Positions 1 to 64,000 of a stretch of 64,000 bases of DNA are shown here, piece after piece. The first letter of the stretch is position 1; each line of letters begins with the position of its first letter. A program made the translations under genes and the position numbers. Source of the stretch: Nitrospirales bacterium. Lineage in GTDB: Bacteria > Nitrospirota > Nitrospiria > Nitrospirales > UBA8639. The notes under the pieces were generated by a model that was not told the origin of the DNA, ran no database searches, and saw only the letters and a program-made list of their open reading frames with translations. The stretch spans positions 800,001-864,000 of the forward strand of contig CBDCWC010000003.1 of NCBI GenBank assembly GCA_965223295.1, given 5' to 3'.

Positions 1-1038
1 AAAGGAAATCCGAAACTTCTTCCCATTAAGCGTCGACTTCGGTCCAACTCAACCCGGACGGAAGAATTGCTTTGGGCAAAACTCCGCCATAAACAATTCT
101 TCCCCGTAAAGTTCCGTCGGCAACATGGAATTGGACCATATATTGTGGATTTCTTTTGTCCTGAAAAACGTTTGGTTGTTGAAGTTGATGGGGACACCCA
201 TGCGACTGAAGCTCAACAAACAAAAGATCACACACGCGAAGAGTATCTCAGGTCTTTGGGGCTACAAATTGTACGGCACACAAACCATGAAGTCCTTAAT
301 AATCTTGATGGGGTTTTGGAGGACCTGATTCGACGCGTCTTAAAAGAATCTACCTCCTATAATCCCTCCTTACAAAGGAGGGAAAAACTACCAGACAAGG
401 ACATTACGCTTTCTTCCAAGAAGTCAACAAAAGAAATTAGAAATGCCGAACTGAAACCTCTGCCGCGTGAGTTTTATGATAGGCCCACATTGAAGGTGGC
501 GAAAGCACTGTTAGGGAAAGTGCTCGTTCGAGAAACATCCAAAGGCAACCTAATGGCAAAAATTGTCGATGTTGAAGCCTATGTTGGACCAAAGGATAAG
601 GCTTGTCATGCGTCCAAAGGCCGGACGAAACGCACAGACATCATGTTTGGTTCAGCCGGATATACGTATGTCTATCTCATCTATGGAATGTACCACTTGC
701 TCAATATCGTCACTGAGCAAGAAGGCTATCCCGCTGCTGTTTTAATTCGAGGTCTGGAACCTGTAGAAAAAGTAGCTCCATCAACACGTCAAACTCGCAT
801 TGATGGCCCGGGACGGGTCGGCCGTTTCTTAGAACTAGCCCACACCCATAACGGCCTCGATACAACACAAGGCAAGACGATTTGGGTCGAAGATCATGGC
901 GTCACCGTTCCAAGGAAGAGCATTCAAGCCCTACCCCGCGTCGGCGTCGACTATGCAGGAGAATGGGCAAAGAAACTGTGGCGATTCTGTCTCCCTACTT
1001 CTTCTCCCCCCAAAAGACGTCAATCCAAAATAATATGA
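1..1038 (+). CDS. DUF559 (Vsr-like PD-(D/E)xK endonuclease) domain fused in frame to DNA-3-methyladenine glycosylase (MPG); 5' end lies outside the window
   Basis: Frame is open from base 1. N-half has the DUF559 signature (EELLWAKLR..KFRRQH.IG.YIVDFFC.EKRLVVEVDGDTH). C-half has MPG motifs (VAKALLGKVL, VEAY, MFG..G..YVYLIYGMYH.LNIV, AAVLIRG, GPG, PRVGV). Confidence 0.85.
   Translation, partial: KGNPKLLPIKRRLRSNSTRTEELLWAKLRHKQFFPVKFRRQHGIGPYIVDFFCPEKRLVVEVDGDTHATEAQQTKDHTREEYLRSLGLQIVRHTNHEVLNNLDGVLEDLIRRVLKESTSYNPSLQRREKLPDKDITLSSKKSTKEIRNAELKPLPREFYDRPTLKVAKALLGKVLVRETSKGNLMAKIVDVEAYVGPKDKACHASKGRTKRTDIMFGSAGYTYVYLIYGMYHLLNIVTEQEGYPAAVLIRGLEPVEKVAPSTRQTRIDGPGRVGRFLELAHTHNGLDTTQGKTIWVEDHGVTVPRKSIQALPRVGVDYAGEWAKKLWRFCLPTSSPPKRRQSKII
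349..383. repeat. REP-like palindrome inside the DUF559-MPG linker
   Basis: tctacctcc...tccctccttacaaaggaggga hairpin; related copies at 4550-4604 and 4665-4723. Confidence 0.65.
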
Positions 1039-1187
1039 GTGCTATTGAATCCTTTCCCCGGATATCTTGAACAAGTACAGCCGTCTACGTTACCCTAAGC
1101 TGTCAGAAATATGTTGGCTACGTCCCGTATGCGACATGTGACAAATCGCTTCTCTTTTCCACGAACAATAAAGAAGGAGACACAACT

Positions 1188-1280
1188 ATGGGCAATCCGC
1201 TCGATACCATTAATGGGACCATTACCGCAGGGTTTGTCCTAACGATCGTGCTGTACGGCTTAGTCAAAATGCTGGTATGA
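1188..1280 (+). CDS. 30-aa single-TM small protein (MGNPLDTINGTITAGFVLTIVLYGLVKMLV), absent from the ORF track
   Basis: AAGGAG RBS at 1174-1179, ATG 1188, TGA 1280, one hydrophobic helix, directly upstream of the PuuD-like gene. Confidence 0.7.
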   Translation: MGNPLDTINGTITAGFVLTIVLYGLVKMLV

Positions 1281-1333
1281 CCTCACCAGCCAATACCGAT
1301 TTTTTATTCATCTCACAAAGATAAGGACACAAC

Positions 1334-1813
1334 ATGGAAAGCATATTAGCCTGGGGACATTTCCTCGCGGGGATTACCTGGATCGGCATTCTCTATTATT
1401 TTAATTTCATCCAAGTCCCGTTTCTCAAAGTCGTGACACCCGAAACCAAGGCTGAAGCCTTCAAACATCTAGTCCCCAACGCCTTATGGTGGTTTCGATG
1501 GGGCGCGCTCGCCACCTGGGTGTTTGGATTTATGTTGTTAGGGAATCAAGGCCGAATCGGCGGAGCCTTTTTATTACAAGGCCAAGATGCGGTCATCGGC
1601 ATGGGTGCTTGGCTCGGCACAATCATGCTCTTGAACGTCTGGGGCATCATTTGGCCCAATCAGAAAAAAGTGTTGGGCATGAAAGAAGCCACGCCGGAAG
1701 AAAAAGCCGCGGCAGCACGCACAGCCCTGTTGGCGTCACGCACTAATACCATGCTTTCTATTCCCATGTTATTCTTCATGGCCTCCTCCGGCCATGCTTC
1801 AGGGTTGTTCTAA
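1334..1813 (+). CDS. Urate hydroxylase PuuD-like membrane protein (no cytochrome c domain)
   Basis: Motifs H.LAGITWIG.LYYFNF.Q, LWWFRWGA..TW, NVWGIIWPNQKK, SRTNTMLSIPMLFFM. Confidence 0.75.
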   Translation: MESILAWGHFLAGITWIGILYYFNFIQVPFLKVVTPETKAEAFKHLVPNALWWFRWGALATWVFGFMLLGNQGRIGGAFLLQGQDAVIGMGAWLGTIMLLNVWGIIWPNQKKVLGMKEATPEEKAAAARTALLASRTNTMLSIPMLFFMASSGHASGLF

Positions 1814-1843
1814 ACAGACAACTAGCGACCCAATCCTTTCAAT

Positions 1844-1877
1844 AAAAAAGGCCGGCTCACGTGAGCCGGCCTTTTTT
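1844..1877. terminator. Bidirectional intrinsic terminator
   Basis: Perfect palindrome aaaaaaggccggctcacgtgagccggcctttttt between convergent genes. Confidence 0.85.
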
Positions 1878-1942
1878 ACTTTTACCCTTCACCTAAGAAT
1901 TCCCGAAAGGGTGTATCCTTATACTTACTCTCCGCAATAAAT

Positions 1943-3052
1943 TTAAGACGGTATTGATGGATCATAAGCCGGATAGTCAGTATAGCCGTCTTTTTCAAAC
2001 GAAAACCACGTATTCATATCTTCTGATGGAGCCAATGGCCATCCATTCCGAAATCGCTCAACCAGATCAGGATTGCTGATATAGGGTCGGCCAAAGGCCA
2101 CAAGATCAGCCTGCTTGGTCCGAATCGCCGCCTCAGCCGTTTCTTGCGTATACCCACAATTGCTCATAATGGGCCCCGAAAACACCTTTCGAAATTCACT
2201 CAGTGTCATGGGCTCTCCCAACTCATGAAACCCAAAGGCCAACCCGTCGACCACATGCAGATAAGCGAGCCCTTCCTTTTCAAGCTGGCTAGCGGCATAG
2301 GTAAAGGTTTCACGAAAATCTTCGGAGCCCATATCATTATAATTGCCATTCGGACTTAGCCGAACTGCCACTCGATGTGCTGGCCACACCTCAATGACCG
2401 CGGATACAATTTCATGTAAAAAACGAAAACGGTTCTCCAGACTTCCGCCATACTGATCCGTCCGTTTGTTAGTTTTTGATTGCAAAAATTGGTCAATCAG
2501 ATAGCCATTCGCACTATGAATTTCCACGCCATCAAACCCGGCGTTTTTGGCTCGTTTCGCTCCCTGCTTATAAGCTTCAACCACACCAAGAATTTCAGCG
2601 GTCTCAAGAGCTCGAGGGGTTTCATAAGACTTTTTGCCTTGTGGGGTATGTATATATTCCCCATTCGATTTCACGGCAGACGGTGCCACTGGCAAAGCTC
2701 CACCATGAAAATCACTGTGTGAAGCTCGACCGCAATGCCATAGTTGAAGAAAGATTTTTGATCCTTTGGCATGCACGGCATCGGTCACAATTTTCCACGC
2801 TGTCCCTTGCTCGTCAGTATATATGCCAGGCGCATTGACCCAACCAATCCCCTGCTCCGAAATAAAGGTGGCCTCTGTAATAAGCAGGCCAGCATTGGAT
2901 CGTTGCGCATAATATTCAGCCATGAGGGCATTAGCCATCCGTTCTGTCCCAGCCCGCGCACGAGTCATGGGAGAGAGTACAACGCGATTGTCTAATTTCA
3001 AATCACCTAATTGAAAGGGAGTCAGCAACTCTTGAGGTGGAGTCATGGTCAA
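1943..3052 (-). CDS. Old yellow enzyme family alkene reductase (NemA-like)
   Basis: NRVVLSPMTRAR, YYAQR, QLWHCGR, AGFDGVEIHSANGYLIDQFL, VAFGRPYISNPDL. Confidence 0.92.
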   Translation of the reverse strand: MTMTPPQELLTPFQLGDLKLDNRVVLSPMTRARAGTERMANALMAEYYAQRSNAGLLITEATFISEQGIGWVNAPGIYTDEQGTAWKIVTDAVHAKGSKIFLQLWHCGRASHSDFHGGALPVAPSAVKSNGEYIHTPQGKKSYETPRALETAEILGVVEAYKQGAKRAKNAGFDGVEIHSANGYLIDQFLQSKTNKRTDQYGGSLENRFRFLHEIVSAVIEVWPAHRVAVRLSPNGNYNDMGSEDFRETFTYAASQLEKEGLAYLHVVDGLAFGFHELGEPMTLSEFRKVFSGPIMSNCGYTQETAEAAIRTKQADLVAFGRPYISNPDLVERFRNGWPLAPSEDMNTWFSFEKDGYTDYPAYDPSIPS

Positions 3053-3061
3053 TCCTTGGAG

Positions 3062-3298
3062 TTATTCCTGAACAACGATATGAGTATCGGTTTCTTCGAC
3101 GCCGGGAATCGGATGAATTTTGGTCATAATAAGATTGGCTAAGGCCCGGTCGTCAGGCGCATTGACCAACCCAAAGATATCCGGATGACCAAAACACGCA
3201 TGCGCCTGTTCAACTTCAGACAACGCTTTCAACGTAGCCAACACATCTTGGGCCTTCCCGGCTTTAACCTTCATCAAAATATACGCTTTTGCTGCCAT
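3062..3298 (-). CDS. Lrp/AsnC ligand-binding domain protein
   Basis: 78 aa; AYILMKV..G, G.PDI, IPGVEET.THIV pattern; GGAGG RBS. Confidence 0.8.
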   Translation of the reverse strand: MAAKAYILMKVKAGKAQDVLATLKALSEVEQAHACFGHPDIFGLVNAPDDRALANLIMTKIHPIPGVEETDTHIVVQE

Positions 3299-3553
3299 GG
3301 CAACCTCCTTGTTCTAGAACCATTGCACCGTAGGCTTACCGAACGCTGTTCTACCATAGACACCATCGTAATTCTAGCCTGCCATTAGGGTAGCAGACTG
3401 GTTTTTATGGCTATTTCACAACATCATAATCTCTGCGTCTTTGGTTTTTCGAAATTTATTATGCCGAAAGGTGAAGCCTGACATTCTATAAATCGAGTCT
3501 GACCCCTTATAAATGTAAATGATACATTGACCAACGCACTTGTCATTTGCTAA

Positions 3554-3570
3554 TTAGGAATCATTCCTAA
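3554..3570. promoter_or_regulatory. PerR/Fur-type operator
   Basis: Perfect 8-1-8 palindrome TTAGGAAT-C-ATTCCTAA 24 bp before perR; TTGACC -35 at 3527. Confidence 0.7.
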
Positions 3571-3594
3571 GAAGGAATTATACTAAGAGTCTCG

Positions 3595-4068
3595 ATGAAC
3601 CTTTCTCTTGATGACATCCAACAAAAGTTTCGTGACTGTGGGCTAAAGTCCACGCCACAACGGACGGCTATTTATCAAGCCTTAGTACAGAGTACTGCTC
3701 ATCCGACCGCAGAAGATCTTTTCACGCAGGTGTCGCCCACGTTACCCATGTTGTCTATGAATACAGTCTATTACACATTAGACATCTTACGCACTGCCGG
3801 CCTCATACAAGAAGTAAATATTGGCCATGAGCGAGCCCGTTTTGATGCAAACCTCACTCCCCATCATCATGTGATTTGCTTGGGCTGCCAGACCATTTAC
3901 GATGTCATGGATTCGCGATTGAACCGCTTAACCTCACCGTCGGGAATTCCCAAAGACTTTGAGATCACCAATCATCAAGTCGCCTTCAGAGGATATTGCG
4001 GCTCTTGCCGCCGATCTCGAACAAAGAAGAAGGCATCACCATCGGGTCGAAACCCCGTTACACATTAA
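3595..4068 (+). CDS. perR: Fur-family peroxide regulator PerR
   Basis: TPQR.AI, HPTAE, TVY.TL, RFDAN..HHHVICLGC, GYCGSC; precedes rubrerythrin. Confidence 0.85.
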   Translation: MNLSLDDIQQKFRDCGLKSTPQRTAIYQALVQSTAHPTAEDLFTQVSPTLPMLSMNTVYYTLDILRTAGLIQEVNIGHERARFDANLTPHHHVICLGCQTIYDVMDSRLNRLTSPSGIPKDFEITNHQVAFRGYCGSCRRSRTKKKASPSGRNPVTH

Positions 4069-4079
4069 AGGAGGATGTT

Positions 4080-4508
4080 ATGTGCAACAGTCTAAAAGGC
4101 ACCAAAAGTCACGAAAATTTGAAAGCCGCCTTCGCCGGCGAGTCTCAGGCCAACCGCCGCTATCTGTACTTTGCGAAGCGTGCCGATATTGAAGGATACA
4201 CCGATATTGGCGGCCTGTTCCGCGATACATCAGAAGCCGAAACTGGCCATGCTTTTGGTCATTTAGATTTTTTAAAAGAAGTTGGTGACCCAGCCACCGG
4301 TGTTCCCATTGGAAATACCGATGCCAATTTAAAGGCTGCGATTGAAGGTGAGACCTACGAATACACCCAAATGTATCCGGGCATGGCCAAAACTGCCCGC
4401 GATGAAGGCTTCGAGGAATTAGCGGAATGGTTTGAAACGCTCGCCAAAGCCGAGCGCTCACATGCCAACCGCTTTACCAAAGGGCTTGAGTCACTGAATC
4501 AAGGGTGA
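4080..4508 (+). CDS. rbr: Rubrerythrin (short type without rubredoxin domain)
   Basis: AAGGAGG RBS then ATG 4080; [33 protein letters not shown]. Confidence 0.92.
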
Positions 4509-4549
4509 TCACTAACAATTTTTGAAGTAATTGTAAGCCTCCTTCTTTC

Positions 4550-4723
4550 CTCCCCTTTTGTAAGGGGCTTGGGCCCGAAGAGGGCCCAAGCAGGTGGGGT
4601 AGAGTCTGGCGTCAAGCTCATGATGTTCATTTTTAAATATGAAGTTCTTATTGCTAGTCGATGTCTCTACCTCCCGAATTTTCCCTCTTCGGAAAAACTC
4701 CCCGTCCTTACAAAGGACGGGGA
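4550..4723. repeat. Inverted pair of REP-like elements (4550-4604 and 4665-4723)
   Basis: ctccccttttgtaagggg...ggggtagag and ctctacctcc...ccccgtccttacaaaggacgggga; each carries an inserted hairpin. Confidence 0.65.
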
Positions 4724-4755
4724 ATTTATGACCTTCTTTTCCAACATATGCAACC

Positions 4756-6033
4756 ATGCCGAAATTTGATTTGATTACTCCGGGGTGGCAACGCTCTGAT
4801 CTTGAGACTGAAACGCTGCGAGTGTTTGATATCTGTGACGGGTGTCGCCGCTGTTTCAATCTTTGTCCGTCATTTACGACAATGCTCGACCGTATCGATG
4901 ATCATGAAAGTGATATCTCAAAACTCACGCCACAAGATTTCACGCAGATTGAACAAGAATGCTACTACTGCAAACTCTGCTTTAACCATTGCCCCTATTC
5001 CCCCCCACACGAATATGACTTAGATTTCCCTCGGTTAATGGCTGCCTGGAAAAAGCACCGCTCAGCTGAAGGTGGAACCACCTGGCGCGATAAACTGCTC
5101 ATTCAAACTGACCTTATTGGGAAAGCCGGGAGTCTGACCGCGCCATTCACGAATTGGGCACTACAAACCCCTTGGGTACGCGGTCTTGTGGAAACCGTTG
5201 CAGGCGTTCATCACTCGCGAAAAGTCCTCCCCTTTCAAGCCGAAACATTTACCCAATGGTGGGAACGACGAAAGTCGTCGGCATCGAAACCTCCCACGCC
5301 AAAAGCCAAAGTAGCTTTCTTTCCCAGTTGCTTAGTCAACTTTCAAGTTACCGACATTGGCAAAGCCACCATACAAATTCTTGAAAAGAACGGGATTGAG
5401 GTCGTCGTCCCACCCAACCAACAATGCTGCGGCATGCCACGCTTCGACTTAGGCGATATCGAGAGCATGCAAAGGATCGCTGACCAGCAATGCCAACAGT
5501 TCATGCCCTACGTCGAGCAAGGTTATGACATCGTCATTCCCGCCCCTAGTTGCAGCTTGATGTTCAAGCGGGAATATCCCTACCTGAAACCTTCTCCCGA
5601 CGTGACGCGCCTCGCAGAACACACATTTGACGTCTGCGAATATCTAATGCGCTTAAAAAAAAACAAGACCCTTTCCTTAGATTTTGTACAGAATCCCGGT
5701 CGAGTGGCGTATCAAATTCCTTGTCATCTCCGAGATCAAAACATTGGATTTAAATCGAAAGACATGATGGAGCTCACAGGGGCCAAGGTCCATCTGATTG
5801 AAAAATGCTCGGGGCATGATGGTACCTGGAGCGCCAAGAAAGAATTTTTTGACATGTCGATGAAAATTGCGAAAAAAGCGGTGAGGGAAATCAAGGACGA
5901 ACATTTCGATATAGTGGCATCCGATTGCCCGCTGTCCGCCGTACAACTCGACCAGGCTCTTAATGCTCCTCCGACTCGACCCGCGCTGCACCCCATTCAG
6001 GTGGTCCGCAATGCCTATGGGCTACCCTCATGA
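4756..6033 (+). CDS. Rubrerythrin-associated Fe-S oxidoreductase (GlpC/HdrD-like, CCG domains)
   Basis: CDGCRRCFNLC, CYYCKLCFNHCP, CCGMP, PCH, CSGHDG, SDCP. Confidence 0.85.
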   Translation: MPKFDLITPGWQRSDLETETLRVFDICDGCRRCFNLCPSFTTMLDRIDDHESDISKLTPQDFTQIEQECYYCKLCFNHCPYSPPHEYDLDFPRLMAAWKKHRSAEGGTTWRDKLLIQTDLIGKAGSLTAPFTNWALQTPWVRGLVETVAGVHHSRKVLPFQAETFTQWWERRKSSASKPPTPKAKVAFFPSCLVNFQVTDIGKATIQILEKNGIEVVVPPNQQCCGMPRFDLGDIESMQRIADQQCQQFMPYVEQGYDIVIPAPSCSLMFKREYPYLKPSPDVTRLAEHTFDVCEYLMRLKKNKTLSLDFVQNPGRVAYQIPCHLRDQNIGFKSKDMMELTGAKVHLIEKCSGHDGTWSAKKEFFDMSMKIAKKAVREIKDEHFDIVASDCPLSAVQLDQALNAPPTRPALHPIQVVRNAYGLPS

Positions 6034-6611
6034 AGCCCATCGCGCCACAAGAGCTGCTCTCTGCAGCAGCGTATGAAGAACAACGAACAGACATTCGGCA
6101 GCGCATTATTACTCTGAAGAAACGCCGACGAATGACAGTCGGTGAATATATTACCTTAGTGTTTGAAAATCGCGAGACGGTCGTTTTTCAGATACAAGAA
6201 ATGTTACGAACCGAACGTATTTTTGCACCAGAGAAAATTCAAGAAGAATGTGATGTCTATAATACACTCTTGCCCGGAGCGGACGAACTCAGCGCCACCC
6301 TCTTTATTGAACTTACGGAAGAGCATAAAATCCAAGAACTTCTGGACTCCCTCAAAGGTATTGACAATCCGGATATCGTGGCTATCTGTATAGGAAGGGA
6401 GAAAATTTTTGCCGCCTTTGAAGCCGGACATAGCAATGAAGAAAAGATTAGTGCCGTGCATTTTGTTCGATTTGCCGTCACTCCAAATTTTAGGGACCAA
6501 CTGGCCCAGGCTGACACCCCGGCCTTCCTAACTATTAACCACAAGAATTTTCAAGCAGAAGCCCCAATAGGAGATGAAATGAGACAGGAATGGCTTAACG
6601 ACTTACAATAA
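6030..6611 (+). CDS. DUF3501 family protein
   Basis: KKRRR..VG..ITLVFENRETV.FQIQEMLRTE, LSATLFIE, KISAVHFVRF; ATGA overlap with the upstream gene. Confidence 0.85.
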   Translation: MKPIAPQELLSAAAYEEQRTDIRQRIITLKKRRRMTVGEYITLVFENRETVVFQIQEMLRTERIFAPEKIQEECDVYNTLLPGADELSATLFIELTEEHKIQELLDSLKGIDNPDIVAICIGREKIFAAFEAGHSNEEKISAVHFVRFAVTPNFRDQLAQADTPAFLTINHKNFQAEAPIGDEMRQEWLNDLQ

Positions 6612-6774
6612 GTTTCTGTTTGTCAGACCATGAGGAATAAGGCCATTGACTCAAATTGACAATCGAAAAAGGTATACTTTAAGATAAAAACTCAATATTG
6701 CAGTCCTTTCAACCGATTGAAAGGAAAGAAGAATTTTACATTTTTCGTGACGTTCATAAAGGGAGGACACACAC

Positions 6775-7095
6775 ATGGTTACCATTACCGAAATCGCGGA
6801 AGAAAAGATTAAAGAACTCATAAAGGAAGAAGAAAGTGCCGTGGGACTTCGCATTTACGTGAAAGGCGGAGGCTGCAGCGGCTATCAATATGGCATGTCA
6901 TTCGAAGACAAAACCAGCGACGACGACACCATCGTGGAAAAAGGTGATGTCAAAGTCATCGTAGATTCACAAAGCGCCCCCATGCTCAGCGGTGCTGAAG
7001 TGGACTATGTCGACAGCTTGCAAGGATCAGGATTCTCCATCAAAAATCCACAAGCGAAATCGACCTGTGGCTGCGGGAGTTCCTTTTCAACGTAA
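6775..7095 (+). CDS. erpA: A-type Fe-S carrier ErpA/IscA (HesB family)
   Basis: GGGCSGYQY, NPQAKSTCGCGSSF. Confidence 0.85.
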   Translation: MVTITEIAEEKIKELIKEEESAVGLRIYVKGGGCSGYQYGMSFEDKTSDDDTIVEKGDVKVIVDSQSAPMLSGAEVDYVDSLQGSGFSIKNPQAKSTCGCGSSFST

Positions 7096-7123
7096 TCTAC
7101 TATTTCTAGAGAAGACTGACCAG

Positions 7124-7174
7124 AGAAGGGTTGGACACAGTACAATGCGTACCTGAGTTCAACCCTTCTTTTTT
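7124..7174 (+). terminator. Intrinsic terminator after erpA
   Basis: agaagggttgga...ttcaacccttct stem followed by a T-run. Confidence 0.6.
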
Positions 7175-7201
7175 ATTTGTGTCCTTCTAGAGAATCTCCT
7201 C

Positions 7202-8041
7202 ATGTCTAAATCCACATTAACTAAACGCCTGGAATTTTGCTCTTCCCATCGCTACCACAATCCCAAATGGGATGATGCGAAAAATCGAGAAATATTCGGC
7301 CCCTGCAATAATCCCAATACACATGGTCATAATTATTTGCTAGAAGTCACCCTCTGCGGAGAGATTGACCCAGTCACCGGCATGATCATCAACTTGTATG
7401 ACCTCAAGCAACATTTGTGGGACGTGTTGATTGAATTTGATCATAAAAACTTAAATCTCGATACACCCTATTTCACCACCCGAATTCCGACAACAGAAAA
7501 TCTGGCCCTCACCTTATGGAAGCTTTTAGAAAAACACCCTGATCTACCTTCGCTTGACAAAATTCGCCTCTACGAAGATGCCACACTTTATTCAGAAATC
7601 CAGAAAGGGTTTTTCCCACCCTCTTCACAAACTGACATCGCACTGATCGGTCGCCGATATCAATTCGCAGCGGTACATGAATCTGACCAAAAATCTGCAC
7701 GAGGACATCAGTACGAATTATGGGTATCTATTAAAGACTCCATCCCTGCGGATACTGGACAAATTGTTAATCTTCAGGCATTAGACAACATCGTCAACCA
7801 AGAAATTCTTCAAAGATGGAACCAACGAAATCTTAGCCATGACCCTCTTTTTGCTGATTTTCCCATTACTGATGTCAGCATAGCTCAACAGTGCTGGGCG
7901 ATCCTGACTCCCTTTTTCCCTACTCATCGGCTTAGTCATATTGCTCTCAGCCAACAGCCTGAAACTTTAGCCATCTTCTCTGATTCATATCTACCTCGAA
8001 CAGCACAAACCAGAGATCTCAACATCCAACAAGTCGGCTGA
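7202..8041 (+). CDS. queD: 6-pyruvoyl/6-carboxy-tetrahydropterin synthase, tandem domains (second degenerate)
   Basis: FCSSHRY, CNNPNTHGHNY, FDHKNLN, PTTENLA; second repeat FAAVH..RGHQY. Confidence 0.75.
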   Translation: MSKSTLTKRLEFCSSHRYHNPKWDDAKNREIFGPCNNPNTHGHNYLLEVTLCGEIDPVTGMIINLYDLKQHLWDVLIEFDHKNLNLDTPYFTTRIPTTENLALTLWKLLEKHPDLPSLDKIRLYEDATLYSEIQKGFFPPSSQTDIALIGRRYQFAAVHESDQKSARGHQYELWVSIKDSIPADTGQIVNLQALDNIVNQEILQRWNQRNLSHDPLFADFPITDVSIAQQCWAILTPFFPTHRLSHIALSQQPETLAIFSDSYLPRTAQTRDLNIQQVG

Positions 8042-8060
8042 GATTTGTAAATAGACGCCC

Positions 8061-8399
8061 TTAAAGGCTTTGCGAAAAATACTCCGCAATGAGAGCGGCT
8101 AATTCGTCGGATTCGAGTTGACCTTCTTGGGCCTCTAAGAGGTTGCCGTTGGAGAAAAAGTGGGTGGTGGGGTAAGTTTCAAAGTTGTGTTGTTTTTTGA
8201 TGGCTCGGCATTTTCCAGGAACATGCATTTTGGCTTTGCCAAATCGTATGGTGGCATGCTCCTTTGCTGAAGCTTCCAGAATTGGATCGTAGGCTTTGCA
8301 AGGCTCACAGGCAGCAATCCCATAGGCCACGACTGCCGCGGGAGCCTGCGTGAAGTCCGCGTAGTTTTCATCATTGACGTTTTCAACGATTCCTGACAT
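8061..8399 (-). CDS. Thioredoxin-family protein
   Basis: CEPC motif, YPT cis-Pro loop. Confidence 0.75.
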   Translation of the reverse strand: MSGIVENVNDENYADFTQAPAAVVAYGIAACEPCKAYDPILEASAKEHATIRFGKAKMHVPGKCRAIKKQHNFETYPTTHFFSNGNLLEAQEGQLESDELAALIAEYFSQSL

Positions 8400-8538
8400 A
8401 TCGACTCCTTCTTCTGGCTGTCCTTTCTAAAACGTTTTAATCATCAAATATGCCATTCACCCTCACCTCTCCCTTAATGGCGCGAGGATCTAGTCCTTTC
8501 TGGGTGGGGGAAGGCTATCGTCCTAGACAACACGAGGC

Positions 8539-8581
8539 AAAAGAAAACCCTAAGGAAGCGCATCACACTTCGCTTAGGGTT
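8539..8581 (-). terminator. Intrinsic terminator after peroxiredoxin
   Basis: aaccctaag...cttagggtt stem with a T-rich tail on the minus strand. Confidence 0.6.
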
Positions 8582-8600
8582 CTCTTATTGTTCATGCTAA

Positions 8601-9071
8601 TTAGTTAAGTTTGCTTAAGGCTTCCAGGATCTCTTTGTCATCCCGTGCCACTTTGATTTCTTGCACTTTGGCATAAGCGACTTTGCCTGATTTGTCGACA
8701 ATGACGGTAGCTCGCTTAGAGCAATTCAATGGTTCAAAATACAAACCATAGGCTTTTGACACCGTCCGGTGCATATCCGCTAAGAGTTTGTGTTTGAGTT
8801 CTAACGAATCGGCCCAGGCTTTGTGGGAAAAGAAGCTATCGCAGCTAATCCCCAAGATTTCGGCATTAGCGGATTCAAAGTTAGGAAAGTCGTCCGTCAA
8901 ACACTTATTTTCCCCTTGGCATACGGGACTCCAGTCTAATGGATAAAACGCCAACACAACATTTTTCTTGCCTTGGAAATCACTCAGCTTAATATCATTT
9001 TGATCTTGATCTTTCAGGGTGAAATCTGGAGCAGTATCTCCAACTTTAATTTCTGCGGCCACATCTGACAT
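8601..9071 (-). CDS. Peroxiredoxin (AhpC/TSA, AhpE-like)
   Basis: [37 protein letters not shown]. Confidence 0.9.
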
Positions 9072-9378
9072 GTTCTATCTCCTCCTTGTTGGTAAAATTG
9101 ACGAAAAAGGTTTAGGACAGCCTTTGGTCGTACCATGAGGTGAAAAAGTTTGTCAATTGGCGCATATGGCACTTAAGACCTATGCGGCTTTCTCCAGTTT
9201 GCCTACCAAATACTATTTCATTTGTAGTTTTTTAAAGTACGGTCTTTTCTGTAGGCTTTAGTAATACGGAATCTTTTGCTTCTTGTGTTTTACCCCATCT
9301 CAGGGTATCGTAAAATCAAGGCCGGAAAGTATCTCCTCTCTCATACTTCATGTAAAAAGGATGCCGTTTCTTTCCTGA

Positions 9379-11778
9379 ATGAATACCTTCCAGCAGTTTT
9401 TTTCAGGGCTTAAAACTTGGTCTTGGCTTCGGATATTTCTCGTGAGCGCTCTGGCCTTTCTGGTTGTCGGGACTGGAACAGTGTTGGGCATTCTCTGGCA
9501 AGTGACCCGGGACCTGCCCACGTTTGATTCCTTCCAGGATTATCATCCAAGCTTGGTTTCTAGAGTCTATGCTGATGACGGCGAAATGATTGGACAATTT
9601 TTTATTGAACGTCGTCTGTATACTCCTATTGATCAAATTCCCAAAGCTCTCACTCAAGCCGTGATTGCTGTCGAAGACACCAGATTTCTTGAGCACCCTG
9701 GACTTGATGTTGTGGGAATTGGACGAGCCGCCTGGACGAATCTCAGAAAAGGGGGGCGTTTCCAGGGAGCCAGCACCATCACTCAGCAATTGGCACGCGC
9801 CCTGTTTCTAAGTCCTGAACGTACGTATACCCGTAAAATTAAGGAACTCGTTCTCGCGATTAAGATGGAGTGGGTCCTGACCAAAGACCAGATTCTAGAA
9901 ATGTATCTGAATCAAATTTATTTTGGTCATGGAGCCTATGGAATCGCCGCAGCCACTCTCACCTATTTTGATAAAAGCGTGACAGAATTGAGCCTTCCAG
10001 AAGCCGCGTTTTTAGCAGGACTGCCCAAAGCACCCAATACGTATTCTCCGTTTCGCAATCCTGATCTGGCAAAGTCTCGGAAAGAACTCGTCTTACATCG
10101 AATGGTCGAAGCGAAATTTATCACGAAAGAGGACGCCCAAACGGCTATCGAGACGGTTTTGAACTATCGTCGACAGTCTATTGAACCAATTGCGTCCTAC
10201 TTTATTGAAAATATCCGCCAACATTTGGTGGAACGCTATGGAGAGTCCTTGGTCTACAAAGGCGGACTACAGATCCACACGACGTTAAATATTGCTATGC
10301 AAAAATCCGCACAAGAAAGCCTGCAACGAGGGTTACGTCAAGTGGATAAACGCCAGGGCTGGCGTGGCCCCCTCGGACATGTAGAATTTGGCAAAGACTT
10401 TGAGCCCCCGGATGAATATCCAGAATTACAGACGGTTCAAGCGGCCCTCACCCATGGTCTTTATCGGGCACTGGTGACAAAAGTGTCCAAAAAGTCAGCC
10501 GAAGTTTTGATCGGGAATACGCATAAAGGGACGATCGCTTTTGACGATATGAAATGGGCACAGCGGCGGCTAAAAGATCCCAATGATGTGGAGACTGCCG
10601 AAGTGCGCGAAAAGGCCACACCTCGTCAAATACTCAAGATAGGCGATATCATTGAAGTCTTGCCAAAAAAAGGCGATCTAGAGTCCGGCATTTTTGTGCT
10701 AGAACAAACCCCATTGGTGGAAGGCTCTTTGCTGGCACTAGACCCTCGGAATGGAGCCATCCAGGCCATGATCGGAGGTTATGATTTTTCTCGTAGCCAA
10801 TTCAACCGCGCGGTGTCAGCTCGACGTCAACCGGGTTCGGCATTTAAACCGTTGATCTACGCCACCGCCCTTCAACAAGGCCTGACACCGGCCACATTAA
10901 TTTTGGATGCACCAGTGGTGTACCAAGATGAGGAACTAGACCGCGTATGGAAACCTGAAAATTATGAGAAACGGTTCTATGGAACCATCTCACTCAGGGA
11001 AGCCCTGCGTCATTCCCGGAACGCGGCTACGGTCCGGCTCCTTGAACAGATTGGTGTCCCAAAGGTTGTGAATATTGCCAGCGACTTAGGTATCCAAAGT
11101 CCTCTCAGTCAAGATCTCTCCCTCGCTCTTGGGTCATCCAGCGTCACCCTGCAAGAAATCACGTCTGCATTTGGTGTCTTTGCCAACCAAGGGATGTGGC
11201 TCAAACCTTATCAAATTACGCTTGTGAAAGATGTCAACGGGGAAATTCTGGAGCAACATTTTTTTGAACCTCGACAGGCCATGAAACAGGACAATGCATA
11301 CCTCACAACCAACATGCTCATGGATGTGATTCAAAGCGGAACTGGTCGTCGTGCGAAAAGGATTGGGCGCCCCTTAGCAGGGAAAACAGGGACAACGAAT
11401 GGCTACAATGATGCGTGGTTCGTGGGTTACGCCCCGAATTTAGCCACCGGGGTATGGGTCGGGTTTGATTCGGTGCGAACATTAGGCCGATTAGAATCTG
11501 GTGCTCGTGCGGCTCTACCAATCTGGACAGATTTCATGGCACAGGCTCTTCGTGATTCACCTGTTATGACATTTACCATCCCAGAGGGTATTCAATTTGC
11601 CCAGGTCGATACGACCACAGGAGACTTACCAACGAAATCCAGTCGTCATATTAGTACTGAAGTCTTTCGAAAAGGAACAGAACCGGCAAAGGGGGCTGCG
11701 AAGAAAGCCAATCCCATGGATTTCTTTGAATTTGACCGAATGAATTCAGGCTCTTCCACTCAACTCTCTTCGTTTTAA
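9379..11778 (+). CDS. mrcA: Penicillin-binding protein 1A
   Basis: Transglycosylase EDTRF, GASTITQQL, RKIKE; transpeptidase SAFK, SRN, KTGT. Confidence 0.95.
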   Translation: MNTFQQFFSGLKTWSWLRIFLVSALAFLVVGTGTVLGILWQVTRDLPTFDSFQDYHPSLVSRVYADDGEMIGQFFIERRLYTPIDQIPKALTQAVIAVEDTRFLEHPGLDVVGIGRAAWTNLRKGGRFQGASTITQQLARALFLSPERTYTRKIKELVLAIKMEWVLTKDQILEMYLNQIYFGHGAYGIAAATLTYFDKSVTELSLPEAAFLAGLPKAPNTYSPFRNPDLAKSRKELVLHRMVEAKFITKEDAQTAIETVLNYRRQSIEPIASYFIENIRQHLVERYGESLVYKGGLQIHTTLNIAMQKSAQESLQRGLRQVDKRQGWRGPLGHVEFGKDFEPPDEYPELQTVQAALTHGLYRALVTKVSKKSAEVLIGNTHKGTIAFDDMKWAQRRLKDPNDVETAEVREKATPRQILKIGDIIEVLPKKGDLESGIFVLEQTPLVEGSLLALDPRNGAIQAMIGGYDFSRSQFNRAVSARRQPGSAFKPLIYATALQQGLTPATLILDAPVVYQDEELDRVWKPENYEKRFYGTISLREALRHSRNAATVRLLEQIGVPKVVNIASDLGIQSPLSQDLSLALGSSSVTLQEITSAFGVFANQGMWLKPYQITLVKDVNGEILEQHFFEPRQAMKQDNAYLTTNMLMDVIQSGTGRRAKRIGRPLAGKTGTTNGYNDAWFVGYAPNLATGVWVGFDSVRTLGRLESGARAALPIWTDFMAQALRDSPVMTFTIPEGIQFAQVDTTTGDLPTKSSRHISTEVFRKGTEPAKGAAKKANPMDFFEFDRMNSGSSTQLSSF

Positions 11779-11782
11779 GTTT

Positions 11783-11854
11783 GTCATACCTGCCGAGGCG
11801 GGTAGCCAGAAAAAATCAGACTGAACATTGGATTCCCGTTTTCACGGGAATGAG
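11783..11854. repeat. Inverted REP doublet (GTCATTCCCG-type)
   Basis: gtcatacctgccgaggcgggtagcca and tggattcccgttttcacgggaatga; related copies at 38097-38123 and 56279-56309. Confidence 0.65.
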
Positions 11855-11861
11855 GGCATAA

Positions 11862-12043
11862 GGGCACCTCTAAAAACTGTTGATTTTTTCCGAGGGCAAG
11901 GAAGCAGCGCGCGGAAACCCGCAGTGTATGGGCCAATACATGAGGGCGCACGGTGCGAAGAGCACCACGTCTGTGCGCGCCGAAGGCTGTGAGCACCCGG
12001 CTGACGCGGCCATTGGGGAAAAGGACAGTTTTTAGAGGTGCCC
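11862..12043. mobile_element. 182-bp MITE-like element
   Basis: Perfect 19-bp terminal inverted repeats gggcacctctaaaaactgt / acagtttttagaggtgccc; no transposase. Confidence 0.75.
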
Positions 12044-12082
12044 AGAAGAAGGATCCTCAACCCGCCGTTACCTTTTATTTAT

Positions 12083-12273
12083 GGGTCTGCTGAAAAAAGC
12101 CGCCAGCGGCGTTCTCGCCCTTTTTCCGTGCTCACGTAATACCAGTACGCTTCGCGCGTAAAAAGAGCTGCGGCCTTGCTGAACGGACTTTTTTGAACAA
12201 ACCCGAGGCCTCTGACATTCGACGTCGCAGAGACGAAATGTGGCCGTTGATATCATCATTACTCAACAGCCCC
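12083..12273. mobile_element. Two-module MITE-like repeat (module 1 + module 2)
   Basis: gggtctgctgaaaaaagccgccagcggcgttctcgcc...tcaacagcccc; similar to 24558-24746, 31597-31784, 44531-44721. Confidence 0.75.
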
Positions 12274-12296
12274 TTTATGGGCATGAGGTAACCCTG

Positions 12297-12515
12297 CTAT
12301 CCTTTGGCATCTTGGTATTCTTCATGCCAGGCCATTTGAATAGCCTCGAGCTTTTTCTCATTTGAACCTTGCGGATCGTCCTTGAAGTCTGGCAGGGCTA
12401 CAATCCAAGCATGGAGATCGGTGAAACGCACAGTTAACGGATCAGTTTCAGGATACTCTTCCTGTAATCGAATCCCAATATCTTCGGCATCTGTCCACAT
12501 CAGATCATGCGTCAT
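12297..12515 (-). CDS. iscX: Fe-S assembly protein IscX
   Basis: WTD.EDIG..L.E.YP..DP.TVRFTDLH.W, SNEKKLEAIQMAW. Confidence 0.92.
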   Translation of the reverse strand: MTHDLMWTDAEDIGIRLQEEYPETDPLTVRFTDLHAWIVALPDFKDDPQGSNEKKLEAIQMAWHEEYQDAKG

Positions 12516-12578
12516 GATTTCCTCTTATTTTTGATAACTGCTTGATATTCTATGCTACCTAGTATATCGGTGGCTGGG

Positions 12579-12732
12579 AGGAATGATCAAAAATTCATGC
12601 AGCAAGGCCGCAGCTATTGAGGCACGCGGAGCGTACTTTCAGTACGTGAACATGGCCAAATGGCGACCTGCCAGCGAGAAGCCGCTCCGGCGAAGGGAGG
12701 GAACGCCGCTGGTGGATTTTCTCATCATTTCT
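12579..12732. repeat. Module-1 repeat with a ~34-bp internal insertion
   Basis: gcaaggccgcagc...cggagcgtac...gtacgtga...aatggcga[cctgccagcgagaagccgctccggcgaagggagg]gaacgccgctgg. Confidence 0.65.
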
Positions 12733-12733
12733 C

Positions 12734-14551
12734 TTATTTGACGAATTCTGAAACCTTTTTGCTTTCTAATGCTTCCTTCAATGTGGCATCCATCAACACT
12801 TCAGCCAGATGATGTGTCTCTTTTTCCATCTCAGAAATTCCTGCCCGAATGAGACGATGGTCATCACCTTTTTGTGTTTCACCCAACTGTTGAATGACAC
12901 GTTGAATTTCAGCTTTTTCTTTATCACTAATCAAGCCTGAGGCACGGGCCAACGCTTTTTCTGTGGCGACAATGATGGCCGTGGCTTCGGTTCGAGCCTC
13001 AATGACCTGCCGGGCCTTAATATCTTCCTCGGCAAATTGGAAGGACTCTCGGATCATGTCTTCTACTTCGTCATCCGTGAGCCCGTGAGAAGGTTTCACT
13101 TGTACTGTTTGGGCTTCGTTTGTCCGAATATCTCTGGCCGTCACATGTAAAATGCCATTCGCATCAATAAGAAAAGTGACTTCCACACGAGGCACACCGG
13201 CAGGTAACGGCGGCATTTTCAATTGAAATCTGGCTAAACTACGATTGTCTTTCACCAACTCCCGTTCACCCTGAAGAATGTGAATATCCACCGATGTTTG
13301 TCCATCCACATAGGTCGTGAACATTTCCTTCGAGCTAGTGGGTATTGTGGTATTACGCCGAATCAAGGCACTCATCACGCCACCCATCGTCTCAATACCC
13401 AAGGACAACGGTGTCACATCTAAAAGAAGAATTTCTTTGTTATGCCCACCGAGAATATCTGCTTGGACTGCCGCACCAAGGGCGACCACTTCATCTGGAT
13501 TCAATTCACTGTGAGGTTGTTTGCCAAATAGCTCTTCCACTTTCTGTCGGACTAACGGCATACGCGTGCTGCCGCCAACTAACACCACTTCGTCAATTTG
13601 ATTTGCCGTTAACCCTGCGTCTTTTAGCGCTGAACGGCACGGAGCCAGCGTCCGATCCACGAGGGCCATAACCAGCGACTCCATCGCTTCACGGGTAACA
13701 GTTTTTTCATATCTTCCCTTGGGGAGTTCGACGACCATCGTGGTTTCTGTGGCATCAGATAACCGCACTTTAGCCCGTTCGGCTTCCAAGCGTAACGTTT
13801 GCATCAGATCGGAATGATCTTGGCATTGAATCCCATGTTGTTCGTATATTTCTTTGACCAAGACATCAATAAAACGTTGATCAAAATCATCGCCCCCTAA
13901 ATGCGTATCGCCGTTCGTGGCCAGAACTTCAAAAATGCCGTCTTTTAATTTGAGGATCGAGATATCAAACGTTCCACCGCCTAGATCGTAGATGGCGATG
14001 AGACCTTGCGTTTTTTTCTGAAGACCATAGGCTAAAGACGCCGCAGTAGGCTCATTGATGATACGCAAGACTTCTAAGCCGGCAATCATTCCAGCGTCCT
14101 TGGTCGCTTGACGCTGACTATCATTAAAGTAGGCCGGAACCGTAATCACAGCCTTAGAAATATCTTCTTTCAAAAACTCTTCTGCCCGTCGCTTTAATTC
14201 TTTTAAAATCATGGCAGAAACCTGAGGAGGGGAATAAGTCTTCTCCCCAACTTCAATACGAATGACGCCATTTTTTTCCTGCAGCGAATAGGGGAAATAT
14301 TTCCGCTCATCAGCAACGTCTTCTAATCCTTTTCCCATAAACCGCTTAACGGAATATATGGTCCGAGAAGGATCACGTGTGAGATGAGCTTTTGCCGGGT
14401 CACCGACAATCAACCCGTTATCCGTCATCCCCACAATCGACGGGACCTTTGCCTGCCCCTCAGGACCCGGGATCACACGCGGGGTCCCATCATCCATATA
14501 GGCAATCAAAGAATTTGTCGTCCCTAAATCAATGCCAACGATTCGACTCAC
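12734..14551 (-). CDS. hscA: Fe-S chaperone HscA (Hsp70 family)
   Basis: GIDLGTTNS, TVPAYFND, DLGGGTFD; lies between hscB and iscX. Confidence 0.92.
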   Translation of the reverse strand: MSRIVGIDLGTTNSLIAYMDDGTPRVIPGPEGQAKVPSIVGMTDNGLIVGDPAKAHLTRDPSRTIYSVKRFMGKGLEDVADERKYFPYSLQEKNGVIRIEVGEKTYSPPQVSAMILKELKRRAEEFLKEDISKAVITVPAYFNDSQRQATKDAGMIAGLEVLRIINEPTAASLAYGLQKKTQGLIAIYDLGGGTFDISILKLKDGIFEVLATNGDTHLGGDDFDQRFIDVLVKEIYEQHGIQCQDHSDLMQTLRLEAERAKVRLSDATETTMVVELPKGRYEKTVTREAMESLVMALVDRTLAPCRSALKDAGLTANQIDEVVLVGGSTRMPLVRQKVEELFGKQPHSELNPDEVVALGAAVQADILGGHNKEILLLDVTPLSLGIETMGGVMSALIRRNTTIPTSSKEMFTTYVDGQTSVDIHILQGERELVKDNRSLARFQLKMPPLPAGVPRVEVTFLIDANGILHVTARDIRTNEAQTVQVKPSHGLTDDEVEDMIRESFQFAEEDIKARQVIEARTEATAIIVATEKALARASGLISDKEKAEIQRVIQQLGETQKGDDHRLIRAGISEMEKETHHLAEVLMDATLKEALESKKVSEFVK

Positions 14552-14588
14552 AATCTATCCTTTATAACTAAGATCATATGAAGCGTTA

Positions 14589-15311
14589 TCATCCTGTTGT
14601 TTCGAGTAACTCACTCACCATATTGCAAATGTAGGTGCGATTGGAAAGAATTTCCTGCATGTTACGTAACACGGCATTTTTCTCATCTCGAGCTTCACCT
14701 GGCCCAAAATGAGTCTGTTGCAATTGATCCCATTCCCGATATTTTTCACGTAAGGTCTTTTCCATTTCCGCCTGGCGTTTTTCAAGATGCTCTCGTGCCG
14801 TCTTGAGTTTCTGGCGAAGTTCAATACGTTCTGGCGAATCTTCTTCTGACGAAAGATTTCGGAAGGACTCCATATCCTCTTGGAGCTCTAAAATTTCTTC
14901 AAAAAGATCGGCTGGCGGATTTGACCGAATATCCTTCACCGCCCCGGCTTCCAGACGAATGAGATATTCGACACGTTGAATGGGATCTTTCAATGTCCGA
15001 TAGGCCGCATTAAGAAAAGCCGAATTGCCTAAGCTAATCGTCTTTTCTGATTCATCTTTGGTGGAATAAAAATCAGGATGGAATGTCCGGCTCAGCTCAT
15101 AATACGTTCGCTCTAACTCTCCCTCATCGATATTGAGCAACCGAGACAATTTAAAACAGGCGAAATAATCGAGGTCTTTAGAAAGGGGTTGGACCTTCAC
15201 GCATTGCCCGCACAAATATTCTCCAGTCACTTCAGACTGACAGTGCCAGCACATGCTGCGCGCCATCGGCAATTCGCGTGGATTAGTCGATGTCGAATGG
15301 GTATGTTCCAT
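14589..15311 (-). CDS. hscB: Co-chaperone HscB with an N-terminal tetracysteine domain
   Basis: J-domain HPD, LNAAYRTLKDP..R.EY; CWHC..CGQC. Confidence 0.9.
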   Translation of the reverse strand: MEHTHSTSTNPRELPMARSMCWHCQSEVTGEYLCGQCVKVQPLSKDLDYFACFKLSRLLNIDEGELERTYYELSRTFHPDFYSTKDESEKTISLGNSAFLNAAYRTLKDPIQRVEYLIRLEAGAVKDIRSNPPADLFEEILELQEDMESFRNLSSEEDSPERIELRQKLKTAREHLEKRQAEMEKTLREKYREWDQLQQTHFGPGEARDEKNAVLRNMQEILSNRTYICNMVSELLETTG

Positions 15312-15401
15312 GGTATGAATGACGATCTGACAAGTCAGGCATGACCAACTACGCCATGCCTGATCAACTTATTAGCGCCTTCTCGATGTCAGTGCTGTGG
15401 C

Positions 15402-15755
15402 CTAGGCTGAAAATGATTCTCCACATCCGCAGGTTTTAGAGGCATTCGGATTGATAAACTTGAAAGCCCCGCTCACCATATCTTTTTGATAATCTAGCGT
15501 CATCCCTTGAAGATAGATAGCGCTTTTAGCATCCACAATAACTTTCACGCCATTGACCTCGGTCACAGTATCAAATTCACCAATGTTTTCATCAAAATTG
15601 ACGGTATAGCTTAACCCTGAACAGCCTCCGCCTTTCACACCCAGTCTCAGCCCACCTTCGGTGATGCCTTGAAGGTCTAATAACCGCTGCACCTCTTTCA
15701 AGGCGGCATCGGTCATCGTGACTATTGTCGTGTTATCAGCTTCTTGTGTTTCCAT
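15402..15755 (-). CDS. iscA: IscA
   Basis: GGGCSGLSY, TCGCGESF; position in the isc operon. Confidence 0.92.
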   Translation of the reverse strand: METQEADNTTIVTMTDAALKEVQRLLDLQGITEGGLRLGVKGGGCSGLSYTVNFDENIGEFDTVTEVNGVKVIVDAKSAIYLQGMTLDYQKDMVSGAFKFINPNASKTCGCGESFSA

Positions 15756-15790
15756 TATGCACTCTCCTCAATCACCGACTTAATAAAACC

Positions 15791-16207
15791 TCACGATGAG
15801 GCGGCGGGTTCTTCAACGTTCGGCTTTTTCTCATCAGCTTTCTTCTGATAATCACCCAACGCTGCTTTTATGGCATCTTCTGCCAACACCGAGCAGTGAA
15901 TCTTCACCGGAGGAAGATTTAACTCTTCCACAATATCGGTATTCTTAATTTTCTGGGCTTCTTCAACGGATTTTCCTTTTAACCATTCTGTCGCCAAACT
16001 GGAACTGGCAATGGCCGAGCCACACCCAAACGTCTTAAACTTGGCATCCACAATAGTTTCGTTCTCGACTTTAATTTGAAGTTTCATGACATCGCCACAT
16101 TCGGGTGCTCCCACAATTCCCGTGCCGACGCCCTCATCTTCCTTTTTAAACGATCCTACATTACGGGGATTGTTGTAATGATCGATCACTTTTTCACTAT
16201 AGGCCAT
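15791..16207 (-). CDS. iscU: IscU scaffold
   Basis: MAYSEKVIDHY, GAPECGDVM, LPPVKIHCS. Confidence 0.96.
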   Translation of the reverse strand: MAYSEKVIDHYNNPRNVGSFKKEDEGVGTGIVGAPECGDVMKLQIKVENETIVDAKFKTFGCGSAIASSSLATEWLKGKSVEEAQKIKNTDIVEELNLPPVKIHCSVLAEDAIKAALGDYQKKADEKKPNVEEPAASS

Positions 16208-16257
16208 GATTCATTCCTCCTTCTGATTTATAAACTGATTCGATTTATTCTCCTTGT

Positions 16258-16379
16258 CAGGATATTCAAAATGTTCATCCAACAAGGCCGCAGACCATTC
16301 GGTGAGCGGAGCATACAGATAAGTACGTGAGCACAACGAATGGGTGAGAACGCAGTTGGTGGCCATTTTCAATATCCTG
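16258..16379. repeat. Module-1 repeat between iscS and iscU
   Basis: Near-perfect termini caggatattcaaaatg / cattttcaatatcctg around the caaggccgcag...gtacgtgagc...gagaacg core. Confidence 0.7.
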
Positions 16380-16381
16380 CT

Positions 16382-17596
16382 TCAATGGGCTGCCCATTGA
16401 ACAGTCTTCAAATCTATCCCCTCTTTCGCCATTTCATACAATGGAGACATCTCTCGAAGATGGGTGACGGCTTTCAACATCCGATCAATCGTATATTCAA
16501 TTTCTTCCTCTGTTGTAAACCGGCCAAGCCCAAATCGAATGGAGGAATGGGCTAAATCCGATCCCACGCCTAAGGCCCGCAAGACATAGGAGGGCTCGAG
16601 CGTCGCGGACGTACAAGCCGAGCCTGAAGACAGGGCAATTTCCTTCACACCCATCAACAACGCCTCTCCTTCCACATAGGCAAAACTAATATTCAAATTA
16701 CCTGGTAAACGTTCTGTGGGGTGACCATTTAAATAGACTTCGTCCATGGCTCCCATGATACCTTCTTGCAAACGATCGCGAAGTTTCGCCTGACGAATAG
16801 CTTCAGCAGCCATCTCCTGCTCGCATAATTCACAAGCTTTTCCAAATCCGACGATTAAGGGTACAGGCAACGTCCCGGAACGCATGCCACGTTCATGGCC
16901 ACCACCATAGATCATTGGCTCTAAGCGGACACGAGGGGCTCGCCGACGAACATACAGAGCCCCAACTCCCTTCGGACCATAAATTTTGTGGGCAGAGAAT
17001 GACATGAGATCAATGCCCATTTCCTGAACATTGACTGGAATTTTTCCAACTCCTTGCGTAGCATCACAATGAAAAATAATGCTCGTTTCTTTGGCAATTT
17101 TCCCAATTTCGGCGATGGGGTTAATGGTCCCAATTTCATTGTTGGCCAACATGACAGAAATTAAAATCGTTTTATCTGTAATGGCATTGCGCACATCATC
17201 AGGACTGACCCTTCCTTGTTTGTCCACGGGGAGAAAGGTCACAGAGACGCCCTTCTTTTCCAGGTATTTCGCCGTATCAATGACTGCACGATGCTCCGTC
17301 GAACTGGTGATAATATGGTCACCCTTTTCTCGATACATCGAAACAATACCTTGCAGCGCCAAATTATCGGACTCCGTGGCTCCACTGGTAAAAATAATTT
17401 CCTTGGCATCCGCGCCAATTAAATGCGCAATCTGTTTTCGCGCCTGCTCAACGCCTTCTTCGACTTCCCAGCCGAAACTATGATTCCGACTGGCCGCATT
17501 GCCAAATTTTTCGGTGAAATACGGAAGCATCGCTTCGACCACTCGCGGATCACACGGGGTGGTTGAATGATTATCTAAATATATGGGCAACTTCAT
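16382..17596 (-). CDS. iscS: Cysteine desulfurase IscS
   Basis: [10 protein letters not shown] (PLP lysine), SSGSACTS, C-terminal SPLYEM..EG.DL..VQW. Confidence 0.96.
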
Positions 17597-18075
17597 AATT
17601 GAACTCCTTCTTTTTTACGAGATTCCACAATGATTAAGGGAGGCTCTTCCATCATATCTTCAATAGACATGCTACTGAGTAAATGTACAATACTTTCTTG
17701 AACTTTGAGGAGTGGTGTGCGGATATTGCAATGATCCATTTGTTCACAAGCGGCATGATCATCTTTTTCGTGATAACAATCCGCAATACCTAACGGGCCT
17801 TCGATAGCTTCCAACACTTGGGCAATGGAAATATCCCGTGGCTCACGAGCCAAGACATAGCCTCCCTTAGGACCGTTTTGACTTTCAATCATGTCATGTT
17901 TGGCCAAGGTTTGAAGCACTTTGGCTAAGAGTTCTAAAGGAATATGATGCTCCTCAGCAATTTCCTTCGTGTTCACAATCCGAAATTCAGAATAGGCCTG
18001 TTCTCCATATTGCACGGTGGCCATATATTGGAGAGCCATCAGGGCATAGTCTGCTTTTTTGGAAAGTTTCAACAT
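17593..18075 (-). CDS. iscR: Rrf2-family regulator (IscR-like)
   Basis: wHTH with GPKGGY.LAR, three C-terminal Cys; first gene of the isc operon. Confidence 0.75.
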
Positions 18076-18122
18076 AACTTTACGAGCGGTTCTCTATAAT
18101 TCAGAAATTTTCTAAATTCTTC

Positions 18123-18196
18123 AATCCCGACTTATATGATCGTATTTAAGATATCATTGACCTCACAACGCAGTCAAGACTAAAATGGTCGGAGAT
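18123..18196. promoter_or_regulatory. Two IscR/Rrf2-like operator sites in the divergent iscR-fdx spacer
   Basis: aatcccgacttatatgatcgtattt (18123-18147) and agtcaagactaaaatggtcggagat (18172-18196) resemble the GACT-N-AGTC type-1 IscR box. Confidence 0.5.
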
Positions 18197-18289
18197 TGAA
18201 TTAGTCGGATTCTCAATGAGATGACTAAAGCTTAACTGAGATCAACTGATAGCAAATCCACTTAATATATTGTTTTAAAGGAGAAAATA

Positions 18290-18703
18290 ATGGGGGGGAG
18301 CAATCCATATATTGAAAAAAGTCAGACGACAATTGCGGAGAAACGGTTCAAAGTTACTTTTATGACTCCTGAAGGTCCCACCGAAATTCAGGTCGATCCA
18401 GATACGCTGCCCTTAGGGGAAACTGGCTTGGAGGGAAGCATACTGGACATCGCGTTGGGCAATGGCATTGATGTGGAACATGCTTGCGGCGGGGTCTGCG
18501 CTTGCTCGACATGCCATATCATTGTGAAAGAAGGTTTGGATACCTGCAACGAACCCACCGATGACGAAAATGATCAACTCGATGAAGCTCCAGGCTTAAG
18601 TCTGAAATCTCGGCTCGCCTGCCAATGCGTACCGAACGGCGAAAAAGACCTGATTATTGAAGTCCCCGAATGGAACAAAAATCTCGTCAAAGAAAGCCAC
18701 TAA
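18290..18703 (+). CDS. fdx: 2Fe-2S ferredoxin (ISC/adrenodoxin type)
   Basis: HACGGVCACSTCH, SRLACQ. Confidence 0.9.
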   Translation: MGGSNPYIEKSQTTIAEKRFKVTFMTPEGPTEIQVDPDTLPLGETGLEGSILDIALGNGIDVEHACGGVCACSTCHIIVKEGLDTCNEPTDDENDQLDEAPGLSLKSRLACQCVPNGEKDLIIEVPEWNKNLVKESH

Positions 18704-19051
18704 GACCAGTTTCTTACCCGCAACAAGTCCTCTCTTAAAAGCCTGAGATAGTCGGGCCAAAAGCTTTGTTCTACGACACAACACCATTACAAGATGTCTG
18801 TGGAAATTGCATTTGGCCCAATTTCCTTTACTGAGTTTTCCACTCTAACCTGCTTTCCCTCTCAAACCAACAACCATGTCAGTAAGATTGTTGCCTTTTG
18901 GTCAAAAATGATAGGCAGTTTTTTCACTACCAAAATTTTGGGGCTCTTTTGATACAAGGGTGTATCTGTTTATCACAGAAAATAGGAATGATGAACGAGG
19001 TCATATCTAAAAAATTATTTGTTATCAATAAGATATGGACAAATAATTATA

Positions 19052-19067
19052 TGGCTTAACTTTTGCT
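19052..19067 (+). promoter_or_regulatory. sigma54 -24/-12 promoter
   Basis: TGGCttaacttTTGCT, GG-N10-GC spacing. Confidence 0.55.
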
Positions 19068-19125
19068 TAATTATCACATTTCGTAATTGCTTTCGTTGAA
19101 AAGCCAACTAAGTCAGGCCTCTGAA

Positions 19126-19377
19126 ATGCGAGTCTCTATGATTCTGATTTGTGCATGGTGCCAGCAAGAAGATAAACGTGAAATATTGGCTCCAGAAAAC
19201 GGGTGTGCCTCAGAACAACAGTCACACGGAATCTGTGAGCCTCATGCCGCGCTCCTCCGCCAGACGTATCAACCCGCAACTGGTCATCGCCTCTTAAGGT
19301 TGTCCATTCGTCAAAAATTCCTTCTCTCCTCCCTACGGTCAATCAAGTCATTTATGAACGCAGCGAATCTTTTTTGA
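19126..19377 (+). CDS. Small putative Zn-binding protein (CAWC...HGICxxH); start uncertain
   Basis: ICAWCQQE...SHGICEPH motif; sigma54 motif upstream. Confidence 0.55.
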   Translation: MRVSMILICAWCQQEDKREILAPENGCASEQQSHGICEPHAALLRQTYQPATGHRLLRLSIRQKFLLSSLRSIKSFMNAANLF

Positions 19378-19446
19378 GAATTCACCTGAGTTCAGGTGTT
19401 GAGAATTTTATGCAAGAAAGACATTCCCCACACGCAAAGCTTCCAT

Positions 19447-19520
19447 GGGTCTGTTGAAAAAAGCCGCGAACAGCTTCCTGAAGAAATATGGCCCTTGATC
19501 TCTTCATTATTCAACACTCT
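19447..19520. repeat. Short hybrid repeat copy (left end of module 1 joined to module 2)
   Basis: gggtctgttgaaaaaagccgc|gaacagcttcctgaagaaatatggcccttgat...ttcaacactc. Confidence 0.65.
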
Positions 19521-19717
19521 CTCTATCAAAGGAATCGTAACAAACCGTACCCATAGTCTTTTGCGGGGCCACCGGCTATGTAAACGTGACGGATATCTAC
19601 AGAATCATCCTTCGTTCCTTTTTATTGCCCCATCCAAATTTTTCTGGTACCTTGTGAAAGAATTGCTCACCACAGCACGCACCATCTTTTCTCGACTTTA
19701 CCTAACAGGACTCACTT

Positions 19718-20740
19718 ATGGCATGGGAACCTAAAGATCCGTGGGGCGGCAGCGGGCAAGATCCACTTGATGAGGCGTTGCGCAAAGCCCAAGATCAAAT
19801 CAAAAATCTCGTTCCAGGAAAAGGTTTTAAATCTGTTGTCTATATCGTGATTGCCGTTCTAGCCCTTTGGCAATCGGTCTTTATCGTTGCCCCGGACGAA
19901 CAAGGACTCGTGAAACGATTTGGGGACATTGTCCGAGTTGTCGAACCCGGCCCTCACTTTAAAATTCCTTTTGCCGAAACGGTTGACACCCCGAAAGTTG
20001 AAAAACTGCATCGAGTGGAAGTCGGATTCCGAACCGATCGAGGCCGCACAAGATTTGTGCCACGCGAGGCACTGATGCTGACAGGAGATATGAATATTAT
20101 CTCTCTCGAATTTATTGTCCAATATAAAATTAATGAAGCAAAAAACTATCTCTATCAAGTCGCGAATGTAGAAAACACGATTCATAATGCCGCTGAAGCC
20201 GCCATGCGGGAAGTCATCGGCAAAAGTAAAATCGACGAGGCCTTGACAGTCGGAAAAGCCGAGATTCAGCAAAATGCCCAGATCTTGCTTCAGGGCATCC
20301 TTGATCAATACAAAGCTGGCGTGCAAATCCAGACAATTCAGTTACAAGATGTGAATCCTCCAGAAGCCGTGGCTGCTGCGTTTAAAGATGTCGCCAGCGC
20401 CAAAGAAGATCGGGAAAAACTCATTAATCAAGCGCATGGGTTCCGCAACGATCTTATTCCCAGGGCCAAAGGGGAAGCGGCTCAGGCCATCAATCAAGCC
20501 AAAGCCTATGCCCAATCCCGCATTAACCGTTCAGAGGGGGAAGCCAATCACTTCCTGCAAACCTTAAAAGAATACAAACAAGGAAAAGACGTGATTAGTA
20601 AACGCGTATATATTGAAACGATGGAAAAAGTCCTCTCTAAAACCGAAAAAATTATTCTGGATACCAATGCGGCAAAAAGCATATTGCCCTACCTTCCCTT
20701 AGACCGGCTCGGGAAATCCCGTGGAGGGAGCGCACAATGA
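19718..20740 (+). CDS. hflK: FtsH modulator HflK
   Basis: MAWEP..PWG N-terminus, SPFH domain, MLTGD.NI, AFKDV..AKED. Confidence 0.93.
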   Translation: MAWEPKDPWGGSGQDPLDEALRKAQDQIKNLVPGKGFKSVVYIVIAVLALWQSVFIVAPDEQGLVKRFGDIVRVVEPGPHFKIPFAETVDTPKVEKLHRVEVGFRTDRGRTRFVPREALMLTGDMNIISLEFIVQYKINEAKNYLYQVANVENTIHNAAEAAMREVIGKSKIDEALTVGKAEIQQNAQILLQGILDQYKAGVQIQTIQLQDVNPPEAVAAAFKDVASAKEDREKLINQAHGFRNDLIPRAKGEAAQAINQAKAYAQSRINRSEGEANHFLQTLKEYKQGKDVISKRVYIETMEKVLSKTEKIILDTNAAKSILPYLPLDRLGKSRGGSAQ

Positions 20741-21594
20741 AAAGCAATCTCATCTTTGGAATTATTTTCGTGTTAGGGCTTCTGATTACGTTGGGGCTTT
20801 CCCCTTTTTTCATCGTGGATTTAACAGAATCAGCCATCGTCGTGGCCTTAGGTAAACCCGTTCGGACGATCACCGAGCCGGGCCTCAAGTTCAAAATCCC
20901 CTTCTACCATCAAGTCACATTCTTTGATAAACGGTATTTGGATTATGACGCCCCTGCCAGAGATGTTATTACCAGTGACAAGAAATCTATGGTCATCGAC
21001 AATTTCGCCAAATGGCGAATTGTGGATCCTCTGAAAGTCTATCAGGCCTTTCAAACGCAACGCGGCGCCCTTCAACGGTTAGACGATATTGTCTATTCAG
21101 AACTTCGAGTGGAACTGGGACGGCATGAATTGGCGGAAATTGTCTCAGCGAACAGGGCATTAATCATGAAACTCGTTTCTGACCGTTCTAATGAGAAGGC
21201 TTCTGCTTATGGGTTAGAGGTCTTAGACGTGCGCATTAAACGCGCGGACCTTCCGGAACAAAATGAAAAAGCCATTTTTGCCCGGATGCAGGCGGAACGG
21301 GAACGGCAAGCGAAACAATACCGGGCAGAAGGTGAAGAGGAAGCTCAGAAAATTCGCTCTGAAGCTGAAAAAGACAAAGAGATTATTTTGGCGGAAGCTT
21401 ATAAAACCTCTCAAGAACTTCGAGGGGAAGGGGAAGCAAAAGCGTATAAAATCTATGCCGGGGCATACAAGCAAGATCCGCAGTTTTTTGAATTTGTGCG
21501 ATCCATGGAAGCTTATCGAAAAACCTTCACTAGCGATACGACGATGGTCCTCACCCCAGACTCAGAATTTCTCAAATTCCTCAAGAAACGATAG
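20737..21594 (+). CDS. hflC: FtsH modulator HflC
   Basis: SPFH domain, DVRIKRADLP, RMQAERER.A..YRAEG, FFEFVRSMEAY. Confidence 0.93.
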   Translation: MKSNLIFGIIFVLGLLITLGLSPFFIVDLTESAIVVALGKPVRTITEPGLKFKIPFYHQVTFFDKRYLDYDAPARDVITSDKKSMVIDNFAKWRIVDPLKVYQAFQTQRGALQRLDDIVYSELRVELGRHELAEIVSANRALIMKLVSDRSNEKASAYGLEVLDVRIKRADLPEQNEKAIFARMQAERERQAKQYRAEGEEEAQKIRSEAEKDKEIILAEAYKTSQELRGEGEAKAYKIYAGAYKQDPQFFEFVRSMEAYRKTFTSDTTMVLTPDSEFLKFLKKR

Positions 21595-21649
21595 ACGAAA
21601 ATCTTCGTCCTCTTTTGATCCATCCTTGTCGTTCACCGTTTATTAGCGC

Positions 21650-22309
21650 ATGGCGAACCCAGAACATGTTCAGCTATTGATCGACGGAGGCGTTGCCGAA
21701 TGGAATAAATTTCGTCGTAACTCTCAATCACCACAGCCAGACCTGAGTGGAGCTGATCTTTCTGGTTATGACTTTACAGGCCTTGATCTAAGCCATGCCA
21801 ATCTAGAGGGAACCGACCTCTCCGATGCCTATCTCTTTCGCGCCAATCTCACGGAAGCCAACCTGACGAAAGCGAACCTCACAGAAGCCGATATATTGGA
21901 AGCCAATTTCATCAAAGCCAATCTTTCTCATGCCATCATGGTGCACGTGGATCTCTCCGCTACAGGCTTAATTGCCTGTAACCTCGAAGATGCCAATCTT
22001 GAAAAATCTAATCTCACACGCGCTTCGCTTCCATGGGCCAATCTCACCGAAGCCAATCTTTCACAAACCAACCTGCATCTGACCGATTTACGTGAGGCGA
22101 AGTTAACTCGAGCCAACCTCCACACTGCCTCTCTTCAAGATACGTCTATCACCGGAGCCATTCTCGAAGAAGCCAACCTTCTTGGCGTAACCAACGTGTC
22201 CATTGATCTCCTCGCCAAAGCCAAGACCTTCTACCACGCCCAACTCGATCAGGACCTCAAAGGCCAACTTCTCCAGAACCACCCCCACCTCTTTGAACAA
22301 CCCAATTAG
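21650..22309 (+). CDS. Pentapeptide-repeat protein
   Basis: A(D/N)L-x-x repeats; MANPEHV..L..G..EWN.FR N-terminus. Confidence 0.9.
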   Translation: MANPEHVQLLIDGGVAEWNKFRRNSQSPQPDLSGADLSGYDFTGLDLSHANLEGTDLSDAYLFRANLTEANLTKANLTEADILEANFIKANLSHAIMVHVDLSATGLIACNLEDANLEKSNLTRASLPWANLTEANLSQTNLHLTDLREAKLTRANLHTASLQDTSITGAILEEANLLGVTNVSIDLLAKAKTFYHAQLDQDLKGQLLQNHPHLFEQPN

Positions 22310-22372
22310 TACGTCTGTTAGTGAGTATATGTTCCTTGGCTTTCCAGTAGTTAATTGTGTAATAGGCCTTAT

Positions 22373-22442
22373 GGGTCTGTTGATCGTCAACGACTTCCTG
22401 GCGAAATATGGCCTTTGATATCTTCATGATTCAACACTCCCC
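22373..22442. repeat. Stand-alone module-2 repeat (~70 bp)
   Basis: gggtctgttga...cttcctggcgaaatatggcc...tcaacactcccc. Confidence 0.65.
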
Positions 22443-22679
22443 TTATCTTATTTTCAGACCGATCTACACCTAGTCTGCTCCCTCGTTAAAAACCTGAGCT
22501 GCAACACGAGAGCCTTTGACTATTCGTTCCATTGTCAAACTCGATTAGTCCTCATCCCACCTACAATTGATAAAAGACGGGTTCCCCCTAGAAAAATATG
22601 AATAGACCTGCTATGTAATTCTTATTACATTCGAAGCTTTATCAATTTTGTCTCATTCCTTGCAGCAAGACCTCAGTCG

Positions 22680-24467
22680 ATGCGGATCAGCCCTTACCCT
22701 CCAACCTCTACCCAACGACTCTTTTTTCTAGGAGGATTTAGGTTCGGAGTCCAGACCTTTTTTCTCGTCTCGTTGACTTATCTTCTTGGATGGGGAGAGC
22801 CCCGTCTTCTCTTTGCTCAGCTTCCCCCAGTTATTGATCCAACTGGGCGTTCAGGGGAACCTCCAACTCTGGAAGACCAAAAACCCGAACTTACGCCGCC
22901 GACCGAATTCATCTTGCCTCCTGTTGAGACACTTCCCGAACTACAACCAGACCGAGTGCCACAGCTTCGAACCATGATCCGGACCATCCGTGTGGAGGGC
23001 AGCACGGTTTTTAAACCAGAAGAACTTAGGAAAGTAACAGCCAAGTACGAAAATCAAGAGCTTTCAACCGATGATCTTGAAGCCCTCCGTAAAGAGCTTA
23101 CCCTGTTATATATCAATAACGGGTACGTCAATTCAGGCGCAATTATCCCAGACCAATCCATTCAGAATGGCGAAATCACCTATCAGGTTATTGAAGGCAA
23201 ACTGACAGATATTCAGATTGACGGAACCAACTATTTTCTTCCTTTTTATTTCGAACAGCGCATTGCCCCAAGTACGGGTCCACCTCTCAATATTCGACCT
23301 CTTAAGGAACGTCTACAAATCCTCTTACAGGATCGACGGATACAGCGGTTAAATTCTGAATTAAAACCTGGACTCAAACCTGGAGAAGCTACTTTAGACG
23401 TGCGGGTAGAAGAGTCCTCACCCTTCCGAATCTGGGCGGAATTTAATAACTTTCAATCCCCCACAGTCGGTGCCGAACGCGGATTAGCCACCATTGCGGC
23501 AGATAATCCATTGGCCATTGGAGACCTTTTTCAATTGACCTATGGCCAGTCAAAAGGCGTCGATCCCTTACTGGATGTCAGATATTCCGTCCCATTGACT
23601 CCATGGGATACGACCCTAGAATTGCAATACCGGAAGAACGATTTCAATGTTGTCTCTTCAGCATTTAGACAATTAGACATCGACAGCAATTCCCAGATTT
23701 TCAAAGTGTCGTTGCGGCAGCCGTTGTATCGAACATTGACAGACGAGATTGCCATCTCCATCATCGGCGAACATCTTCAAAATCAGAATTTTATTGGTGG
23801 GACAGGATTCTCGTTTACCCCAGGAACAACAAGTAAAGGCAAGGCCAAAGTTTCAGCAATACGATTTGCTCAAGAATGGATCCATCGGCAACCCAACCAA
23901 GTGCTGGCATTCTTTTCACGATTCAGTGTAGGGATTGATGTGCTGAATGCCACTAATAATAGGATAGCCGAAGATGATCCAGATGCTCATTTTTTCGCCT
24001 GGTTAGGACAAGCCCAATGGGCACAGCGCTTAGATTTACTCGATATGCAACTCATCAGTAATTTGGCCTCCCAAATTGCTAATGACAGCCTTTTCCCTCT
24101 TGAGCAATTTGCCGTGGGCGGTCGCTACAGCGTCCGAGGGTACAGAGAGAACCAGCTTGTACGAGACAATGCCTTTCTCTTTTCCTTAGAATCTCGCATT
24201 CCGGTCCTGCCAGCAATCATCGGACCTCGAGTCAGCGTACATTTTGCCCCGTTCATTGATGTCGGTCGTTCATGGAATGCTCAGATCTCCACCCCAAGTC
24301 CCAAAACATTAGCCAGTATTGGAGCTGGCCTTCGCTTAGGATTCTTTGATCGTGCCTTTGCCAACGTCTATTGGGGTCAACAACTCAATCATGTCAGCGA
24401 GACCCCGCCAGGTGGCAATCTTCAAGACCATGGGGTCCATGTCCAGTTCATCTTAAACATTTTGTAA
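22680..24467 (+). CDS. TpsB (ShlB/FhaC/HecB) two-partner secretion transporter; start uncertain
   Basis: POTRA motif T.LY..NGYVNSGA, GG.YSVRGY loop, PFIDVGR, C-terminal beta-signal. Confidence 0.9.
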   Translation: MRISPYPPTSTQRLFFLGGFRFGVQTFFLVSLTYLLGWGEPRLLFAQLPPVIDPTGRSGEPPTLEDQKPELTPPTEFILPPVETLPELQPDRVPQLRTMIRTIRVEGSTVFKPEELRKVTAKYENQELSTDDLEALRKELTLLYINNGYVNSGAIIPDQSIQNGEITYQVIEGKLTDIQIDGTNYFLPFYFEQRIAPSTGPPLNIRPLKERLQILLQDRRIQRLNSELKPGLKPGEATLDVRVEESSPFRIWAEFNNFQSPTVGAERGLATIAADNPLAIGDLFQLTYGQSKGVDPLLDVRYSVPLTPWDTTLELQYRKNDFNVVSSAFRQLDIDSNSQIFKVSLRQPLYRTLTDEIAISIIGEHLQNQNFIGGTGFSFTPGTTSKGKAKVSAIRFAQEWIHRQPNQVLAFFSRFSVGIDVLNATNNRIAEDDPDAHFFAWLGQAQWAQRLDLLDMQLISNLASQIANDSLFPLEQFAVGGRYSVRGYRENQLVRDNAFLFSLESRIPVLPAIIGPRVSVHFAPFIDVGRSWNAQISTPSPKTLASIGAGLRLGFFDRAFANVYWGQQLNHVSETPPGGNLQDHGVHVQFILNIL

Positions 24468-24557
24468 CACGAAACCCGCATACTCCTTCCTCGACATCCT
24501 ACAAAAGAAGACAGAGAAGAGTCTCGGTGTTACGGACTCTCTGAAACTCATCATTAG

Positions 24558-24746
24558 GGGATTGTTGAATAATTCAATTTCAAATCCCGAAGATGCTCTC
24601 AGAGGGTAAGCGCCTTCAATCCGACGGGCCTGTTCAAAACAGTCCGTCCGGCAAGGCCGCAGCCCTTTTTGCGCGCGGAGCGTACACCCCCTACGTGAGC
24701 ACGAAAAAATGGCGAGAACGCCGCTGGCGGCTTTTTCAACAGGTCC
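24558..24746. mobile_element. Two-module MITE-like repeat, opposite orientation
   Basis: gggattgttgaataat...gcaaggccgcagc...gagaacgccgctggcggctttttcaacaggtcc. Confidence 0.7.
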
Positions 24747-24747
24747 A

Positions 24748-25470
24748 TTAAAAAGATGAAGAAGGCGAGGCTACCTGAATGCGTTGCCCCTTAGAGAGAA
24801 ATTTGGTGAACTCAAGCGCCGGAGTCAGATCCTGATCGGCAATCAGTCGTAAACGAGCGAGACATCCTCGTTGCGTCTGTCGGATAGCCAAATTCGAAAA
24901 AACATGCCGTGCGCGGAGATTATCTTCCTGACACGCTTCGCTTCCTATTCGACAGATAAGCGGATCTTGGCCATAATTCAGGATAGACATTTGCTGGGGC
25001 TGAATCCCTAACAGCAGCAAATACTGAGAAAGGGTCATGAGATGAAAGTTCGCCCTTGCCAGATTATAGGCTGAGGTGCCGCGGGGATCGCAATGTCCTT
25101 CGACCCGCAATTGCCATTCCGGTTCTTGCTGCAAGAATTCGATTGTTTGAAGAAGTAATCCTTTCAATCTGTCATGAATAACTTGTCGATGTTCATCGAA
25201 ATACACATCAGCCAACACTGGCCCATCTAACGCTTTTTGAGGCTGAGCTTGCCTTTCGTTGGCCCCTGGAACACCTGAGGTTTTAAACCTCAGAAGGCTG
25301 AAGGCTTCTTGAAGGTTTTCTAATTGAAGGAGAAAGGAGGAGGCCGGGGTATCACTTGGATGAGAAAGAGAAAGACCTGCGGCTACCACACACTCGCCGC
25401 CGATCAGAGTTAAGCTCAAGAAGCAGCCTAGTGAAACGTTCAACGAAAATCGACGCATCCGAATACACAA
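24748..25470 (-). CDS. OmpA/Pal-like domain protein (degenerate)
   Basis: DVYFD, LRVEGHCDPRGTSAYN, LNYG..P.C. Confidence 0.7.
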   Translation of the reverse strand: MCIRMRRFSLNVSLGCFLSLTLIGGECVVAAGLSLSHPSDTPASSFLLQLENLQEAFSLLRFKTSGVPGANERQAQPQKALDGPVLADVYFDEHRQVIHDRLKGLLLQTIEFLQQEPEWQLRVEGHCDPRGTSAYNLARANFHLMTLSQYLLLLGIQPQQMSILNYGQDPLICRIGSEACQEDNLRARHVFSNLAIRQTQRGCLARLRLIADQDLTPALEFTKFLSKGQRIQVASPSSSF

Positions 25471-25701
25471 AGAAAATCGAGTTCAGGGAAGATTCAAAAG
25501 GGTTGAAGGCGCCAAACCGCACATCCACCCTTCTGTAACCCGTATCGGATGGCCATGAAGAAACTTTATGCATGGAAGTCAAAGGGAAAAATTGGAAACA
25601 TGATTGAGTGAATATGGATTCCACTAGGCGCAACTACCGGTCTAGGCCACTGAAGTTGAAAGAGAAAATCAGGAGAGAACAATCGTGGGAGGGAAAAATT
25701 A

Positions 25702-25743
25702 GAAAAAGAAGCCTGTCCCCACTTTTGACTGTGGAGACAGGCT
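25702..25743 (-). terminator. Intrinsic terminator downstream of the DUF928 gene
   Basis: agcctgtctccac...gtggggacaggct followed by tcttttt on the minus strand. Confidence 0.7.
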
Positions 25744-25928
25744 AGGTAACTGAGGGTGCACAGAAAAGAGAGAAATTTCAGATCTATCTGATCTGGAAAT
25801 GCCTGACCAACGACCAGACTACTAGTCGCCGGGACGATTCCATTCTCCGACTTTCACCGCCCGAAAGCTAAAGATTCAGTCCTTCTACGAAAAAGACAAC
25901 TGTTCCTTCTCGCTCCCTCCAGCCACGG

Positions 25929-26756
25929 TTACAATCCACGTTGCCGATCAGTTTGAGCAACAGTATAGAGTTCAACTTGTTCAAGTAAGGTCGCACGAAT
26001 ATCATGCAGCTCCGATCGAGTCGGATTTTCTTGAATGCTCTGAGAAATCGTAGCCATGGCGTCGTACCAAAATCCTGCCTTGGCAAATAGTTTGGTCGCA
26101 TCGAGCGGATTCGCCTGCCTGACGTTTTCAGCCATCCCCTCTGGCAATCGATCCATTTCCAAGGTGCCGCCAGCAACAATATCTTGGGAGCGTTGAGCAG
26201 AATCAGGAATTAACGAGACAAACCATTGATAGGTTTTTCCTGTTTCAAACTTTAGGTCATACTCGGTTAAGGAAAGAATCTGAACGCCTGGTTCTAGAGG
26301 AGACGGCAACGGCACCTCAAGAAGAGGCTCTACTCCATCTCCTTCAACCACCGTAAATTCCAATGGGTACGACGTGGTTTTGGAAAGATACCAGACTAAC
26401 TGGGGCTGTTCTTCAGACGTCATCGCCACATGATCCGGAACGAGCGCATACAGAACAGGCACCTCGGACGGTCCCCGCGTTCCTCCACCGACCCGCCCCC
26501 CTGGCGCACCACGAGACGGCGGCTGATACAACGGCTCCGAAGGTTTTGAAGAAGCTACTGATTGATCATCAACGACTCGTACCAAAGCAAGTCCCTTCGG
26601 GTCTTGCTTCTCTTCAACCGTCTTTTCTGTAGACTGCGCAGATAACTCAGACGATCGCTGAGTTTGATCCTCCTCTCCTAATGCGAAAGTACTCAGCCCA
26701 ACTGTCAGTCCAATCACGGCCATTCCCCAGATTGCGCATAAGATCTTCATGATCAA
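25929..26756 (-). CDS. DUF928 domain protein with signal peptide
   Basis: PP.RGAPGGRVGGGTRG, ALVP, T..EQP.L.WY, L..GKTYQWFVS, A.AGFWYDA, LLEQV.L. Confidence 0.85.
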   Translation of the reverse strand: MIMKILCAIWGMAVIGLTVGLSTFALGEEDQTQRSSELSAQSTEKTVEEKQDPKGLALVRVVDDQSVASSKPSEPLYQPPSRGAPGGRVGGGTRGPSEVPVLYALVPDHVAMTSEEQPQLVWYLSKTTSYPLEFTVVEGDGVEPLLEVPLPSPLEPGVQILSLTEYDLKFETGKTYQWFVSLIPDSAQRSQDIVAGGTLEMDRLPEGMAENVRQANPLDATKLFAKAGFWYDAMATISQSIQENPTRSELHDIRATLLEQVELYTVAQTDRQRGL

Positions 26757-26846
26757 TTCTCCTTTTTTCCTCTTAGAGAAGCTATGCCTCCTAGAGTAAA
26801 GGTCGATTTGCTGGCCTATAGAGATGAATTCCTCATACTAGCTTAA

Positions 26847-26862
26847 CGCAAACTTTATTCCA
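26847..26862 (-). promoter_or_regulatory. sigma54 promoter for the DUF928 gene
   Basis: Minus strand TGGAataaagtTTGCG, GG-N10-GC. Confidence 0.5.
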
Positions 26863-27144
26863 AAAAGTAAGATGAAGCTTTATCCTGACAATTTCAAGGA
26901 AACGATATATTTTTCAATGAGTTAAAAAACCCGAGGTAAAAACAAGGTTACGTGCTCCAGAGAAAACTGTCTACATCGTGTACTGTTCGTTAATTGAAAA
27001 ACTGGAGCTTTCTCAAAAACCTCCTTGTTCATGATAGTCATGAGGGATGAGAAAACTCTGCAGACATTTTGACCTTATTCATCGTTGTTCCTAGAATACA
27101 GCTCTTCATAGTCATGTTCTTTTCGAGAAAGGACAATCAGACTG

Positions 27145-29469
27145 ATGACTAGCCAGCAATTATCAAAGTTTACATTTTCACAACTTGTCATACTCATATT
27201 GCTAGCAGGAATTCTTGGAAGCTGGAGCCTCCCAAGCTTAGTGATCGCAGAAACCCTTCAAAATGAACCCATGATCAATGGACATCAGGCCTACGAACAA
27301 GGGGACTTTAAACAAGCTGCTGAGATTTGGACAAAAGCTTCCGTCGATTTTCAGCAATCAGGTGATTCCGTTAACCATATTCAAGCCTTAATTTTTGCCT
27401 CCCGAGCACTGGCTGAGATGGGCAAAAAACATCGGGCCGAGCTTCTTTTGCAGACTGTGGTACACACCGCACAATCACAGGCTCAGCCACACTTAATGGC
27501 CCAAGCCCTAGGGCAATTGGGAGCACTACATGTGAAAGCCGGGGACGAAGAGGCCGGGCTCAAAATCCTTCAGGAAGGACTGACGATAGCCAGAGATAGT
27601 GAAAATCGCCATCTCATGGCCACTATACTGAATGACTTGGGTAACGCGCAGGCTGTGCTCAATAATTCCACCGGCGCTCTTGCCGCCTATACCGAGTCCA
27701 GCATTCTAGCTGACTCCCTCAACCTTCATTCATTGTCCATTCGGGCAATGGTGAATGCTGGCTTAATGGAAATAAAGACCGGAGCCTTCCCCAATGCCAC
27801 GATTCGACTGCAACAAGCTTCAGAAAAAACCATGAGCCTTCCCGACTCACATGAGAAAGTCCAAAATTTCCTTCTCATAGGGCAAGGCTTACAAGACATC
27901 AGCCACTTGGACAACGAAAATCGAGTGAGCCTCTTCACCCAGGCCAGCGAGGCTTTGCGCGCAGGGATCCGTTCAGCGAAAGCCATAGGGGACTGGAGAC
28001 AGGAATCCTACGGATGGAGTTTTCTAGCCAAAATGTACGAAGAGGAAGGGCGTCCCCAAGAAGCTTTCAAACTCACGCAATTAGCCATCCGCACGAGTCA
28101 ACAGGGAAATATCCCTGAAGCGCTCTACCAGTGGGAATGGCAAGCGGGACGGCACCTTAAACAGCTCGGCCAGCTCGATGAGGCGATCCTGGCCTACCAA
28201 CGCGCGATCGACACGCTTCAGCCCATTCGGCATGAGATCGTCTCGACTCTTCCCAAGCACCCAGAGGCCTTTAGAGAAAACGTTGGAGCACTCTTTTTTG
28301 AAATGGCCGACGCCTTACTGGAACAGACCGACCAATTACCAGACGGTCACAAACGGGAGAAACTTCTCTACCAAACCCGGGACACGCTCGAGACATTCAA
28401 GGCCGCTGAGTTGCAAGACTACTTCAAAGACGATTGCGTGGAGGTGAATCAGGCCCGCATTCAGCCTATTGATCGCATTGCCCCCAACACAGCCATCATC
28501 TATCCCATCGTGTTTCAAGATCGCACAGACATCCTTGTCAGCCTGGCGGGAACCATCAAACGGATTACCGTTCCTATATCTGAAGAGGAATTCACTCAAC
28601 ACATCGACCGTTTTCGCACCTTGCTAGAAAAACGCACGACACACCAATACCTCCCACATGCGCAATCCTTATATAATTTGCTGATACAACCATTAGAATC
28701 ATCTCTCAAAGAATTCAACATACACACGCTTGTCTTTGTGCCTGATGGCCCCTTGCGGACCATCCCGATGGCCGCCTTGCACAATGGCGATCAATTTCTC
28801 ATTCAACAATACGCCGTAGCGACGACACCCGGAATTACGCTCACAGACGCACGCCGGCTGGATCGCACACAAGTCAATCCCCTCTCCCTAGGCTTATCCA
28901 AAAGTGTTCAGGGATTTTCTGCCTTGCCCAATGTCCAGAGGGAAATCCAAGAGATCCAAAATCTTTTTGGAGGTACAGCCCTGCTCAATGAAGAATTTCT
29001 CGCACCGAATATTCAACGAGAAATGAAACAGGAGAACTTTACCGTGGTCCACATCGCATCACATGGAAAGTTTGACCAAAACCCGCAAAACTCCTATGTG
29101 TTGGCCTATGATGAAAAACTCACGATGAATCAGTTAGTTGAATCCATCGGCCTCTTTCAATTCCGACAAACCCCTTTAGACTTGCTATCGTTAAGTGCAT
29201 GCGAAACCGCTACAGGAGATGAACAGGCCGCATTGGGGCTCGCAGGTCTGGCTATTAAGTCTGGGGCCCGAAGCGCATTGGCGACTCTCTGGTTCATTAA
29301 CGATCAAGCCTCGTCGATGCTCGTACATCATTTCTACACCCATTTAAAACAGTCCGCCTTTTCAAAAGCCCAGGCCCTCCGTGAAGCCCAAATGACACTT
29401 CTGGACCATTCAATCTATCGCCACCCCAGCTACTGGGCACCCTTTCTCCTCATCAACAATTGGCTCTAA
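27145..29469 (+). CDS. TPR-CHAT (caspase-like) protease with N-terminal signal/TM
   Basis: TPRs; LVFVPDGPL..IPMAAL; catalytic HIASHG and LSACETA; ATLW; HPSYWAPFLL. Confidence 0.92.
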   Translation: MTSQQLSKFTFSQLVILILLAGILGSWSLPSLVIAETLQNEPMINGHQAYEQGDFKQAAEIWTKASVDFQQSGDSVNHIQALIFASRALAEMGKKHRAELLLQTVVHTAQSQAQPHLMAQALGQLGALHVKAGDEEAGLKILQEGLTIARDSENRHLMATILNDLGNAQAVLNNSTGALAAYTESSILADSLNLHSLSIRAMVNAGLMEIKTGAFPNATIRLQQASEKTMSLPDSHEKVQNFLLIGQGLQDISHLDNENRVSLFTQASEALRAGIRSAKAIGDWRQESYGWSFLAKMYEEEGRPQEAFKLTQLAIRTSQQGNIPEALYQWEWQAGRHLKQLGQLDEAILAYQRAIDTLQPIRHEIVSTLPKHPEAFRENVGALFFEMADALLEQTDQLPDGHKREKLLYQTRDTLETFKAAELQDYFKDDCVEVNQARIQPIDRIAPNTAIIYPIVFQDRTDILVSLAGTIKRITVPISEEEFTQHIDRFRTLLEKRTTHQYLPHAQSLYNLLIQPLESSLKEFNIHTLVFVPDGPLRTIPMAALHNGDQFLIQQYAVATTPGITLTDARRLDRTQVNPLSLGLSKSVQGFSALPNVQREIQEIQNLFGGTALLNEEFLAPNIQREMKQENFTVVHIASHGKFDQNPQNSYVLAYDEKLTMNQLVESIGLFQFRQTPLDLLSLSACETATGDEQAALGLAGLAIKSGARSALATLWFINDQASSMLVHHFYTHLKQSAFSKAQALREAQMTLLDHSIYRHPSYWAPFLLINNWL

Positions 29470-29807
29470 CAAAGACTCAGGGTCCAATGACCCTGACGCT
29501 GAACATATCTACCCGGTCGGTCTCCTACCCTTCGAGAGCACGCCTTCTTTAGCCTCCTCTAGCCCTAACATTTCTTAACTCCAATCTTCTATAAACCCTG
29601 CTCATCCAAAAACTACAAGCTTTTGCCGACGTAAACTAATCGGCTCTACAACATACGCTCTGACTGCTCCTAACGTAGACAGACTGACAACCTTGTTTCC
29701 ATATTTTTTCACTAGTCTTATGAAAATACGAGACTCTCTAGGCGCGGAGCCAATATAACCTATTGAAAGTAAAGGACTGTAAGAATTCAGGGGTGCGCGA
29801 GCGAGAA

Positions 29808-29823
29808 AGGCACTAAGCTTGCT
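29808..29823 (+). promoter_or_regulatory. sigma54 promoter
   Basis: AGGCACtaagcTTGCT, GG-N10-GC. Confidence 0.55.
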
Positions 29824-29895
29824 CTATTTGACCGATGAGAAACTCTTCAGGGCCACGAGTTAGTATATTAGATACCCCTTTTCAAGGGATTCCAA

Positions 29896-30006
29896 GTGCA
29901 ACTCTCCGACATCTATCAATATATTTTTTTAGGTATTTGCTTTCTATGCTTCATCATCCTGGGCATCGCCTGGTACGTGCTTCTCAGCAATCGTAATAAA
30001 AAATAA
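29896..30006 (+). CDS. 36-aa single-TM small protein (MQLSDIYQYIFLGICFLCFIILGIAWYVLLSNRNKK)
   Basis: AAGGGA RBS, GTG start, hydrophobic helix with basic tail, downstream of a sigma54 motif. Confidence 0.5.
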   Translation: MQLSDIYQYIFLGICFLCFIILGIAWYVLLSNRNKK

Positions 30007-30138
30007 CAGCCCCATCATCAAAACACGCCATCGCCATCTCACCCCTCGTTATTGTCATCCACCATTATCCTCGCCCCCGTCGGCACGGAATTGCCCTTCG
30101 CGCTTCCACATGTTATAACATAGTAATAACACAAGGAG

Positions 30139-30390
30139 ATGGCCATGAAAAGTTCGGTAACGAAAATAGGCAACTCGAAAGGCGTCATTATTCCTTCACA
30201 CCTTTTGAAACAATGCGGGTTTACTAAGGAAGTTTCTCTGGAAATCAAAAATGATACTCTCGTCATTTCCAAAGCGAAAAAACCCAGAGAAGGATGGGCT
30301 GAAGCATTTATTGAAGCTGGAGCCAACCAAGAAAAACTCCTCATCCATGATATGAGTAATGATTTTGATCAGGACGAATGGATATGGTGA
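30139..30390 (+). CDS. mazE: AbrB/MazE antitoxin
   Basis: KIGNSKGVIIP, PREGWAEAF, FDQDEW; TTGCCC-17-TATAAC promoter overlapped by the palindrome tgttataaca. Confidence 0.88.
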   Translation: MAMKSSVTKIGNSKGVIIPSHLLKQCGFTKEVSLEIKNDTLVISKAKKPREGWAEAFIEAGANQEKLLIHDMSNDFDQDEWIW

Positions 30391-30701
30391 GGCAGTTCGA
30401 AGTCTATCTGGTTTCTTTAGATCCCACACAAAATTCGGAAATCAAAAAAACAAGACCGGCCTTGGTGATTTCGCCCAATGAAATGAATCACACGTTACAA
30501 ACGGTTCTGGTTGCACCAATGACAACGACCCTGTGCAACTTTCCATCAAGAGTGAGAACAACCTTTCAGGGTAAGAAAGGTGATGTCGCCTTAGATCAGA
30601 TGAGGGCCATTGATCGGTCACGTCTAGTCAAAAAACTTGGGAGCATTCATCCTACGGCGGCAGAAAAAACTCTAGCTGTCTTACAGGAAATGTTTTCTTA
30701 A
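30378..30701 (+). CDS. mazF: MazF/PemK toxin
   Basis: YLVSLDPT..SEIKKTRPALVISP, APMTT, DQMRAID..RL. Confidence 0.9.
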   Translation: MDMVRQFEVYLVSLDPTQNSEIKKTRPALVISPNEMNHTLQTVLVAPMTTTLCNFPSRVRTTFQGKKGDVALDQMRAIDRSRLVKKLGSIHPTAAEKTLAVLQEMFS

Positions 30702-30992
30702 TACAGAAGCGGTAGTAAGGATAGCAAAGAGTCCACAAAATTCCATTGGTTCTTACAACTCGACCTTGCCTATTGTCAGGCACACAGTCGCTTCTACATC
30801 ATCGCCCCGCGCACACTCATCGTCGCCATCTCTGCAGTTCCCCATTAAGATCGTCTTCGGGCTGTCAATGGGCATTCAACCTTTCCTATTTCTCTGCCAG
30901 GCAGACTACGTGGAGACGGATTCTCTCTTATCTTGTACATCCAAGATATAGTCAGCATAATGGTTAGAAATTCAACTATTGGAGGATTTCAT

Positions 30993-31271
30993 ATGGCCAA
31001 CGTTGATCAGTACCTTTCCGTCACGCAAGCCAAGGCACAACTTCTTGATCTCGTGCGCCAGTTACCCAAACGTCAGGAGACCGTAGCCATTACACGTGAT
31101 GGCGTCCCCTCTGCTGTGCTTCTCAGCATGGAACATTTTGAGGGCTTAATGGAAACCCTGGAAATCTTGAGTGATCAGAAAACTATGCGAAGACTTCGAC
31201 GCTCCATGAAGGAAGCTCAAGCGCATCAGTGGATGACTGAGACATCGGCTTTCGGTTATGGAAAATCGTGA
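30993..31271 (+). CDS. Phd/YefM antitoxin
   Basis: SVTQAKAQL..LV, ITRDG.P.AVLLS, LMETLEILSD; GGAGG RBS; TTGTAC-17-CATAAT promoter. Confidence 0.88.
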   Translation: MANVDQYLSVTQAKAQLLDLVRQLPKRQETVAITRDGVPSAVLLSMEHFEGLMETLEILSDQKTMRRLRRSMKEAQAHQWMTETSAFGYGKS

Positions 31272-31564
31272 AGCCGTACCGCGTCCGTTACACACCGGAA
31301 GCAGCCCGGTATATTCGGACTTTCCATCCCCAAGTCAAACAAGATATTCGAGAGGCTATCAAAATTCTGCGAGAAACTCCCCTGCAGGGCCATCTCCTCC
31401 ACCATGAACTCTCTGGCTATCGATCTTACCGAGTGCGGAGTTATCAAATCATTTATCAGTTGAATGAAAAAGACCGGACCGTAGATGTGATCTTTGTGGG
31501 CCCCCGTCGGAATGTCTATGAAGAAATCTTAGCCTTGATCCGCAACCCCTCGTCTAGAAACTAA
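31268..31564 (+). CDS. relE: RelE/ParE family toxin
   Basis: YRVRYTPEA, P..G..L..ELSGYRSYRV..Y.IIY, VGPRRNVYE. Confidence 0.85.
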   Translation: MKPYRVRYTPEAARYIRTFHPQVKQDIREAIKILRETPLQGHLLHHELSGYRSYRVRSYQIIYQLNEKDRTVDVIFVGPRRNVYEEILALIRNPSSRN

Positions 31565-31596
31565 TGTGGTAGCTTCGTAATAGGGAGATGAATCCC

Positions 31597-31784
31597 GGAT
31601 CTGTTGAAGAAACCCGACAGCGGTGTTCTCGCCATTTTTCCGTGCTCACGTCGTGCCAGTACGATCCGCGAGCAAAAATGGCTGCGGCCTTGCTGGACGA
31701 CATTTTTCAACGACCCTATGGAACTGATAGTGAACAGCTTCCTGGCGAAATATGGCCCTTGATATCTTCATGATTCAACGCTCC
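31597..31784. mobile_element. Two-module MITE-like repeat
   Basis: ggatctgttgaa...gttctcgccatttttccgtgctcacg...cttcctggcgaaatatggcc...ttcaacgctcc. Confidence 0.7.
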
Positions 31785-32055
31785 TAATCCTCGAAAACAT
31801 CAGTCCGGAATGACACAGCTTGTTTCGTAAAGAGATTCAAGTGGAACGGCTACTTTGTGTCGCACCTCCCTCGCCCTTCTAGATCTTCATTCCGAAAAGG
31901 AACAGGGGATTGGGATAATCGTAAGGGCTCATCAGAAATTTCGCAGACGGTGTCACATAGACTTTCCCTACCATCAAAGAGACCACGTTCGAAATGAACT
32001 GAAAGGGAAAAAAGAATGACCGGATCGGGATACGAGGAAAAGATTAACTCAATAA

Positions 32056-34536
32056 TTATGGGCAAGCCGTCGTAGGCTCACCTGCATGTCCCAGCAGCAG
32101 GGGAGCAATGGATGCCGTGAGTGCTATTGAGCTTTGGAGACCGGCGGAAGCATTGGCCTCGGACGAAAGACTTAGCAAAGGACTGGCTAAGAAAACACTA
32201 GGTCTCGGGGAAAGGCTATCGGCCTTCGAATCCACAAATGTACTGAAATGCCCACCCTGTCCAGCCGCGCAACGCGCACTATAGAGCGCATTCACCGGAA
32301 CAGCTTCCTCTGGCAGTGGAGCTATGGTGCCGCTCAAATTTTGAATAGGGGCTTGAATGTCAACAATGCCATCGCCGCCAAAACGAGAGGTCGCGTCAAT
32401 GGTGCTAAGGGAGTCAAAAAGAATGGCTGAACTTGCCACAAAGGTGACATCCCCACCGTCTCCGACATCGGCACTCGTGTCAACCCGACTATTTTGAGCC
32501 ACGATAAATTCCGGATCTATGTTAATACTTCCTGCCTCCCCCGAGCCCTCCTGAACACGGCTAGTAACCTGAGTATCTGTCAATTGAATAAGCCTTCCAG
32601 CATCGAGTTTAATATTTCCACCCACTGCATTATCAGCTTGTGTCGTCACAGTACTGTCGTCTATGAAAATAGTGCCATTGGCTTTGAGGTCTATGTTTCC
32701 GGCATTTCCTGCATCGCTTGCAACCGAAATACTTTCCGCCGTAACAGAGGTTCCATTAGTGAAAGTAAGATTTCCAGCCGAGGCAATGATATTTCCCCCA
32801 ACTCCGGATCCTGTAGTACGAGTTACTAAAATTCCTTTATCGACCACCAGACGATCGTCTGCCACGATATTAATATCCCCTCCTGGTCCCCCTTCAGTGC
32901 TTGAGGCACCGATACTCGTCTGTCCAGTTGGAAATACCGGATTCGGTACCCCAGTTAGGAATATATCCTTTGCAAAAATGGAAATGTTACCTGCGGCTCC
33001 ACCCCTAAACGTAAAATTATCAATTGAGGCAGTTTCGCGAAGGTCAAAAGTGCCTCGAAGAATAACCGTGATATTCCCTGCATTCCCTTCTCCTATAGCC
33101 GTGACAGCTTGGAGGTTTGCTGGGCCCCTCATCGTAAAATTATTGGCCTGAATTAGGATATCACCAGCATTTCCACTTCCAAAAAGGGCATTGGCTCCGA
33201 TGAACCCACCCCCTTGAGTACGTCCAATAACTGAAATATCGTTCTCGATCATCACATTGATGTTCCCTGCCTGTCCTGTTGCTCGATCAGTAACTGTAGT
33301 CAGCAGACCTCCAAGCATTTGCAAATTATTGGCTTGTAACTGGATATTCCCAGAATTTCCGTCGCCTAAAGTCAGGCTGGAAATTCCAAATATATCACTT
33401 CCTGGTCCAGATCTATCCATGTTAAACAAAACATCATCAGCATGTACTTCTAGGTTGCCGGCATTACCAACTGCGAAAGTTGCGGTACGAAGAACACTGT
33501 TACGAATCTCCAAATTTCCACCAGCCATTACTCTGATATATCTCCCATTTCTTGAACCATTGACATCCGCCGATACCTTTGACTCATTATCTAAAACAAC
33601 ATTCTTAGAAACTTCAATGTCAATACCGTTCTCGGAAAACTCCGCCATGACAGCACTAGAAGATCCAGCGGCATTGGCGGAGATTTGAGAACCCTCCACC
33701 ATGAGGCTACCGCCCCGAACCACAATGGTTCCCCCTGACTCACCGTCAACATTGAGCGAAGCACCACTAGTTAATTCGATCTGTCCGAGTTGTGATGCAT
33801 TTACCTGAATGTTGGTCCCCCCATCCACTAAAACTTCCCCAAGAGAAGTTAGACTCACAAGATTAATGTGTCCGTCAGGACTTTTCAGGCTTCCTCCAGA
33901 AAATTCGATATCCCCACCTACTAGCGATAAGACTTCTCCTTCTCCAACGGACAACATGCTGCGATCGACCATTAGAGAGCCCGAGTTAGACTCTAGAAAT
34001 CCAAAGGCTGCAATAGACGCAACGCTTAACAAGGAATCCTGCGCACTCGGGAGGGCGGCGAACTGAACCCCGTCACTAAGCTGTAAATAATCGGCCGTGG
34101 TGAAATGGGTGGCACCAGCCACATTCAATGTGGAATCCTGCCCAAACATCATCCCGGCCGGATTCATGAGGAACAGGTTGGCCTTCCCAAATCCTTCAGT
34201 TTGAATCGTCCCAAGAATGTTAGAGGGATTACCCCCAGTCACGCGGCTGAGAATATTTGACGTTGGCAAACCAGAATCATTCAAGAAGTTGGCGGTATCC
34301 TCCGTTGGAACGTTAAATTCCCCAAAACTATGGAACAGGTTGGAGCCACCTCCAGGCCTAGTCCCACCAGTGATATTATGCATGTTGCCATTTTGGTTCA
34401 CCTGGGTGCCCATAGACCCATCAGGTACGATGACCATCTGAGCCCTGCCGATAGAAAAGAAAGACCAATATAAGGTTAAGAATAAAATTATCACCCTGCA
34501 AAATGTGAGAATATACTTCCCCATGATGGGTCTCAC
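32056..34536 (-). CDS. TpsA: filamentous-haemagglutinin N-terminal domain protein
   Basis: Signal peptide; NLFHSF.EFNV, NILSRVTGG.PS.I.G.I, NLFLMNPAG; G.AGNI.I beta-helix repeats. Confidence 0.9.
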   Translation of the reverse strand: MRPIMGKYILTFCRVIILFLTLYWSFFSIGRAQMVIVPDGSMGTQVNQNGNMHNITGGTRPGGGSNLFHSFGEFNVPTEDTANFLNDSGLPTSNILSRVTGGNPSNILGTIQTEGFGKANLFLMNPAGMMFGQDSTLNVAGATHFTTADYLQLSDGVQFAALPSAQDSLLSVASIAAFGFLESNSGSLMVDRSMLSVGEGEVLSLVGGDIEFSGGSLKSPDGHINLVSLTSLGEVLVDGGTNIQVNASQLGQIELTSGASLNVDGESGGTIVVRGGSLMVEGSQISANAAGSSSAVMAEFSENGIDIEVSKNVVLDNESKVSADVNGSRNGRYIRVMAGGNLEIRNSVLRTATFAVGNAGNLEVHADDVLFNMDRSGPGSDIFGISSLTLGDGNSGNIQLQANNLQMLGGLLTTVTDRATGQAGNINVMIENDISVIGRTQGGGFIGANALFGSGNAGDILIQANNFTMRGPANLQAVTAIGEGNAGNITVILRGTFDLRETASIDNFTFRGGAAGNISIFAKDIFLTGVPNPVFPTGQTSIGASSTEGGPGGDINIVADDRLVVDKGILVTRTTGSGVGGNIIASAGNLTFTNGTSVTAESISVASDAGNAGNIDLKANGTIFIDDSTVTTQADNAVGGNIKLDAGRLIQLTDTQVTSRVQEGSGEAGSINIDPEFIVAQNSRVDTSADVGDGGDVTFVASSAILFDSLSTIDATSRFGGDGIVDIQAPIQNLSGTIAPLPEEAVPVNALYSARCAAGQGGHFSTFVDSKADSLSPRPSVFLASPLLSLSSEANASAGLQSSIALTASIAPLLLGHAGEPTTACP

Positions 34537-34646
34537 TTTTCTGAATTTATATTCAACCCTGAGGACAAATAATTACAAATACTGACTTTGCTCAGATCTG
34601 AACTCATTTTTAGTTTACAAACCATTGGTAGGTCAGCTGTGGTTAC

Positions 34647-35006
34647 CTATTTTGCCAAAGACCATACGGTGCCCTCTTTCTTAATTTTTACCGAATCACC
34701 TATCTTAACACCTTCATAAGGCGGAGTAGGATTTACTAGTCGAATGAAGTTCCCCTCACCATCCTCCAAAGTGTATACAACTTGGGCCTTTTCAACATGG
34801 AGGATTTTAGCTTCATGGCCGTTACTACTTCTAAACTTCCCTCCCCCTCCACACGTGGGACAAAAACATGGATAAGGGCAGGCACCACCATCTTGTTGCG
34901 GTGCCGAAAAACCATCACTTACTGTAACTTCCACGAAGGGCGTTGTACAGCCGGCAAAAAAGAAAGAGAAAACCAATAATGCCATTTTTGTTTGAAAATT
35001 TCTCAT
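34647..35006 (-). CDS. Small lipoprotein with a Cys cluster
   Basis: RBS before ATG 35006; lipobox FAGC; CPYPCFCPTC. Confidence 0.6.
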   Translation of the reverse strand: MRNFQTKMALLVFSFFFAGCTTPFVEVTVSDGFSAPQQDGGACPYPCFCPTCGGGGKFRSSNGHEAKILHVEKAQVVYTLEDGEGNFIRLVNPTPPYEGVKIGDSVKIKKEGTVWSLAK

Positions 35007-35186
35007 AAAGTCCCCCTTTTCAATATTTAAATTAGGCATTTTTTAAAAACGTGAATAGGCATTTGACATATGATATTAAAGCATCTACACGCAAACTCTT
35101 TCGTAGGTTTTCACTCCATCCTGTTTTGTTTTAAAACTAATTAGTTTTTATCGTACATCATTGACAAACAGCACTTTCTGGCTTAT

Positions 35187-36083
35187 TCAGCCACAAAGGC
35201 CATATATCCCAGCAGATTTTTCATAGAGTTTAATAAGTTCTTTGACAAAAGCTTGTCGGGAAGTACCTTCAGCAGAACCTTTCTTTAAGTTTTCTAACAC
35301 CTCTTTAGCTTCACAACTGCCGCTTTTGGCCAAGCTGATTAATCCCCATCGAATTTCATCCCTTTCACTTTGCTTCTTAACATCCCATTCTTTTCGCTTC
35401 TGATCTTCCTGTAGTAATCTACACTGGTCCGTTGTATTCTTCTGCTTACTATGGCCTTGTGGAAGCAAAGATTCTGGTAGACACCTAATAATTTCGCGAG
35501 AAATACTTAACGTTGATGGTGGGGCTGGAGCAAGGGGATATGTCTGTCCTTGAGGGTCAGACCGACTTTGAGATTTTATGCTCGTCACACGTTCTTGCTT
35601 CCGTGTGTTTTCCAAATATCCTAGTGCTAAAAATCCAGCTTTCCTCGCTGACGGGTTAGAGTTGGTATTTTCTTTTAAAAAACTTATGATTAAACCCTTT
35701 GCATTTTCAAGCCCCAGCACACCCAGAGTAAGAACCGCCCGTGAACAAAAAGTATGCCTAGCCTTGGTTATTCTTCTTGCGGCTATGCCTGATTTTCCAC
35801 AATCGGATTGAAACTGTTTTATAAGTTCCCCTACGGTTGCCTTGTCTTTAAATTTTTCCCTTATTTCAGATACAGGCGGATTTCCTCGAAACCCGTTCAA
35901 GTATTTTTCTTGAGAGAAGAATTTTTCAACAATTTTTTGAGGAGAACCATGGCTAGAGTTAGACCGTGTATATGTCTGACTCTCTTTTGGCAGAACCTTA
36001 CTTACAGTCATCCCTAAGATCAAAATTATTATAAAAATTACCAACCTTGATTTTCGTCTATTCATAACTGTTCTACCATCCAA
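35187..36083 (-). CDS. Exported hypothetical protein with HEAT-like helices
   Basis: N-terminal TM/signal; RAVLTLGVLG, RKAGFLALGYL, LISLAKSG..EA.EVL..L. Confidence 0.6.
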   Translation of the reverse strand: MDGRTVMNRRKSRLVIFIIILILGMTVSKVLPKESQTYTRSNSSHGSPQKIVEKFFSQEKYLNGFRGNPPVSEIREKFKDKATVGELIKQFQSDCGKSGIAARRITKARHTFCSRAVLTLGVLGLENAKGLIISFLKENTNSNPSARKAGFLALGYLENTRKQERVTSIKSQSRSDPQGQTYPLAPAPPSTLSISREIIRCLPESLLPQGHSKQKNTTDQCRLLQEDQKRKEWDVKKQSERDEIRWGLISLAKSGSCEAKEVLENLKKGSAEGTSRQAFVKELIKLYEKSAGIYGLCG

Positions 36084-36118
36084 TTAAAAAGTTCTTAATT
36101 TTTCAAATTGCGTCTTTT

Positions 36119-36940
36119 CTATGGACGGCCTCCACGCAATTTGAAACACTCTGGGCCATTTAGTTTTGTTTGTTCCTCCCACACGTAATCTGTCATGACG
36201 GCACTGGGATCCCTATTCAGTGCATTTGGTGTATGGTGCAAACCTTTGGTGTGTCCGAATTCATGAAGCCAGAGAATGCCTTGTAGCTGAGTATCTCTTG
36301 CGTAAGGGTCATTTTTGTCTTCTTCGAGGTTCCTCCTGATAGCAATAGCCTGACCCAACCATGGAAATTGGGCACACGCGACCCAAGTACCTAGGCTATT
36401 TTCACAGAAGTTTATATGTCTAACTAACTTAATCCCATCGTTTGTAGGATTAAGTCCCCATACAGCCTCTAAATCGTTCTGTGAACAAATAACTCCGTCT
36501 GCCAGACAATTGAGTGGATCATCTGAAGCATTTCCACGACTGGATTCTGAAAAACTGAAGGTGGGAGGCCAAGCGTCTCTCGCGTTGGTACTAGGAGCAT
36601 TCCCCAGTTTAAATTCGATTTTACATCCGAAATCCTTGTACATGTCGGTAAATTTTTTGGCACACTGTGAATCAACATTACCTTCACCACATTTGGCTAC
36701 CAATGAAGCGTAGTCTAAAATTTCCGTCGCCTCCTTACTATCAATTTTGGTGTCTTTATCTTTAAACCGACTAAGACTGATTTCCTCCTTAATCAAAGAT
36801 TGTTCCGAATAGGGAAGTGCCTTTGGCGTCACTTCCCCTTTCGGAGATGTCTGAACGTTTACCTTCACACAGCCAACCATACCGATCATGGCTAAAGATA
36901 AAGAAAATAGTATTAAGCCAACCCAGTGATTAGGTTTCAT
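36119..36940 (-). CDS. Lipoprotein zinc metallopeptidase (metzincin-like)
   Basis: Lipobox MVGC; HEFGHTKGLHH = HExxHxxGxxH; downstream AVM Met-turn. Confidence 0.75.
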   Translation of the reverse strand: MKPNHWVGLILFSLSLAMIGMVGCVKVNVQTSPKGEVTPKALPYSEQSLIKEEISLSRFKDKDTKIDSKEATEILDYASLVAKCGEGNVDSQCAKKFTDMYKDFGCKIEFKLGNAPSTNARDAWPPTFSFSESSRGNASDDPLNCLADGVICSQNDLEAVWGLNPTNDGIKLVRHINFCENSLGTWVACAQFPWLGQAIAIRRNLEEDKNDPYARDTQLQGILWLHEFGHTKGLHHTPNALNRDPSAVMTDYVWEEQTKLNGPECFKLRGGRP

Positions 36941-37101
36941 TAAACTCCCTCTTTTCTTTCTCCTACCACAACAATGAAGTAAATCATTACATAGGACTAA
37001 AACCGACTTAATAGGCCATTATCTAGCCACACCGGTTATATGTAGTAATTCAATCTTGTGTTTTTAGCATTATACTTAGCATTTAATCTTGAGACCTGCC
37101 G

Positions 37102-37293
37102 TCAATCGGAACCAGCCGCATGAGGTATTGTTATGCGACAAGGAATGAACGGTATCAATGAGCCTTGGCATTCCTTTATCACAGGATTACTGTTTCCACG
37201 AGTTAATTGCACCCGTGCCTTGACACAACCAGTTGCACTAAGGCTGATCACGAGTAGAAGAAATAATAAGAGATAGGTGGTGTTGAACTTCAT
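37102..37293 (-). CDS. 63-aa lipoprotein
   Basis: Signal peptide ending SATGC; two further Cys. Confidence 0.55.
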   Translation of the reverse strand: MKFNTTYLLLFLLLVISLSATGCVKARVQLTRGNSNPVIKECQGSLIPFIPCRITIPHAAGSD

Positions 37294-37640
37294 AGTGTTT
37301 CCGTTCGATTCTTTTTCTCTACAAGTGGATCATGACTCCTAGTAATAGCCAGACCATTTAGCCTGAAAGTCGGTTCCCATCAGGGATGTTCCATTTTTTC
37401 AAGGCGACCTCTAACCCTAACAAACTGGAGAAAGAGAAATGGGGGATAAACTATGATTCCGTGATGAGCAATACCAGGAATGTAAAAATAACTGATTATT
37501 AGTATTGCTGTGCTTGAACAACTTCTGTTCCCTTTTTTCTCTCACACCCTTTTTCTTTCTCTTCTTTTATAATCCGCCCTCCTTCCCAGGTTATCTTATT
37601 TGGCGGATTATTACTCCACCCATCTAACAATTGCAATTAG

Positions 37641-37656
37641 AGCAATTGTAATGCCG
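37641..37656 (-). promoter_or_regulatory. sigma54 promoter heading the lipoprotein/TpsA run
   Basis: Minus strand CGGCATtacaaTTGCT, GG-N10-GC. Confidence 0.6.
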
Positions 37657-37752
37657 TCTTAAAGAAACCCTCACTACTTGGCCATAGCCTTTATTCAAAG
37701 GGCTCTGTTGGGCCTGAGAGTTATTGTGGGTGTGATGGGGATACTCTCAATT

Positions 37753-37791
37753 TGTATCTCATTAGATACGTTTTGTATCGAATTGGATACG
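37753..37791. promoter_or_regulatory. Tandem palindromes, candidate enhancer (UAS)
   Basis: tGTATCtcattaGATACg and tGTATCgaattgGATACg, 21-bp period, ~100-135 bp upstream of the sigma54 motif. Confidence 0.6.
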
Positions 37792-38096
37792 AAAGATGAA
37801 AATTTTTCTGATTTGTGCCTACAAGCGCTTAAAACTGAAGAAAGATCTGAAGAACGAATTTAGAGGGTCACTCGTATGGATCTCCGCTAACTACCTACGG
37901 AGCTGACAAGAGTAGTTCAGGAAAATGACGAGAGGAGGAATTGCAAGAGCAGTGGCTCCGTTTGGAAATTATTGGAAAAGGTTTCTCTCTCATCACAACT
38001 ATTCGGCCCTTTATAGAACGAGCCTTCGAAGGGACGGTGGAGTGTTGCAATGTTCGAGTTAAACGTTTTACGGTCATTTCAACTATGCAGGAAGGC

Positions 38097-38123
38097 TTGG
38101 AGTCCCGTTTTCACGGGAATGAT
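38097..38123. repeat. REP-like hairpin (GTCATTCCCG-type)
   Basis: ttggagtcccgttttcacgggaatgat, nearly identical to 11828-11854. Confidence 0.6.
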
Positions 38124-38128
38124 ATCTA

Positions 38129-39697
38129 CTAGAGGGATTCGTAAACTTCGTCGCGCAATTCTTTGACGTGGATATGATAGCGATTGATTTTTTTAATGAG
38201 GCCCTGGCGGCTGATGCCCAGTTGCTCGGCTGTCCGGACTTGATTGAATTGGCAGGCCATCAAGGTATCTTTGATGATTTGCTCCTCCAGCTCACCTAAA
38301 ATCTCCGGTAGGCTTTTTCGTTCCTGACCCTCACTCGCTGCAGGGCCCTTCGCCAAACGTTTTTTGATAGCCGGATCAAGAGCCTCTTCGCTGATGCTGG
38401 CCGCCCGTACCATGACTGCTAAGCGCTTCATTTCATTACTAAGCTGGCGCATATTACCAGGCCAATCATACTCCGCAAGACGGCGCATCGCTTCAGACGT
38501 CAGTTTTTTGGGAGGTTTGCCCATGTCCTTACAATGTTGATCCAGAAAAAAGTTGGCCAGCAGAGGAATATCAGTCGGAATCTCTCGTAAGGCTGGTGTC
38601 TGAATATGGACGACTTTTAGTCGAAAGTAGAGATCTTCGCGAAAGGTTCCCTGTTTGATGGCTGCTTCTAGATTCGCATTGGTTGCCGCAACCACACGAA
38701 TGCTAATAGGAATGGGCCTTCGTTCCCCTACCGGCTCGACCACCCGTTCTTGCAACACCCGCAACACCTTGGCTTGTGCTTTGAGGCCTAAGTCTCCGAT
38801 TTCATCCAGAAACAAGGTGCCTTTGTGCGCTTGCTCAAATTTCCCTATTCGCGCTTCCACTCCTGTAGCGGTGCCTCGGCCAATCCCAAACAATTCACTT
38901 TCGATAAGATTTTCTGGCAAGGCTGCACAGTTAATAGCCACGAACGGGTTACGGGCTCTCGGACTCGAATAATGTATGGCCTTGGCCACCAATTCCTTGC
39001 CGGTTCCATTTTCTCCGGTAATCAGGACATCGACCGAACTATCATGGATTTGATCGATCACGCGGACGACCCGCTGGATGGGGAGGCTGTTCCCCATGAG
39101 GTTTTGTGTGGAGAACCGCCCTTCGACTTCTTTCCACAACTGGGCATTTTCCTTTTCTAATTGTGCTCGCTCCTGTTCCAGTTGCTTCATTTGCTGCCGT
39201 TTCTGCAAAGGCATGGCGATTTCATCTACAAAGGCTTGGGCATTACGTTCATCCTTGGGCGAAAAGGTGCGGCCCTTTTTATTGACGGCCTCGAACACAC
39301 CAAAGATTTCTCCTGTAGGCAATTGTAGAGGAAGCGCCAACAATGTCCGAGTGCGCCGTTTGGTGTGCAAATCAATCCCTGAGAAAAACCGGTCATCTGA
39401 TTGTACATCATGGATGTTGAGAGTTTTTCCAGATGAGACGCAATGCCCCGCAATACCTAATCGAGCGTCCAGTCGCAACACCTTCCCATCCTCCTGTAGA
39501 GGAAACCATAACTCTTGTCGGGCCTGATCTAAGAGAAAAACGCTGGCCATTTCGGCGTCTAACCGCCGACACGCTTCGTCCCGTATGAGCTTGAAAAAGA
39601 CTCGACAGCTGGGTTCTTCGTTGAGACGCATGATAAATGGGCTGATAGAGGGTCTGGATTCTGATGAACGCTCTACTGTTTGAGATCTAGTGGGCAT
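38129..39697 (-). CDS. GAF-domain sigma54-dependent activator (bEBP)
   Basis: GAF; GENGTGKE, ESELFG..RGTATG (GAFTGA variant), LFLDEIG, FREDLYFRL, WPGN.R, Fis-type HTH. Confidence 0.92.
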   Translation of the reverse strand: MPTRSQTVERSSESRPSISPFIMRLNEEPSCRVFFKLIRDEACRRLDAEMASVFLLDQARQELWFPLQEDGKVLRLDARLGIAGHCVSSGKTLNIHDVQSDDRFFSGIDLHTKRRTRTLLALPLQLPTGEIFGVFEAVNKKGRTFSPKDERNAQAFVDEIAMPLQKRQQMKQLEQERAQLEKENAQLWKEVEGRFSTQNLMGNSLPIQRVVRVIDQIHDSSVDVLITGENGTGKELVAKAIHYSSPRARNPFVAINCAALPENLIESELFGIGRGTATGVEARIGKFEQAHKGTLFLDEIGDLGLKAQAKVLRVLQERVVEPVGERRPIPISIRVVAATNANLEAAIKQGTFREDLYFRLKVVHIQTPALREIPTDIPLLANFFLDQHCKDMGKPPKKLTSEAMRRLAEYDWPGNMRQLSNEMKRLAVMVRAASISEEALDPAIKKRLAKGPAASEGQERKSLPEILGELEEQIIKDTLMACQFNQVRTAEQLGISRQGLIKKINRYHIHVKELRDEVYESL

Positions 39698-39830
39698 AGG
39701 ACTTTGTCATCTCTTTGTTATGACGAACCATGTATTGCTTAGAACTGAAAATTTGCCTTTTAGCATCTACTAGATTTTTTCAATGATGACGTCAACGACA
39801 TGACCAGTAGTCAGTTACTCAAATTATAGA

Positions 39831-39846
39831 AGCACATATTATGCCA
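39831..39846 (-). promoter_or_regulatory. Possible sigma54 promoter upstream of the activator gene
   Basis: Minus strand TGGCATaatatgTGCT, GG-N10-GC. Confidence 0.4.
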
Positions 39847-39907
39847 CAAAACAGTTTCTTATTTTGCCAATTCTTACGGATAACTTCCACCATAGACAAA
39901 AAAATCT

Positions 39908-41845
39908 TCATTTCATACATTTCTCGCCTGCTGTTGAGTACAGTCGATAGACCGGAAGGTTAGTAGTTTTACCTCTCAACAGGATCGGGCCCATTTCTGT
40001 GAGTTGCCATGGATGCGATCCAAGGCATTGCTTTGTGGTTTCACCGATGAGAATACGACATACCTTGTTGGAATCTTCCGTTTTCCAGGCATCTTTGTCC
40101 AGATTTTCTAAACGAGCAGCAACATTCACCGAATCGCCTATGGTGGTAAATTTCAGGCGTTCTTCACTCCCTAAGCTCCCCACCATGACTGGTCCGGTAC
40201 TAATTCCCACTCGCATCCTTATCAACCCTAAACCCTGTTGTTGCCAGATCTGATTGAGCCGAATCATTTCTTGTTCCATTGCCAAACTACATTGCACCGC
40301 CTGTCTGGCATGATAGTTAATCTGTTCATCTGTTTGGTCCTTGGACAACACTCCGAAACCGGCTTTAATCATATCCCCATAATAGTCATCAATTAAACCC
40401 CCATGGGCGACAATAATCTTCACCATCATATCCAGGTATATATTAAGCCATTCCCATAACTCATGAGAAGGCATCTGTTCCGCCACAGTGGTAAATCCCT
40501 CCAAGTCTGTAAACATCGTTGATACTACCAGTGTGTGTGGGCGCCATCGTCCCTCTTCCAAAAATTGTGCACGTTGTTTCCAAACAGCGGCAGCCACCTG
40601 AGGGGAAACATGCCGTGAAAATAATACCATGAGCGCTCGACGATCTTTTTGCTCTCGATTGGAAATCAAGGCTGTAATAACCATGCCATTCACGACCCAT
40701 CCTAAAGCAGGCGGGACCCACGGAATCCACCAGTGATAGCTCATCGCTACTGCCACGATACTCCCCAGCACCAGTAATCCCAACAGAACTGCTACCGAAA
40801 ACCGCCAGGCACCCCGCACCCAGACCCCGACAATGACACCCCCCAACACCCACAGACCAATCCATCCAGCTTCCTGCCATTCGGTGAGCGTGGCAATAGA
40901 GACCACGCCTGTCCGCACATCACGAATGAGTTGCCACACAATATGGCCATGCAGTTCAGCACCAGAAATGTGTGGGCAACGCATAAGTCGGTCGCATTGT
41001 GAGGTGTAGAAGTAATCTTTGACGCCTTCAGATACGACTCCTAGAATGATAATGTGATCGTGGATGAATTCTGGTTGTACCTTTCCTTCTAACACGGTTT
41101 GCAATGAAAAAGTGGGGAACGTATGGGCTCCGCGATCCAAGTTCAATAAGAACTGATAGCCTCGGGCATCGGCTTGCGCATAACTCCCATCTTGCGATTC
41201 GAAGGGCTGAAAGACTGCCTGCCCCAGCTTCAGCCAAAGAGGGTTGTGTTCGGCAGGTTTTGGCATCACGCCATCATGTTCAAGGTATTTCAACGCAAGC
41301 AGAAAGGACAACGAGCGAGAGGAAGTTGTTCCGTCATCTAAAAATAGTAACCCACGCCTGACAATGCCATCTGGATCCACGACCATATCACTAAAACCCA
41401 GCCGCTCCGTGTCGTGCAAGATAGCCGGCCCAGGAATCCCACCTTGCTCCGGCTTACCAAATTTCTTGACTATCAGAATTTCAGGATACTGCGAGAGAAC
41501 CTGATTCAACACAGACCGACCCGGTGGAACTTCTAAATCGCGATAGATGTCGACACCGATTACTCGCGGGCCATGCTCATGAATTTGAGTGAGTGCCTTG
41601 GCAAGAATTTCATCCGAGATAGGCCAATGGCCTATTCGACGAATATCTTGATCCGTTATTGTCACCAGCGTAATGGGTGGCTTTTCGCGAATTTGGTGAG
41701 GACGAAGTCGCAAAGACCAGTCGTAGGCTTGAAGTTCCAAACTTTCCAGAAGACCTTGGCCTCGCAGACCCATGAGGCCCAGAAAGACTAGAACAGAAAT
41801 AAGGCCTATCTGAAATGCTTGAGAACGAAAAAAAGGATGGTCCAC
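39908..41845 (-). CDS. CHASE2-domain class III adenylate/guanylate cyclase
   Basis: CHASE2 (LELQAYD, WP.SD, VIGVDIYRD, D.DG.VRR, G.E.H), three TMs, FTDLEGFT, GD, RMRVGISTG, TIGDSVNVAARLE. Confidence 0.92.
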   Translation of the reverse strand: MDHPFFRSQAFQIGLISVLVFLGLMGLRGQGLLESLELQAYDWSLRLRPHQIREKPPITLVTITDQDIRRIGHWPISDEILAKALTQIHEHGPRVIGVDIYRDLEVPPGRSVLNQVLSQYPEILIVKKFGKPEQGGIPGPAILHDTERLGFSDMVVDPDGIVRRGLLFLDDGTTSSRSLSFLLALKYLEHDGVMPKPAEHNPLWLKLGQAVFQPFESQDGSYAQADARGYQFLLNLDRGAHTFPTFSLQTVLEGKVQPEFIHDHIIILGVVSEGVKDYFYTSQCDRLMRCPHISGAELHGHIVWQLIRDVRTGVVSIATLTEWQEAGWIGLWVLGGVIVGVWVRGAWRFSVAVLLGLLVLGSIVAVAMSYHWWIPWVPPALGWVVNGMVITALISNREQKDRRALMVLFSRHVSPQVAAAVWKQRAQFLEEGRWRPHTLVVSTMFTDLEGFTTVAEQMPSHELWEWLNIYLDMMVKIIVAHGGLIDDYYGDMIKAGFGVLSKDQTDEQINYHARQAVQCSLAMEQEMIRLNQIWQQQGLGLIRMRVGISTGPVMVGSLGSEERLKFTTIGDSVNVAARLENLDKDAWKTEDSNKVCRILIGETTKQCLGSHPWQLTEMGPILLRGKTTNLPVYRLYSTAGEKCMK

Positions 41846-41988
41846 AGGTATCCCCTTAACACTTCCACTGAAAGAGAAGAGGAAGAAACGGGGATAAATC
41901 TTTTGTTATCTTACGATCAACAGTGAGACGGTTTTTCAATTTTGAGACAAGAAGAGGGAACAACCTGTTCAAACCTCAAGACAGAATT

Positions 41989-43269
41989 TCAGGAAGAGAC
42001 CTTTTCCAATGGCAGATCAGCTGACCCCTCCATTGGCAAATGGATATGAAAAATAGCTCCAACATTCAGTTCACTTTCGACCGCAATGACCCCCGAATGG
42101 GCTTCGATCACATCCTTCACAATTTTCGTTCCTAACCCCGTTCCACCCCGCTTTCGACTTCTCACCCTTGAGGTAAATATCGTGTCTCGAATTTCAGCTG
42201 GCATTCCACGTCCGGTATCGCTGACGGACACATGAACCGTCTTTCCTGAGGATTCTATTTCCCCGTTAATCGTAATTGAGCCGCCTGGCGAAACTTCGGC
42301 AATCGCGTTATTGACCAAATTATAAAATGCATTGAACAACCGCGATTCATCAGCATAGATCTCTGGTAATTCCGAAATTCCCTCATGCAGAAGGGTGATA
42401 TCCTTGCCCTGAGCGACCAGCATCAACGTATCAAAAACCGAAGCCACAACATGCTGAAGCTTACAAGGAGCAAACTGTGGTGGACTCGTCAATCCCTTTA
42501 CGCAATCTGCGATTTCTTTGACTCGCTCTTGAATCCGTTTGGTGTTGTTCGCCACCATCCCAATGACCTCTAGGCATGTCTGATGAGTAGCCTGGCCTTT
42601 GTTCGGATCAAACGTTGGAAGATCGGCAAAGACTTCATTGAGCTCATCTTTCAGAAGCGACGTCCCACATAACACCGGCATCAGCATATTTTTCACATCA
42701 TGGCCAATGTTTCCGAGTATTCGTGCAACCTCTGCTAACTTCGCTTCCTGAAATAACCTTGCCTGTTCAATGGAAAGCGCAGTGAAGGCGCCTATGATGG
42801 TGAGAATGGCAACATCGTCATGATTTAACTGGCCATCCCGTTTGTTCATCACCTCCAAGACGCCAATTGAATGTCCCTCCCAACGTTTGAGGGGAACGGC
42901 TATCATGTCCTGAGTATGAAATCCCGTGAGGTGATCGATTTCGGGGAAATGGCGACGATCTGCTTTAGCATCCTTGCTGACAATTGGCATTTCTGTAGCA
43001 AAGACCGTCCCAGCAATGCCATGAGTCCAAGGAAATGCTGTGCCGATTTTAGGTGTTCGATCTCCAATGACATGCGAAAATACTAATTCTTTGGTTTCTG
43101 AATTGGCCAACAACACACACCCGGCTTGGCAATTGAGGACATCTAAAGCAATCTTTAACCCTTGTTCGACCAAATCTTCGACACTCAGGTGTTGAAAAAG
43201 TGCTTCACTAATTTTGCGAGCCGCTTCAAGCTCCCGTTCTTTGCGACTCAATTGGGTGGAAGGATTCAT
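41989..43269 (-). CDS. Soluble GAF-domain histidine kinase
   Basis: GAF; H-box GHDVKN; NLVNNAI, DTGRGM, GTGLG. Confidence 0.9.
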   Translation of the reverse strand: MNPSTQLSRKERELEAARKISEALFQHLSVEDLVEQGLKIALDVLNCQAGCVLLANSETKELVFSHVIGDRTPKIGTAFPWTHGIAGTVFATEMPIVSKDAKADRRHFPEIDHLTGFHTQDMIAVPLKRWEGHSIGVLEVMNKRDGQLNHDDVAILTIIGAFTALSIEQARLFQEAKLAEVARILGNIGHDVKNMLMPVLCGTSLLKDELNEVFADLPTFDPNKGQATHQTCLEVIGMVANNTKRIQERVKEIADCVKGLTSPPQFAPCKLQHVVASVFDTLMLVAQGKDITLLHEGISELPEIYADESRLFNAFYNLVNNAIAEVSPGGSITINGEIESSGKTVHVSVSDTGRGMPAEIRDTIFTSRVRSRKRGGTGLGTKIVKDVIEAHSGVIAVESELNVGAIFHIHLPMEGSADLPLEKVSS

Positions 43270-43417
43270 GTCTCACTCACATATTAGAATCAATCTCCAT
43301 CATGCTTGTATCGTTGGTAAGCCCCTTATGATGATGGAGACTAAAAATGTTAGCAAATAGTTACAATAAAATCCTCCAACAACTTTTATTTGATCATACG
43401 ACAGACAAAAAATAATT

Positions 43418-44212
43418 TCATGAAAATTCTATGTCTTGGCCTTCCTCCAAAACGGTCACTCTTTCAATTTCAAGGGCAGCAATTTCTTCTATAATTTGGG
43501 CTCGTACCGTAGGTTTCATGTGGTAGACAAAAACCGGCAGATCGGGTTTTCCAATTTTTCTGTATTCCTGGGCAAGCAGTTTTGGGGTAAGATGCTTACT
43601 TTGAATGGCAATATCCATCATGGCATCCGGAAAAGAAACTTCAATGAAAATGCCCTGAAGATTAGACGTATGGGCTGCGACCTGCCAGATTTCTTCTGTA
43701 AGATGGGTATCCCCACTATAAATCCAAGCAGCGGTGTCATCACGAATGACATAGCCAACAGTTTCTACGGTGTGATTGACCTGCACCGGAGTCACACGGA
43801 TACCACCTGGCACCGAGATCTCTTTTTGGGCTTCCAACTCTCGAGCATGCAAAATGGCATGACGCGAACCTTGACGATGGAAAAATTTTGGAAAGACCAA
43901 ATCATTAAAAACATGCTTTCGCAACCCGTGAATCACTGAGGGCAAACCTGCTACAACTACTTGATGATCTACCAAGTCCGAAAGATTATCCGCCAACTGT
44001 GGGATTCCCTTAATATGATCGTGGTGAAGGTGGGAAAGGAGAATATGTTTTACCCGTCGCTGTTCCTCGAAGGTAAGACAAGAGGCTAGGGTTCCAGCAT
44101 CCACCATGACCTCTCCATTGACAAGAAATCCCACACTCCGGCAAAGCATTGAGCCAGTCGGTCCCTTCACGCACAAGTCAGACCCATGCGATCCAAGGAC
44201 TCTGATTTTCAC
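43418..44212 (-). CDS. Class II (metallo-beta-lactamase fold) 3',5'-cyclic nucleotide phosphodiesterase
   Basis: KIRVLGSHG, DAG, SHLHHDH, HVFN..VFP.F, VNHTV, SGDT, EVSFP, HLTP, YHMKP. Confidence 0.85.
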   Translation of the reverse strand: MKIRVLGSHGSDLCVKGPTGSMLCRSVGFLVNGEVMVDAGTLASCLTFEEQRRVKHILLSHLHHDHIKGIPQLADNLSDLVDHQVVVAGLPSVIHGLRKHVFNDLVFPKFFHRQGSRHAILHARELEAQKEISVPGGIRVTPVQVNHTVETVGYVIRDDTAAWIYSGDTHLTEEIWQVAAHTSNLQGIFIEVSFPDAMMDIAIQSKHLTPKLLAQEYRKIGKPDLPVFVYHMKPTVRAQIIEEIAALEIERVTVLEEGQDIEFS

Positions 44213-44530
44213 GAACTTTGGCTTTCAAGTAATAATATTTGTTTACTCTTAATCATGGAACTTCGCCTTATACTTCTAAAGGTTCGCTACCAAACTTGAC
44301 TGGCCATCAAACAAGACAACAGCAACTCTAAATTGTTGAGTAGGATACATAGAGCAACATTCTCATAAAAACGCCCATGTCTCGGAATTGATAAGCTCAT
44401 TGCTTCTTCGGGGTTATACAAAAATATTGTTTCAACACCACTTGATGAATCTTTCAAAAAACATCATGCAAAAAAAACTGAATAAATACAACTTAGACCA
44501 TCCCTCAGGTTTTCTCTCAACATCAATCTA

Positions 44531-44721
44531 GGGTCTGTTGAAAAAAGCCGCCAGCGGCGTTCTCGCCATTTTCCCGTGCTCACATACTGCCAGTATGCTC
44601 CGCGCGAAAAAATGGCTGTGGCTTTGCTGGACGGACTGTTTTGAACCGACTCGACGCTGCTGATCACCAAGAGCTTCCTGGCGAAATATGGCCATTGATA
44701 TCATCATTATTCAACAGTCCC
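44531..44721. mobile_element. Two-module MITE-like repeat
   Basis: 12-bp termini gggtctgttgaa / ttcaacagtccc (1 mismatch). Confidence 0.75.
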
Positions 44722-44749
44722 ATCTACTGTACATTTCGCTGAAAATAAT

Positions 44750-44782
44750 AAAAAAGCCTCCTGTCTCATGAGACAGGAGGCT
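44750..44782 (-). terminator. Terminator after tRNA-Asn
   Basis: Palindrome agcctcctgtctcatgagacaggaggct with a T-run on the minus strand. Confidence 0.8.
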
Positions 44783-44794
44783 CTTAAGAGATAT

Positions 44795-44870
44795 TGGCTC
44801 CCCGGGCAGGACTCGAACCTGCGACCATTCGGTTAACAGCCGAACGCTCTACCAACTGAGCTACCGAGGA
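44795..44870 (-). tRNA. tRNA-Asn (GTT)
   Basis: Minus strand tcctcggtagctcagttggtagagcgttcggctGTTaaccgaatggtcgcaggttcgagtcctgcccggggagCCA, 76 nt. Confidence 0.97.
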
Positions 44871-44974
44871 ACAAAGTGTTTATATAAATAAATGGTTCGT
44901 GTTTTTGATGATTCTAGCCCGACTGTCGATTTTCTTCAAGAACAAAGAAAAGGTTTTTGATTCTTTTTTAGGTA

Positions 44975-45238
44975 CTAAAATTGAAAATCGGCCGAATCTT
45001 CTTCCCCTTCATCTGCTTCTGAGGCCCCTCCTTCTGAGAGGTTCACGTAATGCCGCGCCCATGATAAGTAGATATTGGCACTGTCTTTCATGGCATCAGC
45101 GCCGTTTAGAAGCTTACTGACAACCTCAGGATCTCCACCGCCCATTTCCATTTCTCGAGCCTTAACCTCAAGCGAAGCATGGAAATTCGTCATGTGATCA
45201 GTGAGAGTATCCATTTGCTTACGGAGATCATCATTCAT
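44975..45238 (-). CDS. Small acidic helical hypothetical protein
   Basis: AAGGGG RBS then MNDDLRKQ...; acidic tail. Confidence 0.65.
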   Translation of the reverse strand: MNDDLRKQMDTLTDHMTNFHASLEVKAREMEMGGGDPEVVSKLLNGADAMKDSANIYLSWARHYVNLSEGGASEADEGEEDSADFQF

Positions 45239-45306
45239 GAGTGCGCCCCTTTGATAAAAAGTATGCAAGGTCCATTATTTGAGATAAGCACGACATGCGC
45301 AACAAT

Positions 45307-45357
45307 AAAAAAAGCCCTGCGATCTACCTCTATTAAGAGACATATCGCAGGGCTTTT
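45307..45357 (-). terminator. Terminator after the por operon
   Basis: aaaagccctgcgat...atcgcagggctttt stem with a T-run. Confidence 0.7.
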
Positions 45358-45370
45358 CAAACAAAACCGT

Positions 45371-45649
45371 TTATCCTTGATAGGCTTGCCCTAGCTCCGC
45401 AGATTCTCCAGCCTGATCCAATAACGTCCCATCAGAATTCACGGCAACCATATCAATAGCCTGATGTTTGGCCGCATCACAGACCACCTTACACAATTCA
45501 CATCCCTTGCACCGATCAATGGCGACTTCCGCCACCATCTTGTCTGAATTCAGATCCAGACAGTTCGCTTCCGGACAATACATGATGCAGAGTCGGCAGC
45601 CTTTTTTCGCAACACATTTGTCATCCGTCACTTGAGCAACATTATACAT
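45371..45649 (-). CDS. porE: Pyruvate:ferredoxin oxidoreductase ferredoxin-like subunit
   Basis: C..KKGCRLCIMYCP, CKGCELC..VC. Confidence 0.8.
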   Translation of the reverse strand: MYNVAQVTDDKCVAKKGCRLCIMYCPEANCLDLNSDKMVAEVAIDRCKGCELCKVVCDAAKHQAIDMVAVNSDGTLLDQAGESAELGQAYQG

Positions 45650-45694
45650 CTATCTTTGTTCCTTTATCTTTGGTCCTTCGCTGAAAACCACTGT

Positions 45695-46399
45695 TTACGC
45701 CGCAGCGGTTTCTCCAACCATCACTTCGACGTTGTTTTTCTCCGCCCATTCAGCTCCCATTTCATAGGCTCGTTTCACAGTCTCCAAATTCTTTTTTAAT
45801 AACATTTCTTTCTTAGCAAATTTTTTCTTAATGGCTTCATCTAACGTTGCGGTTCCACCAGAAGCCACAAATTTTTTCCCAAATCGTTCTTGCAAGGCTA
45901 AATCTAAGCCATTCATTGAGACACACTTGGTAATCCCAGACACCGAACCAATCATGGTCATGTTGGTTGCCAACTCAGTTCCTGCGATGTCCATAGCAAT
46001 GTTTGTCCCAGGAATATTAAAGACCGACACATTCATATCTTTGAGGTGCTTCACATCTTCATCCGCCAACAGAGGCATGTCGGTATTGATAATCACCAAA
46101 CCACCCTCTTTGATACCTGAGTAAAAAGGCATGGTATAGCTCTTCCCCATCGTGATCACTTGAGGATGGAACACTTGAATGACATCGGGAAATACCAGTT
46201 CCCCACGATCGTAGATTTTTCTCAATCCGATTCGGCAATAGCTTTCGGCCGGTGCCATGCGCTTTTCAGCACCAAAGAATGGATTGGAAATAGCAAATTT
46301 ACCATCTTTTGAAGCCGCCATAGCCATGACATGGGCGGCAGTCACCGCACCCTGTCCGCCAAGACCAGACATTCGTATGTTGATTCGACGTAATATCAT
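45695..46399 (-). CDS. porC: Pyruvate:ferredoxin oxidoreductase gamma subunit
   Basis: GLGGQGAVT, PFFGAEKRMAP. Confidence 0.85.
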   Translation of the reverse strand: MILRRINIRMSGLGGQGAVTAAHVMAMAASKDGKFAISNPFFGAEKRMAPAESYCRIGLRKIYDRGELVFPDVIQVFHPQVITMGKSYTMPFYSGIKEGGLVIINTDMPLLADEDVKHLKDMNVSVFNIPGTNIAMDIAGTELATNMTMIGSVSGITKCVSMNGLDLALQERFGKKFVASGGTATLDEAIKKKFAKKEMLLKKNLETVKRAYEMGAEWAEKNNVEVMVGETAAA

Positions 46400-46428
46400 A
46401 ATATTGTTCCTCTCACATATCCGGTTGC

Positions 46429-47337
46429 TTAAGCGTTTTGCGCAGCCAATTGCCTTTTCGCCTCGGCTTTTCGTTCTTTTTCTTTGGCCGCTAATTCTGC
46501 TAACAACTCTTTTGCTGGCTCACTGACAAATTCTTTGTACGCAAACCGTTCAGAAGGCTTTTCAGAGTCCCGCATTTCCTGCAACCCTTCCATACTATTC
46601 TTCCCAATTTCCAAAATACAGGGAGTGTAGAGTTGAAGGTAAGTTGGGCCAATTTCCCGCGCGACATGAATTGCATTCTTAATGACTTTTTCCACAAGGT
46701 TTGGCTTACTCACAGTACAATTCACGACATAGTGACATCCCGATTCACGTGCAATTTCTGGAAGTCGAACTTTTTCAAATGACTTCCCAACAGGAGCCAT
46801 TTTTGCGACAAATCCTTTTTGCATGAGCCCACTTTCCTGCCCCCCAGTATTGGCATACAACTCATTGTCAAAACAAATCGTCGTAAACTTCTCTTGCCTG
46901 AACCAAGCTTGAAGTGTCATGTCCAATCCGATATCCACCGTGGCCCCATCTCCAGCCAACACCACCACATCCTTCGTCCGGTCAGGAAAACGCACACTCA
47001 ACGCTCGCTTCAACCCCGAGGCAATGGCATTCTGGTTGCCAAACAAGGAATGAATGTTATGAACGGCTACATGGGGAAACACTAAACTGGTACAGCCTGT
47101 AGAACCAACCATGACTGTATCTTCAGGGTTAGGGAGCGACGCTAAAATATAACGAAATGCCATGGATTCAGGACAGCCTGCACACAATGAATGCTCTTCA
47201 ATGAGCTCCTTGGCATTTCCGATGTCTTTCCACCCCCGTGTTTCATTACCAAACGTGGCTCGTTTGACAAGATCTTGATATTCGACAGGCATAATATCAA
47301 ACATTTCTTCGGCTATTTTTATGCGTTCTTTGCTCAT
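46429..47337 (-). CDS. porB: Pyruvate:ferredoxin oxidoreductase beta subunit
   Basis: LCAGCPE, TPP motif GDG...DNELYANTGGQ. Confidence 0.88.
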   Translation of the reverse strand: MSKERIKIAEEMFDIMPVEYQDLVKRATFGNETRGWKDIGNAKELIEEHSLCAGCPESMAFRYILASLPNPEDTVMVGSTGCTSLVFPHVAVHNIHSLFGNQNAIASGLKRALSVRFPDRTKDVVVLAGDGATVDIGLDMTLQAWFRQEKFTTICFDNELYANTGGQESGLMQKGFVAKMAPVGKSFEKVRLPEIARESGCHYVVNCTVSKPNLVEKVIKNAIHVAREIGPTYLQLYTPCILEIGKNSMEGLQEMRDSEKPSERFAYKEFVSEPAKELLAELAAKEKERKAEAKRQLAAQNA

Positions 47338-47389
47338 AATCGATCTCCTTACGAAGAGGTTAGGCAGACAGGCTCAATGCAACACCCTC

Positions 47390-48601
47390 TCAGCTCCCAC
47401 GAGCCGACAACGTTTCCACTTTCATTCCCATTAACGTCTTGATTTCACTAGCAATAATTTCAGGCGGCATCGTCATCCCGCCGCATACATGTGGGCCGGC
47501 ATGCACCCGTTCATTATGTGGGATGGTGGCACAGACTTCTCGGGCCAACCAGCCCGTGACATTGAATTCTGGAACAATAATATGTTTCGCATGTTTCGTG
47601 GCTTCCCGGATTTCTTCCCCAGGCCATGGCCGTAAGGTCTTGACCTTCACAAGCCCAACCGTAATGCCTTCGTCTTCTAACATCGCAATGGCTTCACGGC
47701 TCTGTGATACGGCCGTTCCCGAGGCAACGACGAGAACATCCGCATCGATATTTTCTGTGTCAATCAACCCATCCATCCAACGAATGGTATGCTTTCGTGA
47801 CCGTTCAACCGCAGCCCACACCTCTTGCTGCCAGCTTGCATGAGTCGCATAACTAATATAGTTGCTTTTCATGACAAACGGGTCTCTCATCATCCGTACA
47901 GGAGGGCATTCCATATCCATACATGGAACCGGAGACCGATAGGGATCATACGGTGGCAAACACATATCGGCGGGAGTCAAATCAACCATATCCTTGGTAT
48001 GCGTGACAAAAAACCCATCACAGCATAAGGCCAAGGGCAAATGAACGTCGGGCTCTTCTGAGACCATGTACCCTTTCAGGATCCAGTCATAGAAATCTTG
48101 GGCAGTTTCCGCATGCCATACCAGCATACCGGTTTGCATGAGATAGGAAATTTCCAAGGTATCTGGCTGAATCGAGAGCGGCGAATTAATGCCACGGCAG
48201 GTCACAATCATCTGAATAGGCAATCGAGCTCCAGCCCACATGGGAAAGTTTTCCATCGCCCGCATCGTCCCTGGGCCAGCTGTCGTCGTAAAGACTCTCG
48301 CCCCCCCAAAAGCTGCCCCCGCACATTGCGACATCACCGCGAATTCGCTCTCGCCTCGGAAATAATCGCCAATATATCCCTCGCCAAAAAGTTCCCCGAT
48401 TAAGGCTGCTGCTTCACTTTGCGGGGTAATGGGATAGGCAATCATGACATCACAAGAAGCTCGGCGAATAGCCTCTTTAATCACTTCACTGCCAGTAAAA
48501 AAGGAGGGTGTTCTCTCCGCCTCATACATCATCTTCCAAGGATCAGTGTAAACCTGTCCTTTTTTATTCTTTTGTCCTATGAACGAAGCTTGAGTGGCCA
48601 T
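47390..48601 (-). CDS. porA: Pyruvate:ferredoxin oxidoreductase alpha subunit
   Basis: YPITPQSE, ESEFAV, TTTAGPG; five-subunit rTCA-type enzyme (POR versus OGOR assigned from recalled similarity). Confidence 0.85.
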   Translation of the reverse strand: MATQASFIGQKNKKGQVYTDPWKMMYEAERTPSFFTGSEVIKEAIRRASCDVMIAYPITPQSEAAALIGELFGEGYIGDYFRGESEFAVMSQCAGAAFGGARVFTTTAGPGTMRAMENFPMWAGARLPIQMIVTCRGINSPLSIQPDTLEISYLMQTGMLVWHAETAQDFYDWILKGYMVSEEPDVHLPLALCCDGFFVTHTKDMVDLTPADMCLPPYDPYRSPVPCMDMECPPVRMMRDPFVMKSNYISYATHASWQQEVWAAVERSRKHTIRWMDGLIDTENIDADVLVVASGTAVSQSREAIAMLEDEGITVGLVKVKTLRPWPGEEIREATKHAKHIIVPEFNVTGWLAREVCATIPHNERVHAGPHVCGGMTMPPEIIASEIKTLMGMKVETLSARGS

Positions 48602-48714
48602 GTCAAGACCTCCTTCTTTAATGCTTCAGGTGAATGATGCTCAAAAGTATTTTCTCATATTCTAATCTATCGCTCTTTCTTGCGATAGTAGGCGGAAGAA
48701 CCATTGCTTCCCGA

Positions 48715-49332
48715 TCAGGGAGCCGGCGGAGGCACTGTGCCCTTCAACTTTTTCACCCAATCAGCCAATCTCCCTATCTTTTCGGCCGTAGCGTCCCGAA
48801 ACGAGAGCATAGCATCCTCATGACCTGCCTGCGCACACATCGCCACCGTATAACAACTCGTTCCCCCTCGAATAATCTTGAGGGAAAGATTGGCTTGGTG
48901 ACAATGCACGCCTACAAACATGCAGGCATCGATTTTATTATGCCAAATGGTGAGATTGGGGTGATTTGGGTTGATTTCAATTTCAGGATTAATCTTGGGG
49001 TATTTCGGTCGGTAATCAGGCATCGGGATCAACATGGCCTGTTGGAGTTTAGGGTCTACACATTCCTTAATAGTTTCATAGAGATGACGAACGGCTTTCG
49101 CCTTTTTTGCAGCTTTTTCATTCCACGCCCATAGCACCAAGGGGCCTGGGAACACGGTTGGAACTTTAGCCGCAAGAAATTCCTTGGCTGCCTGCTCCAT
49201 GGCCTCTTCCTCAGAAACAATGGCCCCATGGATATGTGCTTGCCCGGGGTCCGGCAACCGAACGCCCATTGAAGATGCCGCCGGAGGCAAAAAATGCTCG
49301 GGGCCAGGCATCACCTTATAAGTAGTCGTCAT
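48715..49332 (-). CDS. porD: Five-subunit POR delta subunit (CODH-beta-like fold)
   Basis: PGPEHFLPPAA, PDYRPKYPKINP, GVHCH, GHEDA; first gene of the operon. Confidence 0.8.
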   Translation of the reverse strand: MTTTYKVMPGPEHFLPPAASSMGVRLPDPGQAHIHGAIVSEEEAMEQAAKEFLAAKVPTVFPGPLVLWAWNEKAAKKAKAVRHLYETIKECVDPKLQQAMLIPMPDYRPKYPKINPEIEINPNHPNLTIWHNKIDACMFVGVHCHQANLSLKIIRGGTSCYTVAMCAQAGHEDAMLSFRDATAEKIGRLADWVKKLKGTVPPPAP

Positions 49333-49527
49333 TGTGCTACAAATCTCCATTCTTTATAAAATGACACAAAATACCCGTGATTACTTTTGGAGGGCATATG
49401 GTAAAGAGGTCTGGGGAATTTCTCAATACTGAAAAAGACCCAGCTACCAGTAATCTTAGACTTTTCGGCAAGGGATTGATGAGTCTTTGGCCCTACAGCC
49501 TCTGAATACGACGCAAAGAGCATAAAA

Positions 49528-49557
49528 AGTATATGAAGCCCTAGTAAACATTGTCAA
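49528..49557 (-). promoter_or_regulatory. sigma70-type promoter for the por operon
   Basis: Minus strand TTGACA-N18-TATACT. Confidence 0.55.
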
Positions 49558-49581
49558 TTTCATACACGAATCGCAAGGAGA

Positions 49582-50064
49582 TTACCGAGCCCGAACTTTT
49601 AATATCTCATAGTCCCAAACTGGATCGGTTTGTACTTGAGGCGCAACCGAAAACGGAATCGTCACAGAAAAATCTCGGGATTGGCCCGGAGGGATTTCTA
49701 TAGGAAACGTCCTCTGTTCTTGTCCTACGGTTTCACAGGTCCCAGACTCACAGTCTTTGACTGTCGCCTGAAGCATAACCGACAGTATGGTATAGTCAGT
49801 TGCTAAGTTCTGAATACGGCCCCCTACGACAAATGATCGAGAATTTAACCCTGATCGAACCCTCATTTGTGAAAGTTGGGCCTGGTTTACAGAAATCCGT
49901 TCAAACTCTAAACTGCGTTCCTCGGTATCCTGCCAAATAATGACACCAATCGCCCCAATTAAGAGGACCACCGTCATTCCCAAAACTCGACGAAACTTGG
50001 GGAAACTGACCGCTGTGAGAATGAGGATCGCTAGTAATAAGAACAGGGCAATACGAAGCATCAC
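49582..50064 (-). CDS. Membrane-anchored hypothetical protein with an Ig-like beta domain
   Basis: Two N-terminal TMs, V.GRIQN, IPPGQSRDF. Confidence 0.65.
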   Translation of the reverse strand: MMLRIALFLLLAILILTAVSFPKFRRVLGMTVVLLIGAIGVIIWQDTEERSLEFERISVNQAQLSQMRVRSGLNSRSFVVGGRIQNLATDYTILSVMLQATVKDCESGTCETVGQEQRTFPIEIPPGQSRDFSVTIPFSVAPQVQTDPVWDYEILKVRAR

Positions 50065-50175
50065 ATTTCAGGCTCACATCTGAAAACTATTTTCCACTTC
50101 CCAGAAAGACCATTTCTCATTTTTTTATATCGGACGGGACCAAAGAATTCTTTCAATTTTTCACGAGGATAGATC

Positions 50176-51000
50176 ATGATAGATTGGTCGCATGAAGTCG
50201 AGATCGCTTCAACGTTAGCGAAAGAAGCAGGACAAGTCATTATGAACATTTACGAACAAGATTTTGCCATATCCTATAAAGGAACCAATGATCCGGTCAC
50301 AGAGGCTGACCAACTAGCCAATACCCTTATTGTTCAGCGACTGGCCAAGCATTTCCCTCAAGACAGAATTATAGCTGAAGAAAGTCCCTTGCCAACTGGC
50401 ACACAACAATTAGATCGCGTGTGGTATGTCGATCCGCTGGACGGAACAAAGGAATTTATTGCCCGTAATGGTGAGTTTTCCATCATGATTGGTTTGACAG
50501 TCAATGGAAGAACGCAGTTGGGCGTTGTCTATCGCCCCACAGAAGACCAGCTCTTCGCAGGCATTGCAGATCAAGAAGCTTGGATGGAGCATCAAGGAAC
50601 CCGCCTGCCTTTAAAAGCCACACACGCTAAATCTTTGTCAGCTCTCACTCTTGTGGCCTCTCGATCTCATCGTTCTCCAAAACTTTCTGGCATCAAACAA
50701 ACCTTGAATATTCAAGAGGAACATCCCATGGGAAGCGTGGGACTCAAGATTGGGTTCATTGCTCGAGGAGGAGCCGACCTTTATATGGAACCAGGACCTT
50801 ATACAAAATCCTGGGATGCCTGTGCCCCGGAAGCCATATTACGAGGAGCCGGCGGCTGCTTCACCGATGTGCATGGAAACCCTATCCAATACGATGGCAG
50901 AGAAATTCGCAATGTGCATGGTATAGTCGGAAGTACAAAAGATTGTCATCAACAAGTCATTGACGCCTTGACGGGCTCATGTGTCTCATGTGAAGGTTGA
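50176..51000 (+). CDS. cysQ: 3'(2'),5'-bisphosphate nucleotidase CysQ / inositol monophosphatase family
   Basis: PVTEAD, AEE, VDPLDGTKEFI, SRSH, WDACA. Confidence 0.88.
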   Translation: MIDWSHEVEIASTLAKEAGQVIMNIYEQDFAISYKGTNDPVTEADQLANTLIVQRLAKHFPQDRIIAEESPLPTGTQQLDRVWYVDPLDGTKEFIARNGEFSIMIGLTVNGRTQLGVVYRPTEDQLFAGIADQEAWMEHQGTRLPLKATHAKSLSALTLVASRSHRSPKLSGIKQTLNIQEEHPMGSVGLKIGFIARGGADLYMEPGPYTKSWDACAPEAILRGAGGCFTDVHGNPIQYDGREIRNVHGIVGSTKDCHQQVIDALTGSCVSCEG

Positions 51001-51074
51001 CACCTTTTTTTGGCGATTCTTAGAATCGACCTGCCTGTTTCCCAGACTTAAGTAATTGCTCAAGAGTCCATTCC

Positions 51075-52394
51075 ATGCGTGAGGATTTAGTTATCATTGG
51101 AGGCGGCTTGGCCGGCTCCGAAGCTGCGTGGCACGCCGCAAACTTAGGTGCAAAGGTGACCCTCTATGAAATGCGCCCGAAAACTGAAACCGCCGCTCAT
51201 AAGACCGAACATCTTGCGGAAATCGTTTGTTCCAATTCGCTAGGATCCAATGATCCGCTCAGTGCACCTGGCATCCTCAAACAAGAAATGAGACAGCTTG
51301 GGTCTCTCATCATTAAGGTCGCTGATGATGTCGCGGTCCCCGCCGGGGCAGCCTTAGCCGTTGACCGAGAACAATTTGCTCAAAAAATTACACAGGCTCT
51401 GACAGAACATCCCAATGTGCGAATCCTACGAGAAGAAATTCATGACATTCCTGAAGACGCCGTATGTATCATCGCAACAGGCCCTCTCACTTCCCCCAAA
51501 CTCTCTGAAGCCATTACCCAGCTCACACGGTCCAAAAATCTCTACTTCTTTGATGCCATTTCCCCCATCGTGGATACCGACTCATTGAATATGAACAAAA
51601 TTTTCCGTGCTTCCCGCTATGATAAAGGCACGGCCGATTACCTCAACTGCCCGATGGACGAAGAACGTTATAATCAATTCTATGATGCCCTCACCCAAGC
51701 CGAACGCGTCCAACCCAAAGCCTTTGAAAATATTCCATACTTTGAGGGCTGTCTTCCTATTGAAGTCATGGCGGATCGAGGTCGAAAAACGTTGGCCTTC
51801 GGCCCTCTCAAGCCAGTTGGGCTAATCGACCCCAAAACCGGGACACAACCCTATGCCGTGTTACAATTACGAGCAGAGAATCATCATGGATCCTGTTATA
51901 ACCTTGTGGGCTTCCAAACCAAACTGACGTATCCTGAACAGCGACGTGTGTTTCGCATGATTCCAGGGCTGGAGGAAGCCGAATTCCTTCGCTGCGGCAG
52001 CATCCACCGAAATACTTTTATTAATGTCCCCATTCTCCTGAATAAGACATTGCAATTAAAGAAACATCCGAACATTTTATTTGCCGGGCAATTAGTTGGC
52101 GTCGAAGGCTACGTGGAAGCTGCTGCGAGTGGAGGTCTTGCTGGGCTCAATGCAGCTCGAATGTTATCAGAGCAGAAACTCTTCACACCTCCGCCAACCA
52201 CCGCTCATGGAGCTCTTCTTGAATACATCACAACCTGTGAGCCCAAACATTTCCAACCCATCAATACCAATTTTGGCCTGTTTCCACCACTTGATACACC
52301 AATTCGAGAAAAACAGAAAAAACGGCAGGCCATTCAAGAACGGGCGCTGTCGGATTTTCAATCTTGGACCACACAATCCGGACTTTCAACATGA
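51075..52394 (+). CDS. trmFO: Folate-dependent tRNA m5U54 methyltransferase
   Basis: GGGLAGSEAA, AEIVCSNS, ALAVDR, FFDAISP, HRNTFIN, GVEGY. Confidence 0.95.
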   Translation: MREDLVIIGGGLAGSEAAWHAANLGAKVTLYEMRPKTETAAHKTEHLAEIVCSNSLGSNDPLSAPGILKQEMRQLGSLIIKVADDVAVPAGAALAVDREQFAQKITQALTEHPNVRILREEIHDIPEDAVCIIATGPLTSPKLSEAITQLTRSKNLYFFDAISPIVDTDSLNMNKIFRASRYDKGTADYLNCPMDEERYNQFYDALTQAERVQPKAFENIPYFEGCLPIEVMADRGRKTLAFGPLKPVGLIDPKTGTQPYAVLQLRAENHHGSCYNLVGFQTKLTYPEQRRVFRMIPGLEEAEFLRCGSIHRNTFINVPILLNKTLQLKKHPNILFAGQLVGVEGYVEAAASGGLAGLNAARMLSEQKLFTPPPTTAHGALLEYITTCEPKHFQPINTNFGLFPPLDTPIREKQKKRQAIQERALSDFQSWTTQSGLST

Positions 52395-53368
52395 ATGACG
52401 CAATCCAAGATTTTCTCCTCCATTTACAATTAGAACGTGGCGTGTCGACAGATACGCATCATAGTTACCAGTCTGATCTTCAACAGTTCTTGGGACATCT
52501 CCAAGCGCAGTACTTTCGGGACAACGTAGCCCCGCAACCTAAGGATATTGATATATTCCATATCAGATCCTTCCTAAAACATTTGAGCGACCAGGGCTTA
52601 GCCAAAACATCGCTGGCTCGCAAGCTGGCCTGCCTGAAAAGTTTTTTTCGATTCTTGGTAGAGGAAGGCCAGATTAAACAGAATCCAGCCGCAGCTGTCC
52701 GCTCCCCTCGTTTGGGTACACGCTTGCCTACGGTGTTGACAAAAGACGAAGCCACCACGTTATTAGATAGCCCTCCCGCAGCGACGTGGATTGAGGCCAG
52801 AAATCATGCAATTTTGGAAACTCTTTATTCCAGTGGGGCACGAGTTTCAGAGTTGGTCGGTCTAAACTGGGATCATGTAGACCTTGACGCCCAACTCATT
52901 CGATTACGGGGAAAAGGCAAAAAAGAACGCAGGGTCCCAATAGGAGGCGTGGCCATAGAGGCCCTCCTCCACTATCAGCAACTCTTGCCTGCTGTCACTA
53001 AATCCACACGGAAGAACGTGCAGCACGGGCATTCCTCCTCTTCAAGGTCGCAACCTCTATTTTTAAACACACGAGGAGGCCGCTTAACAACACGAAGCAT
53101 TGAACGCATGGTCAAGCAACAATCTAGCACCCGATTTTCTCAGTCGGTTACCCCTCATACGCTACGCCATTCGTTCGCCACTCACTTACTCGATGAGGGC
53201 GCCGATTTACGAGCAATCCAAGAATTACTCGGGCATGCCTCATTAGCCACCACACAAAAATATACACATGTGGCGACGGATCAACTGATGGCCGTGTATG
53301 ATCAAGCTCACCCGAGATCAGGGTCCTCTCTTAACACATCATCAGAAGGAGATCACCGCAAATCATGA
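52391..53368 (+). CDS. xerC: Tyrosine recombinase XerC
   Basis: [46 protein letters not shown]; trmFO-xerC-hslVU synteny. Confidence 0.9.
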
Positions 53369-53901
53369 TCATCCGTTCCACGACCATTCTCTGCGTGCGG
53401 AAGGGGCCAGTGGTGGCCATGGGCTCTGACGGTCAGGTTACAGTCGGTACAACCGTGATGAAAAGTAATGCACGGAAGCTCCGCCGAATGCATCAAGGCC
53501 AAGTGTTGGCAGGGTTTGCTGGAGCCACAGCCGACGCTTTTACCCTGTTTGAAAAATTCGAGGCTAAGCTGGAAGAATATCGGGGAAAGCTCACCCGTGC
53601 GGCGGTGGAACTGGCAAAAGACTGGCGAACCGATCGCGTGCTTCGACGACTCGAAGCCCTGCTCGCCGTGGCCAACCACGAACAGTCTTTTATCATTTCT
53701 GGCACCGGCGATGTCATCGAACCCGAAGATGGTATTTTGGCCATTGGCTCAGGTGGATCCTATGCATTAGCTGCAGCACGTGCTCTTCTTGCCCAAACAA
53801 CACTTGATCCCAAACACATCGTAGAACAAAGTATGCAAATCGCTGGCAGTATTGATATCTACACCAATCACCAAATTGTTATTGAGGAGTTGCCGAAATA
53901 A
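53365..53901 (+). CDS. hslV: ATP-dependent protease subunit HslV
   Basis: STTIL, DGQVT, GFAG.TADA, DWRTDR.LRRLEA, GSGG. Confidence 0.96.
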
Positions 53902-53904
53902 CCA

Positions 53905-55323
53905 ATGGAACAGTTATCAGAGCCTTCAACACCAACACTTGATTCCCTCACCCCACGCCAAATCGTGGAAGAACTTGACCGCTATGTCATTGGGCAAAAG
54001 GATGCGAAACGGATGGTGGCCATCGCCCTCCGCAATCGATGGCGCCGCCAACAACTCAGCCCAGAGCTCCGTGAGGAAATTGTGCCGAAAAATATCATTA
54101 TGATTGGTCCCACTGGCGTTGGGAAAACCGAAGTCTCCCGTCGTGTCTCAAAACTTGCTGATGCTCCATTTATCAAAGTGGAAGCGTCCAAATTTACCGA
54201 GGTAGGCTATGTCGGACGAGATGTGGAGTCCCTCATACGGGATCTGACTGATATTTCTATTAATCAAGTGAAATCAGCCTATCTCGAACAAGTTCAACAC
54301 AAAGCAGAAGAAATGGCTGAGGAACGAGTGTTGGATATTCTGCTCCCACCCTCTCCCTCGACTTCACTAACGAATTCCAGCAACACCGAGACAGAGGGAG
54401 AAAATTCTGACACTCCATCCCTCAAAAAACCTGACTCGCAGGACTCTACCCGCGCCAAACTTCGGGTTCAGCTGAAGGAAGGCAAGCTCGATAATCGTCT
54501 GGTAGAAGTTGAGGTGAAAGATAAGGGTGGAATCCCCGTCGGGATCATCTCAAACATGGGCGGGATGGAAGATATGGAACACAACATCCGCGAAATGCTT
54601 GGTGGCCTGATGCCAGGAAAAAAGAAAGACCGCCGGATGAAAATTTCCGAGGCCTTAAAGTTTCTAACCCAGGAAGAAGCCCAAAAACTCATTGATATGG
54701 ATGAGGTAACCAAGGAAGCTATCTCACGCACGGAACAGTCAGGCATCGTGTTTCTGGATGAAATTGATAAAATTGCGGGAAAAGAAAAACATCAAGGCCC
54801 AGATATTTCCCGGGAAGGCGTGCAGCGTGATTTGTTACCCATTGTGGAAGGCTGCACTGTCAACACCAAACATGGGTTGGTCAAGACAGATCATATTTTA
54901 TTTATCGCCGCCGGGGCCTTTCATGTCTCCAAACCGGCCGATATGATCCCAGAATTACAAGGCCGGTTTCCCATTCGCGTTGAGCTGGAACCCCTGACCA
55001 AAGATGATCTTATCCGAATTCTCACCGAACCTAAAAATGCACTGATTAAACAATATCATGCTCTCCTTGAAACAGAAGGCATCAACCTGGATTTCACGAC
55101 GGATGGCATCGAAGAGATTGCCGCAACCGCAGTAGAGGTTAATGACCGCACCGAAAATATCGGCGCTCGTCGTCTCTTCACGATTGTTGAACGACTCTTA
55201 GAGGAAGTGTCATTTGAAGCTCAAGATCTTCCAGAAAAACATGTGGTCGTGAATGCTCAATATGTCAAAGATCATTTACAAAACATTGTCAAAGACCAAG
55301 ACCTCAGCCGGTTTATTTTATAA
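53905..55323 (+). CDS. hslU: ATP-dependent protease ATPase HslU
   Basis: [37 protein letters not shown]. Confidence 0.96.
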
Positions 55324-55346
55324 ACCTTCGGAATTTCGCAACACTC

Positions 55347-56240
55347 GTGGACACACTTATTAAAAAAGCCAATATCCTGATTGAGGCCCTTCCCTACATT
55401 CGTAATTTTGCGGGAAAGACCATCGTCATTAAATACGGCGGCCATGCCATGACTGATGAACACCTCAAAGAAGGTTTTGCAGAAGATGTGGTGTTGCTAA
55501 AATATGTTGGACTCAACCCAATCATCGTCCATGGAGGTGGCCCACAAATTAATAAAATGCTCGACACCCTCGGGATTGAAGCCAAGTTCATTCATGGCGT
55601 TCGGATCACCGACGAACCCACGATGGAAGTAGTCGAGATGATTTTAGGTGGCCGGATTAACAAAGAGATTGTGGCACTACTCAATCAACATGGGGGAAAA
55701 GCCGTCGGACTCACAGGAAAAGACGGTCGGTTATTCACCACCAAAGCATTTAATCCCAAGAGTCTTATCCATCGCTACAGCGGATCGACGGAAGCCCTTC
55801 AATCAGAAAATTATGGCCTAGTCGGGGAAATCAGTAAGGTGAATAGTGAATTATTATTCACCCTTCAAAATGCCAATTACATTCCCGTCATTGCCCCAAT
55901 TGGAGTCGATGCAAAAGGGAACACCCATAATATTAACGCCGATCTCGTGGCGGGAAGTTTAGCGGCAGCTATCCGAGCCGAGAAACTGCTCATGTTAAGT
56001 GATGTGAAAGGCATCCGGAATGCCAAAGGAACACATGTGTCGACATTGTCACGAAAAGACATGGAGCGAATGGTCAAGAAAAAAGTGATTAACGAAGGCA
56101 TGCTCCCAAAAGTGCATGCCTGCCTCACGGCCTTGCAAGGCGGCGTAGAAAAAGCTCATATCATTGATGGACGAGTTCCTCACGCAGTCTTACTAGAAAT
56201 CTTCACCGACAAAGGTATCGGCACGGAAATCGTCGCCTAA
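55347..56240 (+). CDS. argB: Acetylglutamate kinase
   Basis: EALPYI, IKYGG.AM, VHGGG, NINAD, GMLPK, HIIDGR. Confidence 0.95.
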   Translation: MDTLIKKANILIEALPYIRNFAGKTIVIKYGGHAMTDEHLKEGFAEDVVLLKYVGLNPIIVHGGGPQINKMLDTLGIEAKFIHGVRITDEPTMEVVEMILGGRINKEIVALLNQHGGKAVGLTGKDGRLFTTKAFNPKSLIHRYSGSTEALQSENYGLVGEISKVNSELLFTLQNANYIPVIAPIGVDAKGNTHNINADLVAGSLAAAIRAEKLLMLSDVKGIRNAKGTHVSTLSRKDMERMVKKKVINEGMLPKVHACLTALQGGVEKAHIIDGRVPHAVLLEIFTDKGIGTEIVA

Positions 56241-56278
56241 GCTCTTTATGTAGACGTAGGAGAGAATTTTTTGCCTCC

Positions 56279-56309
56279 GTCATTCCCGGCATCTTTAATC
56301 GGGAATCCA
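56279..56309. repeat. REP-like hairpin (GTCATTCCCG-type)
   Basis: gtcattcccggcatctttaatcgggaatcca. Confidence 0.55.
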
Positions 56310-56358
56310 TCTGAGCCTTGTGGGTTTGGGATTTCCCCATCACCAAACCTTACACAAC

Positions 56359-56967
56359 ATGAAACTCACCAAAGACGAGTCTTCTGAACGGAGATCCATC
56401 CCCCAACCTGATCGTCGATCAGCGCTGCTCCTTGTGGATCCCCAAAACGATTTTTTCCCGGGTGGTACGATGAGTCCACGAGAAGGCACAAGTCTCATTC
56501 CAGTTATCAATAGCTACATTCAACATTTCAGCCGAAACGGCTGGCCGATCTTGGCCACACGAGATTGGCATCCACCCAATCATTGTTCTTTTACTGACCA
56601 AGGTGGACCCCATCCAACCCATTGCGTTCAAGGATCACGCGGCGCACAGTTTCACTCGGATCTGGTCATGCCTCCCGGCATGATGGTCATTTCCAAAGGC
56701 ACAGATGCTAAGAAGGATTCGGGATCGGGCTTCGAAGGAAGCAGTTTGGCAGATCGACTAGAAGACCTAGATGTAAAAACAGTGTTTGTATTAGGGCCAG
56801 CAACGCATCGTTGCCTCAAGCAGACGATTGTGGATGCATGCAAACTCAGCCTCCAAGTCATCATTCTAAAAGATGCCGTTGGAATCACAGAAGGTCTCTT
56901 CAAAGAAATCGATCAGACAGGAGGCCTCCAAGCGACAGCAGCCGACTTAGGAATCAAACTCACCTAG
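56359..56967 (+). CDS. pncA: Nicotinamidase/isochorismatase family hydrolase
   Basis: VDPQNDF, TRDWHP..H.SF, HCVQG, ISKG, G.AT..C. Confidence 0.75.
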   Translation: MKLTKDESSERRSIPQPDRRSALLLVDPQNDFFPGGTMSPREGTSLIPVINSYIQHFSRNGWPILATRDWHPPNHCSFTDQGGPHPTHCVQGSRGAQFHSDLVMPPGMMVISKGTDAKKDSGSGFEGSSLADRLEDLDVKTVFVLGPATHRCLKQTIVDACKLSLQVIILKDAVGITEGLFKEIDQTGGLQATAADLGIKLT

Positions 56968-57133
56968 CTCAGAGCATGCATCCTCCTCTTTTTCTTCTCC
57001 ATCAATCCACCAAGAATTCAACTACAGAGTCAATCATTTATCTCTCAAATAGGGTATACCCTAAATGAGAGGATGGGAGGCAGGATAAAATCTCATAAAA
57101 ACAATAGGGTTAAACCGCAATTTTGGAGGGACC

Positions 57134-57820
57134 CTATTTGAGAGGAGTTGTTTCCTTCATTCGGGGGGTGGAGATTTTTCCAGTTGAAGGCGAACGGACC
57201 TTGAGGACATCGGCGACTTCTTGGCTGAAGGCGGCGAGCATGCGGCTCATGGCTTCAACAAGAGCTTCATAGTCGACCCCTCGCGGAATTTCGGAGAACT
57301 GACTGGTCTTTTTATACAATACGTTTTTCCTCTCCCCTTTCGCTAATGCCCACCGAACCTTAAAGACCGCTTCTTGGTTGTTCATCCCATCAAATTGAAT
57401 GACATCCAAGGACAATTGGTAGTCAGGCATTTTGGAACGATTCCAAGGATACGTGACAATTTTTTCAGTGTCCAACAACTCTGAAAGGTTTTCTTCCAGA
57501 ACATGACTCACATTCTCTTTGAGGGGAGCACCCCATTTATGAAATTCTGCCAGCTCGATTTCATGTGGACTAACTCTGGTCACAATCTGAGGACGTTCCA
57601 AATATTTCGGAATACTGATCGGTCCCAGCCCTAAAGACATTCCGGGCTGTCCAGCATCTCCTATCGAAGCACCAACAGGCACTTCCATCGCTCGCAGCAG
57701 GTAAAAATGGGTGGGGTCAGTCGTACCACATCCCCAAAGATTTACAAGACAGACCGTCACAATCCAACAACCCAGAAACTTTCGCATGCCCATGTTTTCC
57801 CCCTCACTCTTCCTTTCCAT
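57134..57820 (-). CDS. pqiC: PqiC lipoprotein (ABC_trans_aux family)
   Basis: Lipobox WGC, IPKYLERPQIV, HKWGAPL. Confidence 0.85.
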   Translation of the reverse strand: MERKSEGENMGMRKFLGCWIVTVCLVNLWGCGTTDPTHFYLLRAMEVPVGASIGDAGQPGMSLGLGPISIPKYLERPQIVTRVSPHEIELAEFHKWGAPLKENVSHVLEENLSELLDTEKIVTYPWNRSKMPDYQLSLDVIQFDGMNNQEAVFKVRWALAKGERKNVLYKKTSQFSEIPRGVDYEALVEAMSRMLAAFSQEVADVLKVRSPSTGKISTPRMKETTPLK

Positions 57821-59480
57821 GTACCAAAGATTCCGGGTGCTGCTCGAGATAATCGGCTAACACCCGAATGGATCGAGCGGCAGCAGCCAACTCTTCTAAA
57901 GTATTAGTCAGATTCACCGCGGTTGGAGAGTTTGGGTCGGCAATTTCTAAGGCTTCCCTGGCAGCCGCCAACGTTTTTTCAGTGCTGGTTGCCAAGGATT
58001 GAACGGTCTGGTCTACATCGTAGGTGAGTTTTTGCACATCCTCGAGCGTGGCACTTAATGATTCCACGGCTTGGGTTAGACTTGGCGAATTAGCCAGTCT
58101 CTTGGTTCCTTTCAACGTCTCCAACAATTCATGGGCAATCTTGTCTAATGGCAATTTTCGCAATTCCTCTAAGACACTAGTGGCGGTTCGTCGAAACTCA
58201 TCCAACGTAGAAGGCACCGTTGGAATTTCGGGATATTTACCGGTCATCACAAGTGTGGTTTTAGGAAGTTCCGGATAGAAATCCAGATCCACAAATAATT
58301 GTCCAGTTAAGAGGCTGCCAGTTTGTAATTGTGCCCGCATTCCATGATTCTCCACTAACAGACGACCAACTGAGTAGGGCTCTTCGGCATTAATTTGGTC
58401 CAAGGCTTCCAACACATCTGGTGTCAACATACGGTCTGGCTGGATTTCAATCGCGACCGGTACCTCAAAATTCAACGTCTTGGGATCCAATTCCATCGCA
58501 ATATCTGTGACGATTCCAATTTTGATGCCTTTCAATTCAACGGGAGCTCCAATACTCAACCCACGTACCGATCCATCAAAATGCAGTAAAAATGGAACCT
58601 TACGAACATATTTGGCTTCCCCAATACTCCCGAAACTATCAAAAAGCTCAAACATCGTTCCCGGCCTGCTTGGCTTGCCCGTTCCACCTGCCGTAGTCGG
58701 CGTATCAAACGCCACCCCTCCTGCCACTATTGAAGCAAGCGATTCCATTTTCACGTCAATGCCTTCGGCCCCTATCGAGGCCTCAATGCCCGCCCTCTGC
58801 CAAAATCGACTGGTATCCTGAACCAGCAAATGATAGGGGGCTTGTATAAAAATATCGATAAACACACTTTGATTATCTTTCGACAACTCATGACCTAAAA
58901 TACGCCCGACTTTGATCCCGCGTAAAAATACTGGTGCCCCGGGATAGCAGGAACCAAGCTGCTCAGCAATTAATTGAAACTGGCTTCCATCCTCAAAGGC
59001 CGTAACCCCAGGAGGATTTTCCAGCCCAATAAACTCTAGGGTTGGGTCGCCTGGCCTAGGATCGGCATCAATGTAAGCACCCGACACTAAGGTCTCTAAT
59101 CCTGAAATGCCGCTCAATCCAATCTGAGGTCTGACTACCCAAAACTGAGTATTTGTTGTCAGATGAGTCTCCGTTTCTTTGTCCATTTTGGCCGTCACGA
59201 CTACTTGGGAGAGATTTTCACTAATTCGAACGGTCTCAACGGTCCCAATCTCAACCGACTTATATTTGACCTTCGTTTTCCCAGCTTCCAATCCTTCCCC
59301 ATTATTAAATGTAATCGTGATGCTCGGACCCGCCTCTGAAATAGTCTTATAGGCTAACCACCCACCGACTAATGCAGCCACCAAGGGGATAATCCATACG
59401 ATGGAAAATCCCTCGCGAGAAGTGACCGCTACTTCAGGCAGCTCCTCAAGCGGTATGTGAGCAACTGGTTTATCAGACAT
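57804..59480 (-). CDS. pqiB: PqiB multi-MCE domain protein
   Basis: VWIIPLVA, three MCE domains, FWVVRP, GLETLVSG. Confidence 0.92.
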   Translation of the reverse strand: MSDKPVAHIPLEELPEVAVTSREGFSIVWIIPLVAALVGGWLAYKTISEAGPSITITFNNGEGLEAGKTKVKYKSVEIGTVETVRISENLSQVVVTAKMDKETETHLTTNTQFWVVRPQIGLSGISGLETLVSGAYIDADPRPGDPTLEFIGLENPPGVTAFEDGSQFQLIAEQLGSCYPGAPVFLRGIKVGRILGHELSKDNQSVFIDIFIQAPYHLLVQDTSRFWQRAGIEASIGAEGIDVKMESLASIVAGGVAFDTPTTAGGTGKPSRPGTMFELFDSFGSIGEAKYVRKVPFLLHFDGSVRGLSIGAPVELKGIKIGIVTDIAMELDPKTLNFEVPVAIEIQPDRMLTPDVLEALDQINAEEPYSVGRLLVENHGMRAQLQTGSLLTGQLFVDLDFYPELPKTTLVMTGKYPEIPTVPSTLDEFRRTATSVLEELRKLPLDKIAHELLETLKGTKRLANSPSLTQAVESLSATLEDVQKLTYDVDQTVQSLATSTEKTLAAAREALEIADPNSPTAVNLTNTLEELAAAARSIRVLADYLEQHPESLVHGKEE

Positions 59481-60111
59481 CAGAAGTTTTTAGAGCATCC
59501 CAAATTAATCGTGGATCAAAACTCATCGCCGCAAACATGGTCAAGATGACCACCGCAGCAAACGAGGTAGCGGCAGGACCTGGTTCAATCGTCGCAATGG
59601 CTTCCAGTCTCACCAAGGCCACCAAAATTGAAATCATGAAAATATCGATCATGGACCATCGGCCGACCGCTTCGGTCACTCGATAGATAACCGTTCGCGC
59701 CCTCGGACGCCACTGCCATTTTCTCTGGACGGACACCAAGAGAAACGTTAAACCAAAAAGTTTAATCAATGGAACGGTAATACTGGCAAAGAATACCAGA
59801 ACGGCCAATGGCCAAAGACCGCTCTCCCACAGTGATTGCACGCCACTCAAAATCGTATCAGGATCTCCTGCTCCAAAGGAAATAACGGTCATGATTGGAT
59901 ACACGTTTGCAGGAATATATAGAATATAAGCCGCAAGAATCAGCGCCCAGGTGCGAGCTAAGCTATTCGGTTTCCGGCGAGTGAGCCGTGTTCCACATCG
60001 CCGACACGTTGCATAGGCCTTTGGAGGTAACGCCTGAAGACGATTCACAAGGTGGCACGTTCCACAACTCACCAGAGCCGCTTGGCTGACATCACCAGTG
60101 CGACGACTCAT
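59473..60111 (-). CDS. pqiA: PqiA family protein (C-half type)
   Basis: CxxC..CxxC, RTWAL, PANVYP, GRWSMIDIF, FDPRLIWD. Confidence 0.9.
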   Translation of the reverse strand: MSRRTGDVSQAALVSCGTCHLVNRLQALPPKAYATCRRCGTRLTRRKPNSLARTWALILAAYILYIPANVYPIMTVISFGAGDPDTILSGVQSLWESGLWPLAVLVFFASITVPLIKLFGLTFLLVSVQRKWQWRPRARTVIYRVTEAVGRWSMIDIFMISILVALVRLEAIATIEPGPAATSFAAVVILTMFAAMSFDPRLIWDALKTSDV

Positions 60112-60731
60112 TCACCCGTCTCCAATCGTTCCCACACTTGCCGGGGATCTAGTGCCGCTCCTGCGGCGGCCATTGAAAGTAACAAGGCCGCAAAAGAGTA
60201 AAGAGCCGTTCCAGGAACAATGGTGGCAAAATCATTGATTTTGACGATGGCCACGATCACCCCTAACATATAGACATCAACCATCGCCCATGGACGCAGC
60301 GCCTCCACAATCCGAAAGATTTTCGCGGCATGCCAGGAACGCTGTTTCAGTTTTATCGGAATCAGCACATATAACAACCCTAAAATTTTGAGAAGCGGGA
60401 TCACGATACTGACTAGCAAGACCAAGGTCGCCACGGCCCACATATTTTGACTAAACAAGGCGTTGACCCCCGAAAACAGGACGCTATCCTGCACACGCCC
60501 CTCATATTTAAATGTCATAAAGGGAAAAACATTGGCGAGAATAAAGAAAATCACTGCCGTCAGTGAAAAAATGAGTGTGTGGTCCAAGCTATCGGACCTC
60601 TTTCGATAGAGTACCGCTCCGCATCGAGAGCAAAGAGCTCGTTGGCCACTTCGCAGGATCCGCTGTCGATGCAACAAATCACAATCCTGACAGGCAATAA
60701 TCAAATGTCGAGGCAGGTTATCCATTCCCAT
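60108..60731 (-). CDS. pqiA: PqiA family protein (N-half type)
   Basis: CQDCDLL, CSRCG, ANVFPF, PWAMVDVYMLG. Confidence 0.9.
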   Translation of the reverse strand: MGMDNLPRHLIIACQDCDLLHRQRILRSGQRALCSRCGAVLYRKRSDSLDHTLIFSLTAVIFFILANVFPFMTFKYEGRVQDSVLFSGVNALFSQNMWAVATLVLLVSIVIPLLKILGLLYVLIPIKLKQRSWHAAKIFRIVEALRPWAMVDVYMLGVIVAIVKINDFATIVPGTALYSFAALLLSMAAAGAALDPRQVWERLETGE

Positions 60732-60946
60732 GATATTTTAATAATTCTTTGGCTTGAAGCAAGGGAAATGCTGATCGAGAAGAGCTGAATCGCCAACTGC
60801 CTAGGCTGATACGCTGTATAAATTCTTTGCCTAGGAGCTACGCATATCTTTTTAAACGAACAGTTCCCCCATTTATTTTGGATAAATATCTAGAAATTTG
60901 CTTATTGCCCCACAAAAAACGTCGCCCCCTACTGCACCCGTGGGCT

Positions 60947-60973
60947 TGTTACACTTTGTTACAAAGTTTTACG
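60947..60973. promoter_or_regulatory. OmpR/CpxR-type direct-repeat binding site
   Basis: tgTTACa-N3-tgTTACa-N3-ttTTACg, 10-bp period, upstream of the Spy/CpxP gene. Confidence 0.55.
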
Positions 60974-61063
60974 ATTGTGAGAAGATCTCCAATTTGGTGA
61001 ATGGTAGCGTGTGTGATGACAGATCACAATGATTTATTCATCATCACACAAAGGAGAGATCTC

Positions 61064-61564
61064 ATGAAAAAACGAATTCTCATTTTCAGCATCGCGGGCT
61101 TGATGTTACTTGGTACCGTTATTGCCGTTGGTGCATCGAAAAGCCATTCCGGGTGGTGCGACTCACATGACGGAGGCTTCATGTCGTCTCACTGGGGAAA
61201 ACGTCACGATGGTCAACGTAAGATTGATCGCATCACAGAAAAACTGGATTTAAACGAGACACAGAAGGCCAAACTTGAGGGGGTGCAAGAGTCTTTGCAG
61301 GAGGCCCGTCAAGTCATGTCCCAGGCCAGGGTTCAAACCTTCGATGAGGTTCTCGATCTGATTTCCAGTGACACGCTCGACCAGAGCCGCGTCCAAGGCA
61401 TCGTGAAACGGCATCAAGCGATTGTGGAGGACTTCACCCCAGAGGTAACCGCCAAGATTGCTGACTTTCACGCCGTCTTAACTCCGGAACAAAAGTCCAA
61501 AGCGGCAGAATTCTTACAGAAATGGAAGGACCGCTTTGAGAATCGGAGAAAGTCTCAAACTTAA
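61064..61564 (+). CDS. Spy/CpxP family periplasmic protein
   Basis: AAGGAG RBS, signal peptide, LDLNETQK and VLTPEQK (LTxxQ) motifs. Confidence 0.85.
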   Translation: MKKRILIFSIAGLMLLGTVIAVGASKSHSGWCDSHDGGFMSSHWGKRHDGQRKIDRITEKLDLNETQKAKLEGVQESLQEARQVMSQARVQTFDEVLDLISSDTLDQSRVQGIVKRHQAIVEDFTPEVTAKIADFHAVLTPEQKSKAAEFLQKWKDRFENRRKSQT

Positions 61565-61575
61565 TGCCAAAGAAG

Positions 61576-61609
61576 GATGGGGAAGGCTGAAGCCTTCCCC
61601 ATCATTTTT
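61576..61609 (+). terminator. Hairpin/terminator between the Spy gene and the response regulator
   Basis: gatggggaaggc-tgaa-gccttccccatc followed by attttt. Confidence 0.7.
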
Positions 61610-61625
61610 GTAGCCCTAAGCTCTT

Positions 61626-62365
61626 ATGCCCATCACCGTTTTAATCATTGATGATGATCACAAGCTTAATGAGTTGCTGAAAGACTACCTCAGTCCCTTT
61701 GGAATGAGGGTATTGACCTCAGAACATCCTAATCAAGGCCTGACCCTGTTCCGGCAAAAGAACCCATCGCTGATTATTCTGGATCTGATGCTTCCGGAAA
61801 AAGATGGCTTTACCGTTTGTCGGGAAATCCGGAAAGAAAGCACCGTGCCGATCATCATGCTGACGGCCCGCGGCGATCTTCCCGACCGTATCGTGGGACT
61901 CGAAATTGGGGCTGACGACTATCTCGCCAAGCCCTTTGAACCACGAGAGCTCGTCGCAAGAATCCAAAGTGTGTTGCGACGGAGCGATGTCGAAGTGAGC
62001 CATCATTCGACGGCTGGTCGGATCCAAGTTGACGAATTGACTGTCGATCTTCGTAAGCAGACAGTCTTACTAAAGGGCCATCCTCTGGATCTGACTACCA
62101 TGGAATTTGAATCCTAGCCCTGTTCCTCAAGAATCCTGAGGCCGTACTAAGCCGAGAAGAAATGATGGACCGCATCCGTGGGATCGACTGGGAAGCTTAT
62201 AACCGTTCTATCGATGTGGCGATCAGTCGTCTACGCCAAAAGTTGCAAGATGACCCCAAACGACCACGCTATATCAAAACCATCTGGGGTGCTGGCTATC
62301 AATTTCTGCCGATCCCACGTCCTGTGGATATGGAGTTCCCGCCTGGCTCGGTTCATGAAAAGTGA
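61626..62365 (+). pseudogene. OmpR/CpxR-family response regulator interrupted by a single-base frameshift near 62110 (or a sequencing error)
   Basis: Receiver domain frame stops at 62117; wHTH (ILALFLKNP..VLSREE..RSIDVAISRLRQK..IKTIWGAGY) continues in the -1 frame. Confidence 0.85.
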
Positions 62366-63690
62366 TGAGACTCCTTCGCCAACGTTCCATTTTCGTCAAA
62401 CTCCTTCTCATTTTTCTGGCTACCGCTGTTGCCCTCGTTCTCGTCATCCGCGGGTTTTTTTTCATTGGACTTGATCAAAGTCAGAGTTTCAAAGTGGACT
62501 TGTTCAGAAACTTGTCTAAATACTCCCTTCAACTCGTCCAAGAAATCGGGACTCCGCCGGATGAGAAGCGGGCAAGAGCTCTAGCCAATGAATTGGGCGT
62601 CCAGTTTCGCATGAAGAGCAGTACAGAAACATGGTCAACGGATCCAACCCTTCCTCCTATGTCAGCATTGACGATTGAGGAGAGCTTTTCCAATTCCACC
62701 ACACAGGTTGGACGCTATCGTCGACATCCTTTCGTGCTCATCAACCAAGATAGCATCCAGTATGCCTTATTTTTTCTTCACCGCCCCTTTGGAGAACTCC
62801 CAGCTTGGAGCTTCTTAGGGTTAGCGGGTGTGGTCGGACTCATTATTGGAGCCTGCTATATGGCAGTTCATCGCCTGTTTCGACCACTCCGTTGGCTGAA
62901 CGAAGGGGTGGAGAAAATTGCCAAGGGACAATTCGAACATCAGGTCCCCGTAGGATCAGCTGATGAACTTGGCCGACTAACACAGGCATTCAATGAAATG
63001 GCACAACACGTGAACGAGATGATTCAAGCGCGTGACCGGCTGTTACTGGATGTGAGCCATGAACTCCGTTCGCCCTTAACACGGATGAAGCTGGCGATTG
63101 AAATGCTAGAAGATCAATCTGCCAAGGGGAACCTTCAGCTGGAGATTCGAGAATTAGAAGCCATGGTGACTGAGTTATTGGAATCAGAACGGCTTAACAG
63201 TGAGCTTGGCGGACTTACGTTAACTCCGATAGATCTTGTCCCTATCGTGAAAGAATTGGCTGAATCCTACGCCTCAGTTGGACCAGGTGCTCAGCTTGTG
63301 TCAGCACCACAGAATGTCCGCCTACCACTCGATCCTCATCGTGTCCAGATCGCCATACGAAATGTCATCGACAACGCCCTGAAATATTCTCGTCCTGAGT
63401 TAGGTCCTGTCAGACTTCGACTTGACGTCAACAGAGACGAGGCTCTTGTCTCGGTAGAAGACCACGGCATAGGAATACCAGTAGAGGATCAGTCGCGCAT
63501 TTTCGAACCCTTTTACCGGATAGACCCGTCGCGAACTAGAAACACGGGCGGGTATGGTCTGGGGCTAAGTCTTGTGAAGAAAATTATGGTTGCGCATGGA
63601 GGCGAGGTTGCCGTACAAAGCCAATCTGGACGCGGGAGCACATTCACGCTCAGATTCCCGATTGTCTCCACAGAAGTTCCTCGCCAATAA
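62362..63690 (+). CDS. HAMP-domain sensor histidine kinase (CpxA/BaeS-like)
   Basis: Two TMs, HAMP, SHELRSPL, NVIDNALKY, DHGIGI, GYGLGL. Confidence 0.93.
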   Translation: MMRLLRQRSIFVKLLLIFLATAVALVLVIRGFFFIGLDQSQSFKVDLFRNLSKYSLQLVQEIGTPPDEKRARALANELGVQFRMKSSTETWSTDPTLPPMSALTIEESFSNSTTQVGRYRRHPFVLINQDSIQYALFFLHRPFGELPAWSFLGLAGVVGLIIGACYMAVHRLFRPLRWLNEGVEKIAKGQFEHQVPVGSADELGRLTQAFNEMAQHVNEMIQARDRLLLDVSHELRSPLTRMKLAIEMLEDQSAKGNLQLEIRELEAMVTELLESERLNSELGGLTLTPIDLVPIVKELAESYASVGPGAQLVSAPQNVRLPLDPHRVQIAIRNVIDNALKYSRPELGPVRLRLDVNRDEALVSVEDHGIGIPVEDQSRIFEPFYRIDPSRTRNTGGYGLGLSLVKKIMVAHGGEVAVQSQSGRGSTFTLRFPIVSTEVPRQ

Positions 63691-64000
63691 ATTAGACGAA
63701 TGGTTCTTTCATGGTCGATGCGTACCACGTTGCAGAGGTTTGTGGAGAGAGATAAGACCACGCATCGCAAAATTGAGTATAGAGAGACACACTACTCGAC
63801 AGTCAGAGGACATAGGGGGGAAAATCTTTCACGGCGCAAATTTTTGATTGATGGTCGTGTGGGAGAAATTTGTTTTTAAAACGTGTTTAGAATGGGAGAT
63901 CATGGAAAGCTAAGAAAGTCAGATAAGTTTTTTGACTATACGGGCCAACAAAATTCAGATGTGTAAAGGGAAACTATTTGAAGATGGGGTAGAACTACGC

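Follow-up and report, generated by a model that had tools for sequence, protein, structure and literature searches.

Computation supports a linked unit of a nucleotidyl cyclase, a cyclic-nucleotide phosphodiesterase, and two PDE/CyaB-type GAF proteins in the 64,000-nucleotide stretch of DNA analyzed here (the window). The four genes probably represent an undescribed second-messenger pathway, a proposal based on the genome's only cyclase adjoining a phosphodiesterase and two regulators with PDE-like cyclic-nucleotide sensor domains.

A four-gene block around a single cyclase

An ORF check placed all four genes on the minus strand, exactly at the coordinates of the preliminary description, and ORF coordinates and Pfam agree with its co-oriented order of phosphodiesterase ("erase"), GAF kinase, CHASE2 cyclase ("write"), and GAF activator. 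A strong terminator-like hairpin of 15 pairs and a T run (44752..44785, minus strand) divides upstream oxidoreductase genes from the block. The genes are spaced 143–210 bp apart (from ORF coordinates), which makes co-transcription only putative.

The first gene (43418..44212, minus strand, 264 aa) encodes a predicted class II-type 3',5'-cyclic-nucleotide phosphodiesterase with a metallo-beta-lactamase fold. Its Pfam matches are Lactamase_B_2 (4.1e-15) and PDEase_II (PF02112, 2.8e-13), the latter exceeding the family cut-off (50.1 bits versus 23.7), and its orthologs are annotated in their sources as 3',5'-cyclic-nucleotide phosphodiesterase. The sole PDB sequence match is yeast PDE1 (4ojv, 1.9e-07), with which HxHxDH and the later His/Asp positions align. 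Fold and HxHxDH are common to class II enzymes, but sequence similarity is low, yeast PDE1 is longer (369 aa), and the motif reads HLHHDH instead of HxHLDH.

The cyclase gene (39908..41845, minus strand, 645 aa) encodes a fusion of a CHASE2 receptor (1.4e-54) and a class III nucleotidyl cyclase (Guanylate_cyc, 1.5e-16), the sole PF00211 match in the genome (3,784,838 bases, 3.78 Mb scanned). Its base-specifying pair is Asp-Thr, compared with Lys-Asp/Thr in adenylyl and Glu-Cys/Gly in guanylyl cyclases; in alignments, the Asp falls on Lys, Glu, and Lys of CyaB, Cya2, and CyaC, respectively. With Asp at the first specifying position, the enzyme is of neither the adenylyl (Lys) nor the guanylyl (Glu) type, and neither cAMP nor cGMP can be taken for granted as its product. 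The adenine-N1-reading Arg of CyaB2 is Met in the activator GAF. Given this missing Arg and the acidic first specifying residue, we lean slightly toward a product other than cAMP, such as a guanine nucleotide. In Sinorhizobium, the CHASE2 receptor adenylyl cyclases CyaD1, CyaD2, and CyaK likewise combine a CHASE2 ectodomain with a class III cyclase whose output goes to a transcription factor, but they are Lys-type and read by the CRP-family protein Clr, whereas the pair here is Asp-Thr and the putative readers are GAF proteins. Two CRP-type cNMP_binding ORFs are present elsewhere in the genome, and the CRP independence proposed in the preliminary description is only putative.

Both GAF domains resemble cyclic-nucleotide sensors

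The activator (38129..39697, minus strand, 522 aa) is a GAF-AAA+-HTH protein of the enhancer-binding type (Pfam GAF 2.1e-11, Sigma54_activat 2.6e-64, AAA_lid_14, and HTH_8), and the kinase (41989..43269, minus strand, 426 aa) is a cytoplasmic GAF histidine kinase (GAF_2 1.8e-14, HATPase_c 4.6e-23). Pfam called no HisKA domain in the kinase; an H-box, GHDVKNML, is visible in its translation. The PDE/CyaB-type pattern ascribed to both GAFs was borne out: GIAG, D.RF/RH, ID..T...T, and PL were located in both translations, and judged by sequence this agreement is far beyond chance. The activator carries the full NK..F...DE motif (NKKGRTFSPKDE) and the kinase the variant NK..L...DV (NKRDGQLNHDDV), which retains N, K, and D and lacks Phe and Glu. 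According to excerpts of the literature, the residues of this NKFDE motif are structural and make no contact to the nucleotide.

Nearly all PDB sequence matches of the two isolated GAFs are cNMP-type GAFs. For the activator GAF the best is CyaB2 (1ykd, 5.1e-21), followed by the GAF of an HD-GYP protein (4mcw, 7.9e-17) and PDE2A GAF-B (4.5e-16), and then by PDE5, PDE10, and Lcd1, in that order; for the kinase GAF it is the cGMP-binding PDE2A GAF-B (1mc0, 2.1e-15), followed by Lcd1 (4.2e-13), PDE5, and CyaB2. Structure prediction covered the activator GAF, and the kinase GAF was compared by sequence. The activator model (pLDDT 84, pTM 0.80) is closest to cNMP-binding GAFs in a Foldseek search of the PDB, the best 30 chains listed all being PDE, CyaB2, Lcd1 (ranks 9–10), or 4mcw GAFs. 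The top fold match is 4mcw, a GAF without a ligand named in the search results, and GAF chains from the Aquifex activators Nlh1/Nlh2 first occur at ranks 45–48, with 16–18% identity. A phmmer search of the genome with the activator GAF returned itself and the kinase GAF and nothing else; the two appear to be the genome's only PDE-type GAF proteins.

Known systems share parts of this arrangement. Like Anabaena CyaB1/CyaB2, it would use a bacterial GAF as cNMP reader (for the activator GAF, by sequence), and the activator GAF shares the NK..F...DE, GIAG, ID, and RT positions with the CyaB GAFs, including the cAMP-binding GAF of its best match CyaB2. In CyaB (GAF-GAF-PAS-cyclase), however, the GAF is part of the cyclase and mediates autoactivation, whereas here the GAFs belong to a histidine kinase and to an activator of transcription. 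PDE2A GAF-B, PDE5/PDE6 GAF-A (cGMP), and PDE10 GAF-B (cAMP) rank high in the fold search with the activator GAF, whose segment AEMASVFLLD resembles AEICSVFLLD of PDE2A in alignment, but the mammalian enzymes use eukaryotic tandem GAFs to regulate a phosphodiesterase catalytic domain, whereas the GAFs here are joined to bacterial output domains. A bacterial single-GAF protein that matches both GAFs is Leptospira Lcd1 (GAF-GGDEF, cAMP-bound GAF in 5w10); it likewise links a cNMP to another kind of output, but this is c-di-GMP synthesis and differs from the phosphorylation and transcription outputs of the kinase and activator. NifA, NorR, and FhlA have the same GAF-AAA+-HTH layout, and NifA is the best full-length PDB match of the activator (9qq6, 4e-77). 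Their GAFs bind 2-oxoglutarate, NO via iron, and formate, respectively, and they carry GAFTGA, whereas the present activator combines a PDE/CyaB-type GAF with GTATGV.

We mapped the CyaB2 GAFb contacts named in excerpts of PMC4411481 onto the activator GAF via the PDB sequence alignment. Kept or conservative are T293 (S52), I308 (L67), and D356 (D109); two of the six named contacts are changed, N359 to T112 and R291 to M50. Arg291 reads adenine N1 in CyaB2 according to the same excerpts, and a manual alignment indicates that the kinase GAF lacks this Arg as well. GAF type and cyclase type co-vary: in all 11 cases of an Arg-less GAF the cyclase is Asp-type, and Arg-bearing GAFs are paired with a Lys-type cyclase in locus L112 and two Acidobacteria genomes.

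The statement that the kinase lacks a receiver partner holds locally: a scan of neighbouring ORFs between 22.7 and 55.3 kb of the window returned no receiver domain. It does not extend to relatives, in which kinase orthologs adjoin a CheY-like receiver (L098 and L101) or an NtrC-type response regulator (L104), and the missing receiver is peculiar to the arrangement in the window.

Linkage persists in rearranged relatives

The source organism is a marine Nitrospira-type bacterium. Orthologs of the activator occur in 14 of the 121 genomes of the order, and in 4 of 23 genera. The 15 loci compared in relatives belong to related genomes and do not count as independent. Next to the activator, ten of them have a homologous CHASE2 cyclase, five the kinase, and four the phosphodiesterase, and 14 have at least one of the three; in the fifteenth, L112, the CHASE2 cyclase is a different one, located 6.8 kb from the activator. 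Gene order and orientation around the activator vary between genera. A partner is near the activator at all 15 loci (counting L112), and all four genes occur together at none.

An altered but invariant sigma-54 contact loop

The sigma-54 contact loop (L1) of the activator reads GTATGV, not GAFTGA. Across the activator family the loop is G[TVI]AT[GD]V, with Phe or Tyr in none of 87 members. Among the 18 AAA+ activator homologs of this genome in which the loop pattern was found, the activator alone lacks Phe, which is retained in 73 of 76 L1 loops read from 80 other loci. Excerpts of PMC3162934 and PMC7175178 state that changes of the central Phe/Thr in GAFTGA mostly abolish activation, and those of PMC3162934 that GAFTGA-defective homologs are sigma-70 dependent. 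The latter include TyrR, DhaR, HupR, and VpsR, which share with the activator an AAA+ domain with a non-canonical L1 loop; their loops are deleted or decayed, whereas that of the activator is full-length, family-invariant, and adjoins -24/-12-like promoters. The activator loop retains Thr and both Gly and does not vary across phyla, and apart from it the AAA+ domain is intact (the alignment shows Walker A, Walker B, and RxDLxxRL), features more in keeping with a conserved contact than with decay. The genome has rpoN, and 14 of 16 loci have a -24/-12-like element no more than 700 bp from the activator gene (genome background of the relaxed pattern, 0.053 per kb). The designation as a sigma-54 activator is therefore uncertain, with promoters and rpoN in its favor and the loop against it.

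Candidate target genes

Two enhancer-like palindromes GTATC-N6-GATAC, 21 bp apart (37754..37790), lie 340–380 bp downstream of the activator stop, followed about 107 bp downstream by a -24/-12-like element (CGGCATTACAATTGCT; 37641..37656, minus strand). ORFs and domain searches define a candidate downstream unit of secreted/lipoprotein-like genes (32056..37293, minus strand): a 63-aa lipoprotein-like ORF (37102-37293), a 273-aa lipoprotein with HEFGHxxGLHH (36119-36940), ORFs of 298 and 130 aa, and a TPS-domain exoprotein (32056-34536; TPS domain 3.8e-44). Metzincin matches in the unit are weak and below cut-off. Homologs of the unit's genes lie behind the activator in L100, L102, and L104, and lipoprotein, protease, or TPS genes are first behind the -24/-12-like elements in the window, L100, and L104. 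The tandem palindromes are repeated downstream of activator orthologs in L102 and L104 and make up a regulon of 11 sites in the genome (0 for the reversed control). They also occur in genera for which the search returned no GAF activator, so the site may belong to another activator, which may also serve the adjacent promoter.

The first gene behind the -24/-12-like element is DUF928 in L107, L110, and L111 and the phosphodiesterase in L105. GTCTAC-N3-GTAGAC-type palindromes precede these elements in L107–L111 and also flank Acidobacteria orthologs; two Acidobacteria loci have the family's palindromes 45–110 bp upstream of the start of the activator gene itself and revealed no -24/-12 pattern in its vicinity. 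Following the lead from L107, L110, and L111, we note the DUF928 gene of the window (25929-26756, minus strand; 5e-34) as a weak candidate target. Upstream of it are a palindrome of the GTCTAC-N3-GTAGAC type with 2 mismatches (26969-26983, minus strand, pattern scan; four such sites in the window versus about 2.4 expected by our own arithmetic) and a promoter-like TGGAAT-N5-TTGC, recognized by eye only (26848-26862, minus strand). The circuit seems to be linked to DUF928 and two-partner-secretion genes, and the term "closed" does not suit it, as CHASE2 is an extracytoplasmic receptor and the activator in relatives is tied to DUF928 and secretion genes.

A proposed pathway and its alternatives

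We consider it somewhat probable that the block is a receptor-cyclase second-messenger module whose product is read by the two GAF proteins. A signal from outside the cytoplasm would cause the membrane CHASE2 cyclase to make a 3',5'-cyclic nucleotide, which the class II-type phosphodiesterase would clear and the two cytoplasmic proteins would sense via their GAF domains. Nucleotide on the activator GAF would release or block the ATPase of the activator, which would act, probably, at -24/-12 (sigma-54) promoters of genes for secreted/surface proteins (DUF928, lipoproteins, and two-partner-secretion exoproteins; in one relative also the phosphodiesterase), and the kinase would hand the signal on to a receiver whose gene lies elsewhere in the genome. 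The sequence data show the domain make-up, the resemblance of the GAFs to cNMP-binding GAFs, the single cyclase, the conserved linkage, the variant loop, the Asp-Thr pair, and the promoter-like elements nearby; that a ligand binds, which nucleotide it is, whether regulation is positive or negative, the dependence on sigma-54, and the targets are what we infer.

It is possible, if on the unlikely side, that the module is real and the activator independent of sigma-54, acting as a sigma-70-type activator or repressor while other activators use the adjacent -24/-12 promoters. The Phe-less loop of all 87 members, set against the 73 of 76 loops elsewhere, points this way, as do the excerpted mutant and homolog data (PMC3162934, PMC7175178), the two Acidobacteria loci, and the window enhancer, which is common to 10 other genome sites and to genera where the activator was not found. 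The invariant loop with its Thr and both Gly, the intact AAA+ domain, and the elements at 14 of 16 loci argue for sigma-54, and the elements of L107–L111 are preceded by the palindrome type that flanks the Acidobacteria orthologs. We find it doubtful that the GAFs have a different small-molecule ligand or act purely as dimerization or regulatory modules, with the linkage reflecting co-regulation or a shared envelope process. GAF domains do bind many different ligands (excerpts of PMC4411481), NKFDE is described as structural and is reduced to N, K, and D in the kinase, the base-reading Arg is among the two changed contacts, and 4mcw has no named ligand; but against this reading stand the cNMP-type GAFs that make up nearly all PDB matches and the best 30 fold matches listed, the phmmer result, the single cyclase between both GAF genes, a linkage that outlasts rearrangement across genera, and the covariation of GAF type with cyclase type. 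That the four genes are chance neighbours without joint action is very improbable: the gaps of 143–210 bp and the lack of a relative with all four would fit, but at least one of three partners is near the activator at all 15 relatives' loci, and the only cyclase is flanked by what are apparently the genome's only two PDE-type GAF proteins.

Organization of the four-gene block

Four co-oriented genes occupy the minus strand at exactly the coordinates given in the preliminary description, and NCBIfam agrees with Pfam on the class of all four proteins. They encode a 264-aa phosphodiesterase of the metallo-beta-lactamase fold (43418-44212; Pfam PDEase_II, 2.8e-13), a 426-aa kinase with GAF and HATPase_c domains (41989-43269), a 645-aa protein with CHASE2 and class III cyclase domains (39908-41845), and a 522-aa activator with GAF, Sigma54_activat, AAA lid, and HTH_8 domains (38129-39697). 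The intergenic gaps within the block, taken from the ORF coordinates, are 148, 143, and 210 bp, so a single transcript for the four genes is possible. In a simple scan for sigma-70 promoters and terminators, only a strong terminator-like hairpin (44752-44785) exceeded the shuffled sequences; it closes the oxidoreductase genes upstream of the block. A cyclic-nucleotide (cNMP) module, in which the sigma-54 step, the nucleotide, and the targets are putative, is the best available reading of the four genes and probably the right one.

GAF domains of the cyclic-nucleotide type

Pfam called the GAF fold in both the activator and the kinase, and matches in the PDB bear out their earlier assignment to the PDE/CyaB type. 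The activator GAF matched, in this order, CyaB2 (5.1e-21), 4mcw (the GAF of an HD-GYP protein, 7.9e-17), PDE2A GAF-B (4.5e-16), PDE5, PDE10, Lcd1, and PDE6, and the kinase GAF matched PDE2A (2.1e-15) and Lcd1 (4.2e-13), then PDE5 and CyaB2. Modeling of the activator GAF with AlphaFold from an alignment of 18 orthologs (A2) gave a pLDDT of 84 and a pTM of 0.80, and the model aligned to cNMP-type GAFs with TM-scores of 0.63-0.82, normalised by query length. All of the best 30 chains in the Foldseek listing against the PDB were GAFs of PDEs, CyaB2, Lcd1, or 4mcw. Those of the Aquifex activators Nlh1 and Nlh2 came no higher than ranks 45-48, at 16-18% identity. Within the genome, a phmmer search with the activator GAF as query matched only itself and the kinase GAF.

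The motifs quoted in the preliminary description are present in the translations, and the claim of a full NKFDE motif in the activator and a variant in the kinase proved correct on both counts. The activator carries the complete NK(x)nF(x)3DE motif (NKKGRTFSPKDE), of which N139, K140, F145, and D149 are invariant among 28 aligned orthologs, and alignment to PDE2A indicates that the kinase keeps only N, K, and D, with Phe replaced by Leu and Glu by Val. Excerpts of two papers describe NKFDE as a mark of cNMP-binding GAFs whose residues make no contact with the ligand (PMC11977230, PMC4411481). Six contacts of CyaB2 GAFb, taken from an excerpt of PMC4411481, were placed on the activator by sequence alignment only: D356 is kept (D109), T293 and I308 have conservative counterparts (S52 and L67), T309 makes a backbone contact and corresponds to Q68, and both N359 and R291, the reader of adenine N1, are changed (T112 and M50). 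A pattern match over 87 family members puts Arg at the position equivalent to R291 in 31 of them, compared with 17 for Met and 12 for Gly. Assignment of the GAFs to the cNMP-type domain class is thus well supported; the predicted ligand, above all its base, is not.

The only other match of the kinase GAF among the genome's ORFs (1.9e-16) is a GAF-GAF protein encoded about 7 kb from the sigma-54 gene rpoN (contig C3:1908774-1910138), which lacks NKFDE and has, by eye, an ANTAR-like C-terminus.

A cyclase with an Asp-Thr pair and a predicted class II phosphodiesterase

The cyclase is the sole PF00211 match among the 3,784,838 bases of the genome (1.5e-16 for the catalytic domain in Pfam). Aligned with Pseudomonas aeruginosa CyaB, Synechocystis Cya2, and Spirulina CyaC, it has both metal-binding Asp residues and the Asn/Arg transition-state pair in place (FTDLEGFT, YGDMI, VNVAARLE). 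The first base-specifying residue is Asp (IDD, compared with IDK/VDK in CyaB and CyaC and IDE in Cya2) and the second is Thr (FTTIG, compared with FTAIG in CyaC). An excerpt of PMC4215837 gives the rule as Lys with Asp (or Thr) for adenylyl cyclases and Glu with Cys, Gly, Thr, or His for guanylyl cyclases. Our own test of the pair accepted Lys with Asp/Thr as adenylyl and Glu with Cys/Gly/Ser/Thr as guanylyl, and the Asp-Thr pair falls into neither class. This pair is kept in 11/11 activator-linked CHASE2 cyclases. Of the 121 nearest homologs, 99 have it as well, and the more distant ones include Asn, Glu, and Lys variants. We would infer only that the acidic first residue is chemically nearer to the guanylyl type. 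The Asp-Thr clade would represent a substrate class whose product has apparently been measured by nobody.

The phosphodiesterase scores 50.1 bits against PF02112, the Pfam model of class II cAMP phosphodiesterases (cut-off 23.7), and in an alignment with yeast PDE1 its shlhhdhikg matches THPHLDHISG, with a later His, Asp, and His also aligned. It has the features of a class II 3',5'-cyclic-nucleotide phosphodiesterase, an activity that is thereby predicted. Elsewhere in the genome, two ORFs have a CRP-type cNMP_binding domain. A PilZ domain (PF07238) is present in P0326 and P0347, both closely homologous to the Asp-type cyclase domain, which hints at cross-talk of c-di-GMP with this cyclase clade.

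An activator with a Phe-less L1 loop

The AAA+ and DNA-binding parts of the activator are readily recognized (PF00158, 2.6e-64; HTH_8, 4e-10), and the Walker A, Walker B, and arginine-finger segments (GENGTGKE, LFLDEIG, FREDLYFRL) are conserved in the ortholog alignment A1. The L1 loop, which contacts sigma-54, reads GTATGV in place of GAFTGA with its central Phe/Tyr, and the form G[TVI]AT[GD]V is found in 87/87 family members. Phe is retained in all 17 other AAA+ activator homologs of the same genome in which the loop pattern was found, and in 73 of the 76 L1 loops read from 80 unrelated loci.

The activator could act either on sigma-54 promoters, as originally claimed, or independently of sigma-54. 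Changes of the central Phe or Thr mostly abolish activation, according to PMC3162934 and PMC7175178, and the former lists the GAFTGA-defective homologs TyrR, DhaR, HupR, and VpsR as not sigma-54 dependent. On the other side, rpoN is present in the genome, the AAA+ domain is otherwise intact, and the deviant loop is itself invariant. In addition, 14 of 16 loci have a match to a relaxed -24/-12 pattern no more than 700 bp from the gene, compared with a genome-wide density of 0.053 per kb. The Sigma54_activat AAA+ domain and the HTH fit the original claim, and the Phe-less GTATGV loop speaks against it; the enhancer-like site beside the gene in the window is shared with a wider regulon (see below) and so may not be that of this activator. 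An invariant loop of this kind beside -24/-12 promoters offers a way to test directly if the Phe of GAFTGA is truly indispensable.

A Myxococcota genome encodes an activator with a GVATGV loop (locus L005, 7801-9558) whose GAF lacks NK..F..DE; the Phe-less loop thus extends beyond the family with cNMP-type GAFs.

Distribution and linkage in relatives

Activator orthologs were found in 14/121 genomes (4/23 genera) of the order and in 11/401 genomes (4/162 genera) of a phylum sample, and the search of these 401 genomes added none outside the one family already known to have the activator. The source names of close homologs are Nitrospirales or marine Nitrospira, and Tectomicrobia, Binatia, and Acidobacteria are the sources of more distant family members. 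Scanning genome contigs with patterns from A1, which are generic AAA+ peptides, returned mostly unrelated activators; the only full-length family members recovered were those of the Acidobacteria loci L002 and L003, with that of L005 being divergent.

Linkage was assessed in 15 loci from 13 relatives. The activator adjoins a homologous CHASE2 cyclase in 10, the kinase in five, the phosphodiesterase in four, and one or more of the three in 14, counts that overstate independence because the genomes are kin. At the fifteenth locus, L112, the CHASE2 cyclase is a different one and lies 6.8 kb away. Gene orders include phosphodiesterase-cyclase-activator, kinase-cyclase-activator, and convergent or divergent cyclase/activator pairs, and none of the 15 loci has all four genes together. 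Linkage that is kept through such rearrangement argues for a functional tie.

The state of the GAF position equivalent to CyaB2 R291 appears to follow the type of cyclase. Asp-type cyclases accompany activators without the Arg (11/11), and the second activator copy of one relative (G102, at L112) has the Arg, its cluster closing with a CHASE2 cyclase of the Lys type (GTIDKYIGD). The Acidobacteria genomes of L002 and L003, whose family members bear the Arg, have one unlinked PF00211 gene each, an FHA-like-cyclase ORF of the Lys-Thr type (QKYIGD / YTALGD). With 3 versus 11 cases from few independent lineages, this apparent co-variation is a lead rather than a result. Both pairings occur in G102.

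To our knowledge, bacterial cAMP and cGMP reach transcription almost only via CRP-family proteins, and GAF-type nucleotide sensing is known in cyclases, phosphodiesterases, and one diguanylate cyclase. The open-access full-text literature that we searched yielded no description of a cNMP-gated GAF activator or kinase. If the prediction is true, cNMPs would gain two new output routes, one through an AAA+ activator and one through a histidine kinase, each gated by its GAF. A far-reaching and rather unlikely version of the module would make these activators the first family of cNMP-gated enhancer-binding proteins, in which a PDE/CyaB-type GAF is joined to an L1 loop that invariably lacks Phe (G-T/V-A-T-G-V) and yet can activate sigma-54 promoters; they would be paired with a large Asp-Thr CHASE2 cyclase clade making a nucleotide other than cAMP (cGMP or a rarer one), and the GAF pocket would co-vary with the type of cyclase. 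In this version, cells such as those of G102 could run two insulated cNMP channels in control of the DUF928, CHAT, and two-partner-secretion surface systems.

The kinase and its candidate receivers

The kinase has a clear HATPase_c domain (4.6e-23) and an H-box in its translation (GHDVKNML); Pfam made no HisKA call, but NCBIfam has kinase models that match the protein, beginning at about residue 160. As had been noted before, none of the block's genes encodes a receiver partner. The kinase orthologs of two relatives (G031 and G040, loci L098 and L101) are preceded by a CheY-like receiver of 135-161 aa, the best homologs of which in the genome studied here (57% identity) adjoin paralogous kinases (C3:1245840-1246328 and C2:1637916-1638425). 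In G084 (L104), the gene immediately upstream of kinase-cyclase-activator encodes a response-regulator activator of the NtrC type, whose ortholog in our genome is 83% identical (C3:1036887-1038302). Judged from this gene order, with receivers beside the kinase orthologs and none in the block, the kinase probably signals to a receiver encoded elsewhere.

Promoter-like elements and palindromes

Three genera of relatives (g4, g5, g7) have a -24/-12-like element, in most cases TGGCAT-N5-TTGCT, divergent from the activator and about 370-545 bp upstream of it. The first gene behind these elements encodes DUF928 (L107, L110, and L111), the phosphodiesterase (L105), or DUF4751 proteins (L112). At L107-L111 the elements follow palindromes of the type GTCTAC-N3-GTAGAC, which also occur directly upstream of the Acidobacteria activator orthologs. 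The genome studied here has no site for this palindrome at up to 1 mismatch. Upstream of the DUF928 gene of the window are a 2-mismatch version (26969-26983) and, by eye, a TGGAAT-N5-TTGC element (26848-26862); the window has four such 2-mismatch sites, against about 2.4 that our own arithmetic predicts by chance, and the pair is only a hint of a possible activator site. The strict pattern TGGCAC-N5-TTGC has seven matches in the window and is not enriched (17 of 100 shuffles reach seven).

A different arrangement lies 340-380 bp downstream of the activator stop, where two GTATC-N6-GATAC palindromes 21 bp apart (37754-37790) stand about 107 bp upstream of a minus-strand -24/-12-like element, CGGCATTACAATTGCT (37641-37656). 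Beyond it lie a small lipoprotein-like ORF, a lipoprotein with the motif HEFGHxxGLHH, two ORFs, and a TPS-domain exoprotein, and the same layout of tandem palindrome and element is found in the relatives' loci L102 and L104. Across the genome, tandem KTATC-N6-GATAM repeated after 21-22 bp has 11 sites, compared with 0 for the reversed control (among them C2:325239, C3:227842, C3:387409, C3:1046458, C3:1328768, and C3:1725809), and at many places it lies about 100-150 bp upstream of -24/-12-like elements. Palindromes with up to 1 mismatch are paired with such elements at 15 places, eight of them tandem pairs. The tandem motif is present in 40/61 genomes of the family and in 0/17 of genus g2.

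We considered whether the tandem palindrome, with its -24/-12-like element, is the activator's own enhancer. As a firm assignment this was rejected: the motif has 11 sites in the genome, occurs in 5/7 genomes of genus g3 (G055 and G076 among them), where the activator was not found at 1e-100, and co-exists in g5 with a different palindrome adjoining the activator. The enhancer-like site in the window may instead serve a different one of the roughly 20 activators in the genome; a comparison of their recognition helices did not settle which activator goes with which site. The tandem palindrome itself looks like an enhancer, with a sizeable set of genes for secreted and signaling proteins as its putative sigma-54 regulon.

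In one genus (L098, L099, and L101), a -24/-12-like element (e.g., TGGCACTAAGATTGCT, at about 10870-10885 of L098) lies 316-436 bp downstream of the activator ortholog and points back at it, with no ORF of at least 45 aa before the activator 3' end. Such an element might give rise to a small RNA, a peptide, or an antisense transcript.

Neighboring genes

The block is flanked by a five-gene 2-oxoacid:ferredoxin oxidoreductase cluster and by a surface/secretion region (22680-34536) that adjoins it. This region encodes a ShlB-type transporter (22680-24467), an OmpA-like ORF, a DUF928 protein (25929-26756), a TPR-CHAT protein (27145-29469), and a rather short TPS-domain exoprotein of 826 aa (32056-34536). 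The promoter-like element beside the activator has DUF928 as its first gene in genus g5, and one paper notes a CHASE2/DUF928 neighborhood in Nostoc. A tie to the DUF928, CHAT, and two-partner-secretion clusters would, as a prediction, offer a first handle on the signals received by CHASE2.

Between the CHAT gene and the TPS exoprotein, about 2.6 kb (29470-32055) contain no ORF of at least 120 aa; this stretch could be either the remains of decayed genes or non-coding DNA. The HEFGHxxGLHH lipoprotein-like ORF (273 aa, 36119-36940) has a motif of the zinc-protease type, and its Pfam metzincin matches are sub-threshold only (Reprolysin_5, 0.0044; Peptidase_M10, 0.011); the equivalent place at L104 is taken by a subtilase. 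On the other flank, the oxidoreductase cluster (45371-49350) comprises a ferredoxin-like ORF, POR gamma, TPP-binding, POR_N, and CO_dh (epsilon-like) genes, and clusters of this kind belong to the reverse TCA cycle in Nitrospira.
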